Source of the DNA: an uncultured Lachnospiraceae bacterium
GTDB lineage: Bacteria > Bacillota > Clostridia > Christensenellales > UBA1242
Direction of reading: 5' to 3'
DNA length: 61,026 nt
Assembly: GCA_964489405.1 (NCBI GenBank)
Contig: CAZAYL010000003.1
Location: 1 to 61,026, forward strand
Shown here: in pieces, positions 1 to 61,026 of the stretch
How positions within the stretch are numbered: the stretch's first letter is position 1
Layout of the letters: the number at the start of each line of letters is the position of its first letter
Notes under the pieces: generated by a model
The model's database searches: none
Seen by the model: only the letters and a program-made list of their open reading frames with translations
What the model was told of the DNA's origin: nothing
Translations under genes and position numbers: made by a program

Positions 1-29
1 AAACTAAATCAAAATTCATTATTCGCACC

Positions 30-1250
30 TTGTTTATATCGGTGTGTCTTTTGTCGATTTTGTTACTCTTAATCCCGTTCTCCTTCGACTCGTCGGGTGA
101 GAATATTCGGAGAAGTGAGGCGCTTGCTGATCCATTGTCATTGACCGTGTTGGTGTTTTGCGAAAGAGGGGTGCTGCCGTCATGCACTATTAAAGTCGGT
201 AATGAGGATAAAACTTTGACAGCGAAAGCCTGTGATAGCTCGCACGCGAAATACGGTGTGGGATCTGATCACGTGTATTTTGAGTATTACGCCGATGTGG
301 ATGTGGATTACGCCTTGGAAATTTGCGATGCTCCGACTGGGTACATATGGGAACGTTGTAGTAACAGCAATGGAAGTTACTTGTGGGCTGAATGTAACGA
401 TATGAGATTTAAGTGGAAATACGGCGGGGACGAGACGGTTATTTTGCGATTAGCAGAGAAGGGTTACACCATAACCTGCAACAATACGGGCGATGGGGGC
501 ACGACGTCGGAAAAAGTTTCGGAAGGTTCGAGTGTGACAATAAACGCGGGAACGAAAACGGGATACGACTTTTTGAATTGGACAGATAGTTCGGGAACTA
601 AAAAAAGTACATCATCAAGTTATACAATAAATTACAGCGATTTGAGTGGCGATATCACGTTGACAGCCAATTGGACACCGCAAAAATATTCGATCACGTA
701 CAACTACACGGGAGATTTGAACAACAAGGATAAATTGGACGCTGATTGGGGTGGGAGAACTGCGCCGACCACACATACATATAACACCGCGACAACGCTT
801 GTGCTACCTAGCCGAAACAATTACACCTTTGCCGGTTGGTACAAATTGAGTGATTGCAGTGGAACGGCGTTGACAAGTTTGAGCGGAACGGGCTACACCA
901 CGAATATTGTGCTGTATGGGAAGTGGACAAAAGAACGCAGTTTACTAACCATAACGCCAAGAATCAACGGCGCGGGAAATTATAGCGTTGTGCTTTACCT
1001 ACTAAAAGACGGGAAAGTGCAAAGTCAAATGGTTGCGACAAACGGCAAAACAATTGAATTATGGCAGAAAATTGGCGGTAGTTATTCGATACTTATAGGC
1101 AAACCATATATGTGGGCGCTAAGTGTCAGTGGCGATTGCACACAAGACACCACGAACCTAAATAAAATAGATTATACAGTTACAGTTGACGACAAGAATA
1201 TAACATTAACGATTAGAGGGGGCGCGTCGTCAAGCGTGGTTGTGATTTAG
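30..1250 (+). CDS. Surface protein with signal/anchor sequence and two Listeria-Bacteroides-type repeats; possibly 5'-truncated by the window edge
   Basis: ORF 30..1250 (TTG start). The frame has no stop back to nt 3, so the true start may lie upstream. A basic stretch then a hydrophobic run (FISVCLLSILLLLIPF) looks like a signal/anchor. Two ~75-aa repeats (about nt 463-938) end in GYDFLNWTD...LTANWT and YTFAGWYKLSDCSG...VLYGKWT, the signature of the Listeria-Bacteroides repeat family (PF09479). Confidence 0.8.
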   Translation: MFISVCLLSILLLLIPFSFDSSGENIRRSEALADPLSLTVLVFCERGVLPSCTIKVGNEDKTLTAKACDSSHAKYGVGSDHVYFEYYADVDVDYALEICDAPTGYIWERCSNSNGSYLWAECNDMRFKWKYGGDETVILRLAEKGYTITCNNTGDGGTTSEKVSEGSSVTINAGTKTGYDFLNWTDSSGTKKSTSSSYTINYSDLSGDITLTANWTPQKYSITYNYTGDLNNKDKLDADWGGRTAPTTHTYNTATTLVLPSRNNYTFAGWYKLSDCSGTALTSLSGTGYTTNIVLYGKWTKERSLLTITPRINGAGNYSVVLYLLKDGKVQSQMVATNGKTIELWQKIGGSYSILIGKPYMWALSVSGDCTQDTTNLNKIDYTVTVDDKNITLTIRGGASSSVVVI

Positions 1251-1262
1251 AATATACAAAAA

Positions 1263-1297
1263 ATCGATTTAGTGTTTTCACTAGGTTGATTTTTTTT
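1263..1297 (+). terminator. Intrinsic terminator after the first surface-protein gene
   Basis: ATCGATTTAGTG (1263-1274) pairs with CACTAGGTTGAT (1279-1290): 12 bp including 3 G-U pairs, TTTT loop, followed by a T7 run (1291-1297). Confidence 0.6.
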
Positions 1298-1428
1298 GTC
1301 AAAAGTGTTAGTATAGTGCTAGAGATTTGACAAATGTCGCAATAAATAAAACAAACTACTGCGTTTCATCTTTTTAGTTGTGTGGCACGTTTGCTGATTG
1401 GTTGTAGCATTTTATCGACTTTAAAAGG

Positions 1429-2631
1429 ATGAAAATTATGGACAAAATTGTTTCACTTGTTGCGTGCGACGAGTATGACGAAAATAAGGTTTTTTGTGCG
1501 GTTAAGGACGCCGTCGACAAAATCGGTGGTATTGAAAAATTTGTTAAGGCAGGGCAACGCGTCGCAATCAAAGCGAACCTTTTGATGAAAGCAACCCCCG
1601 ACAAATGCGCGACAACGCACCCACTTGTTGTTTCCGCAATTGGCAGACTTTGCAAAAGCGCAGGCGCAAACGTCGTCATTGTCGACAGTGCGGGCGGGCC
1701 ATTCACATCGGGCTATATGAACAGCATTTATAAAGCAAGCGGTATTGCAGATATTGCAGAAAAATACGGCTTTGAATTGAATGAAGATTTTGACTTTGTG
1801 TCGGTTGAAAATCCTAACGGCGTCGTCGGCAAAAAGTTTGATGTTTTGCAGACTCTTTTTAGCGCGGACGTCATCATAAACGCATCAAAGTTGAAAACGC
1901 ACGCCTTTGCGGGGTTTACCAACGCCGTCAAAAATATGTTTGGCGCAATCCCAGGACTGACCAAAGTGGAAATGCACGGAAAATATAGAGATATCGACAC
2001 ATTTTGCGATTTTTTGTATGATATTCACACGTATTTTGGGGATAAATTGTGTCTTAATATCAGTGACGCCGTTTGGGGAATGGAAGGCGAGGGACCTAGC
2101 AACGGAACCCCGCGCAAAATCGGCGCAATTTTGGCGTCGAGCAACGCACTTGCGCTAGATGTCGTCAGCGTTAAGTTGATTAATGCCGACATTAGCGAAA
2201 TGCCGACAATTACAAAAGGGCGCGCCCGCGGTTTTATCGACGACTATAATGTGGAAATCATCGGCGAAAATGTGGAAAACCTTGTCGTAAAAGATTTCCA
2301 GAACATCACGCCCAATGTTCAAAAACCATACGCGAATTATGTCCCGCAGTGTTTACAAAAATTTGTCCACAACATTATGACACAACGTCCCAAAATTAAT
2401 CACAAAATATGTCGTGGTTGCGGAAAGTGCTTCGAGCATTGCCCCGTCAAAGCCATTTCAATGATTGTGGATAAGAATGGCAAAAAAGTTGCAAAAATTG
2501 ACTATGACAAGTGTATTAGGTGCTTTTGTTGTCAAGAGCTTTGTCCATTCGGAGTCATCAAAATTAAGTCAGGTATGATTTACAAAATTGTGCACAAGGA
2601 CACAAAGAAGCGTAGAAAATCTCAAAATTAA
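1429..2631 (+). CDS. DUF362 domain protein fused to a 2x[4Fe-4S] ferredoxin domain
   Basis: 400-aa ORF. The N-terminal ~300 aa resembles the DUF362 family (IKANLL, KLKTHAFAGFTNAVKNMFG). The C-terminus carries two CxxCxxCxxxCP motifs (CRGCGKCFEHCP, CIRCFCCQELCP). An alternative start at 1438 is possible. Confidence 0.8.
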   Translation: MKIMDKIVSLVACDEYDENKVFCAVKDAVDKIGGIEKFVKAGQRVAIKANLLMKATPDKCATTHPLVVSAIGRLCKSAGANVVIVDSAGGPFTSGYMNSIYKASGIADIAEKYGFELNEDFDFVSVENPNGVVGKKFDVLQTLFSADVIINASKLKTHAFAGFTNAVKNMFGAIPGLTKVEMHGKYRDIDTFCDFLYDIHTYFGDKLCLNISDAVWGMEGEGPSNGTPRKIGAILASSNALALDVVSVKLINADISEMPTITKGRARGFIDDYNVEIIGENVENLVVKDFQNITPNVQKPYANYVPQCLQKFVHNIMTQRPKINHKICRGCGKCFEHCPVKAISMIVDKNGKKVAKIDYDKCIRCFCCQELCPFGVIKIKSGMIYKIVHKDTKKRRKSQN

Positions 2632-2674
2632 GCATATAGGCACACAAAATCATATAAAAATAGTTCAAAAATTA

Positions 2675-2703
2675 TTGACTTTGTTTTGCAAAAATTATAT
2701 AAT
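2675..2703 (+). promoter_or_regulatory. Sigma-70-like promoter consensus (TTGACT-17-TATAAT), function uncertain
   Basis: TTGACT at 2675-2680, 17-nt spacer, TATAAT at 2698-2703. It sits immediately upstream of the hairpin at 2712-2739 and ~340 nt upstream of the CDS at 3042. Confidence 0.35.
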
Positions 2704-2711
2704 ATTTTATC

Positions 2712-2744
2712 AGCATATATATTATTAAATATATATGCTCTTTT
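2712..2744 (+). terminator. AT-rich perfect hairpin plus T-run; possible terminator of the DUF362 gene
   Basis: AGCATATATAT (2712-2722) / ATATATATGCT (2729-2739): perfect 11-bp stem, 6-nt loop, then CTTTTG. The stem is mostly A-T, so stability is modest. Confidence 0.45.
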
Positions 2745-3041
2745 GATTATTTGGGGAGTGTCGCAAAGCGTGTAAATTATGTTTGCACATTTTGCAATAT
2801 TTCCTATGTGTCCTACAAATTCTTTAACAAAATAAAATTATATCAATTATAGCACTAAGTTTGATTTACTAATTTGAATGGCGTGTATCATGTACATTGT
2901 GTAAATATATTTTACATTTTTTGACTTTCACTTTGAGAGTTGCACTAACTTTGATTGCAAAGACAATACTTTTTAGCATTCTCTCAAATATAAATAAAAC
3001 AAAAAAGCGACAAAAATAAATTAAAGGGGAAACCCAATATT

Positions 3042-3944
3042 ATGAGCAAGAATAAAACAAAGGAAAGGAAGCCTTTTGAATTCACAAAGAAAAGCATTAT
3101 TGCACTAATCTTTGTGTCAATAGCAGGCATTATGAGTGGCATATTTGTTGGCGGGTTCTTCATCGGAGCACCACAAGTTGACTATTCGCAATATAACGAA
3201 GCGGAATTGCGCGACGACACTAAATCTCTTTCAAAGAACGCTAATGGTAAAAGTCCGTCATCATACAAGGCATATGAGATTTTTGAAATAGCTGAAGAGC
3301 GAATGATTACACACGGGAATGTGTACGCGTATGGTACAGGGGTCGTAAAGAACTCTTTTGCTGACCAAAAAGTTTCTAGTACCAAAGCGTATGAAAATGG
3401 ACGCTATTTCAAGGAGAGTGTCAGTAAGGGGTTAAAGAGCGTCGGCGAGCGCGACTATTATGACGAGGGGAGCAATAGCATTCACTATTATTCAGGTTCG
3501 GGTATAACTGAGGAGTTGACCGCCACGTGGAAAGACAAAGGCGAGATTACACTTGATAATTTCAAAGAAACAAATGGCGTACAAATTACATCATTCATTC
3601 CGTATATTGTATCAAGCAAAACTGTTCTAAACAAAAGTGCAACACCCAAGGAAATTACTTTAGAAGACGGCAGTAAGGCGTATGAAATAGTCGTTGAACT
3701 TGACGCGATTTTGAGTGTGCTTAACTACGTCAAACAAATGAAGAATATTTCACAATTGCCAAGTTATCCAACATTTGAGTCAATTACACTCACTTGCGTG
3801 ATTGACGAAACATTTAGATTTATTTCAATTGACACAATTGAAAAATACACTGTCAATTATATGGGTGTCAATGCAAGTTGTACGGGTACACTTAGAGAAG
3901 ATTTCACATATGGTAAAAATGATTTTATTCCTGTTTCAGGATGA
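3042..3944 (+). CDS. Membrane-anchored hypothetical protein (N-terminal TM helix, extracytoplasmic body)
   Basis: 300-aa ORF with an AAAGGGGA Shine-Dalgarno upstream. Basic N-terminus followed by a TM helix (IIALIFVSIAGIMSGIFVGGFFIG). I recognise no family. The TGA stop lies 19 nt before the giant gene, so they are probably co-transcribed. Confidence 0.7.
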   Translation: MSKNKTKERKPFEFTKKSIIALIFVSIAGIMSGIFVGGFFIGAPQVDYSQYNEAELRDDTKSLSKNANGKSPSSYKAYEIFEIAEERMITHGNVYAYGTGVVKNSFADQKVSSTKAYENGRYFKESVSKGLKSVGERDYYDEGSNSIHYYSGSGITEELTATWKDKGEITLDNFKETNGVQITSFIPYIVSSKTVLNKSATPKEITLEDGSKAYEIVVELDAILSVLNYVKQMKNISQLPSYPTFESITLTCVIDETFRFISIDTIEKYTVNYMGVNASCTGTLREDFTYGKNDFIPVSG

Positions 3945-3963
3945 TTGATAATTCGAGGGTAAA

Positions 3964-6900
3964 ATGAGAAAATTTTTTGTATATTTTTTGACATACATCG
4001 TTATGTTGATGTCAGGTGTGGGCGGGGTATTTTTGTTTACCAACCACACTTCGCCCGCACGGCAAGTGCAACAAGCTGACTCATCGGCTTTTGATAAGGT
4101 CGTCAGCAATATAATGAACGCCAAGGCGCTTACAGCGGGCGGAGAGTTTGTCATCAAAGAGAATGGAACGCAATTTGCAAATGTTACGCTTAGTGTTCGA
4201 ATGGATTTGGTGGACGGTTTCACTAAATTTAACCTTGCAGGTGCGATAAACATTGAGCGCGACGGCAATAATCTTGCAATTGATTTTGCGTACATCGATA
4301 GCAAAATATACGTTGACCTTTTGGGCGCAAAATATCAAGCAACAATGGATGATATTGGCGGGCTTATCAAAGTTGTGAGTGCTTCGCTTTCAAGTGTTTT
4401 GCCTGAAGTCGATATCGCAAGTATGCTTGACGTCAATGCGCTAATGCTTTTGATGCAAAATGTTACCGAAGAGAAAGGCGAAAATGAAATTTTGTTGAAG
4501 ATGAATACATCGGGTGGGGATATTGTTATAAAGACCGACCTTGAATACAATATTCAAAGTGTCGATATTCCAAAACTTGTGTTTGGAGAGTTTACAATTG
4601 ACCCAAATGTTGCACTCGAAACAAAAAGTGCATTGATAGGACTTGAAAAACCTAAGGATGAGAGTTTATACGCAGAAGCGTCGAAGCAATTTGTTGTTTT
4701 GACAGCGCTACTCAACACAGTGCAGACGCCTTTTGTTGCAAAAGTTAATATATTAGGGCAAGAAAGCGATTTAATTTACGACAAAACAAATGCGTCATTG
4801 TCGTCAAAAATCAATGGAAATGAATTAAAAATTACATATTATAATAATTGCGTCTATGCAAATTTTGGCACATTTGGAATTAAGTGTGATAGCGGTGACT
4901 TTGATACATTAAAAGAGTTTTTTAGTGATAAAATTGATTTTGAGCAACTTACAACGCACACAATCGTGGCAACAATGATTGAAAAAATCAAAGCAATTGA
5001 TTTTTCACGCTTAACCCTTGAGTTTTTGAACCAAATAGTCGTCGATGAGAATGGCGGACTGACATTTGAATGTAATGATTTTGCATTAAATATTCAATCT
5101 TACCAATCTAAAATCACGAAAGCGGTTGTTGTGTACAAAGGGTATACATTAGAGAGTGAGTTTAGTTATACAAATGTTCCGCAAGTAAAGGTACCAAGTG
5201 TCAAATATTTGTCAGCAACAAATGTCCTTGACCTAGCAAATGCTATGGCACAAACTGCAAAATCAAACGATGTGAATGCAAACATAGATTTGGTAGTTGG
5301 CGAATACTTGCTAAATGTAAATATGTGCTATGCCTTCAACAGTGGAAATATATATCTAAATCTATCAACCCAAATTGGCGAAAATGATTTTGATATCACA
5401 TACCAAAATGGCGTTGCATATGTTTCATACCAAGGAATAAAAATCAAAATTACTGAACAAACAATCAAAGATTTGATGACTGAATTTAATCTTGATGGCA
5501 AATTTGATAACATCGAAAGTATAATAAACAAGATGAGAAACATCAATCTTGACACAGTTACATTAAACAGTATCAAGCAAATGTTCAACATCAACTTGAC
5601 AAAAGAACAAAAACAAGCAATTTTGGCAGTAGCACAAACTGCACTTAACGTACTTTCGAGCACTACACTTGGAATGAATAGCGACATTTTGTCTGTTATT
5701 AGCGGAGATTTTGACGCAAATATTGAACTCAATGACGGCAAAATTAGCAATTTGTCAATAAAGTATAAAGAGTATTCAATTGAATCAAAATTTGAATATG
5801 TTTCATTTGAGCAAAAGACAATCGAAATTGATGAATACATTGACGCAATGCAACTTGCAAGGGTGGCAAAGAATTTTATTAGTTCCGCAAAAGATGGAAT
5901 ATTTGCGACATTTGTTGCCAATTATGAAGACGTCAGCATAAGCGGACAAATTAATGTAATTAGCAAGGACATCGAGATTTCGGCGGTCGCAACATATGGG
6001 GAATATACAGCAAATATCGCATTTGTCAATGATGTTGTGTATGTTTCAGCACTTGGTGCAAAAGTGAAGTTTGCGCTCAGTGATATTGATAAAGTTCAAA
6101 ATTTATTAAACACGCTCAATGTGTCAATGCCACAAATGCCAAATGTGTCTATCGACGCAAACGCAATTTTGGGTGTCGTCAATAAATTGTTCCTTGCATA
6201 CACATCAGATAAAATAAGCGCAAATTATGAAGATTATGCCGTTTCGCTCAATATTGAAAATAACAACATCAGTGGCGCAAAACTATGCGAAAATGGCGCG
6301 GAAATACTAGCAATCGACTTTTCCACAACCCGCAACGAAATAAGTGTTGCTAATCCTTGCGAATATCTTGACATAACGGAGTTATTCCCACTTGTCGAAC
6401 CTATTATAAACACAATTAGTTCAAACAATTTTAGCGGAACAGCTGTATTGAAAGTAAGTTTGAACAACCAACTTGTCGAATTTAATATTGACTACAAAAT
6501 TTCAATTGTGGATGGAGAAATAAAAGCAAACGCTATAGTTACTGCATACGGAATTACAATCGACATAACATACTTAGATAACGTAATATATATAAAGGCA
6601 GGGAAACTTGCTGTTAACGCAAAAATTAGCGAATTAGATAAAATTGTGGAATTTGTCGAAAATAATTTTGGGACAATCAGCTCACAACTATCGACTATTA
6701 GTGCGGTAAACATTACTGACATACTGGGAATGGTAACAAGCGCACTAAGCGTCAGCGACTTAAGTTTTGTCAATACAATTGATGTTTTAAACAATAGCGC
6801 ATTTATCCAAATCGGAAAAATTGGTTTAACACTCGAATTTGATACAGCGATTACGGGCGTCGAAATTGAAATAACAGATTTAGATATAAGTGAAATAAGT

Positions 6901-9900
6901 ATTGACAGTTTGAATTTTGCAACATCAATTAACACGAGTGCAGTTGTTATTGCAAACTCTTTGTGCGAATATGTCGACATCAATGACATTTTGTCTGTTG
7001 CAAATAGCGTAATTGCAACGGCAAAAAGTAACGCGGTCAGTGGACAAATCGACCTACAACTTACGGATGGAGTTGTTCCAATCGACGGCATAACCAGCAA
7101 AAACTTGCACTTTGTCATAAACTATAACTATAGTTACAACGGCGGGAATATCAAGTTTGACGCAAATACCGAACTTTTGGGCAATACACTCTCAGTTGTG
7201 CTTGTCGATAACGTGGTTTATATTGCATACCAAGACATCAATGTTTATGCAACGCTCGAAAGTTTTGGCAAAATTGATTTAAATGCCGAAATTTCGCAAC
7301 AACAAATTATTGAATATGTAAAACTTGCAATTTCAAGCATTTCGCTATCGTATGACAATGATACTTTGATTGTTTTGGGCAAAAATCTTGCAAAACTCAA
7401 TAGCGCAAAAATCAGTATTACAACCGAAAACAGCGAGCTTACAAATGTTTCGCTCACTTGCGACTATGCCTCTATAAATATTACATTTGCTCTAACAGAG
7501 AATTATAATGATGTTACATTGAAAGAAAACTATATAGAAGCAGAGAATATTGTTGAACTTGTCAAAAACATTATTGACGCAACAACACAAAGACACGTGT
7601 TTGCCGAAATTGATTTGAATATTGGAGAATATTCAATTAGCGGACTTGTAAATTATAGCGAAAACAATTTACAAGCGCAAATTTCGACGCAAATATTTGG
7701 TAAAAATCTCGATGTTAGACTACTCGAAAACACTATTTATGCAAACTTTGACGGAATGAAAGTTAAGTTTGCACTTAGCGACATTAACAAGGTTGTTGAA
7801 CTTATAAATAGGGCGCTTGGCGACACGCAATCAAAAATGCCGAATGTTGACATTAACATCGACAAAGCAGTCATTACAAAATATTTGAAAGCATTGCGTT
7901 TAGGTTATGACGGCAACAAAATAACCACAAAAGTTTCAAACTTTGATTTGAAAGATTTTGGACTCAATGTTAGTAGTCTTGACCTTTCAAAAATTGGCAT
8001 AGAATATACCAAATTTGCAAGCGGGGAATTAAATATTGTTGTCGATTGCAAAAACAACACACTAAACGGAGTATGTGTTTCAGTCAATGATTACGCAAAT
8101 GTCAATGTGAAATTCGAAAATACTCCTTGCAACATCAATCAAAGCACAAGCGGATATTTTGATATAATCGCGTTCTTACCATTTGTTGAGCCATTTATCG
8201 ACGGCTATTTATCTGGGATGTTTGGAACAATGACCATATCAGCCCCGCAGATAGAAAAAGTCGCAAGCGAACTTGTCGTTGACTATGCTTTCAATGCAGG
8301 CGCAATTCAATTAAATACAACAATTCTTAATCAAAAAATTGGCGCAACATTGAAAGATAATATTATATATCTTGAAATTAGTGGACTAAAATACAAGTTT
8401 GGCATCAATGAAATTGATGATATCATCGACTTAGTATGTCGTGAGTTTGACATTACAATCAACAAAACAATGGAAGATGAATTCTCGCTTGACAATATCA
8501 ATTTTGGAGATATCGGTTTTGAACTTTTGAATGATAAAAACTTGCAAATTACATACAAAAATTTGACTTTGCTTTTGAGTATTGAGAAAGGGTTTGTCGC
8601 AAGTGTCGAATTTGACGATGTAGCAGTTTCGCTCACGCAAAAAGTCGGCGCAAAGGCAATTACACTTGAAAGTGCGGACAAATATTTGCCGATATTTGGT
8701 GCGATTGAAAAAGCAAGTGCAATCTATTCAATTATAAGTGACGGCAAAGTGTCATTCGACCTAGATTTTACATACGATACAATCAAAGTTACTGGGAATG
8801 CAAGTATTGACTATAAAACGGTTATGCAGACCAAAAACATTTCTGACCTAAAAATTAGTGCAACACTTGTTGCGTTCGAAAAATCTGTAAATATCGATTT
8901 GCAAAACAATGTATTATATGTAAACTTTGACGGAATAAAAGTGAAATTTGCACTCAGCGATATTGATACAATGCTTGAGTGGCTTGAAAGTGAATTTAAT
9001 GTTAAAATTGACACAAACGCCAATGTTGACATCGACTTTAAAACGCTACTTAAATCAATTTGTCAAAGCGATCAAAATATAATGAATATTGAAACAAGTT
9101 TGCTAAGCGCAATACTTACATTTGAAAATAACGATATTCAATCAATATCTGTCAACTATGACAAAATTAGCGCAAAAATTGCAATCACAAACAATTTTGA
9201 AATTCGCAACATAATTAGCGAAAATTACAGCAATGTTGTCGATTTATTGCCGGTATGTAGCAAAATTTTGCAGGTATACTATACAAAATCGATTGCACTC
9301 GATGCTGAAATTAGCGCAAAATTGTTAGGGTACGACCAAATATTTGACGCAAGCATAAGCGTTGATTACAGCGATAAAATCAAAATTGATTTAGTTGCCG
9401 AATTTAAAGGACTTACTGCTACTATTTATGTGCGTGGAAGTACAATTTATGTTGACTTTGCAAATCTAAAAATACAATTTGTTGAAAGTGATTTATTGCA
9501 AATAGTTGACTTTGCGAATCGTAACTTTGGCGCAAATTTGATTGCACCAACCGAAAGCGGAATTGAAGGAAATATGGTTGTCGACTTTGTCAACAAAAAC
9601 TTTAACTTGGGTTTTGAACTCCCATATTTGGGGGATATAAACACAAAAGCAAAAGACATAAATCTTGACCAAATCATCGATACAATTAAAAAATTCGATT
9701 TCTCAACATTCGGAACATTTACATTGAATGATAATAAATTTGATATGAACATCAGTACAGGTTCAATCAGTCTTGACCTTGCCAAAATTCTAGACGTTGT
9801 TGTCGATTTTGAAGAAGTTAGAGCCAATGCTTCAATCATTGCAACAAGTGAAGCAGTCAAAATCGTACAAATCAATGGGAAAGATTATGCTACAGTTGAT

Positions 9901-12900
9901 GAATTGTTAAATACAATTCAGTGCGTCATCGACACCCTAAACACACAAAGATATACAGTCAGCGCAAGCACGCAAGTATATAATGGGCAAACAAAGCGTT
10001 TTGACGGTTCAATCAAAGCAAGTCTTGATATAAGTGGAGAGCAAAAATTGTTCCACGGCGTCGCAACACTTAACGGCGAACAAGATATTTCAGTTACGCT
10101 TGACTTTGACGGCACGTATATTTATGTCAACTATAGTGGACTAAAACTCAAAATTCATAAAACAAACATCAAAGAAATCGCGGGCATTGTTATGGCAGTG
10201 TTTGGATATGATATTAATAGTTTGGGAATCTTTGGAGATGTAGATTTAGGTAATTTAAACTTTGACAACTTCCAAAACGCAATGCCAAACATCGACCTTG
10301 GTGACCCATTCGCAATGCTCAAACTTGTACAAAGCATAAAATATTCAAATGGCGCGCTAACAATCAACCTCGACGGCAAGAAAATCAGTGGAAATACCAA
10401 CGCGCAAACAATGACGCTTAATATCAGTACAGCAAACGGCGAACTCAGCCATTTTGACCTTAATAATATGTACACAGGCGTTACATCAAGCGAATATTTC
10501 AATCTCAATATTGATTTTGTTGACTATGCGGGCGTTCCAGCCGTTTCGGGTACCTACTTTGATATTAGCAGTATCAGCCAATTGCTTAAAGGGGTTATCA
10601 ATACGTCAGAACTCAACGACTACCACATTACCGCTACACTTGATATCAAAATGACAATTATAGGAATAGATATTGACTGGAATATACCAATTGATATTCA
10701 AATCAAACTTGTCAATAAACGCCCAGTGATTAAAGCTGTCATTGGACCTATGCCGTCAGTCGAAGGTGTGAATAATGATGTTAAATTCATAGTGGGAGAT
10801 TGGGTAGACGGGATATATAAGTCAAAAGATAGATATATCAATATCTACTATCTAGATGAAAATGTTTATATTCACAGGACGGAAAATGTCGCAAAAACAC
10901 TAAATAGAACGCGCCTATATGAAAAGAAAACAATGGTTCATTACACAACATTCCTTGATAACATAATGTATTACGTGCAGTATATGACAGGGTTCACGGA
11001 CTCAATTATGAGCGCAATCAATGAATCAATGGAAAAAGCAAAAAATAGAGAAAATCCAATCGATATGGGCAACGTTTTACTAGACTATAATAATGATAAC
11101 GGCAACTATAACCTAAAACTCAATTTGAAAGAAATTTCAAATGATGAAAAACTTGATTCAATCGCAATTAGCATTAAACCATCATTCGTTGAGTCGGCGC
11201 AAAAAGAATACGTAACCGACCTAACAATGCAAATGGTAATGCCACTTGCAGACGGCGTCAATATGAATCTTGAAAGCAATGATATGAAACTCATTGACAT
11301 CGGCGAAACACTTGACCTAAGTAGCGTCTATAACTATGCAAATTCATACACCTATGCCGAAGGCGCAGAATGGACGGCTAGCGAAAGTGATTGGGAATGT
11401 CAAAAAACAGTTTCATACACAATGAGTTTTGAAACAAACGGCGGAGCAAGTGTCGCTAATATCACATGCGCACCGAGTTCAACAATCAGTTTACCAACCT
11501 ATGCAAATCGTGAAGTTGTTTCGGGCAACACCAAAACGACGTATCGCTTTGACGGTTGGTACACGAGCGAAACGTTCGACGACGGCACAAAATTTGACAG
11601 CAATAAAATGTCGCGTCAAGATATAAAGTTATACGCAAAATGGACTGAAATTGCACGTGTCAATATGTACACAATCAACTTTGTTACAAACGGTGGTGCA
11701 AGCGTTTCAAACATCAACCAGTATGAGGGTTATGCAATTAATTTGCCAACCTACGATGACCGAATTGAAATAACGGACACCGAAAAAACGACCTACCGCT
11801 TTGTCGGTTGGTATACAACAGAAAACTTTGACGAAAGCACAAAGTTTGAATTAACATCAATGCCAAGCGAAAGCGTAACCTTGTATGCTAAGTGGGAAGT
11901 TGTCAGTAACTACCAAAAACAAATAATCAACTTTATCGACGGTGACCAAGTTATTCGTACAATTTCAGGTTTCTACGGCGATGAAATAACGCTTTCAAGC
12001 CTAGAAAACAAGGAAATTTCGACAGAAACATCATATGAACTCTATGAGTTTGATGGGTGGTTCAAATCAAGTGCATATGAAATTGAAACATTGTTTGAAA
12101 GCAATTTAATGCCAAACGAAAGTTTTGATTTGTACGCAAAGTGGAATTTGATAGTTTCAAATCAAACCTTGACATTATTTGACGGCGGGAGCACAATTTC
12201 AACAATCAAAGCTAATGTTGGAGAAACAATTTCTTTGCCAATTTATCAAACACAAGTTATCGACAATATAACAAATCATACGAGAATAACGCGCACATTT
12301 GTGGGCTGGTTCACAACTCAAAATTTTGCGGATGGAACAATTTTTACAGCAACACAAATGCCGATATCGGGAATGTATCTCTATGCTAAATGGGATGAAA
12401 AAGTTGAAACAATCTATTCCGTCAAAATCACAAATGCAGGGACAATAGTGTACAATGAAATTGTGCTTAGTGGTACAACTATAGCAATGAATACTATTGA
12501 CGGCTACAAAGATTCAACACTTGTCTACTCAAGCGCAAATTTTGCGGAAAATACAAAGGTTGAGAATTTCACAATCTCAAATGATAGCGCGTGGTATTTG
12601 AGAAATAAATTTACTATCAATGTTTACTCCAAATACTCATCAAGTTTGAGTGCTACTTATTCACAAACATATGAATTGTATGAGGGTTCAAGCGTAACAT
12701 TACCGTCATTCTCAATGCTTTCAACAAATTGGGGTTCCTATACGAGTGAATATACATTCGGCGGGTATTCATTCAATAACACAGCCATAAAAGCCGGCAC
12801 AGTAACAACACCAAACGGTAATTGCACATACATCGCAATTTGGACTGAAACGCAATGGTGCACAGTCACGTTTGACGTGAACGCGTGGACAAAACCAAGT

Positions 12901-13191
12901 TGGTGGAGTATAAGCAAATGGTGCAAATCTCCTACAGATATTTCATCGGTTTCAAATACAAGTAATAATCAAATTCGTATTAAACGCGGAAGCAGTTTAA
13001 ATACAAGTAATTATGTTGCTACTTGTAAATGTAAATATGCTGTAACTTATAACTTTATTACTGAAGCGTGGACAACTGATTCTAGTGCTAAGAACTTGAA
13101 TTGGGCAAAGGGTTCTAACAATAGTTATGATGCTAAAGTAATAACTATCAACAGCAATTGCACCTTAAAACCTGTTTGGAAAGAAAAATAA
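3964..13191 (+). CDS. Giant (3075 aa) N-terminally anchored surface protein: ~12 divergent ~180-210-aa modules, then C-terminal Listeria-Bacteroides repeats
   Basis: Uninterrupted 9.2-kb ORF. N-terminal TM helix (FFVYFLTYIVMLMSGVGGVFLF). A recurring module ends in [VI]Y[VA]xxxGxK[VIY]K[FI] followed by a helix-like SDIDKVxxLL segment (IYVDLLGAKYQ, AYVSYQGIKIKIT, VYVSALGAKVKFALSDID, IYANFDGMKVKFALSDIN, LYVNFDGIKVKFALSDID, IYVDFANLKIQFVESD, IYVNYSGLKLKIHKTN and others). Listeria-Bacteroides repeats lie at nt 11416-12849. There is no LPXTG or other C-terminal anchor. Confidence 0.9.
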   Translation: MRKFFVYFLTYIVMLMSGVGGVFLFTNHTSPARQVQQADSSAFDKVVSNIMNAKALTAGGEFVIKENGTQFANVTLSVRMDLVDGFTKFNLAGAINIERDGNNLAIDFAYIDSKIYVDLLGAKYQATMDDIGGLIKVVSASLSSVLPEVDIASMLDVNALMLLMQNVTEEKGENEILLKMNTSGGDIVIKTDLEYNIQSVDIPKLVFGEFTIDPNVALETKSALIGLEKPKDESLYAEASKQFVVLTALLNTVQTPFVAKVNILGQESDLIYDKTNASLSSKINGNELKITYYNNCVYANFGTFGIKCDSGDFDTLKEFFSDKIDFEQLTTHTIVATMIEKIKAIDFSRLTLEFLNQIVVDENGGLTFECNDFALNIQSYQSKITKAVVVYKGYTLESEFSYTNVPQVKVPSVKYLSATNVLDLANAMAQTAKSNDVNANIDLVVGEYLLNVNMCYAFNSGNIYLNLSTQIGENDFDITYQNGVAYVSYQGIKIKITEQTIKDLMTEFNLDGKFDNIESIINKMRNINLDTVTLNSIKQMFNINLTKEQKQAILAVAQTALNVLSSTTLGMNSDILSVISGDFDANIELNDGKISNLSIKYKEYSIESKFEYVSFEQKTIEIDEYIDAMQLARVAKNFISSAKDGIFATFVANYEDVSISGQINVISKDIEISAVATYGEYTANIAFVNDVVYVSALGAKVKFALSDIDKVQNLLNTLNVSMPQMPNVSIDANAILGVVNKLFLAYTSDKISANYEDYAVSLNIENNNISGAKLCENGAEILAIDFSTTRNEISVANPCEYLDITELFPLVEPIINTISSNNFSGTAVLKVSLNNQLVEFNIDYKISIVDGEIKANAIVTAYGITIDITYLDNVIYIKAGKLAVNAKISELDKIVEFVENNFGTISSQLSTISAVNITDILGMVTSALSVSDLSFVNTIDVLNNSAFIQIGKIGLTLEFDTAITGVEIEITDLDISEISIDSLNFATSINTSAVVIANSLCEYVDINDILSVANSVIATAKSNAVSGQIDLQLTDGVVPIDGITSKNLHFVINYNYSYNGGNIKFDANTELLGNTLSVVLVDNVVYIAYQDINVYATLESFGKIDLNAEISQQQIIEYVKLAISSISLSYDNDTLIVLGKNLAKLNSAKISITTENSELTNVSLTCDYASINITFALTENYNDVTLKENYIEAENIVELVKNIIDATTQRHVFAEIDLNIGEYSISGLVNYSENNLQAQISTQIFGKNLDVRLLENTIYANFDGMKVKFALSDINKVVELINRALGDTQSKMPNVDINIDKAVITKYLKALRLGYDGNKITTKVSNFDLKDFGLNVSSLDLSKIGIEYTKFASGELNIVVDCKNNTLNGVCVSVNDYANVNVKFENTPCNINQSTSGYFDIIAFLPFVEPFIDGYLSGMFGTMTISAPQIEKVASELVVDYAFNAGAIQLNTTILNQKIGATLKDNIIYLEISGLKYKFGINEIDDIIDLVCREFDITINKTMEDEFSLDNINFGDIGFELLNDKNLQITYKNLTLLLSIEKGFVASVEFDDVAVSLTQKVGAKAITLESADKYLPIFGAIEKASAIYSIISDGKVSFDLDFTYDTIKVTGNASIDYKTVMQTKNISDLKISATLVAFEKSVNIDLQNNVLYVNFDGIKVKFALSDIDTMLEWLESEFNVKIDTNANVDIDFKTLLKSICQSDQNIMNIETSLLSAILTFENNDIQSISVNYDKISAKIAITNNFEIRNIISENYSNVVDLLPVCSKILQVYYTKSIALDAEISAKLLGYDQIFDASISVDYSDKIKIDLVAEFKGLTATIYVRGSTIYVDFANLKIQFVESDLLQIVDFANRNFGANLIAPTESGIEGNMVVDFVNKNFNLGFELPYLGDINTKAKDINLDQIIDTIKKFDFSTFGTFTLNDNKFDMNISTGSISLDLAKILDVVVDFEEVRANASIIATSEAVKIVQINGKDYATVDELLNTIQCVIDTLNTQRYTVSASTQVYNGQTKRFDGSIKASLDISGEQKLFHGVATLNGEQDISVTLDFDGTYIYVNYSGLKLKIHKTNIKEIAGIVMAVFGYDINSLGIFGDVDLGNLNFDNFQNAMPNIDLGDPFAMLKLVQSIKYSNGALTINLDGKKISGNTNAQTMTLNISTANGELSHFDLNNMYTGVTSSEYFNLNIDFVDYAGVPAVSGTYFDISSISQLLKGVINTSELNDYHITATLDIKMTIIGIDIDWNIPIDIQIKLVNKRPVIKAVIGPMPSVEGVNNDVKFIVGDWVDGIYKSKDRYINIYYLDENVYIHRTENVAKTLNRTRLYEKKTMVHYTTFLDNIMYYVQYMTGFTDSIMSAINESMEKAKNRENPIDMGNVLLDYNNDNGNYNLKLNLKEISNDEKLDSIAISIKPSFVESAQKEYVTDLTMQMVMPLADGVNMNLESNDMKLIDIGETLDLSSVYNYANSYTYAEGAEWTASESDWECQKTVSYTMSFETNGGASVANITCAPSSTISLPTYANREVVSGNTKTTYRFDGWYTSETFDDGTKFDSNKMSRQDIKLYAKWTEIARVNMYTINFVTNGGASVSNINQYEGYAINLPTYDDRIEITDTEKTTYRFVGWYTTENFDESTKFELTSMPSESVTLYAKWEVVSNYQKQIINFIDGDQVIRTISGFYGDEITLSSLENKEISTETSYELYEFDGWFKSSAYEIETLFESNLMPNESFDLYAKWNLIVSNQTLTLFDGGSTISTIKANVGETISLPIYQTQVIDNITNHTRITRTFVGWFTTQNFADGTIFTATQMPISGMYLYAKWDEKVETIYSVKITNAGTIVYNEIVLSGTTIAMNTIDGYKDSTLVYSSANFAENTKVENFTISNDSAWYLRNKFTINVYSKYSSSLSATYSQTYELYEGSSVTLPSFSMLSTNWGSYTSEYTFGGYSFNNTAIKAGTVTTPNGNCTYIAIWTETQWCTVTFDVNAWTKPSWWSISKWCKSPTDISSVSNTSNNQIRIKRGSSLNTSNYVATCKCKYAVTYNFITEAWTTDSSAKNLNWAKGSNNSYDAKVITINSNCTLKPVWKEK
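11416..12849 (+). repeat. Protein-level tandem Listeria-Bacteroides repeats (4 clear, about 2 degenerate) inside the giant gene
   Basis: YTMSFETNGG...TYRFDGWYTSETFDDGTKF...LYAKWTE; YTINFVTNGG...TYRFVGWYTTENFDESTKF...LYAKWEV; ...YEFDGWFKSSAY...LYAKWNL; ...RTFVGWFTTQNFADGTIF...LYAKWDE. Weaker copies follow, ending in ...YIAIWTE. Confidence 0.85.
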
Positions 13192-13223
13192 TTTATTATT
13201 AAAGTTAATAATTTCCAAGAAAA

Positions 13224-13254
13224 ATAGAAATTGCGAAAGCGGTTTCTATTTTTT
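13224..13254 (+). terminator. Intrinsic terminator after the giant gene
   Basis: ATAGAAATTGC (13224-13234), GAAA tetraloop, GCGGTTTCTAT (13239-13249; 2 G-U pairs), then a T-run to 13254. Confidence 0.65.
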
Positions 13255-13316
13255 GTTGTTGCGAACACTATTAAAGTTGGACAATGAAACAAAATTTACA
13301 CATTGTTATAAAACAA

Positions 13317-13346
13317 TTGCATTTTGTGAGAAAAATTTGTTATAAT
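13317..13346 (+). promoter_or_regulatory. Candidate promoter of the sufC-sufB/D operon
   Basis: TTGCAT (13317-13322), 18-nt spacer, extended -10 TGtTATAAT (TG 13338-13339, TATAAT 13341-13346). This predicts a ~150-nt leader containing GTGTAAAT motif copies. Confidence 0.45.
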
Positions 13347-13506
13347 AAAACAAGTTTATGGCAAAATGTTTGTTTCAATATTATTTACACATAGCGCACA
13401 ATATAACCAAACTCATTGTGTAAATGTGCATAAATAGTGCAAAATATAATGACATCACGTGTAAATTATTTCAAAAACAATTTTTGCGAACCAAATGGAA
13501 GGGAAA

Positions 13507-14172
13507 ATGTTAAAAATCGAAAATTTATCATATAAAGTCGAAAATCAAGAAATACTAAAAGGTATCGACTTTGAGTTTGAAAAAGGAAAATTTTATGTAA
13601 TTACGGGGCACAACGGGGCTGGCAAGTCCACACTTGCAAAATGTCTTATGGGGCTATATAAAGCGGACGGCAAAATTTTACTAAACGGGCAAGACATAAC
13701 AAACAAGTCAATTGATGAGCGCGCCCACTTAGGAATGGGCTTTGCGTTTCAACAACCAGTTACATTCAAAGGCGTTAGGGTTATTGATATACTAAAAATT
13801 TCGGGTAAAAAATTCCCCGACTTTGAAAACGTATTGCAACGAGTTGGACTTGACCCCGCCGAATATTTGTTTCGTGAACTCAACGCAACTCTTTCAGGTG
13901 GCGAACTCAAACGCATTGAACTCGCAAGTGTCTTACTTCGCGACATATCTGTTGGCATATTCGACGAACCCGAAGCAGGTATTGACCTTTGGAGTTTTAA
14001 CAACCTTAGCAACGTGTTTTCAGAATTTCGCAACAGTGAAAGAACAATGATTGTAATTAGCCACCAAGAAAGAGTTATGAAACTCGCCGATGAAATCATT
14101 TTGATGCAAAATGGCAAGATTGAAAAATTCGGCGCACGCGACGAAATGTTAGGAAAACTAAACACTGATTAA
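13507..14172 (+). CDS. sufC: Fe-S cluster assembly ATPase SufC
   Basis: Walker A GHNGAGKST, ABC signature LSGGELKR, Walker B IFDEPEAGID, H-loop SHQ. The N-terminus MLKIENLSYKV aligns with SufC N-termini (E. coli MLSIKDLHVSV). The ORF-track start at 13495 is 4 codons upstream and is also possible. Confidence 0.85.
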   Translation: MLKIENLSYKVENQEILKGIDFEFEKGKFYVITGHNGAGKSTLAKCLMGLYKADGKILLNGQDITNKSIDERAHLGMGFAFQQPVTFKGVRVIDILKISGKKFPDFENVLQRVGLDPAEYLFRELNATLSGGELKRIELASVLLRDISVGIFDEPEAGIDLWSFNNLSNVFSEFRNSERTMIVISHQERVMKLADEIILMQNGKIEKFGARDEMLGKLNTD

Positions 14173-14246
14173 AAAATTCAGCTTGTAAGCGCACATACAG
14201 CGTATATATATGGCAAGGAATAATTGAATATATAATAAGGAATAAT

Positions 14247-15173
14247 ATGATTAAAGATATTGAAAAAATAAAAACTGAAATTCTGCAAAAAATTGCGGAT
14301 ATCAAAGAGTTCCCGCAGGGCGCACACAACTTGCGTCTTAACGGAAAGGGTGTCGAACGAGTAAATTCGCAAAACATCGAAATCATACCAAAGAAAGATG
14401 GAACAGGTATTGACATCTTTGTTGCGCCCAACACAAAAAATGAATCTGCATACATTCCCGTCATCTTAACCGAGAGCGGACTTCACGACATAGTGTATAA
14501 TGATTTTCATATTGGACAAAACGCCGACGTCGTCATCGTCGCAGGTTGTGGCATTCACAACGACGCCGAATGTGATTCATCGCACAACGGCATACATACG
14601 TTTTACATTGAAAAAGGCGCACGCGTCAAGTACATCGAAAAGCACTATGGGCAAGGTGTTGGACAGAAGAACCTCAGCCCACTCACGCAAGTATATCTTG
14701 ACGAAAACGCAACAATGATTATGGACACTCTACAACTCGAGGGCGTTGACTATGCCGTTCGTACAACAAAAGGCGAACTTAAGGACAAAGCTACGCTTAT
14801 TGTCAATGAAAAGATTTTGACTCAAAACGCGCAATTTGCGTCTTCTGTGTTTGATGTTAAGCTTTTCGGAACAACTGCGTCTACAAAAATAACGTCGCGC
14901 GCCGTTGCAAAAGACGACTCAAAGCAAGAGTTCCACTCCAATGTTACAGGGACGTGTGAGTGCTTTGGGCACGTCGAGTGCGATGCAATTTTGATGAACA
15001 AAGCGCAAATAATCGCGATTCCACAAATTTCTGCACTTTCAAGCGACGCGCAACTTATCCACGAAGCCACAATTGGCAAAATCGCGGGCGCACAACTAGA
15101 AAAATTGCTCACGCTCGGATTAAATGAAAAAGAAGCAGAAAATTTTATCATCAACGGATTCTTGAGTATATAG
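14247..15173 (+). CDS. Short-form SufB/SufD family Fe-S cluster assembly protein
   Basis: 308 aa, directly downstream of sufC. The C-terminal HEATIGKIAGAQLEKLLTLGLNEKEAENFIINGF matches the conserved SufB/D C-terminus (E. coli SufB [34 protein letters not shown]). Confidence 0.8.
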   Translation: MIKDIEKIKTEILQKIADIKEFPQGAHNLRLNGKGVERVNSQNIEIIPKKDGTGIDIFVAPNTKNESAYIPVILTESGLHDIVYNDFHIGQNADVVIVAGCGIHNDAECDSSHNGIHTFYIEKGARVKYIEKHYGQGVGQKNLSPLTQVYLDENATMIMDTLQLEGVDYAVRTTKGELKDKATLIVNEKILTQNAQFASSVFDVKLFGTTASTKITSRAVAKDDSKQEFHSNVTGTCECFGHVECDAILMNKAQIIAIPQISALSSDAQLIHEATIGKIAGAQLEKLLTLGLNEKEAENFIINGFLSI

Positions 15174-15256
15174 CATTCATAAATCGCTATATGTTGGTAT
15201 TTACTTCAAATATTCTTTGATTTCTAACGAAAAAACGACAAATTTGCTTTAGCATC

Positions 15257-15284
15257 TTGACAAATTTTAAAATATTGGTATAAT
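15257..15284 (+). promoter_or_regulatory. Near-consensus sigma-70 promoter with extended -10
   Basis: TTGACA (15257-15262), 16-nt spacer, TGgTATAAT (TATAAT 15279-15284). AGAGGGA Shine-Dalgarno and the ATG at 15304 follow. Confidence 0.65.
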
Positions 15285-15303
15285 ATATCCAAAGAGGGAA
15301 AGA

Positions 15304-16131
15304 ATGGCATTCAATTTTATAGCAAAGCAAGAAGATATTTTCAAAATTTTAATGTCTGAACGCGAAAAAGCGCGCATAAGCACCGAAGCAACTAGAGATT
15401 CATTTGAAGTGTTGGACGAAATAAAGAAGAAAGAAAAAACAATTTTACCAACAACAATAGAAACGCTAGACGAATATTATCGTACCAAAGGCGCAAACAA
15501 ATTGTTGGAATACATTTTAGTTGCCGACGAATTGTACATAATTTGCAACCAATTTTTGTCGTTTGCAACAGTTACGCACGAAGAAATGGAGAAGCTCAAT
15601 AGACAAATAAGCATAAGGTTCAAAATGTATATGGATTATCCGCTTACCCAACGAGAAAAAGACGAGTATATTCCATTTGAAATGCAAGACCTAAACGAAA
15701 TGTTAAGATATATCTATGTTTGGGATATAGACCACGCGCTTATGCCACGAATGCGTTGGATGGACGGAACAAAATTATTTGACAGCAATTTTGGCAAAGA
15801 AGGAGTAATGGAACTTTGCGAAAAAGAAGGGCACGGTGGCTATGTTAGAAGTGTGAGAGAGAAATTCAAAGAAGCAACTAAACAAGCGACTGATTGGATG
15901 AACAATACATTTTTCAAACACTGGGAAATTTTAGCCTACAATATGGAACAACTTAACACAGTAATGGAGTATACACCTATCCACTCGTGCGATTATGACG
16001 ATGGTTCCCGCGCGCCTATCGGTTACCCTGAGGACAAACAATATTATGGAAAATGTTATGGAGAAATGGCAGAAGAATACAGAAATAAAATTAGAAAACA
16101 AAGAAGTCAAGAACAAGGGAGAGAAATGTAA
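15304..16131 (+). CDS. Hypothetical cytoplasmic protein
   Basis: 275-aa ORF with a good SD and promoter. No TM segment and no family I recognise. Its stop overlaps the next start (TAATG at 16129-16133). Confidence 0.65.
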   Translation: MAFNFIAKQEDIFKILMSEREKARISTEATRDSFEVLDEIKKKEKTILPTTIETLDEYYRTKGANKLLEYILVADELYIICNQFLSFATVTHEEMEKLNRQISIRFKMYMDYPLTQREKDEYIPFEMQDLNEMLRYIYVWDIDHALMPRMRWMDGTKLFDSNFGKEGVMELCEKEGHGGYVRSVREKFKEATKQATDWMNNTFFKHWEILAYNMEQLNTVMEYTPIHSCDYDDGSRAPIGYPEDKQYYGKCYGEMAEEYRNKIRKQRSQEQGREM

Positions 16132-16331
16132 TGGAAATTAAGAAAGATATGCGCATTGCCGATGTTTTGGAAATCGCGCCAGACACAGCCGAAATTTTTA
16201 TGGGTTTTGGAATGCATTGTTTCGCTTGCCCAATGGGTTCAATGGAAACCCTAGAAGAAGCGTCCGCAGTACACGGCATTGACCTAAATGATTTACTCAA
16301 AAAATTAAATGAATCTATCAACAAAAAATAG
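16131..16331 (+). CDS. DUF1858 / hybrid-cluster-protein-associated redox-disulfide domain protein
   Basis: 66 aa. IADVLEIAPDTAEIFMGFGMHCFACPMGSMETLEEASAVHGIDLNDLL matches the DUF1858 pattern, including the CxxC motif (CFAC). Confidence 0.75.
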   Translation: MEIKKDMRIADVLEIAPDTAEIFMGFGMHCFACPMGSMETLEEASAVHGIDLNDLLKKLNESINKK

Positions 16332-16343
16332 GAGGATTGAACA

Positions 16344-17051
16344 ATGGCTGAAAATAATGAAGATTTGAAGAAAAAAGAAGAAGCAAATTTTTTTGATGAA
16401 GAAAGAATAATTAATGATAGCGCGCAAAATAAAAACAATAACAGCGACGACAGCGGAGTAGGCGATTCAAATACAAATGAAGCAACGCAAGTTGCGGAAA
16501 AGCAAAATGATGATGGAAATTCACCTGATGTTAAAATTAGCGATGGCGCAGACTCGACAGATGAGAAAGATACAAAAGAAGTGTCGGAATCTGAAAAGTC
16601 GGATGATGCAGTACCAACAGTGGAATCTTATGTTCCAGAACCAGAACCTGAAGAAGAATTATCGGAACCTACAAATGAGTTTGCGGATAATTTTGACGCC
16701 AAAAGCAAAATTAATTTGAATACATACAAGAAAAAAACAAAATCAAAAAAACCAATTAGAAATTTCATTGCCGAAGTGTGCGATATGAAAGGCTACAAGA
16801 AAGCGGACAATGAAAGAAGGAAAAAAGAAGGTAAGCCAGAAATCAAGATGTCAAAAAAACTCGCAGCTGCAAATCTTATTTGGTTGGGAGCAAAAATTAC
16901 TGTTGCTTGTACCGTTTTCGGACCAATTGTGGGGTGTTGGCTTGCTATGCATTACACCAATCACGAATTTGCAACTAGAGTTGAACAAAAAGCAGTAAAT
17001 TTTGGTAAATTCTTTACTTCATTAGAAGGTGGCAAAGGTCCATCTAGATAA
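16344..17051 (+). CDS. Acidic low-complexity protein with a C-terminal TM segment (hypothetical)
   Basis: 235-aa ORF with a GGAGG SD. The N-terminal ~110 aa are D/E/S/N-rich, followed by a K-rich linker and a hydrophobic helix (LAAANLIWLGAKITVACTVFGPIVGCWLAM). Confidence 0.6.
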   Translation: MAENNEDLKKKEEANFFDEERIINDSAQNKNNNSDDSGVGDSNTNEATQVAEKQNDDGNSPDVKISDGADSTDEKDTKEVSESEKSDDAVPTVESYVPEPEPEEELSEPTNEFADNFDAKSKINLNTYKKKTKSKKPIRNFIAEVCDMKGYKKADNERRKKEGKPEIKMSKKLAAANLIWLGAKITVACTVFGPIVGCWLAMHYTNHEFATRVEQKAVNFGKFFTSLEGGKGPSR

Positions 17052-17100
17052 TATATGGAGCAACATATTTTGAATTTTTAAATTACATCACTAAACTAGT

Positions 17101-17136
17101 TTTGTAGAATATATAAATTTTGTAGAATATATAAAT
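17101..17136. repeat. Perfect 18-nt tandem duplication
   Basis: TTTGTAGAATATATAAAT occurs at 17101-17118 and again at 17119-17136. Confidence 0.9.
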
Positions 17137-17202
17137 ATTGATTATATTATATAATATTACATAATAATTAAAATAGAAAATAAAATTAAATATCTTAGCA
17201 CG

Positions 17203-17231
17203 GAGTGGTTAGCATACGCTACCACTCTTTT
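17203..17231 (+). terminator. Intrinsic terminator of the 15304-17051 operon
   Basis: GAGTGGT (17203-17209) / ACCACTC (17221-17227), with further pairing through GTTAGC/GCTAC, followed by TTTT. Confidence 0.6.
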
Positions 17232-17401
17232 GTATTGAATATTTTTTTCATCAAGTGAAACTCTATAAATAGTAGTAAAATTTACTTTAGCAAATCATTA
17301 TAATTTTTTCTTAAATTTCGTTATTAGCTACTATGAAATTCGCTTTGAGAAATAACAACAAAAAAAAGTTTAAAATTCTTTAAAAAACTTTGTCAAAAGG
17401 G

Positions 17402-17430
17402 TTGACTTTTCTTTATAAATAGAGTATAAT
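17402..17430 (+). promoter_or_regulatory. S10-operon promoter (TTGACT-17-TATAAT) with an A/T-rich UP-like region
   Basis: TTGACT 17402-17407, 17-nt spacer, TATAAT 17425-17430. The upstream 60 nt are A-tract rich. A ~210-nt leader precedes rpsJ. Confidence 0.65.
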
Positions 17431-17646
17431 CTAAACACTGTGAATGGGATGAAGTTGGAAGTTACTACTAAGATGCTAGTCTTAGTGGAGAATTTCGATG
17501 GACAAATGTCTAGCAAAATTTAGGCGACTAATCTATTACATAATTTTTTATTTTTTTTAATTCACAGATAGATACACACGGGCAAGTGTATTAAAAATAA
17601 AAATTTTTCTTTGCCGAAAATAGATTAGGATAGGAGGAAACAATTT
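17431..17646 (+). promoter_or_regulatory. Structured 5' leader of the S10 operon
   Basis: Hairpin ACTAAGA/TCTTAGT (17467-17486). Hairpin ATACAC/GTGTAT (17572-17591) followed by an A/T run. A 10-bp long-range pairing CTAATCTATT (17528-17537) / AATAGATTAG (17619-17628) ends 3 nt before the AGGAGG SD (17632-17637). Confidence 0.45.
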
Positions 17647-17955
17647 ATGGCAACTACAAAAATTAGAATTAAGTTGAAATCATATGATCACAACTTGATT
17701 GACAACGCTGCGAATAAAATAGTCGATGCAGCGCAAAGGTCGGGCGCACAAATTTCAGGCCCGATTCCACTTCCAACACAAAAGGAAGTGATTACAATCA
17801 TCAGAGCTCCGTTCAAGTACAAAGACTCACGTGAGCAATTTGAAATCAGAACACACAAACGCTTGATTGATATCTACAGTCCATCAACAAAGGTTGTCGA
17901 TAGTTTGACAAAACTTGACTTGCCAGCCGGTGTCGATATCAAGATAAAGCTCTAA
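17647..17955 (+). CDS. rpsJ: 30S ribosomal protein S10
   Basis: [14 protein letters not shown]...ISGPIPLPT. First gene of the conserved cluster. Confidence 0.97.
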
Positions 17956-17973
17956 TTTAGTAAGGAGAGAATT

Positions 17974-18606
17974 ATGGAAAAAGCAATTTTAGGAAAGAAA
18001 TTGGGTATGACACAGGTTTTCGCAGACAATGGAACTGTAATTCCTGTAACGGTCATTCAAGCGGGCCCGTGTTTTGTTACACAAGTTAAGACTGTCGAAA
18101 CTGACGGCTACAATGCAATCGTTGTTGGCTTTGAAGATAAGAAAGAGAAACTTGTGAATAAACCAGAAATGGGGCTCTTCAAAAAAGCGGAGATCACACC
18201 AAAGAGACACCTACGCGAATTTAGACTTGAAAATGCAAATGAGTACAAAGTTGGTCAAGAAATTAAGTGCGACATCTTTAATGCTGATGAACTTGTTGAC
18301 GCAAGCGCAATTTCGAAAGGACACGGGTTTAGTGGTATGATTAAGAGATGGGGCGCTCATCACCAAAGAAATACTCACGGTGGTAATAAGGTTCATAGAG
18401 CGGTCGGCTCACTCGGCGCAACAACTGCAATTGCAAGAGTTTGCCCAGGACGTCATATGCCGGGGCAATATGGCAATGTAAAAAAGACTGTTTTGAACCT
18501 AACAGTTGTAAAAGTCGACACAGCACGCAATCTTATTTTAGTTAAAGGCGCTGTCCCAGGTGCACGCGGTGCATTAGTAACACTAAAAGACGCTGTAAAG
18601 GCATAA
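17974..18606 (+). CDS. rplC: 50S ribosomal protein L3
   Basis: [10 protein letters not shown]...VIPVTVI...[12 protein letters not shown]. Conserved position. Confidence 0.97.
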
Positions 18607-18616
18607 GGAGAAAACT

Positions 18617-19243
18617 ATGGCAAAAATAGATGTATTTGATATGACTGGGGCTAAGGCGGGAACGATGACACTCAGCGACGAAGTTTTTGGCGCTGAATAT
18701 AATGAATCTCTTATTCACCAAGTTGTCAAAGCGTACCTTGCTAATCAACGTCAAGGCACAAAGAGCACGCTCACACGTAGCGAAGTCCGCGGACACGCTA
18801 AAAAACCTTGGAGACAAAAAGGCACAGGTCGTGCGCGTCATGGTTCTACAAAAGGACCGCAATGGAGAGGTGGTGGAGTTGTGTTTGCACCAAAGCCACG
18901 CGATTTTTCACAAAAAATCAACAAACAAATGAAGAGAGGGGCATTTATTAGTGCAATCAGTACAAAACTTGCTCAAAATGACATTGTTGTTGTGAATGAG
19001 TTGAAATTGGAAGCTCCAAAAACTAAAGAAATGAAAAAGATTTTGGACAATTTCAAAATTAATAAGAGTGCGCTTGTTGTTTTGAAGGGAAGCGATGAGA
19101 ATATTATTCGCGCAAGCGGAAATATTCCAAAAGTTAATGTTTGCGACAGCGAATTGTTAAATGTTTATCAAATTGTTGCAACAAACAAACTTATTCTTAC
19201 GCAAGAAGCCATTAAATCTATCGAGGAGGCTTATAAGGCATAA
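18617..19243 (+). CDS. rplD: 50S ribosomal protein L4
   Basis: RQGTKSTLTRSEVRGHAKKPWRQKGTGRARHGS motif. Conserved position. Confidence 0.97.
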   Translation: MAKIDVFDMTGAKAGTMTLSDEVFGAEYNESLIHQVVKAYLANQRQGTKSTLTRSEVRGHAKKPWRQKGTGRARHGSTKGPQWRGGGVVFAPKPRDFSQKINKQMKRGAFISAISTKLAQNDIVVVNELKLEAPKTKEMKKILDNFKINKSALVVLKGSDENIIRASGNIPKVNVCDSELLNVYQIVATNKLILTQEAIKSIEEAYKA

Positions 19244-19548
19244 TGAACGCTTACGATATTATTAAGAAACCGCTTTTGACAGAAAAATCATACGCCGACA
19301 TTCAAGGCAAGAAATATTGGTTCATTGTCGACAAGAAGGCAACAAAAGTTGACGTAAAAAACGCGGTTGAAGAAATTTTTAAAGTAAAAGTTGCCAAGGT
19401 TACAACGGCAGTTATGCCAGGGAAACCTAAGACACACAAAGCTGGAAAGAAAAAGTCAATTGATATTACTACTTCGGAATACAAGAAAGCTTGCGTTATT
19501 CTTACTAAGGAAAGCAAAGCTATTGAGTTCTTTGAGAGTTTAAGTTAA
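19243..19548 (+). CDS. rplW: 50S ribosomal protein L23
   Basis: [11 protein letters not shown]...[20 protein letters not shown]. The start overlaps the rplD stop (TAATG). Confidence 0.95.
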
Positions 19549-19561
19549 GGAGGAAAAAATA

Positions 19562-20386
19562 ATGGCAGTAAAAAGACATAATCCGACAACTCCGTCAATG
19601 CGTTTCATTGTTACTTCTTCCTTTGAGGAAATCACAAAGACAACGCCGGAAAAGTCATTGCTTGCTACAAAGAGAAGTAAAGCAGGCAGAAATAATCAAG
19701 GCAAAATTACAGTTCGTCACCAAGGCGGTGGCGTTAGAAAACACTACAGAATTATTGACTTTAAAAGAAATAAAGACGACGTCAAAGCAAAGGTTGTTGC
19801 TATTGAATACGACCCTAACCGTTCTGCATACATTGCATTGCTTCAATATGTAGACGGCGAAAAGAGATATATTCTTGCGCCAGTTGGTTTGACAGTTGGA
19901 GCTGAAGTTATGAGTGGCGAGAATGCCGAAATCAGAGTTGGTAACGCTCTTCCACTTGCTAAAATTCCTGTAGGTTCTATTGTTCACAATATTGAATTGC
20001 ACCCAGGTAGAGGCGGTCAATTTGCTCGTTCAGCAGGAATCAGCGCAAGATTGATGGCGAAAGAGGGTAATTACGCAACACTCAAAATGCCGTCAGGCGA
20101 AATGAGAATGGTTCTCGTCGCTTGCCGTGCAACAATTGGGCAAGTCGGCAATGTCGACTATTCAAACACAAAAGTCGGAAAGGCAGGCGCAAATCGCCAC
20201 AGGGGTATTCGTCCAACAGTTCGTGGTTCTGCAATGAACCCAGTTGACCACCCTCACGGCGGTGGTGAAGGTAAAGCACCTATCGGTAGAAAGAATCCTA
20301 TGACACCATGGGGCAAACCTGCTCTTGGCTTGAAAACTCGCAAGAAAACAAAATCTAACAGATTGATAGTCAAAAGGGCTAAATAA
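19562..20386 (+). CDS. rplB: 50S ribosomal protein L2
   Basis: [15 protein letters not shown] and [13 protein letters not shown] motifs. Confidence 0.97.
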
Positions 20387-20397
20387 GGTGGAAGAAA

Positions 20398-20679
20398 ATG
20401 AGTAGAAGTTTAAAGAAGAAACCTTTCGTCGAAGAAAGATTGATGAAGCGCATTCAAGAAATGAATGCGAGTGGTCAAAAGAAAGTCGTTAAGACTTGGT
20501 CAAGAGCATCAACGATTTATCCAGAATTTATTGGACACACTATCGCTGTTCACAATGGGAAGAAATTTATTCCAGTATATTGTTCTGTTGAATTAGTTGG
20601 ACACAAGTTGGGTGAATTCGCACCTACAAGAACATACCGCGGTCATGCTGGCGACAAAACAGCAAAAAAGGGTAAGTAA
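20398..20679 (+). CDS. rpsS: 30S ribosomal protein S19
   Basis: [11 protein letters not shown]...[16 protein letters not shown]. Confidence 0.97.
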
Positions 20680-20691
20680 GGAGAAATATAG

Positions 20692-21087
20692 ATGGCAAAA
20701 AGAATTAGAGAAAAAGCCCTCAAACGTGCTCAAAATAAGGACACAAGACCTTGCGCAACAGCAAGATATATTCGCATCAGTCCTTCCAAAGTTAATCTAG
20801 TACTTAGCACGATTAGAGGTAAGAAAGTTGATGAAGCCCTCGCAATTCTCAAGTATCTTCCTAATGGCGCTAGCGAAGAAGTTTACAAGGTTGTAAAGAG
20901 TGCAGTCGCAAATGCTGAGAACAACTTGGGAATGAATAGGGACGAACTTGTGGTCAGTGAAGCATATGCAAATGCTGGTCCTACATTAAAGAGAGTTCTT
21001 CCACGTGGTCGTGGAAGTATGGATGTGATTTTGAAGAGAACAAGCCACATCACTGTTAAATTAGCTGAAGAAGGAGGGGCAAAGTAA
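20692..21087 (+). CDS. rplV: 50S ribosomal protein L22
   Basis: [30 protein letters not shown]. Conserved position. Confidence 0.95.
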
Positions 21088-21089
21088 CT

Positions 21090-21767
21090 ATGGGTCAAAA
21101 AGTAAGTCCACATGGACTCAGAGTTGGTATCAACAAGGGTTGGAGTTCAGTATGGTATGCTGACAAAGCAGACTTTGCTAAAAATCTCCTTGAAGATAAC
21201 AAGATTAGAGAAGCATTGAAATCAAAGTATTACAATGCAAATATTTCAAGCATCGAAATTGAAAGAACAAATTCGAATTTGATTATCAATATCAATACTG
21301 GACGTCCAGGTATGTTGATTGGTCAAAAAGGTGCAGGAATTGAAGTAATCAAAAAGGAACTTGCAAAAGTTGTTGATTGCAAGAACATTATTTTGAACAT
21401 CAAAGAAGTTAAGAAAATTGACCTTGATGCACAACTCATTGCCGAAGGAATCGCAACGCAACTTGAAAAGCGTGTTGCGTTCAAGCGCGCAATCAAAGAC
21501 GCATTGCCTCGCGTTATGAAGGCAGGCGCTGAGGGTGTGAAAATCACAGTTGGCGGACGTTTGAACGGGGCAGAAATTGCTCGTTCTGAAAGCTTCCACT
21601 TGGGTTCACTTCCTTTGCAAACTTTGCGTGCTGATATTGATTACGGCACAGCAAGCGCAAAAACAACTTATGGTGTTATTGGCGTTAAGGTTTGGGTTTA
21701 CAAGGGAAATATCCTTGGCAAGAAAAAAGCAACACAAAAAATGACTAATATGGGAGGAAACGAATAA
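21090..21767 (+). CDS. rpsC: 30S ribosomal protein S3
   Basis: [14 protein letters not shown]..., KH domain, [12 protein letters not shown]. Confidence 0.97.
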
Positions 21768-22204
21768 TGTTAATGCCCAAAAGAGTGAAACACAGAAAGC
21801 AATTTCGTGGTAGAATGACAGGTAAAGCAACAAGAAACAATAAGATTTCTTATGGTGATTATGCACTTGTTGCACAAGAATCAGGTTGGATTACAACCAA
21901 CCAAATTGAAGCGATAAGAGTCGCTGCTAACCGTTATATGAAAAGACAAGGGCAATTGTGGGTTAAAATATTCCCTCATAAGCCTATAACAAGCAAGCCT
22001 CTCGGTGTTCGTATGGGTGGCGGTAAAGGCCAACCTGAACAATGGGTTGCGGTGGTAAAGACTGGGACTATTATTATGGAACTTGGCGGAGTTTCTGAAG
22101 AAATCGCCAAAGAAGCATTAAGACTAGCGAGCCACAAACTTCCAGTATTGACAAAGTTTGTCAAGAAAGAAGACCAAAATAAAGAAGAAGGTGGGAGAGA
22201 GTAA
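21767..22204 (+). CDS. rplP: 50S ribosomal protein L16
   Basis: [17 protein letters not shown]...RMGGGKG. Confidence 0.97.
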
Positions 22205-22410
22205 TGAAAGCAAAAGATTTGAAAGAATTGACAAATGATGAACTTGAAAATAAGTACAAGACGCTCAAAAGCGAACTCTTTAACTTGAGATTCTCTCACG
22301 CAACGGGGCAACTTGCTAATCCAATGCAAATAAATAACACCAAAAAGGATATTGCAAGAGTTTTGACAATCTTAAAACAAAGACAAAGTCAAAATTCAAG
22401 CAATAACTAA
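22204..22410 (+). CDS. rpmC: 50S ribosomal protein L29
   Basis: [25 protein letters not shown]. Conserved position. Confidence 0.93.
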
Positions 22411-22424
22411 TGGGAGGGTCTAAG

Positions 22425-22685
22425 ATGGAAAACATACAAAGAAATGACCGCAAAATCCGTGAGGGTATCGTGGTTAGCGATAAAATGGATAAAACCATTG
22501 TTGTTGAAGTTAGAAGTAGAAAACACTCAAAAGTTGGTAAAGTTATGAATAGTACTAAAAAGTATAAAGTTCACGATGAAAACAATGAGTGTGAAATTGG
22601 CGATAGAGTCGAAATCGCAGAAACAAGACATTTGAGCAAGGATAAATTTTTCAGACTTGTCAGAATTATTGAAAAGAAGAAATAA
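22425..22685 (+). CDS. rpsQ: 30S ribosomal protein S17
   Basis: [18 protein letters not shown]...[28 protein letters not shown] prefer the ATG at 22425, preceded by a GGGAGGG SD (22412-18), over the ORF-track start at 22410. Confidence 0.93.
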
Positions 22686-22702
22686 TCTATCAGGAGGAAA
22701 TT

Positions 22703-23071
22703 ATGATTCAACCACAATCAATTTTAAAGGTTGCTGATAACACTGGTGCAAAAACAGTAATGTGCATTCGTGTTCTTGGCGGTTCACATAGAAAGAGTGG
22801 AAATATTGGCGACATCATTGTAGCGTCTGTTAAGACTGCAACTCCTGGTGGCGTCGTTAAGAAAGGCGATGTTGTCAAGTGTGTTATTGTCCGCACAGTT
22901 AGTGGTGTGCGCCGTGAAGATGGCTCATACATCAAATTTAGTGACAACGCTGCTGTTGTCATCGATAAAGATAAACAACCACGTGGGACTCGTATTTTTG
23001 GACCTGTTGCAAGAGAAATTCGTGACGCAGGCTACTTGAAAATATCAAGTCTTGCTCAAGAGGTACTATAA
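22703..23071 (+). CDS. rplN: 50S ribosomal protein L14
   Basis: [17 protein letters not shown]...IRFSDNAAV-type motifs. Confidence 0.97.
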
Positions 23072-23082
23072 GGGAGGAGATT

Positions 23083-23499
23083 ATGGCAAAATTAAGCGTT
23101 AAGAAAGGCGACAATGTGCTCGTTATTGCCGGCAAAGATAAAGGCAAAACTGGAAAAATTTTGGTTTCCTACCCTGAAGATAGCAGAGTACTTGTTGAAA
23201 AAGTAAATATTGTGACAAAGGCAAAGAAGCCGAAGAGTGCGCAAGAAAAGGGCGGAATTTTTAAAGAGGAAGCTCCTATTGACGCGTCGAACGTAATGGT
23301 GCTTTGCCCGTCGTGCGGAAAGGCAACTAGAGTTGCTCACGCAGTTGTGGATGGAAAGAAAGTTCGCACCTGTAAAAAATGTGGTGCAAGCTTAGATTCT
23401 GCAAAAACTAAGAAAGTAGCAAAGAAAGAAAAGTCGAAAGCAAAAGCAGAAAAAACTGATGCTTCTGGTACAGAAGCAGAAGAGAGTTCTCAAGAATAA
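23083..23499 (+). CDS. rplX: 50S ribosomal protein L24 with an unusual Cys4 motif and a K/E-rich C-terminal tail
   Basis: KOW motif KKGDNVLVIAGKDKGKTGKIL. It is 138 aa, against ~100-105 aa typically. CPSC (codons at 23305-23316) and CKKC (23371-23382) are followed by a ~35-aa charged tail. Confidence 0.93.
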   Translation: MAKLSVKKGDNVLVIAGKDKGKTGKILVSYPEDSRVLVEKVNIVTKAKKPKSAQEKGGIFKEEAPIDASNVMVLCPSCGKATRVAHAVVDGKKVRTCKKCGASLDSAKTKKVAKKEKSKAKAEKTDASGTEAEESSQE

Positions 23500-23525
23500 T
23501 AGGAATCAACCCGTAGGAGGAAATA

Positions 23526-24080
23526 ATGGCAAAAAATGAAATGCCAAGACTTCAAGAGAAATATCTTAAAGAAGTTAGAAAGAACCTTATGGCTGAACTT
23601 GGCTATAAGAACATTAATGAAGTTCCAAAACTCGAAAAAATTGTTTTGAATATGGGACTTGGTGATGTCAAAGACAACTCAAAATCTTTCAATCAAACAG
23701 TTGAAGAACTTGGGCTAATTTCTGGGCAAAAACCTATTGTTACAAAAGCAAAAAAATCTATTTCAAACTTTAAATTGAGAGAGAAACAAAGTGTTGGCGC
23801 TAAGGTAACTTTGCGTGGAACAAATATGTATGAATTTTTTGACAGATTTGTATCAATAGTTCTTCCACGTGTCCGTGACTTTGATGGCGTGTCAACAAAA
23901 TCATTTGACGGTCGAGGAAATTATAACCTAGGTGTCAAAGAACAATTGATTTTCCCTGAAATCAGTTATGAAAATATTGAAAAAGTAAGGGGACTTGATA
24001 TTTGTTTCGTAACAACTGCAAAATCTAATGAAGAGGCAAAGGCATTGCTTACAGCACTTGGTATGCCTTTCAGGAAGTAG
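23526..24080 (+). CDS. rplE: 50S ribosomal protein L5
   Basis: PRLQEKY...[15 protein letters not shown]...[11 protein letters not shown]. Confidence 0.97.
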
Positions 24081-24089
24081 GAGGAAAAA

Positions 24090-24275
24090 ATGGCTAGAAA
24101 AGCGTTGGTTGTAAAACAACAAAGAAAACAAAAGTTCTCGACAAGAGAATACACTCGTTGCTCTATCTGTGGGCGTCCTCATGCAGTTTTGAGAAAATAT
24201 GGAATATGCAGAATTTGCTTCCGCGAATTAGCGTATAAAGGCGAAATTCCGGGCGTAAAAAAGGCAAGCTGGTAA
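24090..24275 (+). CDS. rpsN: 30S ribosomal protein S14, type Z (zinc-binding, 61 aa)
   Basis: [46 protein letters not shown], with CxxC...CxxC. Confidence 0.96.
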
Positions 24276-24290
24276 GGAGGAGAATGAGAA

Positions 24291-24689
24291 ATGACGACTA
24301 ATGACCCAATAGCAGATATGCTCACAAGAATTAGAAATGCTTTGATGGTTAGACACGAAAAGGTTGCAATACCTAGTTCAACTATCAAGAAGAGTATAGC
24401 TGACATTTTATTGGCTGAAGGTTTCATCAACGGTTTTACAGTTGAAGAAAACAATGGAAAGCCAGAAATCGTTATCGAATTAAAGTATAGCGATAAAAAA
24501 CACAGCGTTATTGGCGGACTTAAGAGAATCTCCAAACCTGGTTTGCGTGTATATGCAGGGGTAGAAGATTTACCTAAAGTTCTCAATGGGCTTGGAATTG
24601 CAATAGTTTCGACTAGCAAGGGATTAATGACGGATGAACAGGCAAGAGAAGCCAATCTTGGTGGCGAAATAATTGCCTATGTGTGGTAA
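24291..24689 (+). CDS. rpsH: 30S ribosomal protein S8
   Basis: [15 protein letters not shown]...GGEIIAYVW. Confidence 0.97.
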
Positions 24690-24704
24690 TGGGAGGAGTA
24701 TAAT

Positions 24705-25253
24705 ATGTCAAGAATCGGTAGACATCCAATCACTATCCCAGCTAACACACAGGTTGAATTCAAGGATGGAAATGTAGTCCTTGTTAAAGGCCAGCTGGGA
24801 CAATTGGAAAGAAAATTTAATAAAGAAATTTCATTTGAAAAAGATGGAGACACAATCAAGGTTATTCGTTGCGATGATTCAAAAGAAGCGCGCGCATTGC
24901 ACGGGCTTTCAAGAACATTGCTTAACAATATGATTGAGGGTGTTACACACGGTTTCACGAAGAAACTAATCGTTAATGGTGTCGGTTTCAAGGCTCAAAA
25001 GCAAGGGAACAAATTAGTTCTCGAACTTGGGTTCTCGAAACCAAAGGAAGTGCTTGATGCTGATGGCGTTACGACAAGTTGCCCTACAATTACTGAAGTT
25101 GAAGTAAAAGGGATAGATAAAGAAAAAGTCGGTCAATTCGCAGCGAAAATTCGCGACATTAAGAGAGTTGAACCTTATCACTTGTACGGCATTCGTTATG
25201 CTGATGAAGTTGTGATAAAGAAAGAAGGCAGTAAGACTGCAGGTAAGAAATAG
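24705..25253 (+). CDS. rplF: 50S ribosomal protein L6
   Basis: MSRIGRHPITIP...EPYHLYGIRYADEVV. Confidence 0.96.
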   Translation: MSRIGRHPITIPANTQVEFKDGNVVLVKGQLGQLERKFNKEISFEKDGDTIKVIRCDDSKEARALHGLSRTLLNNMIEGVTHGFTKKLIVNGVGFKAQKQGNKLVLELGFSKPKEVLDADGVTTSCPTITEVEVKGIDKEKVGQFAAKIRDIKRVEPYHLYGIRYADEVVIKKEGSKTAGKK

Positions 25254-25263
25254 GGAGTAGATA

Positions 25264-25632
25264 ATGATTATTAAAGAAGACAAAAATCAGTTGAGAAAAC
25301 TTCGCCATTTTAGAGTTAGAAACAAGGTTTCTGGCACGGCAGAACGTCCTAGATTGAACGTTTATAGAAGCACTACTCACATCTATGCGCAAATCATTGA
25401 CGATACGCGTGGTGTAACTCTTGCCAGCGCGTCTACTGTTGAAAAGGCGCTCGCTGACAAATTGAATGGGAAAACAAAAAAAGAACAAGCACAAATTATT
25501 GGCAATATTATTGCTGAACGCGCTATTGATAAGGGTATCAAAACCGTAGTTTTTGACCGCGGAGGATATTTGTATACCGGCCGTGTTAAAGAACTTGCTG
25601 AAGGTGCGAGAAGTTCAGGGTTGGTGCTATAA
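25264..25632 (+). CDS. rplR: 50S ribosomal protein L18
   Basis: [20 protein letters not shown]...[22 protein letters not shown]. Confidence 0.96.
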
Positions 25633-26294
25633 TGGAGGAAATTATGGAAAATAATGAAGAAGTTAAAGTAACCGTTGAACAACCAGAAGTAGTTGAAAAT
25701 GCTGTTGAAGCTCCTAAGAGCAACAACAAAGATAGACGTGGCGGTAAGTTTGATAAGAATAAGAAATTTGGCAAACGCGATGACAAACGTCGTCGCGATG
25801 ACAGAAAACCTCGTGATGAAATGGAAAGTCGCGTTGTTTCAAGACGTAGAGTTTCCAAATCAGTTAAAGGTGGCGACATTCCTACGTACTCAGTGCTTGT
25901 TGTAGTTGGGGACAAGAAAGGAAAAGTTGGTGTTGGGCACGGTAAATCGCGTGAACAATCTGATGCTGTGGAAAAAGCAATTAAGAATGCAAAAAAGAAT
26001 ATGGTTACAATCGCTATGAAAGGGACAACAATCCCACACGCGATTGAGGGCAGATTCAATACAAGCAAAATTATTTTGCTCCCAGCAAAGGAAGGTAATG
26101 GTATTATTGCTGGTGGCGCTGCTCGTGCAGTTGTTGAACTTGCAGGAATTCGTGACATTACAACAAAATTGCACGGTAGTTCAAATAAAGACAATTGTGT
26201 AAAAGCAACTCTTCAAGCTCTTATGAGCCTAAAAACACTTGAAGAAGTCAATAGATTACGCGGAAAGAATCAAAATATGGTAGAGGAGAACTAA
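25632..26294 (+). CDS. rpsE: 30S ribosomal protein S5 with a ~60-aa charged N-terminal extension
   Basis: The conserved core starts near [42 protein letters not shown]. It is 220 aa, against ~165 aa typically. Confidence 0.95.
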
Positions 26295-26296
26295 TT

Positions 26297-26560
26297 ATGG
26301 AAAGCAAAGAAAATGTTGAAAACATCGAAGTTGCAGTAGCTGAAGCTAAACCAAAGAGAACTTCAAAACCTAAAAAAGAAAAAAAACAAATCAAAATTAC
26401 TTTAATTAAGAGTGCTTGTTCAAGCAAACCTAATCAACGCAAAACAGTTGAAGCGCTTGGATTGAAAAAGCTCAATACAAGTAAAATCGTTGAAGACAAC
26501 GAAGCAATTCGCGGAATGATTTTCACTATTAAGCACTTAGTTAAAGTTGAGGAACTTTAA
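26297..26560 (+). CDS. rpmD: 50S ribosomal protein L30 with a ~30-aa N-terminal extension
   Basis: Core IKITLIKS...[14 protein letters not shown]...[13 protein letters not shown]. It is 87 aa, against ~60 aa typically. Confidence 0.92.
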
Positions 26561-26578
26561 GGAAGGAGGACATAGAGA

Positions 26579-27025
26579 ATGAACATACACGAACTCAGTC
26601 CTGCTCCTAATTCCGCGAAAAAGGCAAAGCGCGTTGGTCGTGGTATAGGAAGTGGGCTTGGCAAAACTTCCGGCAGAGGACAAAAAGGACAAAATTCACG
26701 CAGTGGCGGTGGAGTAAGAATTGGATTTGAAGGTGGTCAAATGCCTTTGATTCGTAGACTTCCTCGTCGCGGATTCAACAATGCTAATTTCAAAAAACAA
26801 TACACTATTATCAATGTTAGCGACTTGGAAAAGTTGGACGATGGTTCAGTTGTTGACGCTAAATTGTTATTAGAAAAGAACATAATCAGCAAAGTTGAAG
26901 ATTATGGCGTTAAAGTTCTCGGCAATGGAGAATTGACTAAAAAATTAACTGTCAAAGCCGCTAAATTTACAAAATCAGCTCAAGAAAAGATTGAGAAAGC
27001 GAACGGCAGTATTGAGGTGCTATAA
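26579..27025 (+). CDS. rplO: 50S ribosomal protein L15
   Basis: [33 protein letters not shown]. Confidence 0.96.
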
Positions 27026-28311
27026 TGTTTGAAAACTTGAGAGAGGCCTTTAAAGCCAAAGATGTTAGAAAGAAAATACTTTTGACTTTATTGATTTTGC
27101 TTATCTATAGAGTCGGGTGTTGGTTGCCAGTACCAGGTATAGCATTTGACTATTTTGAAGGAAGCAACGACTTTTTGTCGTTGTTGAGTGCAATAACGGG
27201 TGGTGCGTTATCAAATGGTGCATTTTTGGCGCTTGGCGTCGTTCCATATATTAGCGCGTCAATCATTATGCAACTGATGACGTTTGCAATTCCATCACTG
27301 CAAAGATTGTCTAAAATGGGAGAAACAGGACGTAAAAAGATTGCTCTTTATACAAGAATTGTTACTCTAATTTTAGCTATAGTTCAATCAATTGGTATTG
27401 TTTATGGATTTGGTGTATCTAAAATTCTAAACGAAAATGCTCTTGGCGGTGCGCCAACGTGGCTTATTGGTATGGTCGTAATATTGGTTTTGGTTGCTGG
27501 TGCTATGTTTACAATGTGGCTCGGCGAGAAAATCACTGACTTAGGAATAGGTAACGGACTTTCGCTTTTGGTGTTTGTCGGTATCGTCTCAAGTGCTGGA
27601 ACAGCATTAATTAGTAGTCTTTCAGGTTTAGGAGAAAACATTGAATATTTGTGGGATATCTTAATTTTCCTTGCATTATTGTTGGTAATTTTTACTTTAA
27701 TGACATTCGTAGATTTGTCTGTGAGAAAAATACCAGTCCAGTATGCAAAACAAATTAGAGGAAGGAAGATGTATGGCGGACAATCGACTAATATTCCTAT
27801 CAAGGTAAATAGTTTTGGAGTTATGCCAATCATTTTCGCAATGAGTTTTATAATGTTTCCACAATACATTATGCAAATCTTTTGGCCATCATCTGACGCG
27901 TACCTATGGTACTCGGAGTATTTAGGTGTTGGTTCAGTGGTATACTTTGTTGCTTCTGCTATTTTGATTATGTTGTTTTCATATTTTTATGGCGGAATGG
28001 TTTTCAAGCCGGACGAAATCAGTAGACAATTGCAACAAAATGGTGGGTTTATCCCAGGTATTCGCGCGGGACAGCCAACCGCTGAATATATTACTAAAAT
28101 TTCAAACAGAATAACATTTTTCGGGGCGATGTATCTCACATTTGTATTTATAGTCCCAACAATCTTGTTTAAGTATGCAACATTTGGTGGGGGACTTGTG
28201 AACGCGTTTACCGCAACAGGTATGCTCATCGTCGTCGCAGTTGCGCTTGAATTTGATAAACAATTGGAAGCACAATTGATGACAAGGCAATACAAAGGAT
28301 TCTTAAAATAA
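27025..28311 (+). CDS. secY: Preprotein translocase subunit SecY
   Basis: 428 aa, multi-TM. GGALSNGAFLALGVVPYISASIIMQL and the cytoplasmic-loop motif GGFIPGIRAGQPTAEY. Conserved position after rplO. Confidence 0.97.
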   Translation: MFENLREAFKAKDVRKKILLTLLILLIYRVGCWLPVPGIAFDYFEGSNDFLSLLSAITGGALSNGAFLALGVVPYISASIIMQLMTFAIPSLQRLSKMGETGRKKIALYTRIVTLILAIVQSIGIVYGFGVSKILNENALGGAPTWLIGMVVILVLVAGAMFTMWLGEKITDLGIGNGLSLLVFVGIVSSAGTALISSLSGLGENIEYLWDILIFLALLLVIFTLMTFVDLSVRKIPVQYAKQIRGRKMYGGQSTNIPIKVNSFGVMPIIFAMSFIMFPQYIMQIFWPSSDAYLWYSEYLGVGSVVYFVASAILIMLFSYFYGGMVFKPDEISRQLQQNGGFIPGIRAGQPTAEYITKISNRITFFGAMYLTFVFIVPTILFKYATFGGGLVNAFTATGMLIVVAVALEFDKQLEAQLMTRQYKGFLK

Positions 28312-28925
28312 TGAATATTGTTTTACTTGGACCCCCCGCAAGTGGGAAAGGAACTTGCTCCGAATATCTTGAAAAAAAATGCAATATGACGCATATTTCA
28401 ATGGGGGACCTTTTACGTAAAGCGTCAAAAGGTAATTCAAAGTATGCACAATTAATCAGTGAGGTTATATCGCAAGGCAAGATATTGTCAGAAGATATAA
28501 CCACTGAAGTATTGCGCAATCATTTAACAGAAAAAGACCTTTATGACAACATTTTACTGGATGGATACCCACGCGGTATGATTTCAGTAGAGTTAATGGA
28601 AAATTTCCTTAAAATAGATTTAGTAATTGTGCTTGAAGCTAGTTTACAGGAAATTAAAAGAAGAGTTTTTAATAGATTAATTTGTCCTAAATGTAAAAGC
28701 ATATATTCAAAATTGAATTGTGTTGAAATTTGCGACAAATGTCAAGTCGAACTTGTAACTAGAAATGATGATACAGAGGAAGTTTTGTTGACTCGTATGA
28801 ACGAGTATCAAAAGTTTACTGTGCCAGTTATTGAGTACTATCAAAGTAAAGGCATTGTAAAATTTGTAAACTCAGAAAAAGATATTTACAAACAACTTGA
28901 CGTAATAATAGACGAAATTAAATGA
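28311..28925 (+). CDS. adk: Adenylate kinase (copy 1, Cys4 zinc-lid type)
   Basis: P-loop GPPASGKGT, GDLLRKA, DGYPRG, lid CPKC...CDKC, TRNDD. The start overlaps the secY stop. Confidence 0.88.
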   Translation: MNIVLLGPPASGKGTCSEYLEKKCNMTHISMGDLLRKASKGNSKYAQLISEVISQGKILSEDITTEVLRNHLTEKDLYDNILLDGYPRGMISVELMENFLKIDLVIVLEASLQEIKRRVFNRLICPKCKSIYSKLNCVEICDKCQVELVTRNDDTEEVLLTRMNEYQKFTVPVIEYYQSKGIVKFVNSEKDIYKQLDVIIDEIK

Positions 28926-28936
28926 TGGATTAAAAT

Positions 28937-29578
28937 ATGAATATTTTATTGATAGGAGCGCCAGGTAGTGGCAAGGGCACATTGTCCCAAAAACTTACTG
29001 AGAAATTTGGATTTCAACATCTTTCAACTGGCGACTTGTTTCGCGCAGAAATTGCTCGTGGTACAGAGCGCGGGAAGATCATCGACGAGGCAATAAGCAA
29101 GGGTTTTCTTGCGCCAAGCGATATCCTACTAGAAGTGATGAAAGACCAATTGTCGCAAGAACGCTATAAGGACAACGTTTTGCTTGATGGATTTGGTAAA
29201 ACACTTGAAGAAGCAATTGAACTTGACAATTTCTATAATATTGATAAAGTCATCTACTTAGACGTCGATTATGACAATTTGCTTGGTCGAATACTAAGAA
29301 GACGAATTTGTCCAGATTGTGGAAATGTTACAACAGTTGACATTTCAGGCGAAATATGTGGCAAATGTGGCTCAAAATTAATTATTAGAAGTGACGACAG
29401 TGAGGAAGTTTTTGCTAATAGATTTAAAGTCTTTACTGAGAAAACTCTCCCAATCGTTGATTATTTTGCTAATCAAGGCGTATTGACTAGAATTGATGCA
29501 AACGATACCATAGATGAAAATTTTGTTAAAATTTGCAAAGCAATTAATAGAGATAAAACCCAAGAAGTTGAGCGATAA
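28937..29578 (+). CDS. adk: Adenylate kinase paralogue (copy 2, Cys4 zinc-lid type)
   Basis: P-loop GAPGSGKGT, STGDLFRAE, lid RRRICPDC...CGKC, IRSDD. The canonical DGFPRT is replaced by DGFGKT. Confidence 0.85.
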   Translation: MNILLIGAPGSGKGTLSQKLTEKFGFQHLSTGDLFRAEIARGTERGKIIDEAISKGFLAPSDILLEVMKDQLSQERYKDNVLLDGFGKTLEEAIELDNFYNIDKVIYLDVDYDNLLGRILRRRICPDCGNVTTVDISGEICGKCGSKLIIRSDDSEEVFANRFKVFTEKTLPIVDYFANQGVLTRIDANDTIDENFVKICKAINRDKTQEVER

Positions 29579-29625
29579 CTCTTGAAATAGTTTATTCAAT
29601 GTGTTATAATATAAAGAAGGGTAAA

Positions 29626-30375
29626 ATGAACGTTCATATTAAGACAGCTAGCGAAATAGAGCATATGAGAGTTGCGTGTAAAATTACAGGCGATGCACTT
29701 AAAGTCGTAGAAGATAAAATTAGAGCAGGTATGACGACTAAGATGGTTGACGACATTGTTCGTGATTATATCCATTCTTGCAACGCAAAATGCTCATTCA
29801 AAAATTTGTATGGTTATCCCGCAAATGCGTGCGTGTCAATTAATGAAGAAATTGTGCACGGAATACCGAGCGCAAGTCGTAGAATTGAAGAAGGCGATAT
29901 TGTTTCAGTTGACGTCGGCGCATATATAAAAGGTTTTCACGGCGATGCTGCTAGAACTTTTTGTATTGGACAAGTAAGTGATGAAAAGAAGAAACTTGTC
30001 AAAGTTACTGAAGAAAGCTTCTTTGAGGGTATCAAAGACATCAAGGCAAGTAATTTCGTTGGCGATATATCTTGCAAGGTGCAAGCGTATGCCGAATCAA
30101 ATGGATTCAGCGTCGTTCGTATGCTTGAAGGGCACGGCGTTGGGCGTAATTTGCACGAACCCCCTTCAGTCCCAAACTATGGCAAACCAGGCACAGGTGC
30201 AAAACTTTATGCGGGGATGACAATCGCTATCGAACCAATGATTAATATGGGCAAAAAAGAAATTCTAATGCTAGACGATGATTGGACTATAGTGACCAAA
30301 GATGGCTTGCCAGCTTCTCACTATGAAAATACAGTTTTAATTACGGAAAATGGCGTTGAAATTTTGACGTTATAG
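29626..30375 (+). CDS. map: Type I methionine aminopeptidase
   Basis: VSVDVGAY..GFHGDAARTF, GHGVGRNLHEPP, IAIEPM, HYENTVLIT. I prefer the ATG at 29626, after an AAGAAGGG SD, over the ORF-track start at 29599. Confidence 0.94.
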   Translation: MNVHIKTASEIEHMRVACKITGDALKVVEDKIRAGMTTKMVDDIVRDYIHSCNAKCSFKNLYGYPANACVSINEEIVHGIPSASRRIEEGDIVSVDVGAYIKGFHGDAARTFCIGQVSDEKKKLVKVTEESFFEGIKDIKASNFVGDISCKVQAYAESNGFSVVRMLEGHGVGRNLHEPPSVPNYGKPGTGAKLYAGMTIAIEPMINMGKKEILMLDDDWTIVTKDGLPASHYENTVLITENGVEILTL

Positions 30376-30382
30376 GTGTTTT

Positions 30383-30658
30383 ATGGAAATTGGAACAGTT
30401 GTAAGAAGCAAAGCAGGGCGGGACAAAGGAAAAGCTTATTGTGTGTACAAAATAGTTGACAGAGATTTTGTAGAACTTGTCAATGGGGATTTGAGAAAAA
30501 TTGAAAACCCAAAGCGTAAGCGAATAAAACATTTAGACATTCTAAACTCAAGTGATTTGAAAAATAAATTGGACAAAGGACAAAAAATTTACGATTCAGA
30601 TATCAAAGCGATATTGAATCCCTACAAACAAAGTTTTAATGGAGGTAACGATGCCTAG
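30383..30658 (+). CDS. KOW-domain RNA-binding protein (small conserved gene between map and infA)
   Basis: 91 aa. The N-terminal MEIGTVVRSKAGRDKGK is a KOW motif. This position is typical of Clostridia-type clusters. Confidence 0.75.
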   Translation: MEIGTVVRSKAGRDKGKAYCVYKIVDRDFVELVNGDLRKIENPKRKRIKHLDILNSSDLKNKLDKGQKIYDSDIKAILNPYKQSFNGGNDA

Positions 30659-30884
30659 AGGTGAAGGAATTGAATTTGAAGGTATAGTTGTTGAGGTAAT
30701 ACGCAATGCTGTTTATAAGGTGAAATTACCAAATGAGCACATCATAGAAGCGTATGTAGCTGGACGACTTGCGCAAAGACATATTGAAGTTCTAGAAGGC
30801 GATAAAGTAACGGTTGAACTATCTCCTTATGACATCAATAAGGGTAGAATCACATATCGTGGTGATAAGAAGAAAAGAAATTAA
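30651..30884 (+). CDS. infA: Translation initiation factor IF-1
   Basis: IEFEGIVVEVIRNAVYKVKL...GDKVTVELSPYDINKGRITYR. A GGAGG SD (30641-45) precedes the ATG at 30651. It overlaps the KOW gene by 8 nt. Confidence 0.93.
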   Translation: MPRGEGIEFEGIVVEVIRNAVYKVKLPNEHIIEAYVAGRLAQRHIEVLEGDKVTVELSPYDINKGRITYRGDKKKRN

Positions 30885-30902
30885 GGCAAAGGAGCAAAGA
30901 AA

Positions 30903-31016
30903 ATGAAAGTAAGGTCATCAGTGAAGCCAATGTGCGATAAATGCAAAGTTATCAAACGCGACGGCAAAGTTATGGTTATTTGCCCAAACAAAAAGCATAA
31001 ACAAGTACAAGGCTAA
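30903..31016 (+). CDS. rpmJ: 50S ribosomal protein L36 (zinc-binding form)
   Basis: Not in the ORF track (37 aa). My own translation gives [37 protein letters not shown], with CxxC...CxxxxH. AAGGAG SD upstream. Confidence 0.93.
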
Positions 31017-31092
31017 TTAAATTGTTTGTACGTAAGCATAGAATTTTGATTTTGCGTGCATATTTACGTATGAACAATAAAAGTAAAAATAC

Positions 31093-31140
31093 CGCAGACT
31101 ATCGCGGCTACACAAATTCCACCTTTGTGTCTAGTTTGCG
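31093..31140 (+). promoter_or_regulatory. Nested RNA structure in the rpmJ-rpsM spacer (candidate alpha-operon leader element)
   Basis: Outer helix CGCAGACTA (31093-31101) / TAGTTTGCG (31132-31140; 9 bp, 1 G-U). It encloses the hairpin ACACAAA (31110-16), loop TTCCACC, TTTGTGT (31124-30). It lies ~30 nt upstream of the rpsM start. Confidence 0.4.
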
Positions 31141-31171
31141 TTTATATAAAGAATAAAAATCGGAGGAAAAT

Positions 31172-31540
31172 ATGGCAAGAATTGCTGGTGTCGACCTTCC
31201 AAAAGAGAAAAGAGTTGAAATTGGTTTGACTTATATTTATGGAATTGGTCGCACAACATCAAATAAAATTTTGAAAGAAACTGGCGTAAATCCTGACACT
31301 CGCGTCAAAGATTTGACCGAAGAAGAATCAACGCTAATTAGAAACTATATTGATAAAAATCTAAAAGTCGAGGGCGAACTTAAGTCTGAAGTTTTGATGA
31401 ATGTGAAGCGTCTTCAAGAAATTGGATGCTATCGTGGTATTCGTCATAGACGTGGTCTTCCTGTTCGTGGACAAAGAACAAAAACAAATGCTCGTACGAG
31501 AAAAGGCGCTAAAAAGACTGTTTCTCGCGGTAAGAAATAG
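31172..31540 (+). CDS. rpsM: 30S ribosomal protein S13
   Basis: [26 protein letters not shown]...[23 protein letters not shown]. Confidence 0.97.
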
Positions 31541-31549
31541 GAGTAATTT

Positions 31550-31942
31550 ATGGCAACAATAAATAAATCTACTAAGAAAAAAAGAAGTACGAAAAATCTT
31601 GACAAAGGTCAAGTTCATATCAAATCGACATTCAATAACTGTATGGTAACAGTAACAGACGAACAAGGAAATGTTATTTCTTGGTCGAGTTCTGGAAGCC
31701 TTGGGTTTAGAAATTCGAAAAAGGATACACCTTATGCAGCTGCACAAGTTGCTGAAACCGCTGTTAGAGCAGCAAAAGAGCAAGGTTTAAGGTCAGTCGA
31801 TGTATTCGTAAAGGGCGCAGGTCGTGGCAGAGAAGCGGCTATCAGAGCGCTTGGAAATGCGGAAATAGCTGTTACATCAATCAAAGATGTATCATCAATA
31901 CCTTTTAATGGTTGCCGTCCGCCGAAGAAGAGAAGAATTTAG
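31550..31942 (+). CDS. rpsK: 30S ribosomal protein S11
   Basis: [34 protein letters not shown]...[17 protein letters not shown]. Confidence 0.97.
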
Positions 31943-31951
31943 GAGAAGATT

Positions 31952-32578
31952 ATGGCAAAATATACTGATGCTGATTGCCGTTTGTGCAGAAGAGAGGGTT
32001 GCAAACTTTTCTTGAAAGGTGACAGATGCTTGAGTGGTAAATGTGCTATGGAGCGTCGTGCAACAGTCCCTGGACAACACGGGGCACAAAATGCTCGCAA
32101 GAAACAAAGTGAGTATGGGATGCAACTTAGAGAAAAGCAAAAAATTAAGAGATATTATGGATTGCTTGAAAGACAATTTCATAACACATATGAAACAGCT
32201 GATCGTATGAAAGGAAACACTGGTGAAAACCTTTTGCAACTTTTGGAAAGACGTCTTGATAATGTTGTTTATCGTATGGGACTTGGCGAAAGTAGAGCGA
32301 AATGTCGTCAAATCGTAAATCACGGGCACATTACAGTTAACGGAAAAGTTGTTGATATTCCATCATATGTAGTTTCAGTTGGCGATGTTATCGCTGTCAA
32401 AGAAGGACGCGGAGATAACGGACTTTTCAAAGAACTTGGAAAGACAAAGATTACAACTCCAAAATGGCTTGAATTTGACACAAAAACATTAGCTGGCAAA
32501 ATCAATGCGCTTCCGCAAAGAGAAGATATCGATATGCGCTTTGCAGAGCACTTGGTTATCGAACTTTATAGCAAATAA
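31952..32578 (+). CDS. rpsD: 30S ribosomal protein S4 (Cys4 N-terminal zinc-finger form)
   Basis: [31 protein letters not shown]..., with a C-terminal S4 domain ([31 protein letters not shown]). Confidence 0.96.
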
Positions 32579-32647
32579 TAAAAGTAATTGCAATGTAAAA
32601 TTGCGATTTATAGTTTTCTATTTTAGAATTAGGAGGATTTGTAGTTT

Positions 32648-33601
32648 ATGATGCAAATCGAAAAACCAAAAATCACAGTTGAAGAAAATGCTGACGGTAG
32701 CTTTGCAAAAGTTATTGTTGAACCACTCGAAAGAGGCTTTGGCACAACACTTGGAAATAGTTTTAGGAGAGTGTTGCTTGCTTCATTGCCAGGAATAGCA
32801 CCTGTGGCAATTAGAATTGCTGGCATAGCACACGAATTTTCGAATGTAAAAGGGGTCAAGGAAGATGTTTCAGACATTATCCTAAATCTCAAAAATATCG
32901 CACTTTCAACGACAAGTAGCGACCCTGAGTTCAAAACGACTTTGAGACTTAACAAAAAGGGAGCAGGGGTGTTGAAAGCAAAAGATATTGAATATCCAAT
33001 TGATGTTGAGTGCAAAAATCCAGAACTATATCTATGCACGCTAGATGATGACGCAGACTTAGAAATGGAAATTACCATTGCACGCGGGCGCGGATATGTA
33101 CCTTCCACTCAAAATAAGAGCGAAATTGAAAGTATCGGTTATATTGCCGTTGATTCAATATTCACTCCAGTAAAAGCCGCGAACTTTTATTTGGAAGGAG
33201 CTCGCGTTGGACACAATATGGGTTACGACAAATTAATTTTGGAAATTACTACTAATGGCACAAGACGTGCGGTTGAAGTTGCAAGTCTTGCAGGTAAGGT
33301 ATTGCAAGACCACACACAATTGTTTGTTGACCTTGTCGATGATATGGCGAATACTGAGATTCTTGTTAGCCCTGAAGAGGACAAAAATACTAAAATTATG
33401 AGTATGAGTATTGAGGAACTTGAACTTTCAGTGCGCAGTCACAACTGCTTAAAGAGAGCAAATATAAACACAGTTGAAGACTTGGTAAAGAAATCAAAAG
33501 ATGATATGTTAAAAGTCAAAAATCTCGGGGCAAAATCACTTGAAGAAGTAATCGAAAAGATGGAAAGCCTTGGACTCAAATTAAGAGATGACGAAGAATA
33601 A
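32648..33601 (+). CDS. rpoA: DNA-directed RNA polymerase subunit alpha
   Basis: N-terminal domain (GFGTTLGNSFRRVLLASLPG) and C-terminal domain (IEELELSVRSHNCLKRANINTVEDL). Confidence 0.96.
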   Translation: MMQIEKPKITVEENADGSFAKVIVEPLERGFGTTLGNSFRRVLLASLPGIAPVAIRIAGIAHEFSNVKGVKEDVSDIILNLKNIALSTTSSDPEFKTTLRLNKKGAGVLKAKDIEYPIDVECKNPELYLCTLDDDADLEMEITIARGRGYVPSTQNKSEIESIGYIAVDSIFTPVKAANFYLEGARVGHNMGYDKLILEITTNGTRRAVEVASLAGKVLQDHTQLFVDLVDDMANTEILVSPEEDKNTKIMSMSIEELELSVRSHNCLKRANINTVEDLVKKSKDDMLKVKNLGAKSLEEVIEKMESLGLKLRDDEE

Positions 33602-33617
33602 ATAAAGGAGAGAACAA

Positions 33618-34127
33618 ATGGCAATAAACAAATTAGGTAAAAGAACAGATTTGCGTATGGCTATTTTGCGTGGACAATTAACTGACTTTTTGTGGAAAGG
33701 ATATCTTGAAACAACGCTTGACAGAGCACAATCAGTTTCTCGTCTTGCTGACAAAGTGTTGACACTCGCTATAAATAATTATTCAGATACAGTTGAAGTC
33801 GAAAAACCTTATGTCAATGAAAAAGGCGAAAAGACAACGCGAAAAGTGTTGAATGATGGTGTTAAGAAGCTTAATGCACGTCGCAAAATTATGGCAATGG
33901 TCAATGATGTTCAGGAACAACGTTTAGATGGCGAAAAGAAGGAAGATTTCAAAACACGTACTGAAGACGTCGCTCACCCATTGATTGAGAAAATTTTCAA
34001 TGTATACGCTCCAAAGTATGCTACAAGAAATGAAGAATGCGGACAAGGTGGCGGATATACAAGAATCATCAAGCTTGGACAACGTCGTGGTGATGGCGCA
34101 TTGAAAGTTAGAATCGAACTCATTTAG
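33618..34127 (+). CDS. rplQ: 50S ribosomal protein L17 (long form, 169 aa)
   Basis: KLGKRTDLRMAILRGQ... and a C-terminal GGYTRIIKLGQRRGDGALKVRIELI. About 50 extra residues are inserted in the middle. Confidence 0.93.
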   Translation: MAINKLGKRTDLRMAILRGQLTDFLWKGYLETTLDRAQSVSRLADKVLTLAINNYSDTVEVEKPYVNEKGEKTTRKVLNDGVKKLNARRKIMAMVNDVQEQRLDGEKKEDFKTRTEDVAHPLIEKIFNVYAPKYATRNEECGQGGGYTRIIKLGQRRGDGALKVRIELI

Positions 34128-34184
34128 TTCAATTTGTAAATTGATTAGAATACAATTTAAAGTAAATGAATTGTAATGTATATA

Positions 34185-34221
34185 AGCAAGGGTTGAAAAT
34201 GTAGGTGCCCTTGCTTTTTTA
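34185..34221 (+). terminator. Intrinsic terminator closing the ribosomal-protein cluster
   Basis: AGCAAGGG (34185-34192) / CCCTTGCT (34208-34215), followed by a T6 run. Confidence 0.75.
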
Positions 34222-34396
34222 GTTGCATTGTTGTATAAGAATTACACTTTAATAGCCGTTTTACAATAATTTTGATACCTTAATTTCTTGGGGGTATATT
34301 TTATTTTTAGTGTGCAAGAAAACAGTAAACGTAAGCCACTGCTATTTATTTTGAAAAACATATAAAATGTGATAAAATAACGACAAGGAGAAAGTT

Positions 34397-35041
34397 ATGG
34401 AACTAAATCAATACATCGACCACACGCTTTTGAAAGCAACTGCCACACAAAGAGATATTGAAAATTTGTGTAGGGAAGCGAAAAAATATAATTTTTGCGC
34501 TGTTTGCGTAAATCCGTGTTATGTGTGTACAGCAAAAAGAGAGTTAAAAAATTCAAGTGTCAAAGTTTGTACAGTTATTGGGTTTCCATTAGGGCAAAAT
34601 TCTACAAAGATAAAATATCTAGAAGCAAAGAGTGCTATTAAGGATGGCGCCGACGAAATAGACGTTGTTATCAATATTGGGGCAGTGCTTTCACAAAATT
34701 ATGATTATATCACTAACGAACTTGTTGCCATACGCAAAATTTCAAAGAACAAAATTATGAAAGTTATTGTCGAAACTTGTTACTTAAGCACTGAGCAAAT
34801 CGAAAAATTGACGCAATTGTGTGTTCAAGTCGGTGCTGACTATATCAAAACAAGTACGGGTTTTGGTACGCGTGGAACAAGCGTTGACGATGTCAAAACG
34901 ATGGCAAGAGCAGGGAAAGGAGCTATTAAAATTAAGGCAAGTGGCGGTATTAAAACAAGAGAATTTGCGGAAGAACTAATTAATGCAGGCGCAACACGCA
35001 TAGGTACGAGTAGTGGTGTTGCACTTGTGGCAAAGGAGTAA
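34397..35041 (+). CDS. deoC: Deoxyribose-phosphate aldolase
   Basis: LNQYIDHTLLKATAT...FCAVCVNPCYV...DYIKTSTGF...IKASGGI. Confidence 0.92.
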   Translation: MELNQYIDHTLLKATATQRDIENLCREAKKYNFCAVCVNPCYVCTAKRELKNSSVKVCTVIGFPLGQNSTKIKYLEAKSAIKDGADEIDVVINIGAVLSQNYDYITNELVAIRKISKNKIMKVIVETCYLSTEQIEKLTQLCVQVGADYIKTSTGFGTRGTSVDDVKTMARAGKGAIKIKASGGIKTREFAEELINAGATRIGTSSGVALVAKE

Positions 35042-35045
35042 AATT

Positions 35046-35711
35046 ATGTCAAAAAATAAGTTAAATGGACGTGGTTTTAACGATTGGAACAATAAGGTTG
35101 ATAATTTTGATTATAACAAACGCGTAAGTGAAATTGACGGCAAATTTGTAAAACCCAAAGAAAGTAATGAAAATGAGCCAATTTTTGGTGAATTAAACGA
35201 CAAAATTGATGAAAAGATTAATAATGCCAACAAAGCTTGTAGCGAACAAAATCTCAATGAGATGACTCAAAACAGTGATGAGCAAAACGCTCAAGAATAT
35301 TCACACGAAAACTACAAGAAATCAAAGCACGAACTTATTGCCGAACAAATTATTGCTGACCTTCAAAACAAAAATAGCGAAACACAAAGCAAATGCGAGC
35401 CAGCAAAAGAACTCGGCGCGGACATAATGGAAAAGCGCAAAGGCGATTTTCCGATGTTAGTTGCAATATTTGTGTCACACTGCATTTTGTTTGGACTAGC
35501 AATTATGTTGTTTTTTATTAAACTAAATACAAGCGAAATTGGTAAAGATTTAATTAATTATTTTTTCTCAATTTTTTTAGTAATTTTATATGTAGCATTA
35601 TTATTTATTGAACTATTTTTGCAACTTAAGTGTCAAAAACGAGCAGGAAAGGCGCTGATTTTGACATCTATATTGCTAATTTTCCCAACTATCGGAATTT
35701 TGATACCATAA
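35046..35711 (+). CDS. Hypothetical membrane protein (disordered N-terminal half, C-terminal TM helices)
   Basis: I prefer the ATG at 35046 (GGAG SD 6 nt upstream) over the ORF-track start at 35013, which lies inside deoC. The N/E/K-rich N-terminal half is followed by hydrophobic helices (MLVAIFVSHCILFGLAIMLFFI, FFSIFLVILYVALLFIELFL, LILTSILLIFPTIGILI). Confidence 0.6.
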   Translation: MSKNKLNGRGFNDWNNKVDNFDYNKRVSEIDGKFVKPKESNENEPIFGELNDKIDEKINNANKACSEQNLNEMTQNSDEQNAQEYSHENYKKSKHELIAEQIIADLQNKNSETQSKCEPAKELGADIMEKRKGDFPMLVAIFVSHCILFGLAIMLFFIKLNTSEIGKDLINYFFSIFLVILYVALLFIELFLQLKCQKRAGKALILTSILLIFPTIGILIP

Positions 35712-35757
35712 TTTACACATTAATGCAAATACAAATAAAATGAGTTTGTTAAAAACG

Positions 35758-35786
35758 TTGAAAAACACTGAAAAATGTGGTATAAT
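35758..35786 (+). promoter_or_regulatory. Promoter of the tex-serS unit (TTGAAA-17-TGgTATAAT)
   Basis: TTGAAA 35758-35763, 17-nt spacer containing TG at 35778-79, TATAAT 35781-35786. Confidence 0.6.
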
Positions 35787-35813
35787 TAAGTATTCAATAA
35801 ATAGGAGAAATTT

Positions 35814-37964
35814 ATGACAATAGTTGAAACATTAACACAAGAATTCTCGATGAGTGAATTCCACGTGAATAACATAATTGGGCTAATTGATGAAGGATGC
35901 ACAATCCCATTTATTGCCCGCTACCGCAAAGAAATGACTGGGTCAGCAAGCGACGAAGTCTTGCGCGAATTTTCAGACAGACTCACATATTTGCGAAACT
36001 TGACAAACCGCAAAGAAGAAGTCGCCCGACTTATTACTGAGCAAGAAAAAATGACACCCGAAATTCAAACAGCGCTCGATAATGCCAAAACTATGACTGA
36101 AGTTGAGGATATTTATCGCCCATTCAAGCCAAAACGCAAAACGCGCGCATCAGTGGCAATTGCAAAAGGTTTGCAACCTCTTGCCGATTATATTTTTGCA
36201 CAAAGCGCAACTCAAGACCTAAATGAATATGCAAACACTTTCATAAACGACGAAGTTGCAACATCTGATGACGCAATTCAGGGGGCAAAAGACATCATCG
36301 CCGAAATGATTTCCGATAACGCCGAAATGCGCAAAGCCCTCCGCACTTTGTTTGGACAGTATGCTAAAATCATGTCCAAATTGACAGACAATGAAGACGC
36401 GAAAAAGTATGAAGTATACAAGGCGTTCAGCGAAAAAGTCGAAACAATTCCAAGCCACCGCATACTCGCACTCAATCGTGGCGAAAAAGAAGATTGTCTT
36501 AAAGTCGACATTGAAATGGACGAAGCACGCTCGCTTGAACTTCTGAAAGAAATGTTTAAGAAGAAAAATGGCGACTATGACGAAATTATGGATGAAGTTA
36601 TCGCGGACTCATATTCGCGTTTGATTGAAACTTCAATTGCGCGCGAAATTCGCAACATTTTGACCGACATCGCAAACGAACAAGCAATCAAAATGTTTGA
36701 ACTTAATCTCCGTCCCTTACTTATGCAACCACCACTCAAAGGTAAAGTTGTCTTGGGCTTTGACCCCGCTTACAGAACGGGTTGCAAACTTGCAGTCGTC
36801 GACGCCAACGGTAATTTGTTAGATTTCAAAGTTGTATATCCAACCCCGCCACAAAATGACATCGACGGCGCAAAAACTATAATCAAAGATTTGATTGATA
36901 AATACAAAATCGACGTAATATCAATAGGAAACGGAACGGCAAGCAAAGAAAGTGAAATTTTTGTTGCCAACCTATTAAAGGAAATCGACCGCCCAGTTAC
37001 ATACGCGATGACAAATGAAGCTGGTGCATCGGTTTATAGCGCGTCAAAACTCGGAACAGAAGAGTTTCCGCAGTATGACGTTACAGTCCGCAGTGCAACA
37101 AGCATCGCGCGCCGTCTACAAGATCCGCTCGCTGAACTCATCAAGATTGACACTAAGTCAATCGGTGTTGGGCAGTACCAGCACGATATGCCACAAGCAA
37201 GACTTGGACAAGTTCTCGACGGCGTTGTCGAAGATTGTGTCAATAGTGTTGGCGTCGACATCAACACCGCCTCATACCCCTTGCTCGCTAGAATATCAGG
37301 GCTTAATATGGGCACCGCGAAAAAAATTGTTGAATACCGCAAAGAGCACGGCGCTTTCAAAACGCGTAGCGAATTATTGAATGTTCCAAAATTTGGCGAA
37401 AAAGCGTACACGCAATGTGCAGGTTTCTTGCGTATTGTCGGTGCAGACAATATACTTGACAACACAGCTGTCCACCCCGAAAGTTATTCTTCCGCTGAGA
37501 AAATGCTCAAAACTTTAGGTTATACGGAAGCTGATGTTAAAAACAACGGCGTCGAACTCTTGCGAAAGAAAGCTGAACACTATGGTCTTGAAAAACTCGC
37601 TGAAGAATGCGGAGTCGGGGTTCCAACACTTGAAGACATTATTGATGAACTTATGAAACCAGGGAGAGATATTCGCGACTCACTACCACAACCAATTTTA
37701 CGCACGGACGTTATGGATATAAACGACCTACAAAAAAATATGGTATTCGACGGCGTTGTTAGAAATGTCGTTGATTTTGGCGTGTTTGTCGATATAGGCG
37801 TTCATCAAGATGGGCTTGTTCATATTTCCGAAATATGCGATAGATACATCAAGCACCCGTCTGAAGAGGTGAAAGTTGGCGACCAAGTTAAAGTAAAAAT
37901 TAAGGACGTAGACGTTGAAAGAAATAAAATTTCTCTTTCAATGAAATTAGATAAAGAATTTTAG
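35814..37964 (+). CDS. tex: Tex-family transcription accessory protein (YqgF-like, HhH and S1 domains)
   Basis: 716 aa. N-terminal IARYRKEMTG motif, central GFDPAYRTGCKLAVVD (YqgF/RuvC-like), C-terminal S1 domain FDGVVRNVVDFGVFVDIGVHQDGLVHISE. Confidence 0.9.
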   Translation: MTIVETLTQEFSMSEFHVNNIIGLIDEGCTIPFIARYRKEMTGSASDEVLREFSDRLTYLRNLTNRKEEVARLITEQEKMTPEIQTALDNAKTMTEVEDIYRPFKPKRKTRASVAIAKGLQPLADYIFAQSATQDLNEYANTFINDEVATSDDAIQGAKDIIAEMISDNAEMRKALRTLFGQYAKIMSKLTDNEDAKKYEVYKAFSEKVETIPSHRILALNRGEKEDCLKVDIEMDEARSLELLKEMFKKKNGDYDEIMDEVIADSYSRLIETSIAREIRNILTDIANEQAIKMFELNLRPLLMQPPLKGKVVLGFDPAYRTGCKLAVVDANGNLLDFKVVYPTPPQNDIDGAKTIIKDLIDKYKIDVISIGNGTASKESEIFVANLLKEIDRPVTYAMTNEAGASVYSASKLGTEEFPQYDVTVRSATSIARRLQDPLAELIKIDTKSIGVGQYQHDMPQARLGQVLDGVVEDCVNSVGVDINTASYPLLARISGLNMGTAKKIVEYRKEHGAFKTRSELLNVPKFGEKAYTQCAGFLRIVGADNILDNTAVHPESYSSAEKMLKTLGYTEADVKNNGVELLRKKAEHYGLEKLAEECGVGVPTLEDIIDELMKPGRDIRDSLPQPILRTDVMDINDLQKNMVFDGVVRNVVDFGVFVDIGVHQDGLVHISEICDRYIKHPSEEVKVGDQVKVKIKDVDVERNKISLSMKLDKEF

Positions 37965-37972
37965 GAGAAAAA

Positions 37973-39274
37973 ATGTTAGAACTTAGAAAAATGATAGAAA
38001 ATATTGACGAATATGCTGAAAAATTAAAACTTAAGAAGTTTGATCTTGATAAAGAATATTTTTTGAATCTTAACGAAAAAATTAACAGTGTGCGTACTCA
38101 ATGTCAAGAAATGCAAAACATACGCAACAAAGGGGCTGACAAAGTCGGACAATTGATGCGTGAAAAAGAAAAAAACGCCACTGAAATTGAAAGAATTAAA
38201 GCAGAAATGACAAAAGTTAGCGATAAAGTCAAAGCACTTGAAACCGAACTTAGCGCACTTGAAACTGAACTTAAAAATTATATGATGCGTATGCCAAATA
38301 TTCCAACGGACTTTACGCCACGTGGAAAAGATGAAGACGAAAATGAAGTGCTAGAGTATTGCGGAGAAAAGAGAGAATTTTCATTTACACCTGTAGAGCA
38401 CCACATTTTGGGCGAAAAAATGGGCATCATCGATATGGAGCGCGCATCAAAGCTTTCAGGTGCAAGATTTTCAGTTTTGAAGGGTGCAGGCGCGCGTCTA
38501 GAAATGGCAATTCGAAATTTTCTTTGTGATTGCGCACTTGAAAATGGTTATACGCCAGTTAGTGTTCCAGTGCTTGTTGGCAGAAATATAATGGAAGGGA
38601 CAGGGCAGTTGCCAAAGTTTGAAGAAGATATGTTTAAAACTGTTTCAAACGGCAAAGAGTTGTTCTTGATTCCAACGGCGGAAGTCCCCGTAACAAACCT
38701 TTTCAACAATGAAGTTCTTAAGCAAGAGGAATTACCTATTAGATATAGTTGCTTGTCAAACTGCTTTAGAGTAGAAGCAGGGAGTGCGGGCAAAGACGTC
38801 AAAGGAATATTCCGTCAACATCAATTCGATAAAGTCGAAATGGTTCGCTTTACAACCCCTGAACAATCGTGGGCTGAGTTCAAAGACTTGGTCGCGTGCG
38901 CAAAACGCATTTTGGATAAACTCGGGCTACATTATAGAGTTGTTGCACTCTGCACAGGAGATCTTGGGTTTAGCGCGTGTTACTGCAATGACCTTGAAGT
39001 TTGGCTTCCAGGGCAACAAAAGTATAGAGAAATTTCGAGTTGCTCGAATTTCCTTGATTTCCAAGCGCGTCGAGCTAATATTAAATTCAAAAACAGTGAA
39101 ACAAAGAAAAATGAGTTCATCCACACACTTAATGGCTCAGGCTTGCCAATTGGCAGAACACTCATCGCAGTTATGGAGAATTACCAACAAGAAGACGGCA
39201 GTATTTTGATTCCAGAAGCATTGAAAAAATATTTGCCTTATGAAAAAATCGACACTAATGGACAATTAGTCTAA
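37973..39274 (+). CDS. serS: Seryl-tRNA synthetase
   Basis: N-terminal coiled-coil arm. TGQLPKFEEDMF, motif 2 FRVEAGSAGKDVKGIFRQHQFDKVE, motif 3 GSGLPIGRTLIAVMENYQ. Confidence 0.95.
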   Translation: MLELRKMIENIDEYAEKLKLKKFDLDKEYFLNLNEKINSVRTQCQEMQNIRNKGADKVGQLMREKEKNATEIERIKAEMTKVSDKVKALETELSALETELKNYMMRMPNIPTDFTPRGKDEDENEVLEYCGEKREFSFTPVEHHILGEKMGIIDMERASKLSGARFSVLKGAGARLEMAIRNFLCDCALENGYTPVSVPVLVGRNIMEGTGQLPKFEEDMFKTVSNGKELFLIPTAEVPVTNLFNNEVLKQEELPIRYSCLSNCFRVEAGSAGKDVKGIFRQHQFDKVEMVRFTTPEQSWAEFKDLVACAKRILDKLGLHYRVVALCTGDLGFSACYCNDLEVWLPGQQKYREISSCSNFLDFQARRANIKFKNSETKKNEFIHTLNGSGLPIGRTLIAVMENYQQEDGSILIPEALKKYLPYEKIDTNGQLV

Positions 39275-39304
39275 AAGCAATATATAAACAACTGGTATAC
39301 TAAA

Positions 39305-39374
39305 AAATGTTGAGGTTAAGAGTAAAATAATAGTTATGTATATGCTAAATTTTATTAATTTAACCTCAACATTT
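39305..39374 (+). terminator. Perfect 15-bp inverted repeat with a 40-nt AT-rich loop between serS and argS
   Basis: AAATGTTGAGGTTAA (39305-39319) / TTAACCTCAACATTT (39360-39374). The T-tail is weak (TTTAATAATT). A terminator role is plausible but the element is atypical. Confidence 0.4.
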
Positions 39375-39391
39375 AATAATTGGGGAAATAA

Positions 39392-41128
39392 ATGATAGAA
39401 ATAATAAAAACAATTGAAGAAGAAATAAAAAAGATTTTAGGTTCTCTTAATATTGATAGTGATGTCAAAGTTTTTGAAGGCAATCGCCCAGAATTGGGAC
39501 AATATCAATACAATGGAGCAATGGCGCTTGCAAAGAAGTTTGGCTTTACACCAAGTGAGCTTGCAGGTAAAATTTGCGAAGAATTAAACAAATTAGACAT
39601 TGTCGAAAGCGCAACGATTGCAGGCGTCGGTTTTGTCAATATAAATTTCACAAAAGAAGCATTAATTAGACAAGTAGAAAAGACTTTTGATGAAATTGAT
39701 TTGCTTAACAAACGAAAGGACAAAACAATAATAATAGACTATTGTGGCGCAAATGTTGCAAAAACACTACACGTTGGACATTTACGTAGTTCCAACATCG
39801 GCGAAGCAATCAAAAGATTGACGCTTAAAATGGGGTATAAAGTTATCGCAGACGCACATTTCGGGGATTGGGGACGCCAAATGGGGATGATTATTGCAGA
39901 AATTCAAGAAAGACAACCTAACCTTGTATTTTTCGATGAAAATTATATAGGAGAATATCCAACCATTTCGCCCGTAACAAGCAAAGATTTGGAAGAGATT
40001 TATCCAACCGCCAATATAAAAGCAAAAGAGAATGAAGAGTTTTTAAATAAGTGCCGAAAAGCAACCTATGAATTGCAAAACGGTAGACGTGGCTATTATG
40101 CACTTTGGAAATTGTTTGTCGGAGAGTCATTAAAACCTGTTATGGAAGCACTAGATTATTTGAATGTTAAATTTGACCTTTATGAAGGCGAAAGCAACGT
40201 CAATGATATTATAAAACCTATGGTCGAAAAATTACTAAACGAAAATGTAGCACACGAAAGCAACGGAGCAATTGTAATTGATGTGCAAGATGAAGCCGAC
40301 AAAATAGAAGTCCCCCCTTTTATTGTATTAAAAACAGATGGCGCTTCATTGTATTCAACGACAGATTTAGCAACAATTTGGTCGCGTGAGCAAAGATTTA
40401 GACCCAATGAAATTTGGTATATCGCAGATAATCGACAAAGTTTACATTTCTTGCAATTATTTAGAGCGACTCGTAAAGCACACTTTGTGGATGACGACGT
40501 CAATTTGCAATTTTTTGGTTTCGGCACAATGAATGGCAAAGACGGGCGCCCATTCAAAACGCGCGACGGCGGAGTTATGAGCGTGTTAACACTCATCGAA
40601 AACGTAAAAGAAGCTATTAATAAAAAATTGCGCGAAAATGGAGTTGAAGATGAGAAAATATGCGACGCAATCACAACTGCGACACTCAAATTTGCCGACC
40701 TTTCAAATAATAGGGAAACCGACTTTATTTTCGACGTTGACAAATTTAGTGCGCTTGAAGGTAAAACAGGGCCATACATCTTGTATACAACTGTTCGCGC
40801 AAAATCAGTGCTTAACAAAGCAAATATCGATACAAATTCATTAAAATTAACTGAAATTGACAACAAAGCATACATTGATGTTTTACTTAATATAATTAAA
40901 GCCCCAACAATTCTAGAAAAATCCTTTGAGCAAAAGGCTATCAACATTATTTGCGACTACTTGTTTACGCTTTCAAATTCATTTAACAATTTTTATTCTT
41001 CAACAAAAATTATCAGCGAGCAAAACACTGAAAAGCGCAATGCCTATCTTAAAGTGTGCGAACTTGTTTCGCGCGTAAATACGGAACTTCTTGATATCTT
41101 GGCAATATCAGTCCCAGAAAAAATGTAA
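39392..41128 (+). CDS. argS: Arginyl-tRNA synthetase
   Basis: 578 aa. HIGH-type motif TLHVGHLRS, FKTRDGGVMS region, C-terminal DALR-like anticodon-binding domain. Confidence 0.93.
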   Translation: MIEIIKTIEEEIKKILGSLNIDSDVKVFEGNRPELGQYQYNGAMALAKKFGFTPSELAGKICEELNKLDIVESATIAGVGFVNINFTKEALIRQVEKTFDEIDLLNKRKDKTIIIDYCGANVAKTLHVGHLRSSNIGEAIKRLTLKMGYKVIADAHFGDWGRQMGMIIAEIQERQPNLVFFDENYIGEYPTISPVTSKDLEEIYPTANIKAKENEEFLNKCRKATYELQNGRRGYYALWKLFVGESLKPVMEALDYLNVKFDLYEGESNVNDIIKPMVEKLLNENVAHESNGAIVIDVQDEADKIEVPPFIVLKTDGASLYSTTDLATIWSREQRFRPNEIWYIADNRQSLHFLQLFRATRKAHFVDDDVNLQFFGFGTMNGKDGRPFKTRDGGVMSVLTLIENVKEAINKKLRENGVEDEKICDAITTATLKFADLSNNRETDFIFDVDKFSALEGKTGPYILYTTVRAKSVLNKANIDTNSLKLTEIDNKAYIDVLLNIIKAPTILEKSFEQKAINIICDYLFTLSNSFNNFYSSTKIISEQNTEKRNAYLKVCELVSRVNTELLDILAISVPEKM

Positions 41129-41174
41129 TCATTATTTTTTCAAAAAAATGCATATTTGTATATATAAAAACATA

Positions 41175-41202
41175 AAAACCCTTGTAAAGTGCAAGGGTTT
41201 TT
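41175..41202 (+). terminator. Intrinsic terminator of argS
   Basis: AAAACCCTTG (41175-41184) / CAAGGGTTTT (41192-41201), 7-nt loop, T-run. Confidence 0.75.
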
Positions 41203-41210
41203 GATATAAT
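41182..41210 (+). promoter_or_regulatory. Promoter embedded in the argS terminator; predicts a leaderless U32 peptidase mRNA
   Basis: TTGTAA (41182-41187), 17-nt spacer, extended -10 TGaTATAAT (TATAAT 41205-41210). The ATG at 41217 lies 7 nt downstream of the -10 and has no SD. Confidence 0.45.
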
Positions 41211-41216
41211 TATGCT

Positions 41217-43445
41217 ATGAATAATTTTGAGAATGAATATGTCGAAAATAACATAAACTTAATCGACACTCACCCAGAGATTTTAGCACCCGCAGGTGAT
41301 TTAGAATCATTGAAAGTTGCAGTTTATAATGGTGCAGACGCCGTATATTTTGGGTTGCAAGCGTTCAATGCACGTAGCAAAGCACAAAATTTTACGCTTG
41401 ATAACTTGTCCGATGTTGTAGACTTTTGCCACTTGTTTGGAGTTAAGGTGTATTTGACCGTCAACACTTTGATAAAAGATAGCGAACTTGACGAAGTCCT
41501 TGACCTTGTTCGCCAAAGTTATCAAAAGCACGTCGACGCCTTTATCATTCAAGACTTGGGGCTTGCAAGAATTTTGAAAAAACATATTCCCGACATCGAA
41601 CTGCACGCCAGCACACAAATGGGTATCCACAACCTTGAAGGTGCATTGATTGCCGAAGAAATGGGGTTTAAGCGCATTGTACTTTCGCGCGAAGTAACAC
41701 TCAATGACATCAATTTGATAAAGGCGTGGACAAACCTTGAGGTCGAATATTTTGTTCAAGGTGCACTTTGTGTTTCATTTTCGGGCAATTGTTATTTTAG
41801 CGCACTTAAATTTAACAAAAGTGGTAATCGTGGGGCGTGTTTACAACCTTGTAGATTGAAATATCGCGCTAGCACAAAAGGGGAATATAAATATCTGCTG
41901 TCACCACGCGACCTATGTTTGATAAATAGGCTAAAACAATTAGCAGATATCGGAGTTGATTCGTTCAAAATTGAGGGACGTATGCGTAGACCCGCATATG
42001 TTGCGCAAGCTGTGCAATCCTATCGTAGTGTTATTGATTCAAATTATAATGAAGAAGTGTGCAAGTTTGAGGAAAACAATCTAAAGCGTGTTTTTAATCG
42101 CGGGGAGTTTAACGAAGGAATATACTTAGACAATATTCGCGATCAAAATATAATTAATAAAGAATATCAAAATCATAGAGGCGTGAGCATTGGACAAGTC
42201 GCGAAAGTCGAACGATTCAAAGATATTTTCGCAATTTTGATTGAAACAAAACAGAGCATAAACAATGGAGACGGCTTGAAATTTATTCTTGATAATGGGA
42301 ATGAATTAAGTATTGGTGTAGGCGGTGTGGAAAAAATCAATGACAAATTGTATCGTGTCTATACAAAGAAAAGTCCAAATGTCGGCGACACAGTTTACAA
42401 AACCGTGGACTCTAATTATGAAAATTATTTAGTTAGCAACACAAATCGATTGACAATCAAGGCACATTTTGAAGCGCACCCCGATGAACCTGCAAAACTC
42501 ACTATGACATTTGGCAAAATTTCAGCCCAATGTGAGTCAATGTTTGTGTGTGATAAAGCACTTAATCAAGCACTTACGCGTGAAAAAATATTGCAAAATA
42601 TCAATAGATTAAATGATACACCTTTCGAATTAGGTTCATTCACTTGCAATCTTGGAGAAGTTTTTATTCCCGCATCAAGAATAAACGAACTCAGACGTAT
42701 GTGTGTCGACGCACTCTATAAGAAGATCGTTAAATCAAACGAAAAACCGATTCGAAAATTAGTGCGCGATTCAGTCAAACTCCCTAAAATAAATGAGAAA
42801 AACAAAAACAATTTTGCAATTATTGATGACATCAATCAAATTAATGAAATATCAGAACAAACAAACATAATTTTCGCACCAAGAATATATGATTATGAAA
42901 AAATCAATGAATGTTTACTAAAAGCGAATGAAAAAGACCACGATTTTATATACCTAAATTTACCAAATGTTGCTAATTCGTACGACATTCAACGCATTAA
43001 AAATATTTTGACTGAAATAGGGCAAGAAAACATCGGAATTGTTGCAAATAATATATATGCACTTTGTTTTACAAAGCTTGGATTTAAAACATTGATTGGA
43101 TATCAAATGAATGTAACAAATTTATGCACTATGCAAGTTTTGCTTGATATGGGGGCCGAAGCATTTACTAAGTCAATCGAGAGTGAACTCAGTTGCAAAT
43201 TGTCAATCGGGCATAATTATGTTGGCAAGCCAACAATGATGACATTCTGTCATTGTCCTTATAAAACCATCTATGACTACAATTCTTGTAAAGATTGCGA
43301 TTTTCACGATGGACTATATTACCAAGCGGAAGACAACAACTCATACTACATACGTAGAATACAGTGCAATTCTTGTTATTTCGAGCTTGTTTTTAATGAA
43401 AAAATCGGGCAAGAAAACGGTTGCGACGTAATAGATTTACGCTAA
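41217..43445 (+). CDS. Peptidase U32 family protein (long, 742 aa)
   Basis: PEILAPAGDLESLKVAVYNGADAVYFGLQAFNAR, EYFVQGALCVSFSGNCYFS and FKIEGRMR motifs are typical of the U32 family. The C-terminal extension is Cys-rich. Confidence 0.88.
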   Translation: MNNFENEYVENNINLIDTHPEILAPAGDLESLKVAVYNGADAVYFGLQAFNARSKAQNFTLDNLSDVVDFCHLFGVKVYLTVNTLIKDSELDEVLDLVRQSYQKHVDAFIIQDLGLARILKKHIPDIELHASTQMGIHNLEGALIAEEMGFKRIVLSREVTLNDINLIKAWTNLEVEYFVQGALCVSFSGNCYFSALKFNKSGNRGACLQPCRLKYRASTKGEYKYLLSPRDLCLINRLKQLADIGVDSFKIEGRMRRPAYVAQAVQSYRSVIDSNYNEEVCKFEENNLKRVFNRGEFNEGIYLDNIRDQNIINKEYQNHRGVSIGQVAKVERFKDIFAILIETKQSINNGDGLKFILDNGNELSIGVGGVEKINDKLYRVYTKKSPNVGDTVYKTVDSNYENYLVSNTNRLTIKAHFEAHPDEPAKLTMTFGKISAQCESMFVCDKALNQALTREKILQNINRLNDTPFELGSFTCNLGEVFIPASRINELRRMCVDALYKKIVKSNEKPIRKLVRDSVKLPKINEKNKNNFAIIDDINQINEISEQTNIIFAPRIYDYEKINECLLKANEKDHDFIYLNLPNVANSYDIQRIKNILTEIGQENIGIVANNIYALCFTKLGFKTLIGYQMNVTNLCTMQVLLDMGAEAFTKSIESELSCKLSIGHNYVGKPTMMTFCHCPYKTIYDYNSCKDCDFHDGLYYQAEDNNSYYIRRIQCNSCYFELVFNEKIGQENGCDVIDLR

Positions 43446-43491
43446 AAAAATAATTAGCAAATAGATACATCTAAAAAACGTTTAAATTCAA

Positions 43492-43522
43492 AAAAATCGC
43501 GTACAATATCGACGCGATTTTT
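43492..43522. terminator. Bidirectional intrinsic terminator between convergent genes
   Basis: AAAAATCGCG (43492-43501) / CGCGATTTTT (43512-43521). The A-run and T-run flanks would serve both the U32 gene (+) and the 43610-44332 gene (-). Confidence 0.7.
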
Positions 43523-43609
43523 TGTGTAAAAAACATATGTTAATAATTTTAAAAAATATTTATAATTAATTTAAATGAGATACTTACAGCTATTGATTAA
43601 TGTAAATAC

Positions 43610-44332
43610 TTAATTTTCACGCGAAAGAAATATATACAATACAAAGCGCAACATTTCAAGCAAAGCAACAACGAAAGATGCAACATATGTCAGCGCCGCT
43701 GCTTTCAAAACTTGACGTGCGCCATCAAGTTCGATTTCATTAAGGAATCCCCCATCTTCCAAGATTTGCATTGCACGCTTTGAAGCATTGAATTCAACGG
43801 GCAAGGTAATAAGGTTCAAAAGCAACGATAACCCATAGAAACAAACGCCCACCCCAATAAAAATTAAACCAATTGGGTAATTTGCCGACACAAATAACCC
43901 AAGAAGTAACCCTATGATAACCATTGGCCACAAAAGAGTGCTAGCAAGGTTTGTGATAGGGACAAGAATTTGCCTAAAACCTAAAAAGAAATAATGTTCT
44001 TTCTTTTGAATAGCGTGCCCCACTTCGTGCATAGCAACACCAAGAGAGGCAACAGATGAAGAGTCATACACATCTTCCGAAAGGGCAATGTACTTCTTTT
44101 TGGGATGATAGTGGTCAGTTAAATACCCCTTTTCTCTGCGCAATTCAATTTCTTGTAACCCCGCGCTATCCAAAACAGTACGTGCAAGTTGCGACGCAGT
44201 GATGCCGTTTGCACTTTGTATTTGACTATAAGTTTTGTATGTTCTAGAAACTTTTGCTTGTGCGTAAATGCCAAGCAAAATACCAGGGACAATTAAAATT
44301 CCTAAAGCGTAATACAATAAAATAAATGACAT
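43610..44332 (-). CDS. YugP-like membrane zinc metallopeptidase (PF04298-type)
   Basis: N-terminal TM plus AQAKVSRTYKTYS..., GYLTDHYHPKKKYIALSEDVY, HExxH in GVAMHEVGHAIQ, and C-terminal TM helices. Confidence 0.85.
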   Translation of the reverse strand: MSFILLYYALGILIVPGILLGIYAQAKVSRTYKTYSQIQSANGITASQLARTVLDSAGLQEIELRREKGYLTDHYHPKKKYIALSEDVYDSSSVASLGVAMHEVGHAIQKKEHYFFLGFRQILVPITNLASTLLWPMVIIGLLLGLFVSANYPIGLIFIGVGVCFYGLSLLLNLITLPVEFNASKRAMQILEDGGFLNEIELDGARQVLKAAALTYVASFVVALLEMLRFVLYIFLSREN

Positions 44333-44449
44333 AAATTCTCCTTATTTACTTTATGATTTTTTTAATATTTTATGATGCTATATTATAACATATTTTTTTA
44401 AAATTGTATTGTAATTTAACACATATTTTTATAATTTTTTGCGCTTACA

Positions 44450-45172
44450 TTATTTGCCAAAAATGTATCTAAAAACAATGTATGGGCCCTCAAAAAGCGA
44501 AGCAATATAAGTGAAGCCAGCCGAGCGCAACAACCTTTTAACTTGGCGTAGTTCTTTGCCTTTTATGCCAACGTGTTTTTTAAGAAACATTTTACCATTA
44601 CGCGACGCTCCGAATTCGAGAGGTATTAAGAATAATTTCATCAAAATCGTAATTGCAAGCGCGCCCAACCCCACGTAAATCATAATTTTGCCAATAATAT
44701 TGAGTTCGAAAGGAATAACCCAAATTATTATGCCAAGCAAAACAAGTGGAAGGAAAAGTCCCGAGAAAAATCTATTTAGTTTTTGTAAGAAATAGCAAAT
44801 TGCAAAAAAGATACTATTGCTATAGCGTTGTCGTGAATGTCCAAATTCGTGGCAAGCAATCGCTAGTGATGCAACGCTAGTCCCATAAAAAATTTCAGGT
44901 TTTAAAATAATTCGGTCATTTGCGTAATCATAGCAATCATCCACTTTTTCGCCCGCAAGGTAAAGTTTAGTGCGTTGCTTAAATTTGTCAATTCCAAATT
45001 CCAAAACTTGATACGCTTGCGCGTTTAGCGAACTCTCTACATTCATAAGTTCATCTTTGACTTTGTAAAATATTCGATGCGCCGTCCCCGCGATTATCAT
45101 TCCAATGAGAAAGACAACAATTACAAGCAAACTGATTATAAAAAGGGGATTTTCAATCAATTCTTCAAACAT
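44450..45172 (-). CDS. Divergent YugP-like membrane zinc metallopeptidase paralogue
   Basis: Same architecture as its neighbour: TM, soluble region, HExxH in IACHEFGHSRQ, TM helices, LEFGASR. I prefer the ATG at 45172 (GGAG SD) over the ORF-track start at 45211. Confidence 0.75.
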   Translation of the reverse strand: MFEELIENPLFIISLLVIVVFLIGMIIAGTAHRIFYKVKDELMNVESSLNAQAYQVLEFGIDKFKQRTKLYLAGEKVDDCYDYANDRIILKPEIFYGTSVASLAIACHEFGHSRQRYSNSIFFAICYFLQKLNRFFSGLFLPLVLLGIIIWVIPFELNIIGKIMIYVGLGALAITILMKLFLIPLEFGASRNGKMFLKKHVGIKGKELRQVKRLLRSAGFTYIASLFEGPYIVFRYIFGK

Positions 45173-45266
45173 TCTTACTCCAATTATTGTAATTATATCA
45201 AAAAAATGCAAAAATTACAAATGAATAATAACAAAAATATCAACATATAAATTTTATGAGGTTTAT

Positions 45267-46271
45267 ATGAAAAATATTTCAGTACGTGCACAGTTTGAAT
45301 GTATGGTGCAAAAAGACGGCGAAAACATCGGCATACTTGAGAATAATGCGCAAGAAATTCTTATCAAAACAAACAAAGATTTTATTTTGACTTTTTTCCC
45401 ACTCAATAATTTCGAGTCCTTGCCATATTCTTGTAAAGTTTTTGTGAATGGCACATCAATATCTACAAACACAGATAAAGGCATAATTATCAAAATGCCA
45501 CACAACTGCTATGACATCATTTTTTCTCCATATCAATTGAGATATATTGAGCCATTCATTGAACAATCTCAAACTTTAAATTCAACATCTACAAATGTTA
45601 CAGTCCAAATTGTCAAAGAATTTAAAGCGCAACAATGGATACAAACTTTGCAAATTTACGAAAAAAACAACAATGTTTTTTCTCATAAAATGTCAAGCAT
45701 AGTACAAAACTGTAAAATTAGTAGCGCGTATATAAATAATGAATTTTTCATCATTATTTCAGGGACCGTCGATGATTATGAATATGCATTTATCATTAGT
45801 GCAAACAATAAATACCAATCAAGCCTTGAATTATTGTGCCACAAAATTGAAATAAACGACAAAAACATCAAAACACTTACAAAGTGTTTCGACATCGCAA
45901 AACACGGCAAAGTCAGCGTATACGAAGTAGTTAATTCACAAATTACTAAAAGTGATGAATATATTGTAAATTTAAAAGAGGGGAATAAAGTCTTACCACA
46001 AGTTGTCCCATTTGTCTTTTTTGAAAGTTTGAAACTTGGCGATATCAAACTATGTAGAACCCATTTAACCGAAAGCTTAAATTCATCAATAGACGACATT
46101 CATCTCAAGGCATACTTTGGCAATTTTCAAGAAGCCCGCCCAAGTGCAAACTCACTCGATGCATATTCAGTTGTTTTAATCTATAAAGAAAAAGAATCAT
46201 ATTTTGGCAAACTCTGCAAAATTGAAATGAAAGGTGACAAAATTGACAATTTTGAATTGCTTGACAATTGA
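45267..46271 (+). CDS. Hypothetical cytoplasmic protein (orphan)
   Basis: 334-aa ORF with a GAGG SD 5 nt upstream. No TM or signal sequence and no motif I recognise. Confidence 0.6.
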   Translation: MKNISVRAQFECMVQKDGENIGILENNAQEILIKTNKDFILTFFPLNNFESLPYSCKVFVNGTSISTNTDKGIIIKMPHNCYDIIFSPYQLRYIEPFIEQSQTLNSTSTNVTVQIVKEFKAQQWIQTLQIYEKNNNVFSHKMSSIVQNCKISSAYINNEFFIIISGTVDDYEYAFIISANNKYQSSLELLCHKIEINDKNIKTLTKCFDIAKHGKVSVYEVVNSQITKSDEYIVNLKEGNKVLPQVVPFVFFESLKLGDIKLCRTHLTESLNSSIDDIHLKAYFGNFQEARPSANSLDAYSVVLIYKEKESYFGKLCKIEMKGDKIDNFELLDN

Positions 46272-46332
46272 AATTTGCGTAGTGTATATATATTCAAATT
46301 GTGTCAATAATAGCATTTAGAGGTAGAAGATA

Positions 46333-47445
46333 ATGACTATCAAAAAAATCCAAATGCAGAAAAGAATACAACAATTGTTTAATTATGTCAAACAAACAGA
46401 TCAAGCACATATACCACGCCTTGAAGCATTCAGCAAATTTGCATTAAAACACAATCTAAAATGCGAAACAGTCCGCAATCTATATTACAGCGCCGTCAAG
46501 CAATATAAAATGCAAGAAATATTCAATATTGAAAAGTGCAAACATTTTAATGCCAGCGAACTCAAAACGATTATGACACAACTTGTCAGCGAAATAAACC
46601 GCACAAAGTCAGTCCGTCAAGCGTGCTACAACCTAAGCAACGGCAACGCAAAATTAATGTTAAGATTGCAAAATAAATATCGTAGTATATCAAAAAATAC
46701 CCCCCAATATCTAATAGAATTAGGATTAAATTATAAAAATATCACTACTAAAAATACAACGCCCCCCAAAGTGAATAAATCATCACAAAAAACAAAAATA
46801 AACATTCAAAAATCGCTTGAAAATGTCAATAATTTTATTCTAAAAAATCAACAAACCACATCAAAAATAAGCGATATACCCGCAAAAAATGACAAGATAG
46901 TAGCAAATATTTGCAATATACCTATCAAAAATGAAAAAATGAATATTTTTTGCACAAATAAAAATAATTGTGCAAAAAATATAAAATCAAACAATAATTT
47001 TTATTCTCAAAATGTGGAAATTTGCGAAAATAATTTATCTCAAATGCCCCCAAATAAACCAGAAGCAAAAATTTTGAAAATGCCCTCAACTCCCAAATTA
47101 ACAGACACAGACATCAATAATTTGTTTATGGGACTTGTCAAAATGGTGAAGCGAAACGCTATTGAAAGCGCACCACAAAATTTGCGTGATGAATGCGCTC
47201 AAATAAGTTCTTCACTAAAAGAAACATTAGTGCAACTAAACATAAATACAAGAAGACTTGAAGTCGTCAAATGTGAAAATCAATCACTAAAACAAAAACT
47301 AAATGAGTCCCAAAAACTATTAAAACAAACGCGCAGTGAATATGCCCAACTTATCAACGAAATTGACAAAACAGGGCATATAGAAGAACTAAAAAATTTT
47401 TTGAAATTATATAAATCACATAAATTTGAAACAAATTTAAATTAA
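46333..47445 (+). CDS. Hypothetical protein with a weak Myb/RsfA-like N-terminal helix-turn-helix resemblance and a C-terminal coiled coil
   Basis: 370-aa ORF with an AGAGG SD. RLEAFSKFALKHNLKCETVRNLYYSAVKQY loosely parallels B. subtilis RsfA [31 protein letters not shown]. The middle is N/K-rich and low in complexity. The C-terminal heptad-like segment is LEVVKCENQSLKQKLNESQKLLKQTRSEYAQLINEI. Confidence 0.55.
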   Translation: MTIKKIQMQKRIQQLFNYVKQTDQAHIPRLEAFSKFALKHNLKCETVRNLYYSAVKQYKMQEIFNIEKCKHFNASELKTIMTQLVSEINRTKSVRQACYNLSNGNAKLMLRLQNKYRSISKNTPQYLIELGLNYKNITTKNTTPPKVNKSSQKTKINIQKSLENVNNFILKNQQTTSKISDIPAKNDKIVANICNIPIKNEKMNIFCTNKNNCAKNIKSNNNFYSQNVEICENNLSQMPPNKPEAKILKMPSTPKLTDTDINNLFMGLVKMVKRNAIESAPQNLRDECAQISSSLKETLVQLNINTRRLEVVKCENQSLKQKLNESQKLLKQTRSEYAQLINEIDKTGHIEELKNFLKLYKSHKFETNLN

Positions 47446-47601
47446 CTTTCTAAAATTTAAATATATTTCTTATTATTGCGTTAATATATTTGACTTTTGG
47501 TGCCGATTTTTGATAAACTTAAAAAAATATATAAAAATATAATTTTTATATTGTTTTGTTTACTAATTTTATAATTGCATAAAATACAAAAGAGGTTCAG
47601 T

Positions 47602-50600
47602 ATGAGTAAATTAGAATCAAGAGAAAAGATTGAAAAAAGAGTTAAGGCTCGCGAAATGTGGCTGAGAATATTGACTATTTTCGCACTGCTTGTTATGGTC
47701 ACAGGTTTGGCACTTTTCATATATTTCCAAACCTCATATCAAACACGCATCCAGCTAGACACGCCAGCAAATGTTCGCGTCGAGAAGCTAGGCGACAGCG
47801 TGTACCTAAAATTCGACAAAGTCAAGAATGCGACTGCCTATCGTTATAGCATTGACAACCATATTATCCAAGTCGGTGCCGATGACCTTAATGTCGATAT
47901 CACAGCGCTTGTCGAATCTCCAAAGAAATATAAAATTTCGGTGCAAGCTATCGCTGAAAGCGGTTTTAAAAATAGCGAAATCTCCTATGCGGAAGATTTT
48001 GTCGTTACAAAGACCCTCGCGCAACCAATAGCGGATATCGATAAATATGATTCGAAACTCGTGTGGGTCAACGTCGACGGCGCGGATATGTATGAAGTTA
48101 CAATTATCGTAAACTCCGACATCACCGAACCAACAACCGCGCTTGTAAGTAAGAACGAATTTGACATAAGCGATATCGTAGACGACTATACAAAAAAATA
48201 TTCATTCTCAGTCAAAGCTCTTGCCGAAAATGAATATATCAATCAATCTGCATCCTCAAATGCAGTCGAACACAGTCTAAAAGGTAGACTGACTGAACCA
48301 ACCTCACTATCATACGACGAAAATACCCACAAACTCACTTGGGACGCCGTCGAGAATGCAAGCACATACACAGTTGTTTTGTCGCACGGCAATCTCGAAC
48401 CTCAAAAATTCATTTGCTCATCAAATTACATATATTTTAATTCTCAAGACGTGCAAACTATAGGCGAATATGAAGTTTATGTTTACGCCAACAACGTGCA
48501 ATCGCAAGGACTTGACGAAGAAGTTACTTGGTTCCTTGCAAGTGAAAAATCTGAAATCATCTCATTCTCCGTCTATGAGAAACTCGCAACTCCAAACGGG
48601 CTCCGCTACCAAATGAATGGCGAACTCGTATGGTTTAGTTGGGATAGCGTTCCGAACGCATACAGTTATACAATCGAACTCGTCAATGCCGAATCAGTTG
48701 CATTCTACCAAAAGAATACAGTCGCTAACGAAATCAATTTACGTCGCGACCTCGAGGGCGCAATCGGAGGAGATTTTAGAATAAGAGTCAAAGCAAATGG
48801 TTATGGATATTATTACACAAGCGACTTTAGCGCAATTATGGAACTTAACGTCCTTGACAAATTCGCACCCGTCCAAAATATCGAAGTTTTGGAAAATGGC
48901 AAATATTTGACATTCACAGCGCCAGCAAAAAGTGCCGTCAGCAATGTCAAATTTGCACCAAAAAATGGCTACAAAGTTGTGATATTAGATGAAAATGACA
49001 ATGAAATATATAATCAAACAATCTATAGCACACTTTTGGATACATCCACAATTTTCACACAGCCAATTGCATACAAAATCTCAATCAATACCAATGCATA
49101 CGGCTATTTCCGCGCATCAGAAATAACAACAGCGCAGTATTGCCACCAAGAAGTTTTGAAAACGCCAACAAATGTTACGCTTTACAAACAGACATCCACC
49201 GAAACAAACGGAACTGGCGAAATTGTCGAAATAAACACAATGAAATTGTCATTTACAGGGGACATCAACGCAACCGACTACACTTTATGGTTTGAGGGCG
49301 TCGAATACCAAAATATTTTAACAAATAAAACCTATTCAGGTTTTGCAACAAAAACAATTGACGATGTAAACAAAGTCGCGACACTTGAAATTGACATTTC
49401 AAGTTTTTCCGCAAGCATTTTGGGTTATGACCCATTGACAATCGCAAAGAAATACTCAGCGAAGGTAAAATGTATCGGCAACGTCGGCGACAGCGAGATG
49501 CTTGCAGGGTACAAAGATAGTAAATTTAGCCCAGTTACAATGTTTGAGAACAAAATCAAGTTGCAAGCACCTCAAGTACTACTAGTCGAAAATGTCGATG
49601 AAGAAAAAGTTATACTTTATTTCTCGCAAATTGACAATGCAACAAGCTACAATATTAGAATTACAAGTGCAATTTCTGGCGTAACAAGTGTTATGACATC
49701 GCGTTTGACGACCTGCAATATCCATTCAATAATTTCCGCAGGTAATAATAGCATTACGCTAACCGCCGTCGGGTCAGGTTACTATGAAAATTCCGACCCT
49801 AGCGAAACGATAGAATACAACTACGAGCCAATCTTGAAAGCGCCAAACGACGTCGAAATTACCGAAGAAACGCTCGAAGGTAGTGTGCATTACTATGCAA
49901 CATTTACAACAACGCGCTTTGCTGAATATTATTACGTCGACATTCGAAAAACGCACGAATTGCAAACAATCAACGGCACAAAGCAAGCAGTCGAATTAAC
50001 GGGCGCAATTTTTGAAACACTAAGCACAAAATTTAGCAAAGGAACACTAAAAACAAATTGCGACATTACTGAATACCTTACAAACAACGGCTTTGGCAAA
50101 TATGAAGTGAAAGTTCGCGCCGTTTTTGAGCAACCAGAAGTGCCAGAAACACCATTTATATACTCAAAAAAAGATTCAAATATCGCCACATACACGTATT
50201 TTGACCAACAACCAGCGCCAACCAATCTTGCGTTTGACAAAACAACAAAAATTTTGACATTCACAGGCACCGAAACAGCGCAAAAAGGATACATAATCCG
50301 CGTAAAACTCGAACAATCTGACGGAAGTTTTATCACAAATGAAATTTCAACGCTTGAAACAACCGTCGACCTATCAGAAACAATCGCCATTCTCGGCGGT
50401 GTCGGCAAATTCACAATCAGCGCAATGACGCGCAAAGTCGACGAATTATTCCTTGGCAATTCTGCTTGGGCAACATTAGAGCCAGTGGAAATTCGCATCA
50501 AACTCGCCGACCCAACTAATTTCCAATATAGCGATAGTTTACAAGAAGTGTCGTGGACAAGTGATTTGCGAATGGAATATGAGTACCTAAAATTGACGTT

Positions 50601-53600
50601 TAGGAACAAATCAATTTCATACACACTTCGCGAAATTACAGACGATTCATTCAATTTGAGCTTTGTGAGCTTGCGCGAGTACATCAAGCAGTATGGCGAC
50701 GGCTTCTATGAATTTACAGTGCAAAGTTTCTCGCACAAAAATATGGTCGACGATTCTGAAATTGTTACATATACATACACAAAATACGTCCAACTCGATT
50801 CGCCAGTGCTCATCTCCGTAATGGATAGAAATAATTACGTTGAAGCCAAATTCGCGACAAGCGAAAACGCGAAAACATACGCAATCATCGCGAAACTCCC
50901 AACCGAAGAAGTTTGGACAAAGATAAAAACAAACATCGAAGACAATGGGGAAGATGAAATCACAGTCGACATCAAAGCGGAACTCAGTAAATTGTACGGC
51001 GCAAACAAATACGACATCGCCGTCATCGCCGAAACATACGACTATTTCCAAGAAAGTCAACCGAGCAACAGCTTGCCATTTGAATTGTGGCTCAAGTTTT
51101 CACCGCCCGCAAATCTAACAGCCGAATATGATGAGGAGCAAGGCAAGTACTACGCCCTGTGGGACGCCGTTTCATACGCCGAAACATACTCATTTACAGT
51201 GAACGAACGCGTAATTGCTAGCGACATCACAAATACAAAATTCGACCTAACAAGCGTTATCGGCGACGAATCAACGGGCAAATTCTTGCTTGGCGTCCGC
51301 GTCAACGCAACAGGCTACTATTATAATAGTCTATACACAACATACGACTTTTATCTATCAAGCGCACTATCCGCGCCAACAATCACGTATGACGACAAAA
51401 CGCACAAGCTTGCGATATCTAAGCAGGGTGGCGAAATAGGATACGCTCTATACATCGACTATTTTGCGACCGAAAGCGCACTCTCAAGCAAAACACCAAC
51501 AAATCATCTTGAATACGAAAATATCCAAGCCACAATCATCAATTTAACCAACACAATGGAAATCACAGGGCTCGGCATCTACGTAATCAAAGTCAAAGCG
51601 CTCGGCGACGGTGTCTATTGGCAAAATTCAGATTGGTCAGAAGAATTGAAAGCATATTATACTGAACCACTCGCGCCACTAACCGCCCTTAATGTCGACA
51701 AGCGTCAAAACGGCGGGCAAATTGAAAATTACATCGTCATCACAAAACCAACCGACGTAATATATGAAAATGCGCTCATTCAATATGTGTTCTATGAAAT
51801 AGACAATATCGACAGCGACATACAATCAGAGCAAACCCCAGCACTTACAATCGTAGACAACCGCACCGAATTTAAAATCGAAAGGCTATCCAGCGCCAAA
51901 TACTACAAAGTCGTCGCAACGATTCTCGGCGTGTATGACAATTTCCAAACATATTCAAACAACTTGACAAGCACCGAATTAAATACCGCAATCAGCGCTC
52001 TCGCTTATTACGTAAATTCGGAAGAAAAATCAGTCAATTTTTCGACATTCGGAAATCAACTTTCCGCCCCAATTATTCAAAGCATCGCAATGACCGCGGA
52101 AAAGCAAATAACTATCACATTTGCCAAAGTTCTCAATGCCGAAACATACACCTTAATTGTTGCAAGACAAAGTAAAAACGCAGTTATATATGAAAAAGTC
52201 ATCAACGCAGAAAATACCGACGCCACAATTGGCACCGACGCAATTACCGTAACACTCAGCGCAACAACCGCAGATTTTGCCGATGAATACGACATCTATA
52301 ACATCAAACTTTGCGCAAATGACGTACTTGTTGACCCAACAAGCGAAGAAATTGCTTACGCAAAATCGCCAAACACCGAAATCGATTTTGCATACACAAC
52401 CACACTTTCTACGCCAACAGTTTCATTTTACGAGTTAAATGACGGCACATTGAGAATAGAAGTTTCAAACATCGAGTTTGCGACAGGTTATGAACTCGAG
52501 TTGAAAGTCAATGGTTTTGCGCAAATATATTCGCTTACAGATACATATATCGACTTCTCTAGCGCACAATATGGTGCATACATCGCGCGCGCAAAAGCAC
52601 TCGGCGATGAATATCACAAAAATAGCGACTGGAGCGCAAGTGAAGAATACACGTACAGAAATCAACTTGCTAGCGTCGAGAAAGTCGAAATCATTTCAAA
52701 TGGGGACGTCGCCACTCTCGCAACGCGCATTTATGCGCAGTGGAACGAAGTCAACGGCGCAAAAATGTACGGCGTTAAAGTCGATAAGGACGGCACCAAA
52801 ATTGGCGAATACGAAACCAACAAAACCTACTATGACCTTATTAACATATTCAAAGCAAATGGTTATGGCACTTACACCGTTTGGGCGAAAACAAACAGCG
52901 ATGGCGCATATATCATAGGCGAAAGCAAATACACAAAGTATGACACATATCAATACAAAGGGCAGTTTGAAGTGCCATTCAGTTTCGAAATCACCTATGA
53001 CTATAATACATCCGTATATCCAACAAAATTGACCTACCTTACAAAATTCAGCGCAGTCAGTGGCGCCAAGAAGTACATCATAACAATCTATGCAAATGAT
53101 GAAGAAAAAACCAAAGTCAAAGAATTTGAGTTGTATGCAAGCGCCCTTTCTTTGGAAAACGACATCTACAATGCCGACATCTCTGAATACCTAAAGGACA
53201 TCGACGGCGGAGTCTACAACGCTACAATTAAAGTCGCCGAAACAAGCGCAAACCTAGCAAGCGAAGAGAGTGAAAGTATAAGTTTCACAAACTATCATCT
53301 CTACAAAGACCCATCCCTAACCGCAAAACAATTCGGCGAAAGACCATTTATCCGCGTGAATTTCATTGAAATATCCAACGCCAATTACTATTCATTGTAT
53401 ATCAATGATACCTTGTATGAAGTAAATGGGGAGAAATTCCAATTTATAAGCGGGTATATCGATATTTCCGCACAATACCTAAATATTGGGCAAGAAAACA
53501 CCTTTATTCTCGAAATAATTGAAGAGCCAAGCGCATATTATCTCAACACCTACTATCGCGTCAAAGTGTCCAATTTCACATTCAAGCTTTCAAGTGTCGA

Positions 53601-56600
53601 AAATATCGCCATTGAGCAAACAAGCAAAACGCAAATCGCAGACGGCGAAAATAACTACATCTGGTTATCATTCGACCAAGTCGACTATGCCACAGATTAT
53701 GAACTTTATATTGACAACGAAAAGGTTGAAACATTACAAGCAGGGCAAGAAAAGTACGACATTTCCGCACTTTTTGCAAATAGAATGCCAAAGGACAACT
53801 ACAAAATTGAGCTTATTGCCATAGATAGTGCCGACAAACTCACAAGAAGTGATTCAAAAATATACACATTCGACTACACCTTGCAATTCTCCGCCCCAAC
53901 CAACCTAACAATGTCAGACGACACGCAAATTTCCGCAACGTGGGCAGAACCACAAAACTTGCAATCATTCCAAACTCTCGCAACCGAAAACAGCATAGCA
54001 TTTGGCGAGCAAAAATACAAAATAATTGTCTACTATATTCTCAATAGCGCGGAAAACGAAGTCAAGCAAATTACCGACATCAGTTCAAATTCATACGACT
54101 TGACAAGTATCGTGAACGAACCAGGCACTTGGCGTATCGACGTCTACGCTAGCGCAAACGGCGCATTCGACGAGTCAATCACGTGTGCAAGTACAACATA
54201 CAATTATGTCTTGACGCTAGACGCAGTCCAAAATGTAAAAATTAGTCAAGACAATGGGACATACTCCTTGAGTTTCGACAAAGTCAATGAATATAATTAT
54301 ACCTACGCAAAAGATTATTACCTAAATAATCTCTACTACAAGATATATGTTAATGGTGGTTTAGTATATACCCCAACACACACAGGGCTTCCAAGCAATC
54401 CAGTTATTAACATCACAAATAAATTGTGGGGTGGCGACAACATCATCTATGTCATTACAGCAAATGACAAAGTCGCACACTTTATCGAAAGCGAGCAATC
54501 TAATAGCGCAGAATGCACATATTCCACGCAATTTACCACGCTATTCCATGCCGAAGGCATCAACGACGAGAAAAACAACAAGCAATTGTTTAGATTCGAC
54601 AGCTTTAACGTCAACGGAATGACTAGCGATGAAATTCTAGATTTGACATATACGCTCTCAATCTATAACATCGACGGCGTACTCATAAGCACTAAAGACG
54701 ACTACAAAGCGGAGCGTTACAACTCATCAAAGCTCCAAATTGACATCACAAGCGTCATCAATGGCCAGCCAGGTTCATACCAAATCATCGCGAAAATCAA
54801 CGCGTACCAAAAATCGTTCCTACTCGGCGAAAAAACAATCAACTTTGCGATGAATGAAAGTGACACTGTTACCATTTCCTATGACCACAAATTGCGCGCC
54901 GACACGCCAAAACTCAGCTTGCTCGTCATCGACATCGACGGAAATGAAAGAGATGCAAACATAGGACTCGAAATGCAAGAGATGTGGCTCACATTCGACG
55001 TCAAATTTTCCGACGCATTCCTTGCCCGCGCAAGCGAACTTGAATACACCCTACTCATCAACGACAGTGAATACTATTTGACTTTGCCATACAGCACCGA
55101 CAAAATCGGGCAAACAGTAACCGCAAGTGGGTCAATGGTTACCAATTCGGAAATAGTCAAAGTTTCAACGCGCGTAAAAATTACCGAACGCACCGAGTCT
55201 AGTGAGCGCAAAATTTCGCTCTCGTTCTCAATCATCGAACTTATAGAGAAAGACGGCTTCAATATCTACAAGTCAGGCGTCATCAACATCAAAGCAAAGT
55301 CTGCCGAGCAAGGGTATTATCTCGAGTCAACCTATCAAATTAATTCCTTGAGATATGACTATTACCTAAGGTACAAGACACCAACAGGGCTTGAATATGT
55401 TACACGCCAAGACGGCGCACACTACATCAAATGGGACGTGCCAACCCACGCACACGTTAGCAACTACTATGACATCATAGACACCTACAATGTTACCATT
55501 GAGTCTATGGGCGTCATAGACGAATCAGGAAGCGCATCCAACCCGCATAATACATTAGGGGGCAAACATTCGTGCAATTTTACCCGCGACGAAATAATTG
55601 TCGAAAATGGATATCTATATTACAATATCGAGAACCTTTTGTTCGCAGGGCACAACACAATCAGTCTAAAATGCAATGAGTCTAAAGCCAATTATTACCT
55701 AGAGTCCTTTGCAACCACGATTGAAAATAATGAATATTATAAGAAAATCAAAACCCCAGAATTTACAGTCGATGACCTTGACACTAACACGAAAGGCAAC
55801 GACAACGCAGTCAAAGGGGTCAAAATTAATATTATAAATTACGACAATGACGGCGACTATGATAAGGAACTAAATAAAGTAATCAATTACAATTCAAGCG
55901 CGCTCTATCGCGTCGAAATTACAAGCCAATCTGAATGTAAATCTACTACTAAGAACCCAAGCCAAAGCGCCTATATGGATTACTCAGTTATTTTCAAAGT
56001 AAACAAAAGTGGTACATTTGAAATAATTAATGGCGCAGACTATGTGTTAAGTTACAAGATAAAATTTAGCACAATCAACAATTGTGGCACGCTCCAAATT
56101 GAGTGGCAATTTGCGGAACCAGGGCGTTACACATACTCAATAACCGCACTCGGCGATGAAGCAAACTACACGCTCGATAGCGACACGCAAACACTCGCGC
56201 ACGACACCACATACAGCGCACCAACCTTAACCGCAACACTCTCAATTTATCATTACGACAAGAATAGCAATGAAGTGTTGCGTACAGGGGAGAACACAAC
56301 CACAACAAGAATGAGTAAAATTGTGCTCGAATGGCAAACAGATTTAAGTTATTTCTATAATGCGGAATATGAACTCACAATCGAAGGTTCATACAATAGT
56401 GGAGAAAAAAATTCGTTTGTGGTCAAAATTACTAATCAAACGTCAATTACATTTAGCAAAGATGAAAATGGTGCTATTTTTTACGAAATTATGTATAGAC
56501 CCGCAAATTACACATTTACGCTAAAAAGTTTAGCAAAAACAAGTGCAGTGTCAGCGGGGGCTTCAGATGAAATGACATATTACTATATAAGTACAGGGAA

Positions 56601-59600
56601 AAAAATGTCATACAACTACTATGTCCAAATCGATAAGCCACAAGAATTATCTATCGACGAAACCTACCCCAATCAATACATCAAAGTCAAAATTCCGCAA
56701 TATCTCATTGATGCAGGAATTCAAGATAAAACTGCCCAAATTACTGCATCTTATAAAATTGAGCAACTTGAGTATAATGTAGGAGAAACAGCGTGTGCTT
56801 CTAATTCAGATTCTAACACAGTCAAACTCGGCGCAGAAGCAAACTACTATTATATCAATGTTACAGATAAGCTGTATCCGGGTAAGAACAAAATCACACT
56901 TTGGTTCAACGAAATCTCCAAGCAATACTTCACGCAGAGCGATTCGCTTGAAGTCCAATGTGACTACATTGCCACGCTCGCGCAAATAGACACAGTTACT
57001 TACGAAAACCTTTATGACACTAGTGGGTATATCAAAGGTTTTGCACTTAGTTTTAATAATGTCAACTACAATACGCACTTTGCCTATAGACTGGACATTG
57101 AAGGAACACAGTGGAATCAAAATTTTCGAAAGAGTTTACTTTTGAAATCAACTAGCACCTATGATAAAACATTATGCTATACAATATCATACGGAGATGA
57201 CAGCATTGCAGAACAAGCAAAAGTAAGCGCTAGTGGTTTACGTACTCGCAAAGGCACAACTAATGGGTATACATATAGTCCCTACAGCTACAGCCCTTGT
57301 GTGAAAAAAAGTGGCAATTATGTGATGACATTCCTTGTCCTAATCGACGGCGGATTGCCAGATGAATACTCAATCAAAATCACATCTATCGGCGAGCTCA
57401 AAGTCAATAGCAATAGCGAAGTGAATCCACTGCTTAGTGATTTGAATAGTTTAAAAAAGGATGGCACTACACTCGCAACAAGGAGTTCAGAACCTAAAGA
57501 ATTGTTTTACATTATGAAAGGCATACTCAAGCAAGCGAACTTGTCAATCGGTGTTAAGAACAATGGGGAATTCAAAGAAGCAACTTCGAACTCAACTTCA
57601 AATGCTGTTGCATATGTGTATAATACTGATAACCCCGGCAATTCATTCAGTTGCTTATCCTATTCAACAAATCAAAATTCAAAGACATTTTCAGGAAAAT
57701 ACAATAGCAATGTATATTTAAAAGTTACCTTACCTAAAAACGACTACCAAGCAACAAAATATGGTTTATACTGGACTTTGGGAAACACATCCGATTCTGG
57801 GTATATGACTGTTTTAAATATAGATGAAACTAACGGGAATTATTATGAAAGTGGATATTCTGAAGTTGAAATTGTCACTGAGGGCGAGTCAGTGGTAGCA
57901 TACATTGACCTTGTTGAAATTGGAGCACTTAGTTATAGGGGCGCTTATACATTCTGGATAACTGCAATAAACGAAAGTACAGTTGGTTCTAATGAGTATG
58001 TCTATGAAAATCCCAAGGTTGATTCAATTACGCGCTTTGCAAATCGTTTTGATAAAGTCAATACACCTACACTTGGAACAAAAAGCTCATTTGATTTTGT
58101 TGAAGAGCAATATATAGAAATTACAAACTTTGGTAGATATTCACTCGACAAATATAATACTAGGGAATATAAAATCAAAGTAACAATTACTGAAAAGGAT
58201 GAAAATGGAAAGACTTTAGAATATTCCTTTGAATTTTCTAACAATTCAATCAATAGTAATTATTCTGCAGAAGAACTATATCCATATTATCAGTATAGTT
58301 CCCTTTATATTCCGTATGCCTATTTGGAAGAGAAATTTGAAGAAAAAGGATTTGTTTTTGGTAATATTTATGTAAAAATATACATAGACGTAACCGAGTC
58401 GGATTACTTGTGGGATTCAGATGATTCTGACCCAGCAATAATACAATACAAAGGTTACATCGAATTTCCAAACTTTGCAAAAAACGAAGCCGAATTCAAT
58501 GGTGGCACATACGAAAATCCGGGAAGTGGCACAGCATATACAGAATATACCTTTGGAAATGATAGTGAAATTCCAACTAAGATTACAGCGAAATATCTCA
58601 TCAATGCAAACAAGAAATTTTTAAATAACTCAAAATACAAACTTAGACTAAAGGTTTGGAACTCTACAAATTACAAAACACTTGATTTAGAATTAGGAAA
58701 CAACAAATCTTTGGAGGTATTTAACATTAAAAAAGAAGGAACTAAGGAAGGAATTTTACATGATATATTGGAAACGAACTTCACATACGGCGAACACACA
58801 CTCGGTATGCAAATTGAAGGACTGTATTATTCTGATGACAAGGAAGAAGTTCCCGATACCGCATATTATTATGATAAAGGCACATATTGGATAAATTTTG
58901 TAGTCAAGTATAAGTTGCGCGCCCCAACAGTTGAATTTGAATTAGATAATAACAATATAAAATTGAATAGTTTGAATATAAAATATTACTTTAAAGAATT
59001 GAATGAAAATGAAATTGATACAATTTATAAGGATAAGGATACTTATGTTAAGTATAATATTAAAAGTGATTCTTGGTCTAGCGAGGGAAGTTCAAATATA
59101 AATATTGATAAAGATGGTGTACAAAAAATTATATTAGATAATGAAGATAATAAAGATAATGAAAATACGGGCAAATTCGAAGCAAAGGTTTACTTATCGT
59201 GTAGTAATAACTACATACTTGACTCGGATGAAGTCTCTTGTTCCCAAATAGTCAAGAGCCTACCGGGTGTATCGTCCGCATATATTGACATTGAGAAAAA
59301 AATTGATACAAATGGCACCACATATAATAACGTAAAACTCACTATTAAGGTCCAAGAAGTCAAAACATTTAATTCAAATGCTACCGTAACGTTTAAAGAT
59401 GGCGAGTTGAGAGTAGAGTACTTTAAATTTGAGCTTTATCTTATTAATGTCGCAAATGCAAACACAGGAACTATCAGTGAAGAGTATACGGGTAGCATTA
59501 GTCGCATACAAGCCGATTTAAATCGTGATTTTAATTCATTAATGTCCAATACTTCCAAAAACGCTTTTGCGCCAGGGAGATATTATTTCAAGATAAGAAT

Positions 59601-60873
59601 TTCTGAAGATACAAAAATAGGTGATGAGCAATATAGAGCGAGTGATTGGTACTATGTCGGGAAGGAAAACTGTTTTGCGGGAAGTGGAAGTAAATATAAT
59701 GCGAATGCACGTCAAATAAAAAATACCTTGAAAGGAGATACGAATGCATCTACTTGCAAATACACAGTCGCTTACACAAATTGGAACTCTTCAAGTTTGA
59801 CCATTGTGCGCGACAATTCCACATACAAAGGTCTTGTTACTGGAGTGAGATTTAATACCATAAGGGACGGCGGTGGTGTATCTGTACTTACATTTTTGAC
59901 ATATCAAGCAATTGGCAAACAAAGTAACAACAACGACGGTGTAAGTGACAACAACAACGGTGTATATATAAATTCCGACCCAAGTAATCCAAGTTTTCGA
60001 TATTTTTCATATAGAATGAAGCTATCGTTTAAACAAACAGGGAATGAAAATGTAGAAGAACAATACTATTCCTCAACATATAGCGGTTTTACTGCTACAG
60101 GAAGTACCGAGAAATGGAACTTGTATTTGTATGTTAGGATAGATGAAGGCGCATTGAAAAAATATTTCAGCGTTTGGCAAAGTTTATATGAAGCATATAA
60201 AATAGATAAAACAAAATCAGATAGTATGCTAAACTATATAGAGATGTCGGCAACAAGTACTTCAAGTGTTAAATATAATGAGAAAGACTGGGTTAGTTAC
60301 GCAAAATTAAGTACTAACAATACTACAGTAGAAAACGTACCAAAACGTCAACGTCTATCTCCAGTGACTAAGCTTGAGGCTTCCACTAGTGATGTAAGGG
60401 GAGATTGGCCTTTTGAGGCGATAGTAATTGGATATGATTATATTGCTAGCTGGGACAATTATTCAAGTCGATTATCATCTTATATTGAAGGCATAGAAGT
60501 AAAATACTATTTTTACTACAACAGCTGGCTTCAGGCGAATTTGAAAACCCCAACAGATAGGGATAGATACAATAGGTGGGTTACTCCTAATCATTGCATT
60601 ATAAACAAAAGAACAGGAGAGCCAGATATTAGTAAAACATCTTATTCTGTATACTTAGGAAACTTGGATGATAGACTAGATGGTTCACTTGCTAGAGTAG
60701 ATGAATCACGAATATGTGTAATAGTACAAGTCAAAAGTAAAAGCAATGAATATGATGATTCAGCAATTGTAATGAACAACAACTGGGGTGCCAACCCATT
60801 TGAGAAGTGGCCTAGTAATCCGAATTACCCACTCCCAGAATATGAAAAAAGTTGTGCAAAATATTCGTGGTAA
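47602..60873 (+). CDS. Giant (~4423 aa) N-terminally anchored surface protein: at least 25 FN3/Ig-like ~100-aa modules plus a distinct C-terminal region
   Basis: Uninterrupted 13.3-kb ORF. I prefer the ATG at 47602 (AGAGG SD at 47591-95) over the TTG at 47575. Signal anchor KAREMWLRILTIFALLVMVTGLALFIYF. The modules repeatedly start L-x-x-P-x-N/S-[LV] and contain W..V..A..Y-x-[VI] (LTEPTSLSYDENTHKLTWDAVENASTYTVVL; LATPNGLRYQMNGELVWFSWDSVPNAYSYTIEL; LQAPQVLLVEN...FSQIDNATSYNIRI; LSTPTVSFYEL...IEFATGYELEL and others). There is no C-terminal anchor motif. Confidence 0.9.
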   Translation: MSKLESREKIEKRVKAREMWLRILTIFALLVMVTGLALFIYFQTSYQTRIQLDTPANVRVEKLGDSVYLKFDKVKNATAYRYSIDNHIIQVGADDLNVDITALVESPKKYKISVQAIAESGFKNSEISYAEDFVVTKTLAQPIADIDKYDSKLVWVNVDGADMYEVTIIVNSDITEPTTALVSKNEFDISDIVDDYTKKYSFSVKALAENEYINQSASSNAVEHSLKGRLTEPTSLSYDENTHKLTWDAVENASTYTVVLSHGNLEPQKFICSSNYIYFNSQDVQTIGEYEVYVYANNVQSQGLDEEVTWFLASEKSEIISFSVYEKLATPNGLRYQMNGELVWFSWDSVPNAYSYTIELVNAESVAFYQKNTVANEINLRRDLEGAIGGDFRIRVKANGYGYYYTSDFSAIMELNVLDKFAPVQNIEVLENGKYLTFTAPAKSAVSNVKFAPKNGYKVVILDENDNEIYNQTIYSTLLDTSTIFTQPIAYKISINTNAYGYFRASEITTAQYCHQEVLKTPTNVTLYKQTSTETNGTGEIVEINTMKLSFTGDINATDYTLWFEGVEYQNILTNKTYSGFATKTIDDVNKVATLEIDISSFSASILGYDPLTIAKKYSAKVKCIGNVGDSEMLAGYKDSKFSPVTMFENKIKLQAPQVLLVENVDEEKVILYFSQIDNATSYNIRITSAISGVTSVMTSRLTTCNIHSIISAGNNSITLTAVGSGYYENSDPSETIEYNYEPILKAPNDVEITEETLEGSVHYYATFTTTRFAEYYYVDIRKTHELQTINGTKQAVELTGAIFETLSTKFSKGTLKTNCDITEYLTNNGFGKYEVKVRAVFEQPEVPETPFIYSKKDSNIATYTYFDQQPAPTNLAFDKTTKILTFTGTETAQKGYIIRVKLEQSDGSFITNEISTLETTVDLSETIAILGGVGKFTISAMTRKVDELFLGNSAWATLEPVEIRIKLADPTNFQYSDSLQEVSWTSDLRMEYEYLKLTFRNKSISYTLREITDDSFNLSFVSLREYIKQYGDGFYEFTVQSFSHKNMVDDSEIVTYTYTKYVQLDSPVLISVMDRNNYVEAKFATSENAKTYAIIAKLPTEEVWTKIKTNIEDNGEDEITVDIKAELSKLYGANKYDIAVIAETYDYFQESQPSNSLPFELWLKFSPPANLTAEYDEEQGKYYALWDAVSYAETYSFTVNERVIASDITNTKFDLTSVIGDESTGKFLLGVRVNATGYYYNSLYTTYDFYLSSALSAPTITYDDKTHKLAISKQGGEIGYALYIDYFATESALSSKTPTNHLEYENIQATIINLTNTMEITGLGIYVIKVKALGDGVYWQNSDWSEELKAYYTEPLAPLTALNVDKRQNGGQIENYIVITKPTDVIYENALIQYVFYEIDNIDSDIQSEQTPALTIVDNRTEFKIERLSSAKYYKVVATILGVYDNFQTYSNNLTSTELNTAISALAYYVNSEEKSVNFSTFGNQLSAPIIQSIAMTAEKQITITFAKVLNAETYTLIVARQSKNAVIYEKVINAENTDATIGTDAITVTLSATTADFADEYDIYNIKLCANDVLVDPTSEEIAYAKSPNTEIDFAYTTTLSTPTVSFYELNDGTLRIEVSNIEFATGYELELKVNGFAQIYSLTDTYIDFSSAQYGAYIARAKALGDEYHKNSDWSASEEYTYRNQLASVEKVEIISNGDVATLATRIYAQWNEVNGAKMYGVKVDKDGTKIGEYETNKTYYDLINIFKANGYGTYTVWAKTNSDGAYIIGESKYTKYDTYQYKGQFEVPFSFEITYDYNTSVYPTKLTYLTKFSAVSGAKKYIITIYANDEEKTKVKEFELYASALSLENDIYNADISEYLKDIDGGVYNATIKVAETSANLASEESESISFTNYHLYKDPSLTAKQFGERPFIRVNFIEISNANYYSLYINDTLYEVNGEKFQFISGYIDISAQYLNIGQENTFILEIIEEPSAYYLNTYYRVKVSNFTFKLSSVENIAIEQTSKTQIADGENNYIWLSFDQVDYATDYELYIDNEKVETLQAGQEKYDISALFANRMPKDNYKIELIAIDSADKLTRSDSKIYTFDYTLQFSAPTNLTMSDDTQISATWAEPQNLQSFQTLATENSIAFGEQKYKIIVYYILNSAENEVKQITDISSNSYDLTSIVNEPGTWRIDVYASANGAFDESITCASTTYNYVLTLDAVQNVKISQDNGTYSLSFDKVNEYNYTYAKDYYLNNLYYKIYVNGGLVYTPTHTGLPSNPVINITNKLWGGDNIIYVITANDKVAHFIESEQSNSAECTYSTQFTTLFHAEGINDEKNNKQLFRFDSFNVNGMTSDEILDLTYTLSIYNIDGVLISTKDDYKAERYNSSKLQIDITSVINGQPGSYQIIAKINAYQKSFLLGEKTINFAMNESDTVTISYDHKLRADTPKLSLLVIDIDGNERDANIGLEMQEMWLTFDVKFSDAFLARASELEYTLLINDSEYYLTLPYSTDKIGQTVTASGSMVTNSEIVKVSTRVKITERTESSERKISLSFSIIELIEKDGFNIYKSGVINIKAKSAEQGYYLESTYQINSLRYDYYLRYKTPTGLEYVTRQDGAHYIKWDVPTHAHVSNYYDIIDTYNVTIESMGVIDESGSASNPHNTLGGKHSCNFTRDEIIVENGYLYYNIENLLFAGHNTISLKCNESKANYYLESFATTIENNEYYKKIKTPEFTVDDLDTNTKGNDNAVKGVKINIINYDNDGDYDKELNKVINYNSSALYRVEITSQSECKSTTKNPSQSAYMDYSVIFKVNKSGTFEIINGADYVLSYKIKFSTINNCGTLQIEWQFAEPGRYTYSITALGDEANYTLDSDTQTLAHDTTYSAPTLTATLSIYHYDKNSNEVLRTGENTTTTRMSKIVLEWQTDLSYFYNAEYELTIEGSYNSGEKNSFVVKITNQTSITFSKDENGAIFYEIMYRPANYTFTLKSLAKTSAVSAGASDEMTYYYISTGKKMSYNYYVQIDKPQELSIDETYPNQYIKVKIPQYLIDAGIQDKTAQITASYKIEQLEYNVGETACASNSDSNTVKLGAEANYYYINVTDKLYPGKNKITLWFNEISKQYFTQSDSLEVQCDYIATLAQIDTVTYENLYDTSGYIKGFALSFNNVNYNTHFAYRLDIEGTQWNQNFRKSLLLKSTSTYDKTLCYTISYGDDSIAEQAKVSASGLRTRKGTTNGYTYSPYSYSPCVKKSGNYVMTFLVLIDGGLPDEYSIKITSIGELKVNSNSEVNPLLSDLNSLKKDGTTLATRSSEPKELFYIMKGILKQANLSIGVKNNGEFKEATSNSTSNAVAYVYNTDNPGNSFSCLSYSTNQNSKTFSGKYNSNVYLKVTLPKNDYQATKYGLYWTLGNTSDSGYMTVLNIDETNGNYYESGYSEVEIVTEGESVVAYIDLVEIGALSYRGAYTFWITAINESTVGSNEYVYENPKVDSITRFANRFDKVNTPTLGTKSSFDFVEEQYIEITNFGRYSLDKYNTREYKIKVTITEKDENGKTLEYSFEFSNNSINSNYSAEELYPYYQYSSLYIPYAYLEEKFEEKGFVFGNIYVKIYIDVTESDYLWDSDDSDPAIIQYKGYIEFPNFAKNEAEFNGGTYENPGSGTAYTEYTFGNDSEIPTKITAKYLINANKKFLNNSKYKLRLKVWNSTNYKTLDLELGNNKSLEVFNIKKEGTKEGILHDILETNFTYGEHTLGMQIEGLYYSDDKEEVPDTAYYYDKGTYWINFVVKYKLRAPTVEFELDNNNIKLNSLNIKYYFKELNENEIDTIYKDKDTYVKYNIKSDSWSSEGSSNINIDKDGVQKIILDNEDNKDNENTGKFEAKVYLSCSNNYILDSDEVSCSQIVKSLPGVSSAYIDIEKKIDTNGTTYNNVKLTIKVQEVKTFNSNATVTFKDGELRVEYFKFELYLINVANANTGTISEEYTGSISRIQADLNRDFNSLMSNTSKNAFAPGRYYFKIRISEDTKIGDEQYRASDWYYVGKENCFAGSGSKYNANARQIKNTLKGDTNASTCKYTVAYTNWNSSSLTIVRDNSTYKGLVTGVRFNTIRDGGGVSVLTFLTYQAIGKQSNNNDGVSDNNNGVYINSDPSNPSFRYFSYRMKLSFKQTGNENVEEQYYSSTYSGFTATGSTEKWNLYLYVRIDEGALKKYFSVWQSLYEAYKIDKTKSDSMLNYIEMSATSTSSVKYNEKDWVSYAKLSTNNTTVENVPKRQRLSPVTKLEASTSDVRGDWPFEAIVIGYDYIASWDNYSSRLSSYIEGIEVKYYFYYNSWLQANLKTPTDRDRYNRWVTPNHCIINKRTGEPDISKTSYSVYLGNLDDRLDGSLARVDESRICVIVQVKSKSNEYDDSAIVMNNNWGANPFEKWPSNPNYPLPEYEKSCAKYSW

Positions 60874-60905
60874 GCCACTCACTATAAAAATGGTAAGCCA
60901 CTCAC
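60868..60905. repeat. 15-nt perfect direct repeat spanning the stop codon of the giant gene
   Basis: TGGTAAGCCACTCAC occurs at 60868-60882 (including the final Trp codon and TAA) and again at 60891-60905, separated by TATAAAAA. Confidence 0.9.
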
Positions 60906-61026
60906 GCCCATCGTCATTGCGAGCGAAGCGTCGGTGCCAGACGGCACAGGTGCAGGTGTGTGTTGGTGTGAGTATGTTGTTGTGAGATGACAACCAAACC
61001 TGCAGTCAAGGCGAGCCTTGCCCGGA

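Follow-up and report, generated by a model that had tools for sequence, protein, structure and literature searches.

The window analysed here, a 61,026-nucleotide stretch of AT-rich DNA (~35% GC), contains an intact open reading frame (ORF) encoding an uncultured gut Clostridia protein of 3075 aa, and raises the question of what a protein of this size is built from and what it would do for the cell. The reading that we prefer, with a probability of roughly 0.5, is that this gene (3964-13191) and the gene directly upstream (3042-3944) encode one cell-surface apparatus, a length-variable fibril in which a spacer shaft would hold a cap and binding repeats outward. The ORF is kept intact in at least 15 species-level genomes, and full-length orthologues are 22-71% identical to the giant protein. 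Most of its length consists of a repeated module, which the module HMM does not find in the second giant ORF of the window (47575-60873) or in the ORF at 30-1250.

3964..13191, + strand: giant ORF, 3075 aa, intact, with full-length orthologues
3973..4041 (aa 4-26), + strand: putative N-terminal signal-anchor FFVYFLTYIVMLMSGVGGVFLFT, after MRK, read from the sequence
4024..4572 (aa 21-203), + strand: module 1, HMM i-E 7.6e-28
4588..5133 (aa 209-390), + strand: module 2, i-E 4.4e-22
5140..5763 (aa 393-600), + strand: module 3, i-E 1.2e-31
5770..6288 (aa 603-775), + strand: module 4, i-E 2.4e-37, KVKFALSDID at nt 6061
6304..6906 (aa 781-981), + strand: module 5, i-E 9.9e-39
6901..7458 (aa 980-1165), + strand: module 6, i-E 2.3e-27
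7465..7995 (aa 1168-1344), + strand: module 7, i-E 2.9e-41, KVKFALSDIN at nt 7759, in the three-module AF2 model
8092..8616 (aa 1377-1551), + strand: module 8, i-E 3.6e-32, in the three-module AF2 model
8617..9156 (aa 1552-1731), + strand: module 9, i-E 2.6e-32, KVKFALSDID at nt 8938, in the three-module AF2 model
9157..9816 (aa 1732-1951), + strand: module 10, i-E 2.5e-29
9811..10464 (aa 1950-2167), + strand: module 11, i-E 2.5e-33
10492..11400, + strand: cap, comprising the divergent module 12 (aa 2177-2403, i-E 2.1e-25) and a ~76-aa extension (aa 2404-2479)
11404..12399, + strand: four Flg_new (Listeria-Bacteroides) repeats, Pfam PF09479 and TIGR02543, borders from a family-specific HMM
12400..13188, + strand: C-terminal 263 aa with 11 W, 6 C and weak degenerate Flg_new-like repeats (repeat HMM)

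An iterated 183-position HMM finds exactly 12 contiguous modules that tile aa 21-2403 (i-E 4e-22 to 3e-41), with no room for linkers between them; a 32-aa insertion (aa 1345-1376) lies directly behind module 7. Comparison of the orthologue-alignment profile with itself (hhalign) gives off-diagonals at ~182, 370, 568, 760, 954, 1142, 1353 and 1518 aa with E values of 1e-75 to 1e-10, far above chance, and the periodicity for which the initial annotation had asked for a self-comparison is thus real. Profile methods were used because the repeats are too diverged for BLASTP, which finds no internal match in the giant protein at 1e-3. The module duplications are old, since paralogous modules within the protein now share only 8-28% identity and little DNA-level repeat is left in the gene (a single 48-nt stretch, 88% identity). 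The tyrosine of the recurring motif falls at aa 116, 298, 486, 693, 876, 1086, 1259, 1469, 1652, 1829, 2054 and 2302, each 1-2 residues or less from the 12 positions first listed by eye, and the partial alternation of short and long spacings described at the same time is also recovered (range 173-248 aa, with a series of 207/183/210/173/210/183). The three KVKFALSDI copies begin at aa 700, 1266 and 1659 (nt 6061, 7759 and 8938) and differ synonymously, as expected from the earlier remark that their DNA had diverged. A strict regular expression for the motif finds 2 copies and a looser version 7. A two- or three-module super-repeat inside the giant protein was considered and rejected, mean identity being flat across module offsets (16-18%). 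Few positions are kept across modules, namely the Tyr preceding helix 1, the strand 5-6 hairpin Y..G.K.K and the start of helix 2, and we read these as structural; conserved positions in the connector region are I113, F124, I134 and D138. The strands alternate hydrophobic and polar residues, giving one hydrophobic and one polar face, as expected of a two-layer alpha/beta domain.

Sequence searches leave the module without a known family, in line with the initial annotation. Pfam and NCBIfam searches of the whole giant protein return Flg_new as the sole match and nothing on the modules, a per-module Pfam scan of 92 modules gives none above the curated cut-off and a single weak LppX_LprAFG match (E 0.0035), and no module falls within the LolA clan of Pfam (LolA, LolB, LppX_LprAFG, MucB_RseB and others). 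A PDB sequence-profile search with the module stays at chance level, the best match being a DsbA-like protein (E 0.0046). Structure prediction is more informative. The AF2 model of a single domain, aa 620-794, which is the structural domain of module 4, has a pLDDT of 90.9 and a pTM of 0.79, and modules 7-9 modelled together reach a pLDDT of 79.9 and a pTM of 0.60, which in our judgement exceeds the value expected of freely jointed domains. The three-module alignment was built from non-overlapping triples, overlapping pieces being aligned by MAFFT staggered by identity and out of register. DSSP assigns to the aa 620-794 model a helix (9-25), six strands (27-85), two helices (86-98 and 113-122) and five strands (124-168); modules 8 and 9 show the same order of elements, and module 7 is less clean.

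This arrangement corresponds to the LolA fold, an 11-stranded antiparallel sheet in which strands 1-6 and 7-11 are separated by a long connector (the 'lid', L7) between strands 6 and 7 (PMC6363788); the AF2 module model likewise has 11 strands split 6+5 with a long strand 6-7 connector. Foldseek searches with the module models match LolA, LolB, RseB, LprG and ependymin (EPDR1) at probability 1.00 (E 1.5e-5 to 1e-3), and almost all confident matches belong to the LolA superfamily, drawn from five of its families. Sliding-clamp and OspA matches (probability 0.3-0.8, TM ~0.1) were set aside as generic long-sheet similarity. Against solved LolA-like structures the TM scores are 0.32-0.51 (best, LprG 3mha) at an rmsd of 7-10 Å, so that the predicted topology fits the superfamily and the geometry fits only loosely. 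Among its members (LolA, LolB, LprG/LppX, the RseB N-domain, VioE and ependymin/EPDR1), the modelled module shares the 6+5 sheet, the overlying strand 6-7 connector and the N-terminal helix, but its connector consists of two helices where known members have a loop; furthermore, known members are soluble proteins or lipoproteins of one or two domains, whereas here 5-18 are chained and membrane-anchored. On these models the fold of the module is known and its sequence family is new. The early impression of a LolA/LppX-like half barrel, as opposed to Ig/FN3 domains, is thus supported by the predicted 11 strands (6+5) and three helices, and the accompanying suggestion of a new repeat fold is dropped in favour of the known LolA topology.

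An exhaustive HMMER search (E<=1e-3) places the module in ~812 clusters at 50% identity. The 160 family representatives looked at are 1240-6215 aa long with 5-18 modules each, and the family seems to have a broad distribution among MAGs of uncultured gut Clostridia and Christensenellales-like bacteria, with human, rodent, rabbit and ruminant hosts, at a genome cost of ~9 kb per copy. Of the family proteins looked up or retrieved, none is named in any source, and a full-text literature search found no paper on tandem arrays of LolA-like domains. In P0007, a three-module block is duplicated at 81% identity, which suggests that module number shifts by block duplication in relatives. Across the family the orientation is the one first proposed, with an N-terminal anchor and a distal C-terminus. 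In the giant protein, an uncharged hydrophobic stretch of ~22 residues (aa 4-26) directly follows the MRK start and by inspection appears to be an uncleaved anchor, being over-long for a typical signal peptide and without an AXA-like site; most of the 160 representatives also begin with a basic and then a hydrophobic segment. A whole-protein motif scan finds no LPXT[GAN] motif and a Pfam scan no SLH, choline-binding or other anchor domain, as already noted for this single intact ORF with its N-terminal transmembrane (TM) segment.

The anchor end also includes a second protein, encoded immediately upstream.

2675..2703, + strand: putative promoter TTGACT-17-TATAAT, 11/12 in a consensus scan, in the 410-nt gap ahead of the partner gene
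3042..3944, + strand: partner gene for a 300-aa protein anchored by an N-terminal TM segment; 19 nt separate its end from the giant ORF

In 16 related loci the partner directly precedes the giant gene, and in 35/160 family representatives it is fused to the giant's N-terminus in the order TM-partner-modules (for example, aa 1-299 of P0015, E 1e-34), which together place it at the membrane-proximal end. The unit takes in the upstream 300-aa gene as a fused or split partner. Searches of Pfam, NCBIfam and PDB sequences give no match for the partner (PDB profile matches are at chance level), and it is not a solitary copy of the module (module HMM E 0.08; hhalign probability 0.2%).

At the other end, the cap is the best-conserved region of the protein, with 84-90% identity to the closest orthologues P0002 and P0003, 64-71% to P0004 and 50-54% to P0007 and P0008. 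Middle modules have the lowest conservation when compared with more distant orthologues, and module 1 is the best conserved of the first ten modules against P0005, P0006 and P0008. A cap HMM identifies the cap as the last module in 112/160 representatives; the sequence beyond it ranges from 0 to 2600 aa, some proteins stopping right at the cap. Here it begins with the four Flg_new repeats (aa 2481-2562, 2565-2646, 2649-2729 and 2730-2812 by the family-specific HMM), which match PF09479 in 4 stretches at E 2.5e-36 and scores of 97.5-124 bits (cut-off, 27) and TIGR02543 at 70.7 bits (cut-off, 20.95). Tails of 16 diverse members contain Flg_new in 7/16 and LRR_5 (BspA), MG4 and GldD_lipo in 1/16 each. 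Repeats of the Flg_new and LRR_5 types are common in surface proteins, and we know of no established ligand for Flg_new repeats. The C-terminal 263 aa have no Pfam match, and the repeat HMM aligns to aa 2880-2962 (i-E 3.9e-4) and to two marginal stretches, which agrees with the description of the tail as degenerate and repeat-like; of the 8 W and 5 C first counted in the last ~110 aa, the cysteines are correct and the tryptophans number 7. In P0005 to P0008 the tail region is aligned across only 4-5% of its length. Conservation thus peaks in the cap and not in the Flg_new repeats or the W/C-rich tail, which is optional in the family. The distal end, made up of the cap, four Flg_new repeats and the degenerate tail, contains no established adhesive domain, and the wall-binding domains SLH, LysM, CWB2 and choline-binding were not detected in the giant protein or in the 16 diverse members. 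The tips of host-binding adhesins usually vary, and the conserved distal cap therefore suggests a conserved ligand, perhaps one of the bacterium's own.

In the fibril reading, the small membrane-anchored product of 3042-3944 would form a base beneath the giant protein, itself a type-II (N-in, C-out) membrane-anchored fibril. Its shaft would consist of 12 LolA-superfamily-like alpha/beta half-barrel domains stacked head-to-tail into a rod, almost without linkers, each composed of a helix, six strands, a helical 'lid' connector and five strands. The shaft would be above all a spacer, longer or shorter according to module number, and would place the conserved cap (module 12 with its ~76-aa extension) past the wall, tens of nanometres away from the membrane; in this lineage the four Flg_new repeats and the degenerate Trp/Cys-rich tail would also be held distally, binding a target. 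Because some members stop at the cap, tail presentation is not a universal function. Fibrillar adhesin-like proteins have a stalk of tandem repeated domains and an adhesive domain distal to the anchor (PMC8286594), and the 12 modules (5-18 in relatives) form a tandem array of this kind. Sortase-anchored fibrillar adhesins (Cna, SasG and Rib-type) and the giant protein are alike in their very long chain, their tandem array of a single domain type, a length that varies with repeat number and terminal binding-type repeats opposite the anchor. They differ in that the giant's unit is a ~180-aa alpha/beta LolA-like half barrel in place of an Ig-like or other beta-sandwich stalk domain, that the polarity is reversed (N-terminal TM anchor, distal C-terminus and no LPXTG), that the cap at the distal end is conserved, not variable, and that there is a dedicated base partner. 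With Listeria-Bacteroides (Flg_new/InlB B-repeat) proteins the giant shares the four canonical repeats (aa 2481-2812), but these are a minor optional appendage here, and aa 21-2479 are unrelated to those proteins.

The fold itself suggests another use. All characterised LolA-superfamily members bind hydrophobic ligands (PMC6363788), and a purely structural role would thus be unusual. Every module might then keep a lipid pocket, the chain relaying lipids, lipoproteins or glycolipids from membrane to surface or acting as a multivalent scavenger of environmental lipids, an explanation that we consider rather unlikely. The near-exclusive Foldseek matches to LolA, LolB, LprG, RseB and ependymin point this way, as do the 6+5 split with a helical connector in place of the 'L7 lid' (PMC6363788), the several conserved positions that fall in that connector and the tail-less members, which imply that the array has a function in itself; however, TM scores to real lipid carriers are low, and LolA-clan profiles fail on all but the one weakly matching module of 92. 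Interior modules that are so divergent, with few conserved positions and a number varying from 5 to 18, suit a spacer more than they suit a tuned relay. A MacB/LolD-type ABC pair adjoins relative P0039, but this is 1 of ~22 loci, and a conserved association with transporters was rejected. A presumed monoderm Clostridia cell also has no obvious acceptor membrane. The specific version in which the array, with its membrane base partner, hands hydrophobic cargo from module to module through the wall, as a LolA-derived counterpart of bridge-like lipid-transfer proteins, is more doubtful again. The likeness to those proteins (AsmA/TamB/YhdP and VPS13) is at the level of concept, in that the giant is large and N-terminally anchored, repeats beta-rich units of a lipid-handling fold and could span the envelope. 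It has no AsmA, TamB or DUF490 Pfam match, its predicted unit has 11 strands and three helices with a polar outer face as opposed to a five-strand open groove, and its hosts are presumed to be single-membrane.

The array could also be an envelope tether or ruler, with its base in the membrane, its cap bound to the cell's own wall polymer, S-layer or sheath, and its module number setting the spacing between layers. We regard this, too, as an improbable account. It is consistent with a cap that is the most conserved and always terminal module, suggesting a self-derived ligand, with a conserved base partner, with changes of length in discrete steps and with close-clade synteny with housekeeping genes outside any mobile or variable region. 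Yet many members continue past the cap into long, variable tails that reach 2600 aa and contain Flg_new or LRR repeats, for which outward binding is the better fit, and the wall-binding domains named above were not detected. A last possibility, that chance or the composition of this low-GC ORF produced the repeats, or that it is not a genuine gene, as the blank BLASTP self-comparison and the GC content might suggest, is refuted by the hhalign self-matches (E 1e-75), the 12 HMM domains (E<=4e-22), the intact orthologues, the synonymous motif differences and the confident AF2 models, and is given almost no weight.

The known role of the LolA fold is that of a single-domain carrier or sensor of hydrophobic ligands, and a tandem LolA-like array would be a new use of it. 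Module, cap and base partner are three unannotated families suited to Pfam, and the split or fused partner and the conserved cap offer concrete entry points for experiments. If the array is a stalk, as in the fibril reading, surface fibrils gain a stalk domain of a new and far larger type, with reversed, N-terminal anchoring; if lipids are bound by the modules, these would represent a new route for moving or harvesting lipids through the Gram-positive wall. Outside the close clade, the partner is the only conserved neighbour; within that clade, the giant gene is syntenic between a DUF362 Fe-S protein and SUF-like genes plus the S10 ribosomal operon. The ATPase beside the giant gene in the window is SufC-like and paired with a SufB/SmsB-like protein.

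The repeat array is encoded by a single intact gene:

3964-13191, + strand: giant ORF, intact, 3075 aa

The protein starts with MRK, followed by a hydrophobic, uncharged stretch of 22 residues. Self-comparison of the protein by plain BLASTP gave no internal matches, and repetition at the DNA level within the gene is negligible. Profile self-comparison (hhalign of aa 30-2460, using an alignment of nine orthologues) yields strong off-diagonals at ~190-aa multiples (E 1e-75 to 1e-10), recovering the periodicity proposed in the initial annotation, and an iterated HMM of 183 positions divides aa 21-2403 into exactly 12 contiguous modules (i-E 4e-22 to 3e-41), where about 12 had been counted. The motif Tyr lies at aa 116, 298, 486, 693, 876 and 1086 in modules 1-6 and at aa 1259, 1469, 1652, 1829, 2054 and 2302 in modules 7-12, each within 1-2 residues of the position first assigned; its spacing of 173-248 aa, with partial alternation, agrees with the ~175-250 aa described earlier. 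The three copies of KVKFALSDI said to have diverged DNA do occur at nt 6061, 7759 and 8938, where synonymous differences separate them, and identity among paralogous modules is just 8-28%. An artefact is excluded by the hhalign self-matches, the significance of all 12 HMM modules and full-length relatives in ~15 species-level metagenome-assembled genomes (MAGs). The sole Pfam or NCBIfam matches in the protein lie towards the C-terminus, in four Listeria-Bacteroides (Flg_new) repeats. As first reported, a motif scan detects no LPXTG-type motif, and neither SLH nor choline-binding nor any other anchor domains appear among the Pfam matches; the last 110 aa contain the reported 5 Cys and 7 rather than 8 Trp.

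The view that the modules lie outside known families is borne out. Pfam scans of 92 modules one by one returned noise only, save one LppX_LprAFG match at E 0.0035, and the module profile matched nothing credible among all PDB sequences. AlphaFold2 models were built with divergent paralogous modules as the multiple sequence alignment. Both the three-module model (aa 1168-1731; pLDDT 79.9, pTM 0.60) and the single-domain model (aa 620-794, borders moved so that the domain begins at the helix; pLDDT 90.9, pTM 0.79) predict an N-terminal helix, six antiparallel strands, a two-helix connector and five strands. Nearly all Foldseek matches in the PDB at probability 1.00 belong to the LolA fold superfamily (LolA, LolB, RseB, LprG and ependymin/EPDR1; E 1.5e-5 to 1e-3), with a moderate geometric fit (TM 0.32-0.51, rmsd 7-10 Å). 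The predicted topology agrees with the published LolA fold, in which 11 strands form a sheet of two parts, strands 1-6 and 7-11, connected by a long ‘L7’ lid that lies across the concave face (PMC6363788). Because the topology matches but the geometric fit is moderate, we call the module a new sequence family with predicted LolA-superfamily topology, rather than a new fold or a proven homologue; the giant protein is not recognized by the sequence-family tests for LolA-superfamily proteins. The earlier suggestion of a LolA/LppX-like half barrel is thus supported, but not that of a new repeat fold. Conserved positions comprise a Tyr ahead of helix 1, Y98, G103, K105 and K107 in the strand 5-6 hairpin, and I113, F124, I134 and D138 in the connector. 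Insertions concentrate in the hairpins and connector, and hydrophobic and polar residues alternate along the strands.

Searched exhaustively with HMMER, 1.84 billion representatives yielded 812 clusters (50% identity) that match the module profile at E<=1e-3, of which 332 reach E<=1e-30. The 160 representatives examined span 1240-6215 aa (median 2300) and 5-18 modules, mostly with a basic-then-hydrophobic N-terminus, and continue for 0 to ~2600 aa after the last module. Five relatives (P0010, P0011, P0026, P0049 and P0150) carry an N-terminal region of another kind, ~240-260 aa long, before the first module. No source names the protein for any family member looked up or retrieved. By MAG label, the full-length relatives in the ~15 MAGs are uncultured Clostridia, Christensenella, Eubacteriales or Lachnospiraceae; the gut samples were from humans (Hadza), mice, rabbits and goats. 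That module number evolves through duplication of blocks is directly shown by P0007 (locus L048), which has 15 modules versus 12 in the window protein and holds a three-module block in tandem (aa 937-1525 and 1521-2109; 81% identity over 572 aa).

Conservation is uneven along the protein and highest in a distal cap (aa 2177-2479, comprising module 12 and the next 76 residues), which the initial annotation had missed. The cap is 84-90% identical to that of the closest orthologues, P0002 and P0003 (lower, 64-71%, for P0004), compared with 55-83% for the other modules; against P0007 and P0008, identity is 50-54% for the cap and 22-46% for the other modules. Its profile matches 112/160 representatives, every time as the last module, and some family proteins stop right after it. 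The Flg_new repeats and W/C-rich tail are optional: among 16 diverse members, seven have Flg_new, LRR_5, MG4 and GldD_lipo occur in single members each, and several have nothing recognizable. The 263-aa tail of the window protein weakly matches a family-specific Flg_new profile (best i-E 4e-4).

Neighbouring genes include a partner that the initial annotation had also overlooked:

3042-3944, + strand: partner ORF, 300 aa, own N-terminal transmembrane (TM) helix; stops 19 nt before the giant ORF
13495-15173, + strand: SufC-like ATPase and SufB/SmsB-like protein, both under equivalog cut-offs
15304-16131 and 16344-17051, + strand: two ORFs (275 and 235 aa) flanked by the SUF-like genes and the S10 ribosomal operon
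Locus L050, 21996-24593: LolD/MacB-type ABC ATPase and 630-aa FtsX-family permease, directly downstream of the relative P0039

In 16 related loci, distant ones included, the giant gene is directly preceded by a partner homologue. In 35/160 representatives, including P0015 (L045) and P0096 (L051), the partner domain is fused into the giant protein, after the TM helix and ahead of the first module; aa 1-299 of P0015 match the full partner profile at E 1e-34. This alternation of split and fused forms indicates that the two genes encode one putative functional unit, in which the partner probably sits at the base, next to the membrane. Searches of Pfam, NCBIfam and PDB sequences matched nothing to the partner, and its profile shows no similarity to that of the module. 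A promoter-like site close to the sigma-70 consensus is predicted upstream of the partner gene; downstream of the giant ORF, a scan for intrinsic terminator-like sites came up empty. Gene order in the close clade runs DUF362/4Fe-4S protein, partner, giant gene, SufC-like ATPase, SufB/SmsB-like protein and S10 ribosomal operon; distant relatives have the partner as sole neighbour in common. The SUF-like pair, which looks like a minimal SUF-like Fe-S assembly pair, is syntenic with the giant gene in the close clade only. The MacB/LolD-type pair occurs in one locus (L050) only, and an ABC transporter association is given no weight. The 275- and 235-aa ORFs match nothing in Pfam or NCBIfam.

The architecture comprises a type-II-like N-terminal anchor, a linker-free 12-domain LolA-like chain and a variable middle and tail, and both the base partner and the distal cap are conserved. 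We give about even odds (~0.5) to a surface fibril presenting the cap and binding repeats. This reading is favoured by three spacer-like patterns: interior modules that evolve fast and keep few conserved positions, length varying in discrete steps, and well-conserved ends. Interior modules would serve as a spacer, its length tuned by module number, with the specific work done at the ends. The chain would project from the membrane through the wall and beyond. The superfamily topology has strand 1 next to strand 11, with helix 1 turning back along the sheet, which places domain start and end at opposite ends, perhaps 2.5-4.5 nm apart, so 12 modules would span some 30-55 nm, a rough topological estimate rather than a measurement.

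That the cap is so strongly conserved points to a conserved ligand, which may belong to the cell’s own envelope, as would suit an envelope tether or ruler, a reading we consider unlikely. We are equally doubtful of a lipid-binding or lipid-relay chain, consistent with hydrophobic-ligand binding as the unifying property of the LolA superfamily and with an array functional alone in tail-less members. A LolA-derived lipid conduit or scavenger crossing the wall, of high interest if true, is less probable still; bridge-like lipid-transfer proteins match the giant protein in neither sequence nor unit topology. In overall architecture the giant protein resembles a fibrillar adhesin, but it has reversed polarity, no wall anchor, a large, unprecedented alpha/beta stalk domain, a distal element that is conserved where theirs varies, and a dedicated base partner. 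LolA and Flg_new are absent from the main text of a fibrillar-adhesin survey (PMC8286594), and a full-text literature search found no description of tandem LolA-like arrays.

Other candidate surface proteins are encoded in the window:

30-1250, + strand: 406-aa ORF with Flg_new and Flg_new_2 repeats, at the window edge
45267-46271 and 46333-47445, + strand: two ~350-aa ORFs upstream of the 4432-aa ORF
47575-60873, + strand: second giant ORF, 4432 aa, N-terminal TM-like segment

The first is probably the C-terminal part of another surface protein, cut by the window start. The 4432-aa ORF has zero Pfam matches at E<=1e-3 and does not match the LolA-like module HMM; the two ORFs upstream also lack Pfam matches, and the set may represent an additional unclassified giant surface protein together with partners of its own. 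In the region ~42000-56000, GC skew flips sign near 44 kb and is negative through most of the 4432-aa + strand gene; a replication origin or terminus, or else the composition of this giant gene, could account for the change.

Follow-up and report, generated by a model that had tools for sequence, protein, structure and literature searches.

A 13.3-kb gene of an uncultured gut Clostridia lineage encodes a putative membrane-anchored surface fibril of strongly diverged FN3-like modules

A single 13.3-kb gene of an uncultured Lachnospiraceae bacterium (Clostridia; Christensenellales; UBA1242) encodes a 4423-aa protein that we interpret as a type-II (N-in, C-out) membrane-anchored surface fibril, most likely a tether or adhesin with a variable tip, a reading to which we give a probability of roughly 60%. 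The gene lies in assembly GCA_964489405.1, contig CAZAYL010000003.1, positions 1 to 61,026, and this whole 61,026-nt stretch is referred to here as the window. The gene and the elements preceding it are as follows.

46333..47445, forward strand: orf370, a conserved cytoplasmic protein of 370 aa encoded upstream of the giant gene
47490..47519, forward strand: weak sigma-70-like promoter candidate (TTGACT, 18 nt, TG-TAAACT), matching 9 of 12 consensus positions
47590..47595, forward strand: Shine-Dalgarno sequence AAGAGG, 6 nt 5' of the ATG at 47602
47602..60873, forward strand: coding sequence of the giant protein, 13.3 kb, 4423 aa plus stop, with no stop inside

The open frame extends from 47575 to 60873 on the forward strand and its first ATG is at position 47602, with the Shine-Dalgarno sequence seen directly in front of it. 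A preliminary description of this DNA had reported an uninterrupted frame of about 4423 codons with a supported ATG, and the start, the AAGAGG motif and the stop ending at 60873 bear this out. The remaining five frames contain between 190 and 392 stops over the same span, and from base composition the chance of so long an open frame is about 1e-131. The promoter candidate lies within the 156 nt that separate orf370 from the giant gene, and is listed only as a candidate because such sites are no commoner in the region than in shuffled sequence. The share of the window taken up by this and a second giant gene (3964-13191, 9228 nt), put earlier at about 37%, agrees with the arithmetic, (13272+9228)/61026; the second gene includes Listeria-Bacteroides repeats.

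The giant gene is real, intact, and a single gene. An identical 4423-aa protein is present on two independent assemblies, and a scan of GTDB genomes together with an exhaustive profile search recovered syntenic, intact orthologues in three Clostridia metagenome-assembled genomes (MAGs; 4331, 4378, and 4363 aa) as well as homologues that are colinear over essentially their full length at 50% (P0002), 41% (P0003), and 34% (P0008) identity. In a further homologue, P0010 (5548 aa), a block of about 1000 aa is duplicated. Judged by these sequences the protein is not an orphan, and the question whether a close full-length relative had already been characterised can be answered: the full-length colinear homologues, found in public MAGs and assemblies, are all uncharacterised. 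Other searches gave less, with word-indexed searches returning nothing for the C-terminal 1123 aa or the N-terminal 1200 aa among 8000 candidates each and only a 254-aa fragment for a 232-aa query, a scan of JGI metagenomes returning only distant matches (19-34% identity), and Rfam nothing useful. Overall dN/dS is 0.12-0.18, and the gene is under purifying selection.

Two features of the locus might be taken to indicate an assembly artefact, a pseudogene, or the cargo of a prophage or mobile element: the sequence derives from short-read metagenome assemblies, and a GC-rich dispersed repeat begins directly past the stop codon, with a downstream context that differs between the two assemblies. 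Some of the structural matches described below are also FN3-containing phage tail-tip proteins. We nonetheless regard any such origin as very improbable, given the identical protein in two assemblies, the at least four independent intact colinear homologues, the low dN/dS, the synteny of core housekeeping genes upstream, and the absence of internal DNA repeats that could cause collapse or chimeras; the earlier view that an artefact is unlikely thus holds. A prophage or mobile origin in particular was rejected, as a scan of IMG/VR found no relatives and the gene content of the window is that of a core chromosome (a ribosomal protein operon, SecY, RpoA, and tRNA synthetases); PADLOC likewise gave no match.

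The N-terminus of the protein contains two short segments that predict its topology.

47602..47667, forward strand: residues 1-22, a short Lys/Arg-rich (positive-inside) tail, predicted to be cytoplasmic and conserved in the family alignment
47668..47724, forward strand: residues 23-41, the sole predicted transmembrane signal-anchor helix, with a Kyte-Doolittle peak of 2.57

The next-best hydrophobic segment of the protein scores only 1.19, and the anchor segment is hydrophobic in all six aligned family members, such that hydropathy agrees with the lone N-terminal anchor proposed at the outset. By eye we saw no signal-peptidase site after the 19-residue hydrophobic helix, which probably stays uncleaved. 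No lipobox ([LVI][ASTVI][GAS]C) was found, the first Cys being residue 272. A sortase signal or wall-binding C-terminus had been reported as absent, and motif and Pfam searches concur: there is no LPXTG-like motif near the C-terminus and no C-terminal hydrophobic segment, and neither the whole protein nor its C-terminal pieces match SLH, LysM, CWB2, choline-binding, SH3b, or other wall-binding domains in Pfam.

Beyond the anchor the proximal part of the ectodomain is occupied by a continuous array of modules, one of which was modelled.

47755..55758, forward strand: residues 52-2719, 25 contiguous FN3-like modules of 87-158 aa each with short linkers
48592..48876, forward strand: residues 331-425, module 4, AlphaFold2 model with pLDDT 90.3 and seven strands

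Iterated HMMs yielded 22 confident matches, and tiling of the gaps brought these to 25 in-register modules with profile-profile probabilities of 94-99% as far as residue 2719. The array conforms throughout to a more relaxed consensus (P-x-N-[LV]; [LF]-x-[WF]-x-x-V-x-x-A-x-x-Y; D-[ILV]-[ST]; G-x-Y-x-[IV]-x-[VA]-x-A; S-x-x-S), and insertions of 20-60 aa are present in many of the modules. The literal start and core patterns given in the preliminary description proved too strict, matching just five module starts and two module cores. Its count of at least 25 modules stands, but these had been traced to about nt 57100, whereas securely recognisable modules stop near nt 55760; the count by nt 57100 is about 28, of which three are weak.

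The modules are strongly diverged, being 13-28% identical to module 4, and the giant gene contains neither a direct DNA repeat of at least 30 nt nor a meaningful tandem repeat, as expected from the original remark that the array is not a recent amplification. When each module was compared with homologues of 41% and 34% identity, the positional counterpart was the best match for all 25, scoring 2-6 times any paralogue, and the array is therefore ancient and without sign of homogenisation. Divergence, missing DNA repeats, and positional orthology together rule out recent tandem amplification or assembly collapse.

Assignment of the modules to the FN3 fold draws on a predicted structure and on profiles. 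The AlphaFold2 model of module 4, for which the 25 paralogous modules served as the alignment, was compared with the PDB using Foldseek, and nearly all of the best 50 matches listed are FN3-type or cytokine-receptor FN3-type domains, with TM scores of 0.55-0.73 and a probability of 1.00, but E-values of only about 1e-3. Phage tail-tip proteins with FN3 domains also occur among the Foldseek matches of the modules and of the distal fragment described below. Searched against PDB sequences, the module profile finds the bacterial FN3 domains of 7jgu (E=4.1e-5) and 7jgt (E=2e-4) and, more weakly, 3mpc, the PTPRF FN3 domain, IFNGR1, and (weakly) a GH31 enzyme; classic FN3 giants are among the 10,067 cluster representatives that came out of the exhaustive profile search. 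Pfam tells a different story. The fn3 model (PF00041) has no match in the whole protein at E<=1 and none in any of the 25 single modules at E<=10; one module matches Fn3_Dep-1_2nd (E=0.012), and Pfam finds nothing in the 34%-identical homologue P0008. The modules therefore represent a divergent subfamily beyond current Pfam coverage. The earlier claim of a classic FN3/Ig-like signature is sustained in so far as profile, predicted fold, and Foldseek all indicate an FN3-like domain, but 'classic' overstates it. Taken together these data support the view that FN3-like beta-sandwich modules, strongly diverged and linked in a chain, make up most of the ectodomain.

The remainder of the protein, past residue 2719, is divided as follows.

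55759..59658, forward strand: residues 2720-4019, distal stalk of about ten larger, degenerate putative beta-sandwich modules in which the F-G strand motif alone is recognisable
59659..60366, forward strand: residues 4020-4255, distal segment with AlphaFold2 pLDDT 22-45 and conserved Cys-x-Y-x-V-x-Y-x-x-W and K-G motifs
60367..60870, forward strand: residues 4256-4423, terminal module and tail, the most variable region of the protein, predicted to be beta-rich (pLDDT about 40-67)

The F-G motif, [YFW]xxxS[DE]xS, recurs every 120-150 aa or so, to about residue 4000, and in the 906 residues from 2720 to 3625 modules are assigned from weak periodic motif matches alone (hhalign probability 4-43%). 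An AlphaFold2 model of residues 3626-4423, with five sequences in the alignment and a mean pLDDT of 52, is usable only from about residue 3675 to 4025, where it contains three beta domains (pLDDT 60-89). The best Foldseek matches of this low-confidence fragment are tandem-FN3 ectodomains such as gp130, fibronectin FN10-12, Tie2, and neogenin, with E-values down to 1e-7. Residues 4020-4255 can be aligned among homologues with many indels, and match nothing in Pfam or in a PDB profile search with the C-terminal alignment. In the family alignment the terminal module opens with a conserved RQRL-x-P and ends with a conserved S-x-x-x-EYDDS. No recognisable ligand-binding head was found in the protein.

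Conservation declines steeply along the protein. Identity to the MAG orthologues is about 78% in residues 1-400, about 50% near residue 3000, and 24-36% past residue 3400, coming down to some 25-30% at the tip, with dN climbing from 0.04 to more than 0.5; flanking housekeeping proteins in the same genomes are 83-97% identical. For residues 4256-4423 pN lies at 0.40-0.48, even though the orthologues compared share about 80% overall identity. As dN/dS nowhere reaches 1 at the resolution of the analysis, and dS is saturated, the divergence of the tip could reflect relaxed constraint and not diversifying selection.

The following picture would accommodate these features. The Sec machinery would insert the N-terminal helix (residues 23-41) and export the remaining 4380 or so residues, which would fold as a bead-on-a-string chain of about 35-37 FN3-like modules with very short linkers. 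An FN3 domain is about 3.5 nm long; at this spacing the chain would measure some 100-130 nm, crossing the wall and projecting far past it. The membrane-proximal modules would form a conserved stalk or spacer, and the distal third, above all the last 1000 or so residues, an exposed, fast-evolving end that would most likely touch host mucus or glycans, other cells, or particles. Surface exposure, the extended rod geometry, and adhesive function are all features that we infer. The earlier suggestion that an N-terminal anchor and no sortase signal point to wall-reduced or host/epibiont-associated Firmicutes drew no support from the analysis: the window is an ordinary piece of core chromosome that carries no information on the cell wall, and some 35 FN3 modules in a row would in any case reach across the wall of a normal Gram-positive cell.

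A fibril of this kind need not be adhesive. It could instead form a structural coat in which long acidic fibrils, packed into a dense brush, bind no particular ligand and serve as spacer or shield against phage, host enzymes, antibodies, or predators; the variable tip would then reflect escape from recognition and not ligand switching. The ectodomain does appear modular throughout, with no distinct head; with 583 Asp+Glu to 401 Lys+Arg the protein is strongly acidic, Thr, Ser, Tyr, and Asn are abundant in it, and its tip is hypervariable and indel-rich even among close relatives, as expected of a targeted surface and not of a conserved-ligand binder. The giant beta-sandwich surface proteins studied so far are mostly adhesins, however, and the persistence of the RQRL, EYDDS, and C-x-Y-x-V-x-Y-x-x-W motifs argues for a function retained at the tip; we consider a coat a serious but distinctly less probable explanation than a tether or adhesin.

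The same module type also carries other heads, with transglutaminase-core domains in the shorter relatives P0044 and P0069, which fits a stalk or spacer role for the modules. The presence of an enzyme domain in these relatives could also point to a carbohydrate-active or enzyme-presenting scaffold, in which the FN3-like modules are linkers and residues 4020-4255 a catalytic or carbohydrate-binding domain that has escaped recognition. In bacteria, polysaccharide-degrading enzymes such as glycoside hydrolases and cellulosomal proteins commonly use FN3 modules as linkers, the module profile weakly matches the C. thermocellum Fn3-like protein 3mpc and the GH31 enzyme, and residues 4020-4255 have no confident model. 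This segment is, however, poorly conserved and indel-rich, which is unlike an active-site domain, dockerin and cohesin domains were not found, and Pfam and PDB profile searches with the protein and its homologues revealed neither a catalytic nor a CBM family. A scaffold is thus improbable, and a tether or adhesin remains the favoured reading.

Immediately upstream, orf370 accompanies the giant gene in each of the six contexts compared (the window, L001-L003, L007, and L006), including L006, in which the other neighbours differ, and is a candidate partner or regulator of it. Searches of Pfam, NCBIfam, PDB, and PADLOC gave no match for orf370; a reading of it as an RsfA/Myb-like regulator was dropped, having no support from HMM or PDB searches. 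A second putative conserved partner, orf334, was discarded when it was not found near distant homologues. More speculatively, the giant protein and orf370 might constitute a dedicated surface-fibril system specific to their lineage, an uncultured clade of gut Clostridia, with a stalk of about 100 nm built from a Pfam-invisible FN3 subfamily and a hypervariable tip, including residues 4020-4255, that is a new ligand-binding fold under diversifying selection. We think this combination rather unlikely; if true, the tip would set strain-level host or partner specificity, possibly for cell-to-cell attachment.

Few genes of gut metagenomes are as poorly annotated as those for giant surface proteins, which assemblers and word-based searches often break or discard. 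Here a 13-kb gene has been verified as intact across relatives down to 34% identity, its modules mapped, and the array found to be ancient and positionally fixed, with a clear gradient from conserved stalk to variable tip. The alignment of 25 modules could seed a new FN3-subfamily model that would annotate the giant protein and its relatives, and the tip and the linked orf370 are concrete targets for understanding contact between an uncultured Clostridia lineage of the human gut and its surroundings.

The giant protein is a new, uncharacterised example of a familiar class, the giant bacterial surface fibrils and adhesins, and not a new kind of system or mechanism. With the FN3 superfamily its modules share a size of about 90-100 aa, a predicted seven-strand sandwich (in FN3 domains, sheets ABE and C'CFG), a conserved Pro at the start, an aromatic W/F on strand B, a near-invariant Tyr on strand C, and a G-x-Y-x-V-x-A F strand; they differ in being invisible to Pfam fn3 and its relatives at usable E-values and in their many insertions, and the distal modules keep only the F-G motif. 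The best structural matches, for the single module and for the tandem arrangement, are eukaryotic FN3/Ig chains (titin, myomesin, fibronectin, and cytokine-receptor ectodomains), and as in titin the modules are individually diverged and positionally conserved; at 8-21% identity the likeness is in fold and architecture only and implies no functional equivalence.

Among Gram-positive giants, S. aureus Ebh, SasG/Aap, the serine-rich repeat adhesins, and Giant1-5 of Apilactobacillus kunkeei are also elongated, extracellular Firmicutes proteins of 3000-10,000 aa that are thought to adhere or aggregate. Building blocks in this group include FIVAR-GA, G5-E, and SRR, and anchoring is by LPXTG or a C-terminal TM helix; the giant protein differs in both building blocks and anchoring, and sequence comparison related it to none of them. 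The A. kunkeei giants account for several per cent of a small genome, and Giant1-4 have an N-terminal beta-solenoid (PMC12863079). A survey of giant proteins from metagenomes describes them as large, poorly annotated, and mostly extracellular, with domains recognised through structure prediction, and reads Clostridia examples, which include Listeria-Bacteroides repeats, as adhesion proteins (West-Roberts et al., bioRxiv 10.1101/2023.11.21.568195). The proteins of that survey range from >10,000 to 85,000 aa and have many TM helices with SecA-like or dockerin domains, or are RCC1-repeat proteins in Oscillospiraceae (10.1101/2023.11.21.568195), whereas the protein described here has 4423 aa, a single TM helix, and appears FN3-like throughout.

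The RTX/T1SS adhesins, among them SiiE of Salmonella, MpIBP of Marinomonas, and LapA of Pseudomonas, offer a further parallel. They depend on type I secretion with a C-terminal signal, RTX repeats, and outer-membrane retention, and are composed of BIg modules that are often near-identical repeats. No RTX/HemolysinCabind or Big family was found in the giant protein by Pfam, and its neighbours are housekeeping genes, with no T1SS genes beside it. In place of these it has a predicted N-terminal Sec-type anchor and FN3-like modules that are highly divergent and fixed in position, and it belongs to a Clostridia genome. The plan is nevertheless shared: one end stays at the cell, tens of beta-sandwich domains form a very long extending rod, and the functional or variable region lies at the far C-terminus.

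An ORF scan of the window places the giant gene in an unbroken open frame at 47575-60873 on the forward strand; the remaining five frames contain 190-392 stops across the same span, and the probability of an open frame this long arising by chance, computed from base composition, is ~1e-131. The elements at its start are:

47602, forward strand: start codon ATG, the first in frame, six bases after AAGAGG
the 22 residues before the hydrophobic segment: N-terminal tail, Lys/Arg-rich
residues 23-41: hydrophobic segment, hydropathy scan score 2.57, the sole strong one (all others ≤1.2)

Translation from this ATG yields 4423 residues with zero internal stops, confirming the preliminary description of a single uninterrupted ORF of ~4423 codons with an SD-supported ATG, and the one strong hydrophobic segment agrees with the single signal-anchor helix proposed there. 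Neither an LPXTG-like motif nor a hydrophobic stretch occurs at or near the C-terminus, and a lipobox is absent, the first Cys lying at residue 272; Pfam reports no wall-binding domain, and indeed no domain whatever in the protein, consistent with the reported lack of a sortase signal, SLH domain or wall-binding C-terminus. The plus-strand GC skew, positive in the upstream same-strand genes, drops to between -0.09 and -0.14 over the giant gene (window 44000-58000), which probably reflects a Thr/Ser/Asn/Tyr-rich, Gly-poor composition and not a replication landmark.

An identical 4423-aa protein is encoded by 67-kb and 25-kb contigs of two independent ENA assemblies, and a scan of GTDB species representatives revealed orthologues in three uncultured Clostridia MAGs, one from Hadza gut, all intact at 4331, 4378, and 4363 aa. 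The MAGs and the window share a gene order of SerRS, ArgRS, a U32 peptidase, two Zn-peptidases, orf334, orf370, and the giant gene. With a Nei-Gojobori dN/dS of 0.12-0.18 over its whole length, the gene is real and, as had been proposed, not an assembly artefact. The window itself is core chromosome, carrying the S10-spc-alpha ribosomal protein cluster, SecY, two adenylate kinases, Map, RpoA, DeoC, Tex, SerRS, and ArgRS, and PADLOC gives no match in it. No relative was found in IMG/VR, which together with the identical copies and intact orthologues effectively excludes an artefact or phage origin. An exhaustive search identified the colinear full-length homologues P0002, P0003, and P0008, with 50%, 41%, and 34% identity. 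A further relative, P0010 (5548 aa), contains a duplicated block of ~1000 residues, and the length of the family therefore shifts by large blocks rather than by single-module slippage; the duplication (residues ~3061-4084 versus ~1850-2950) spans roughly 10 modules.

Starting from nine motif-bearing segments, a module HMM with iteration on the giant protein gave 22 confident matches; with a second run on the giant protein plus the three orthologues, using an inclusion threshold, and tiling of the gaps, 25 contiguous modules are resolved at residues 52-2719. In an in-register alignment their identity to module 4 (residues 331-425) is 13-28%. Shared features are a P-x-N-[LV] start, a core with an aromatic residue followed by V-x-x-A-x-x-Y (Tyr conservation >90%), a strand of the form D-[ILV]-[ST], the motif G-x-Y-x-[IV]-x-[VA]-x-A, and S-x-x-S at the end. 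The module pattern first described is correct in outline yet too strict, its literal regular expressions matching only five module starts and two cores. The giant gene has no direct DNA repeat of ≥30 nt, and a DNA-level repeat search found two tandem arrays, both trivial and microsatellite-like. It follows that the array is not liable to collapse in assembly and, as its low internal identity also indicates, not a recent tandem amplification, in keeping with the preliminary description. All 25 modules match their positional counterparts in the 41% and 34% homologues best, by 2-6x over any paralogue, showing that the array arose before these lineages and escaped homogenisation.

Pfam fn3 has no match to the whole giant protein at E≤1, nor to any of the 25 modules taken singly at E≤10. 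The 25-module profile, however, matches solved FN3 domains (7jgu, E=4.1e-5; 7jgt, 2e-4), with weaker matches to 3mpc, PTPRF FN3, and IFNGR1. An AlphaFold2 model of module 4, using paralogous modules as the alignment, has seven strands and a pLDDT of 90.3, and its best 50 Foldseek matches in the PDB are almost all FN3 or cytokine-receptor FN3-type domains (TM 0.55-0.73). The exhaustive profile search returned 10,067 proteins at E≤1e-3 among 1.84 billion cluster representatives, including textbook FN3 giants of planctomycete-like bacteria and animals. We assign the modules to the FN3 superfamily as a divergent subfamily missed by current Pfam models; the FN3 signature noted earlier thus stands on profile and fold, but no module is detected by Pfam fn3.

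Profile-profile comparison gives 94-99% up to residue 2719; past it the matches are confined to the F-G strand portion, with probabilities of 3-43%, and recur at about 2865, 3012, 3128, 3266, 3459, 3620, 3740, 3881, and 3999. The end-of-module motif [YFW]xxxS[DE]xS recurs at residues 3602, 3871, 4011, and 4122. AlphaFold2 modelling of residues 3626-4423, from an alignment with four distant homologues, was poor overall (mean pLDDT 52), with three beta domains at ~3675-4025 (pLDDT 60-89) that match tandem-FN3 ectodomains by Foldseek. Residues 4020-4255 have a pLDDT of 22-45 and no match in Pfam or PDB profile searches. The last ~165 residues open with a family-wide RQRL-x-P and close with S-x-x-x-EYDDS, and because they are predicted, in a model of low confidence, to be beta-rich, they appear to be a further module that carries large insertions. 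Our best estimate is 25 secure, about 10 degenerate, and one terminal module, with residues 2720-3625 assigned by motifs only.

The window protein is identical to the three MAG orthologues at about 78% of positions over residues 1-400, about 50% around residue 3000, and 24-36% beyond residue 3400, and dN rises >10-fold along the gene. In the last ~200 codons pN is 0.40-0.48 even between orthologues ~80% identical overall; dN/dS at the tip is never clearly >1, a value made uncertain by saturated dS. Since the flanking housekeeping proteins in the same genomes are 83-97% identical, the giant gene is fast-evolving, and more so farther from the anchor.

The giant protein would be Sec-inserted, N-in/C-out, with an ectodomain forming a rod of about 35 FN3-like modules joined by short linkers. 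An FN3 domain is ~3.5 nm long, as in fibronectin and titin, and at that spacing the rod would measure roughly 100-130 nm. It could thus span the Gram-positive wall, so that neither sortase nor a wall-binding module would be needed; the wall-reduced or epibiont lifestyle suggested earlier is not required to explain the data. The conserved proximal modules would serve as a stalk, with the distal third, which evolves fast, as the exposed, interacting end. In two shorter proteins from the exhaustive search, P0044 (1360 aa) and P0069 (1092 aa), 7-9 modules of the same type precede a C-terminal transglutaminase-core domain, consistent with a spacer role in which the stalk is reused for other heads. 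P0044 has a lipoprotein-like signal, as judged by eye. On the analogy of other giant surface proteins of beta-sandwich type, the most likely function is adhesion or tethering. Since no binding head was recognised in the giant protein, a brush that protects without adhering is a serious rival; a role as a scaffold for an enzyme or CBM is unlikely.

The gene directly upstream has a homologue in the same position in every context seen (the window, the MAG loci L001-L003, and the loci of P0003 and P0008):

46333-47445, forward strand: orf370, 370 aa
L006 (P0008 locus) 7600-8556: orf370 homologue
L007 (P0003 locus) ~113-496: orf370 homologue
L001 (MAG locus) 8720-9820: orf370 homologue

It is retained even in L006, where the other neighbours differ, and is better conserved against the L006 copies (44% identity) than the giant protein (34%). 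Orf370 matches nothing in Pfam, NCBIfam, or PDB; its two conserved blocks are an N-terminal helical domain (11-130) and a C-terminal coiled-coil-like region (243-361). The constant linkage suggests a functional partner of the giant gene, possibly a regulator, and is a lead rather than a finding.

A few bases past the giant-gene stop lies a dispersed intergenic repeat with the core CGTCATTGCGAGCGAAGCGTCG, GC-rich at ~60% GC in a 37% GC genome:

window 60880-61026: one copy, at the window end
L004 23280-23700: GC-rich repeat
L005 20870-21880 and 24851-24872: GC-rich repeat, up to five copies in this locus

The repeat is absent from L001-L003. Because different genes follow it in the two assemblies and the window terminates within it, it may cause the assembly breaks here or mark a rearrangement point. 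Other features of the window are:

30-1250, forward strand: partial ORF at the window start with Listeria-Bacteroides (Flg_new) repeats
3964-13191, forward strand: second giant gene, 3075 aa, N-terminal hydrophobic segment at residues 6-24, no LPXTG motif, the same repeat type near residues 2569-2643; its modules differ from those of the FN3-like giant
25632-26294, forward strand: ribosomal protein S5 with an N-terminal extension of ~60 residues
28311-28925 and 28937-29578, forward strand: two tandem adenylate kinase genes within the ribosomal protein cluster, flanked by secY and map; each kinase gene exceeds the curated cut-off of adk model TIGR01351
33618-34127, forward strand: L17 with an apparent insertion or extension, matched by its family model from residue 82 onward only

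The observation first made is thus confirmed, and the interpretation offered with it is partly supported, in that the gene is real and encodes an anchored FN3-like chain, but one that Pfam fn3 never matches. The giant protein lacks the defining features of LPXTG sortase substrates, wall-binding domain proteins, lipoproteins, and RTX/T1SS adhesins, and no sequence relationship to the Gram-positive giants (Ebh, A. kunkeei Giant) was detected. It is newly described and uncharacterised, belonging to the FN3 superfamily as a Pfam-invisible subfamily. Its proposed anchor-extender-tip design is like that of SiiE, MpIBP, LapA, and the Gram-positive Ebh and similar to that of the A. kunkeei Giant proteins (PMC12863079), and the protein also resembles the adhesion-type giant proteins of West-Roberts et al. 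(10.1101/2023.11.21.568195).
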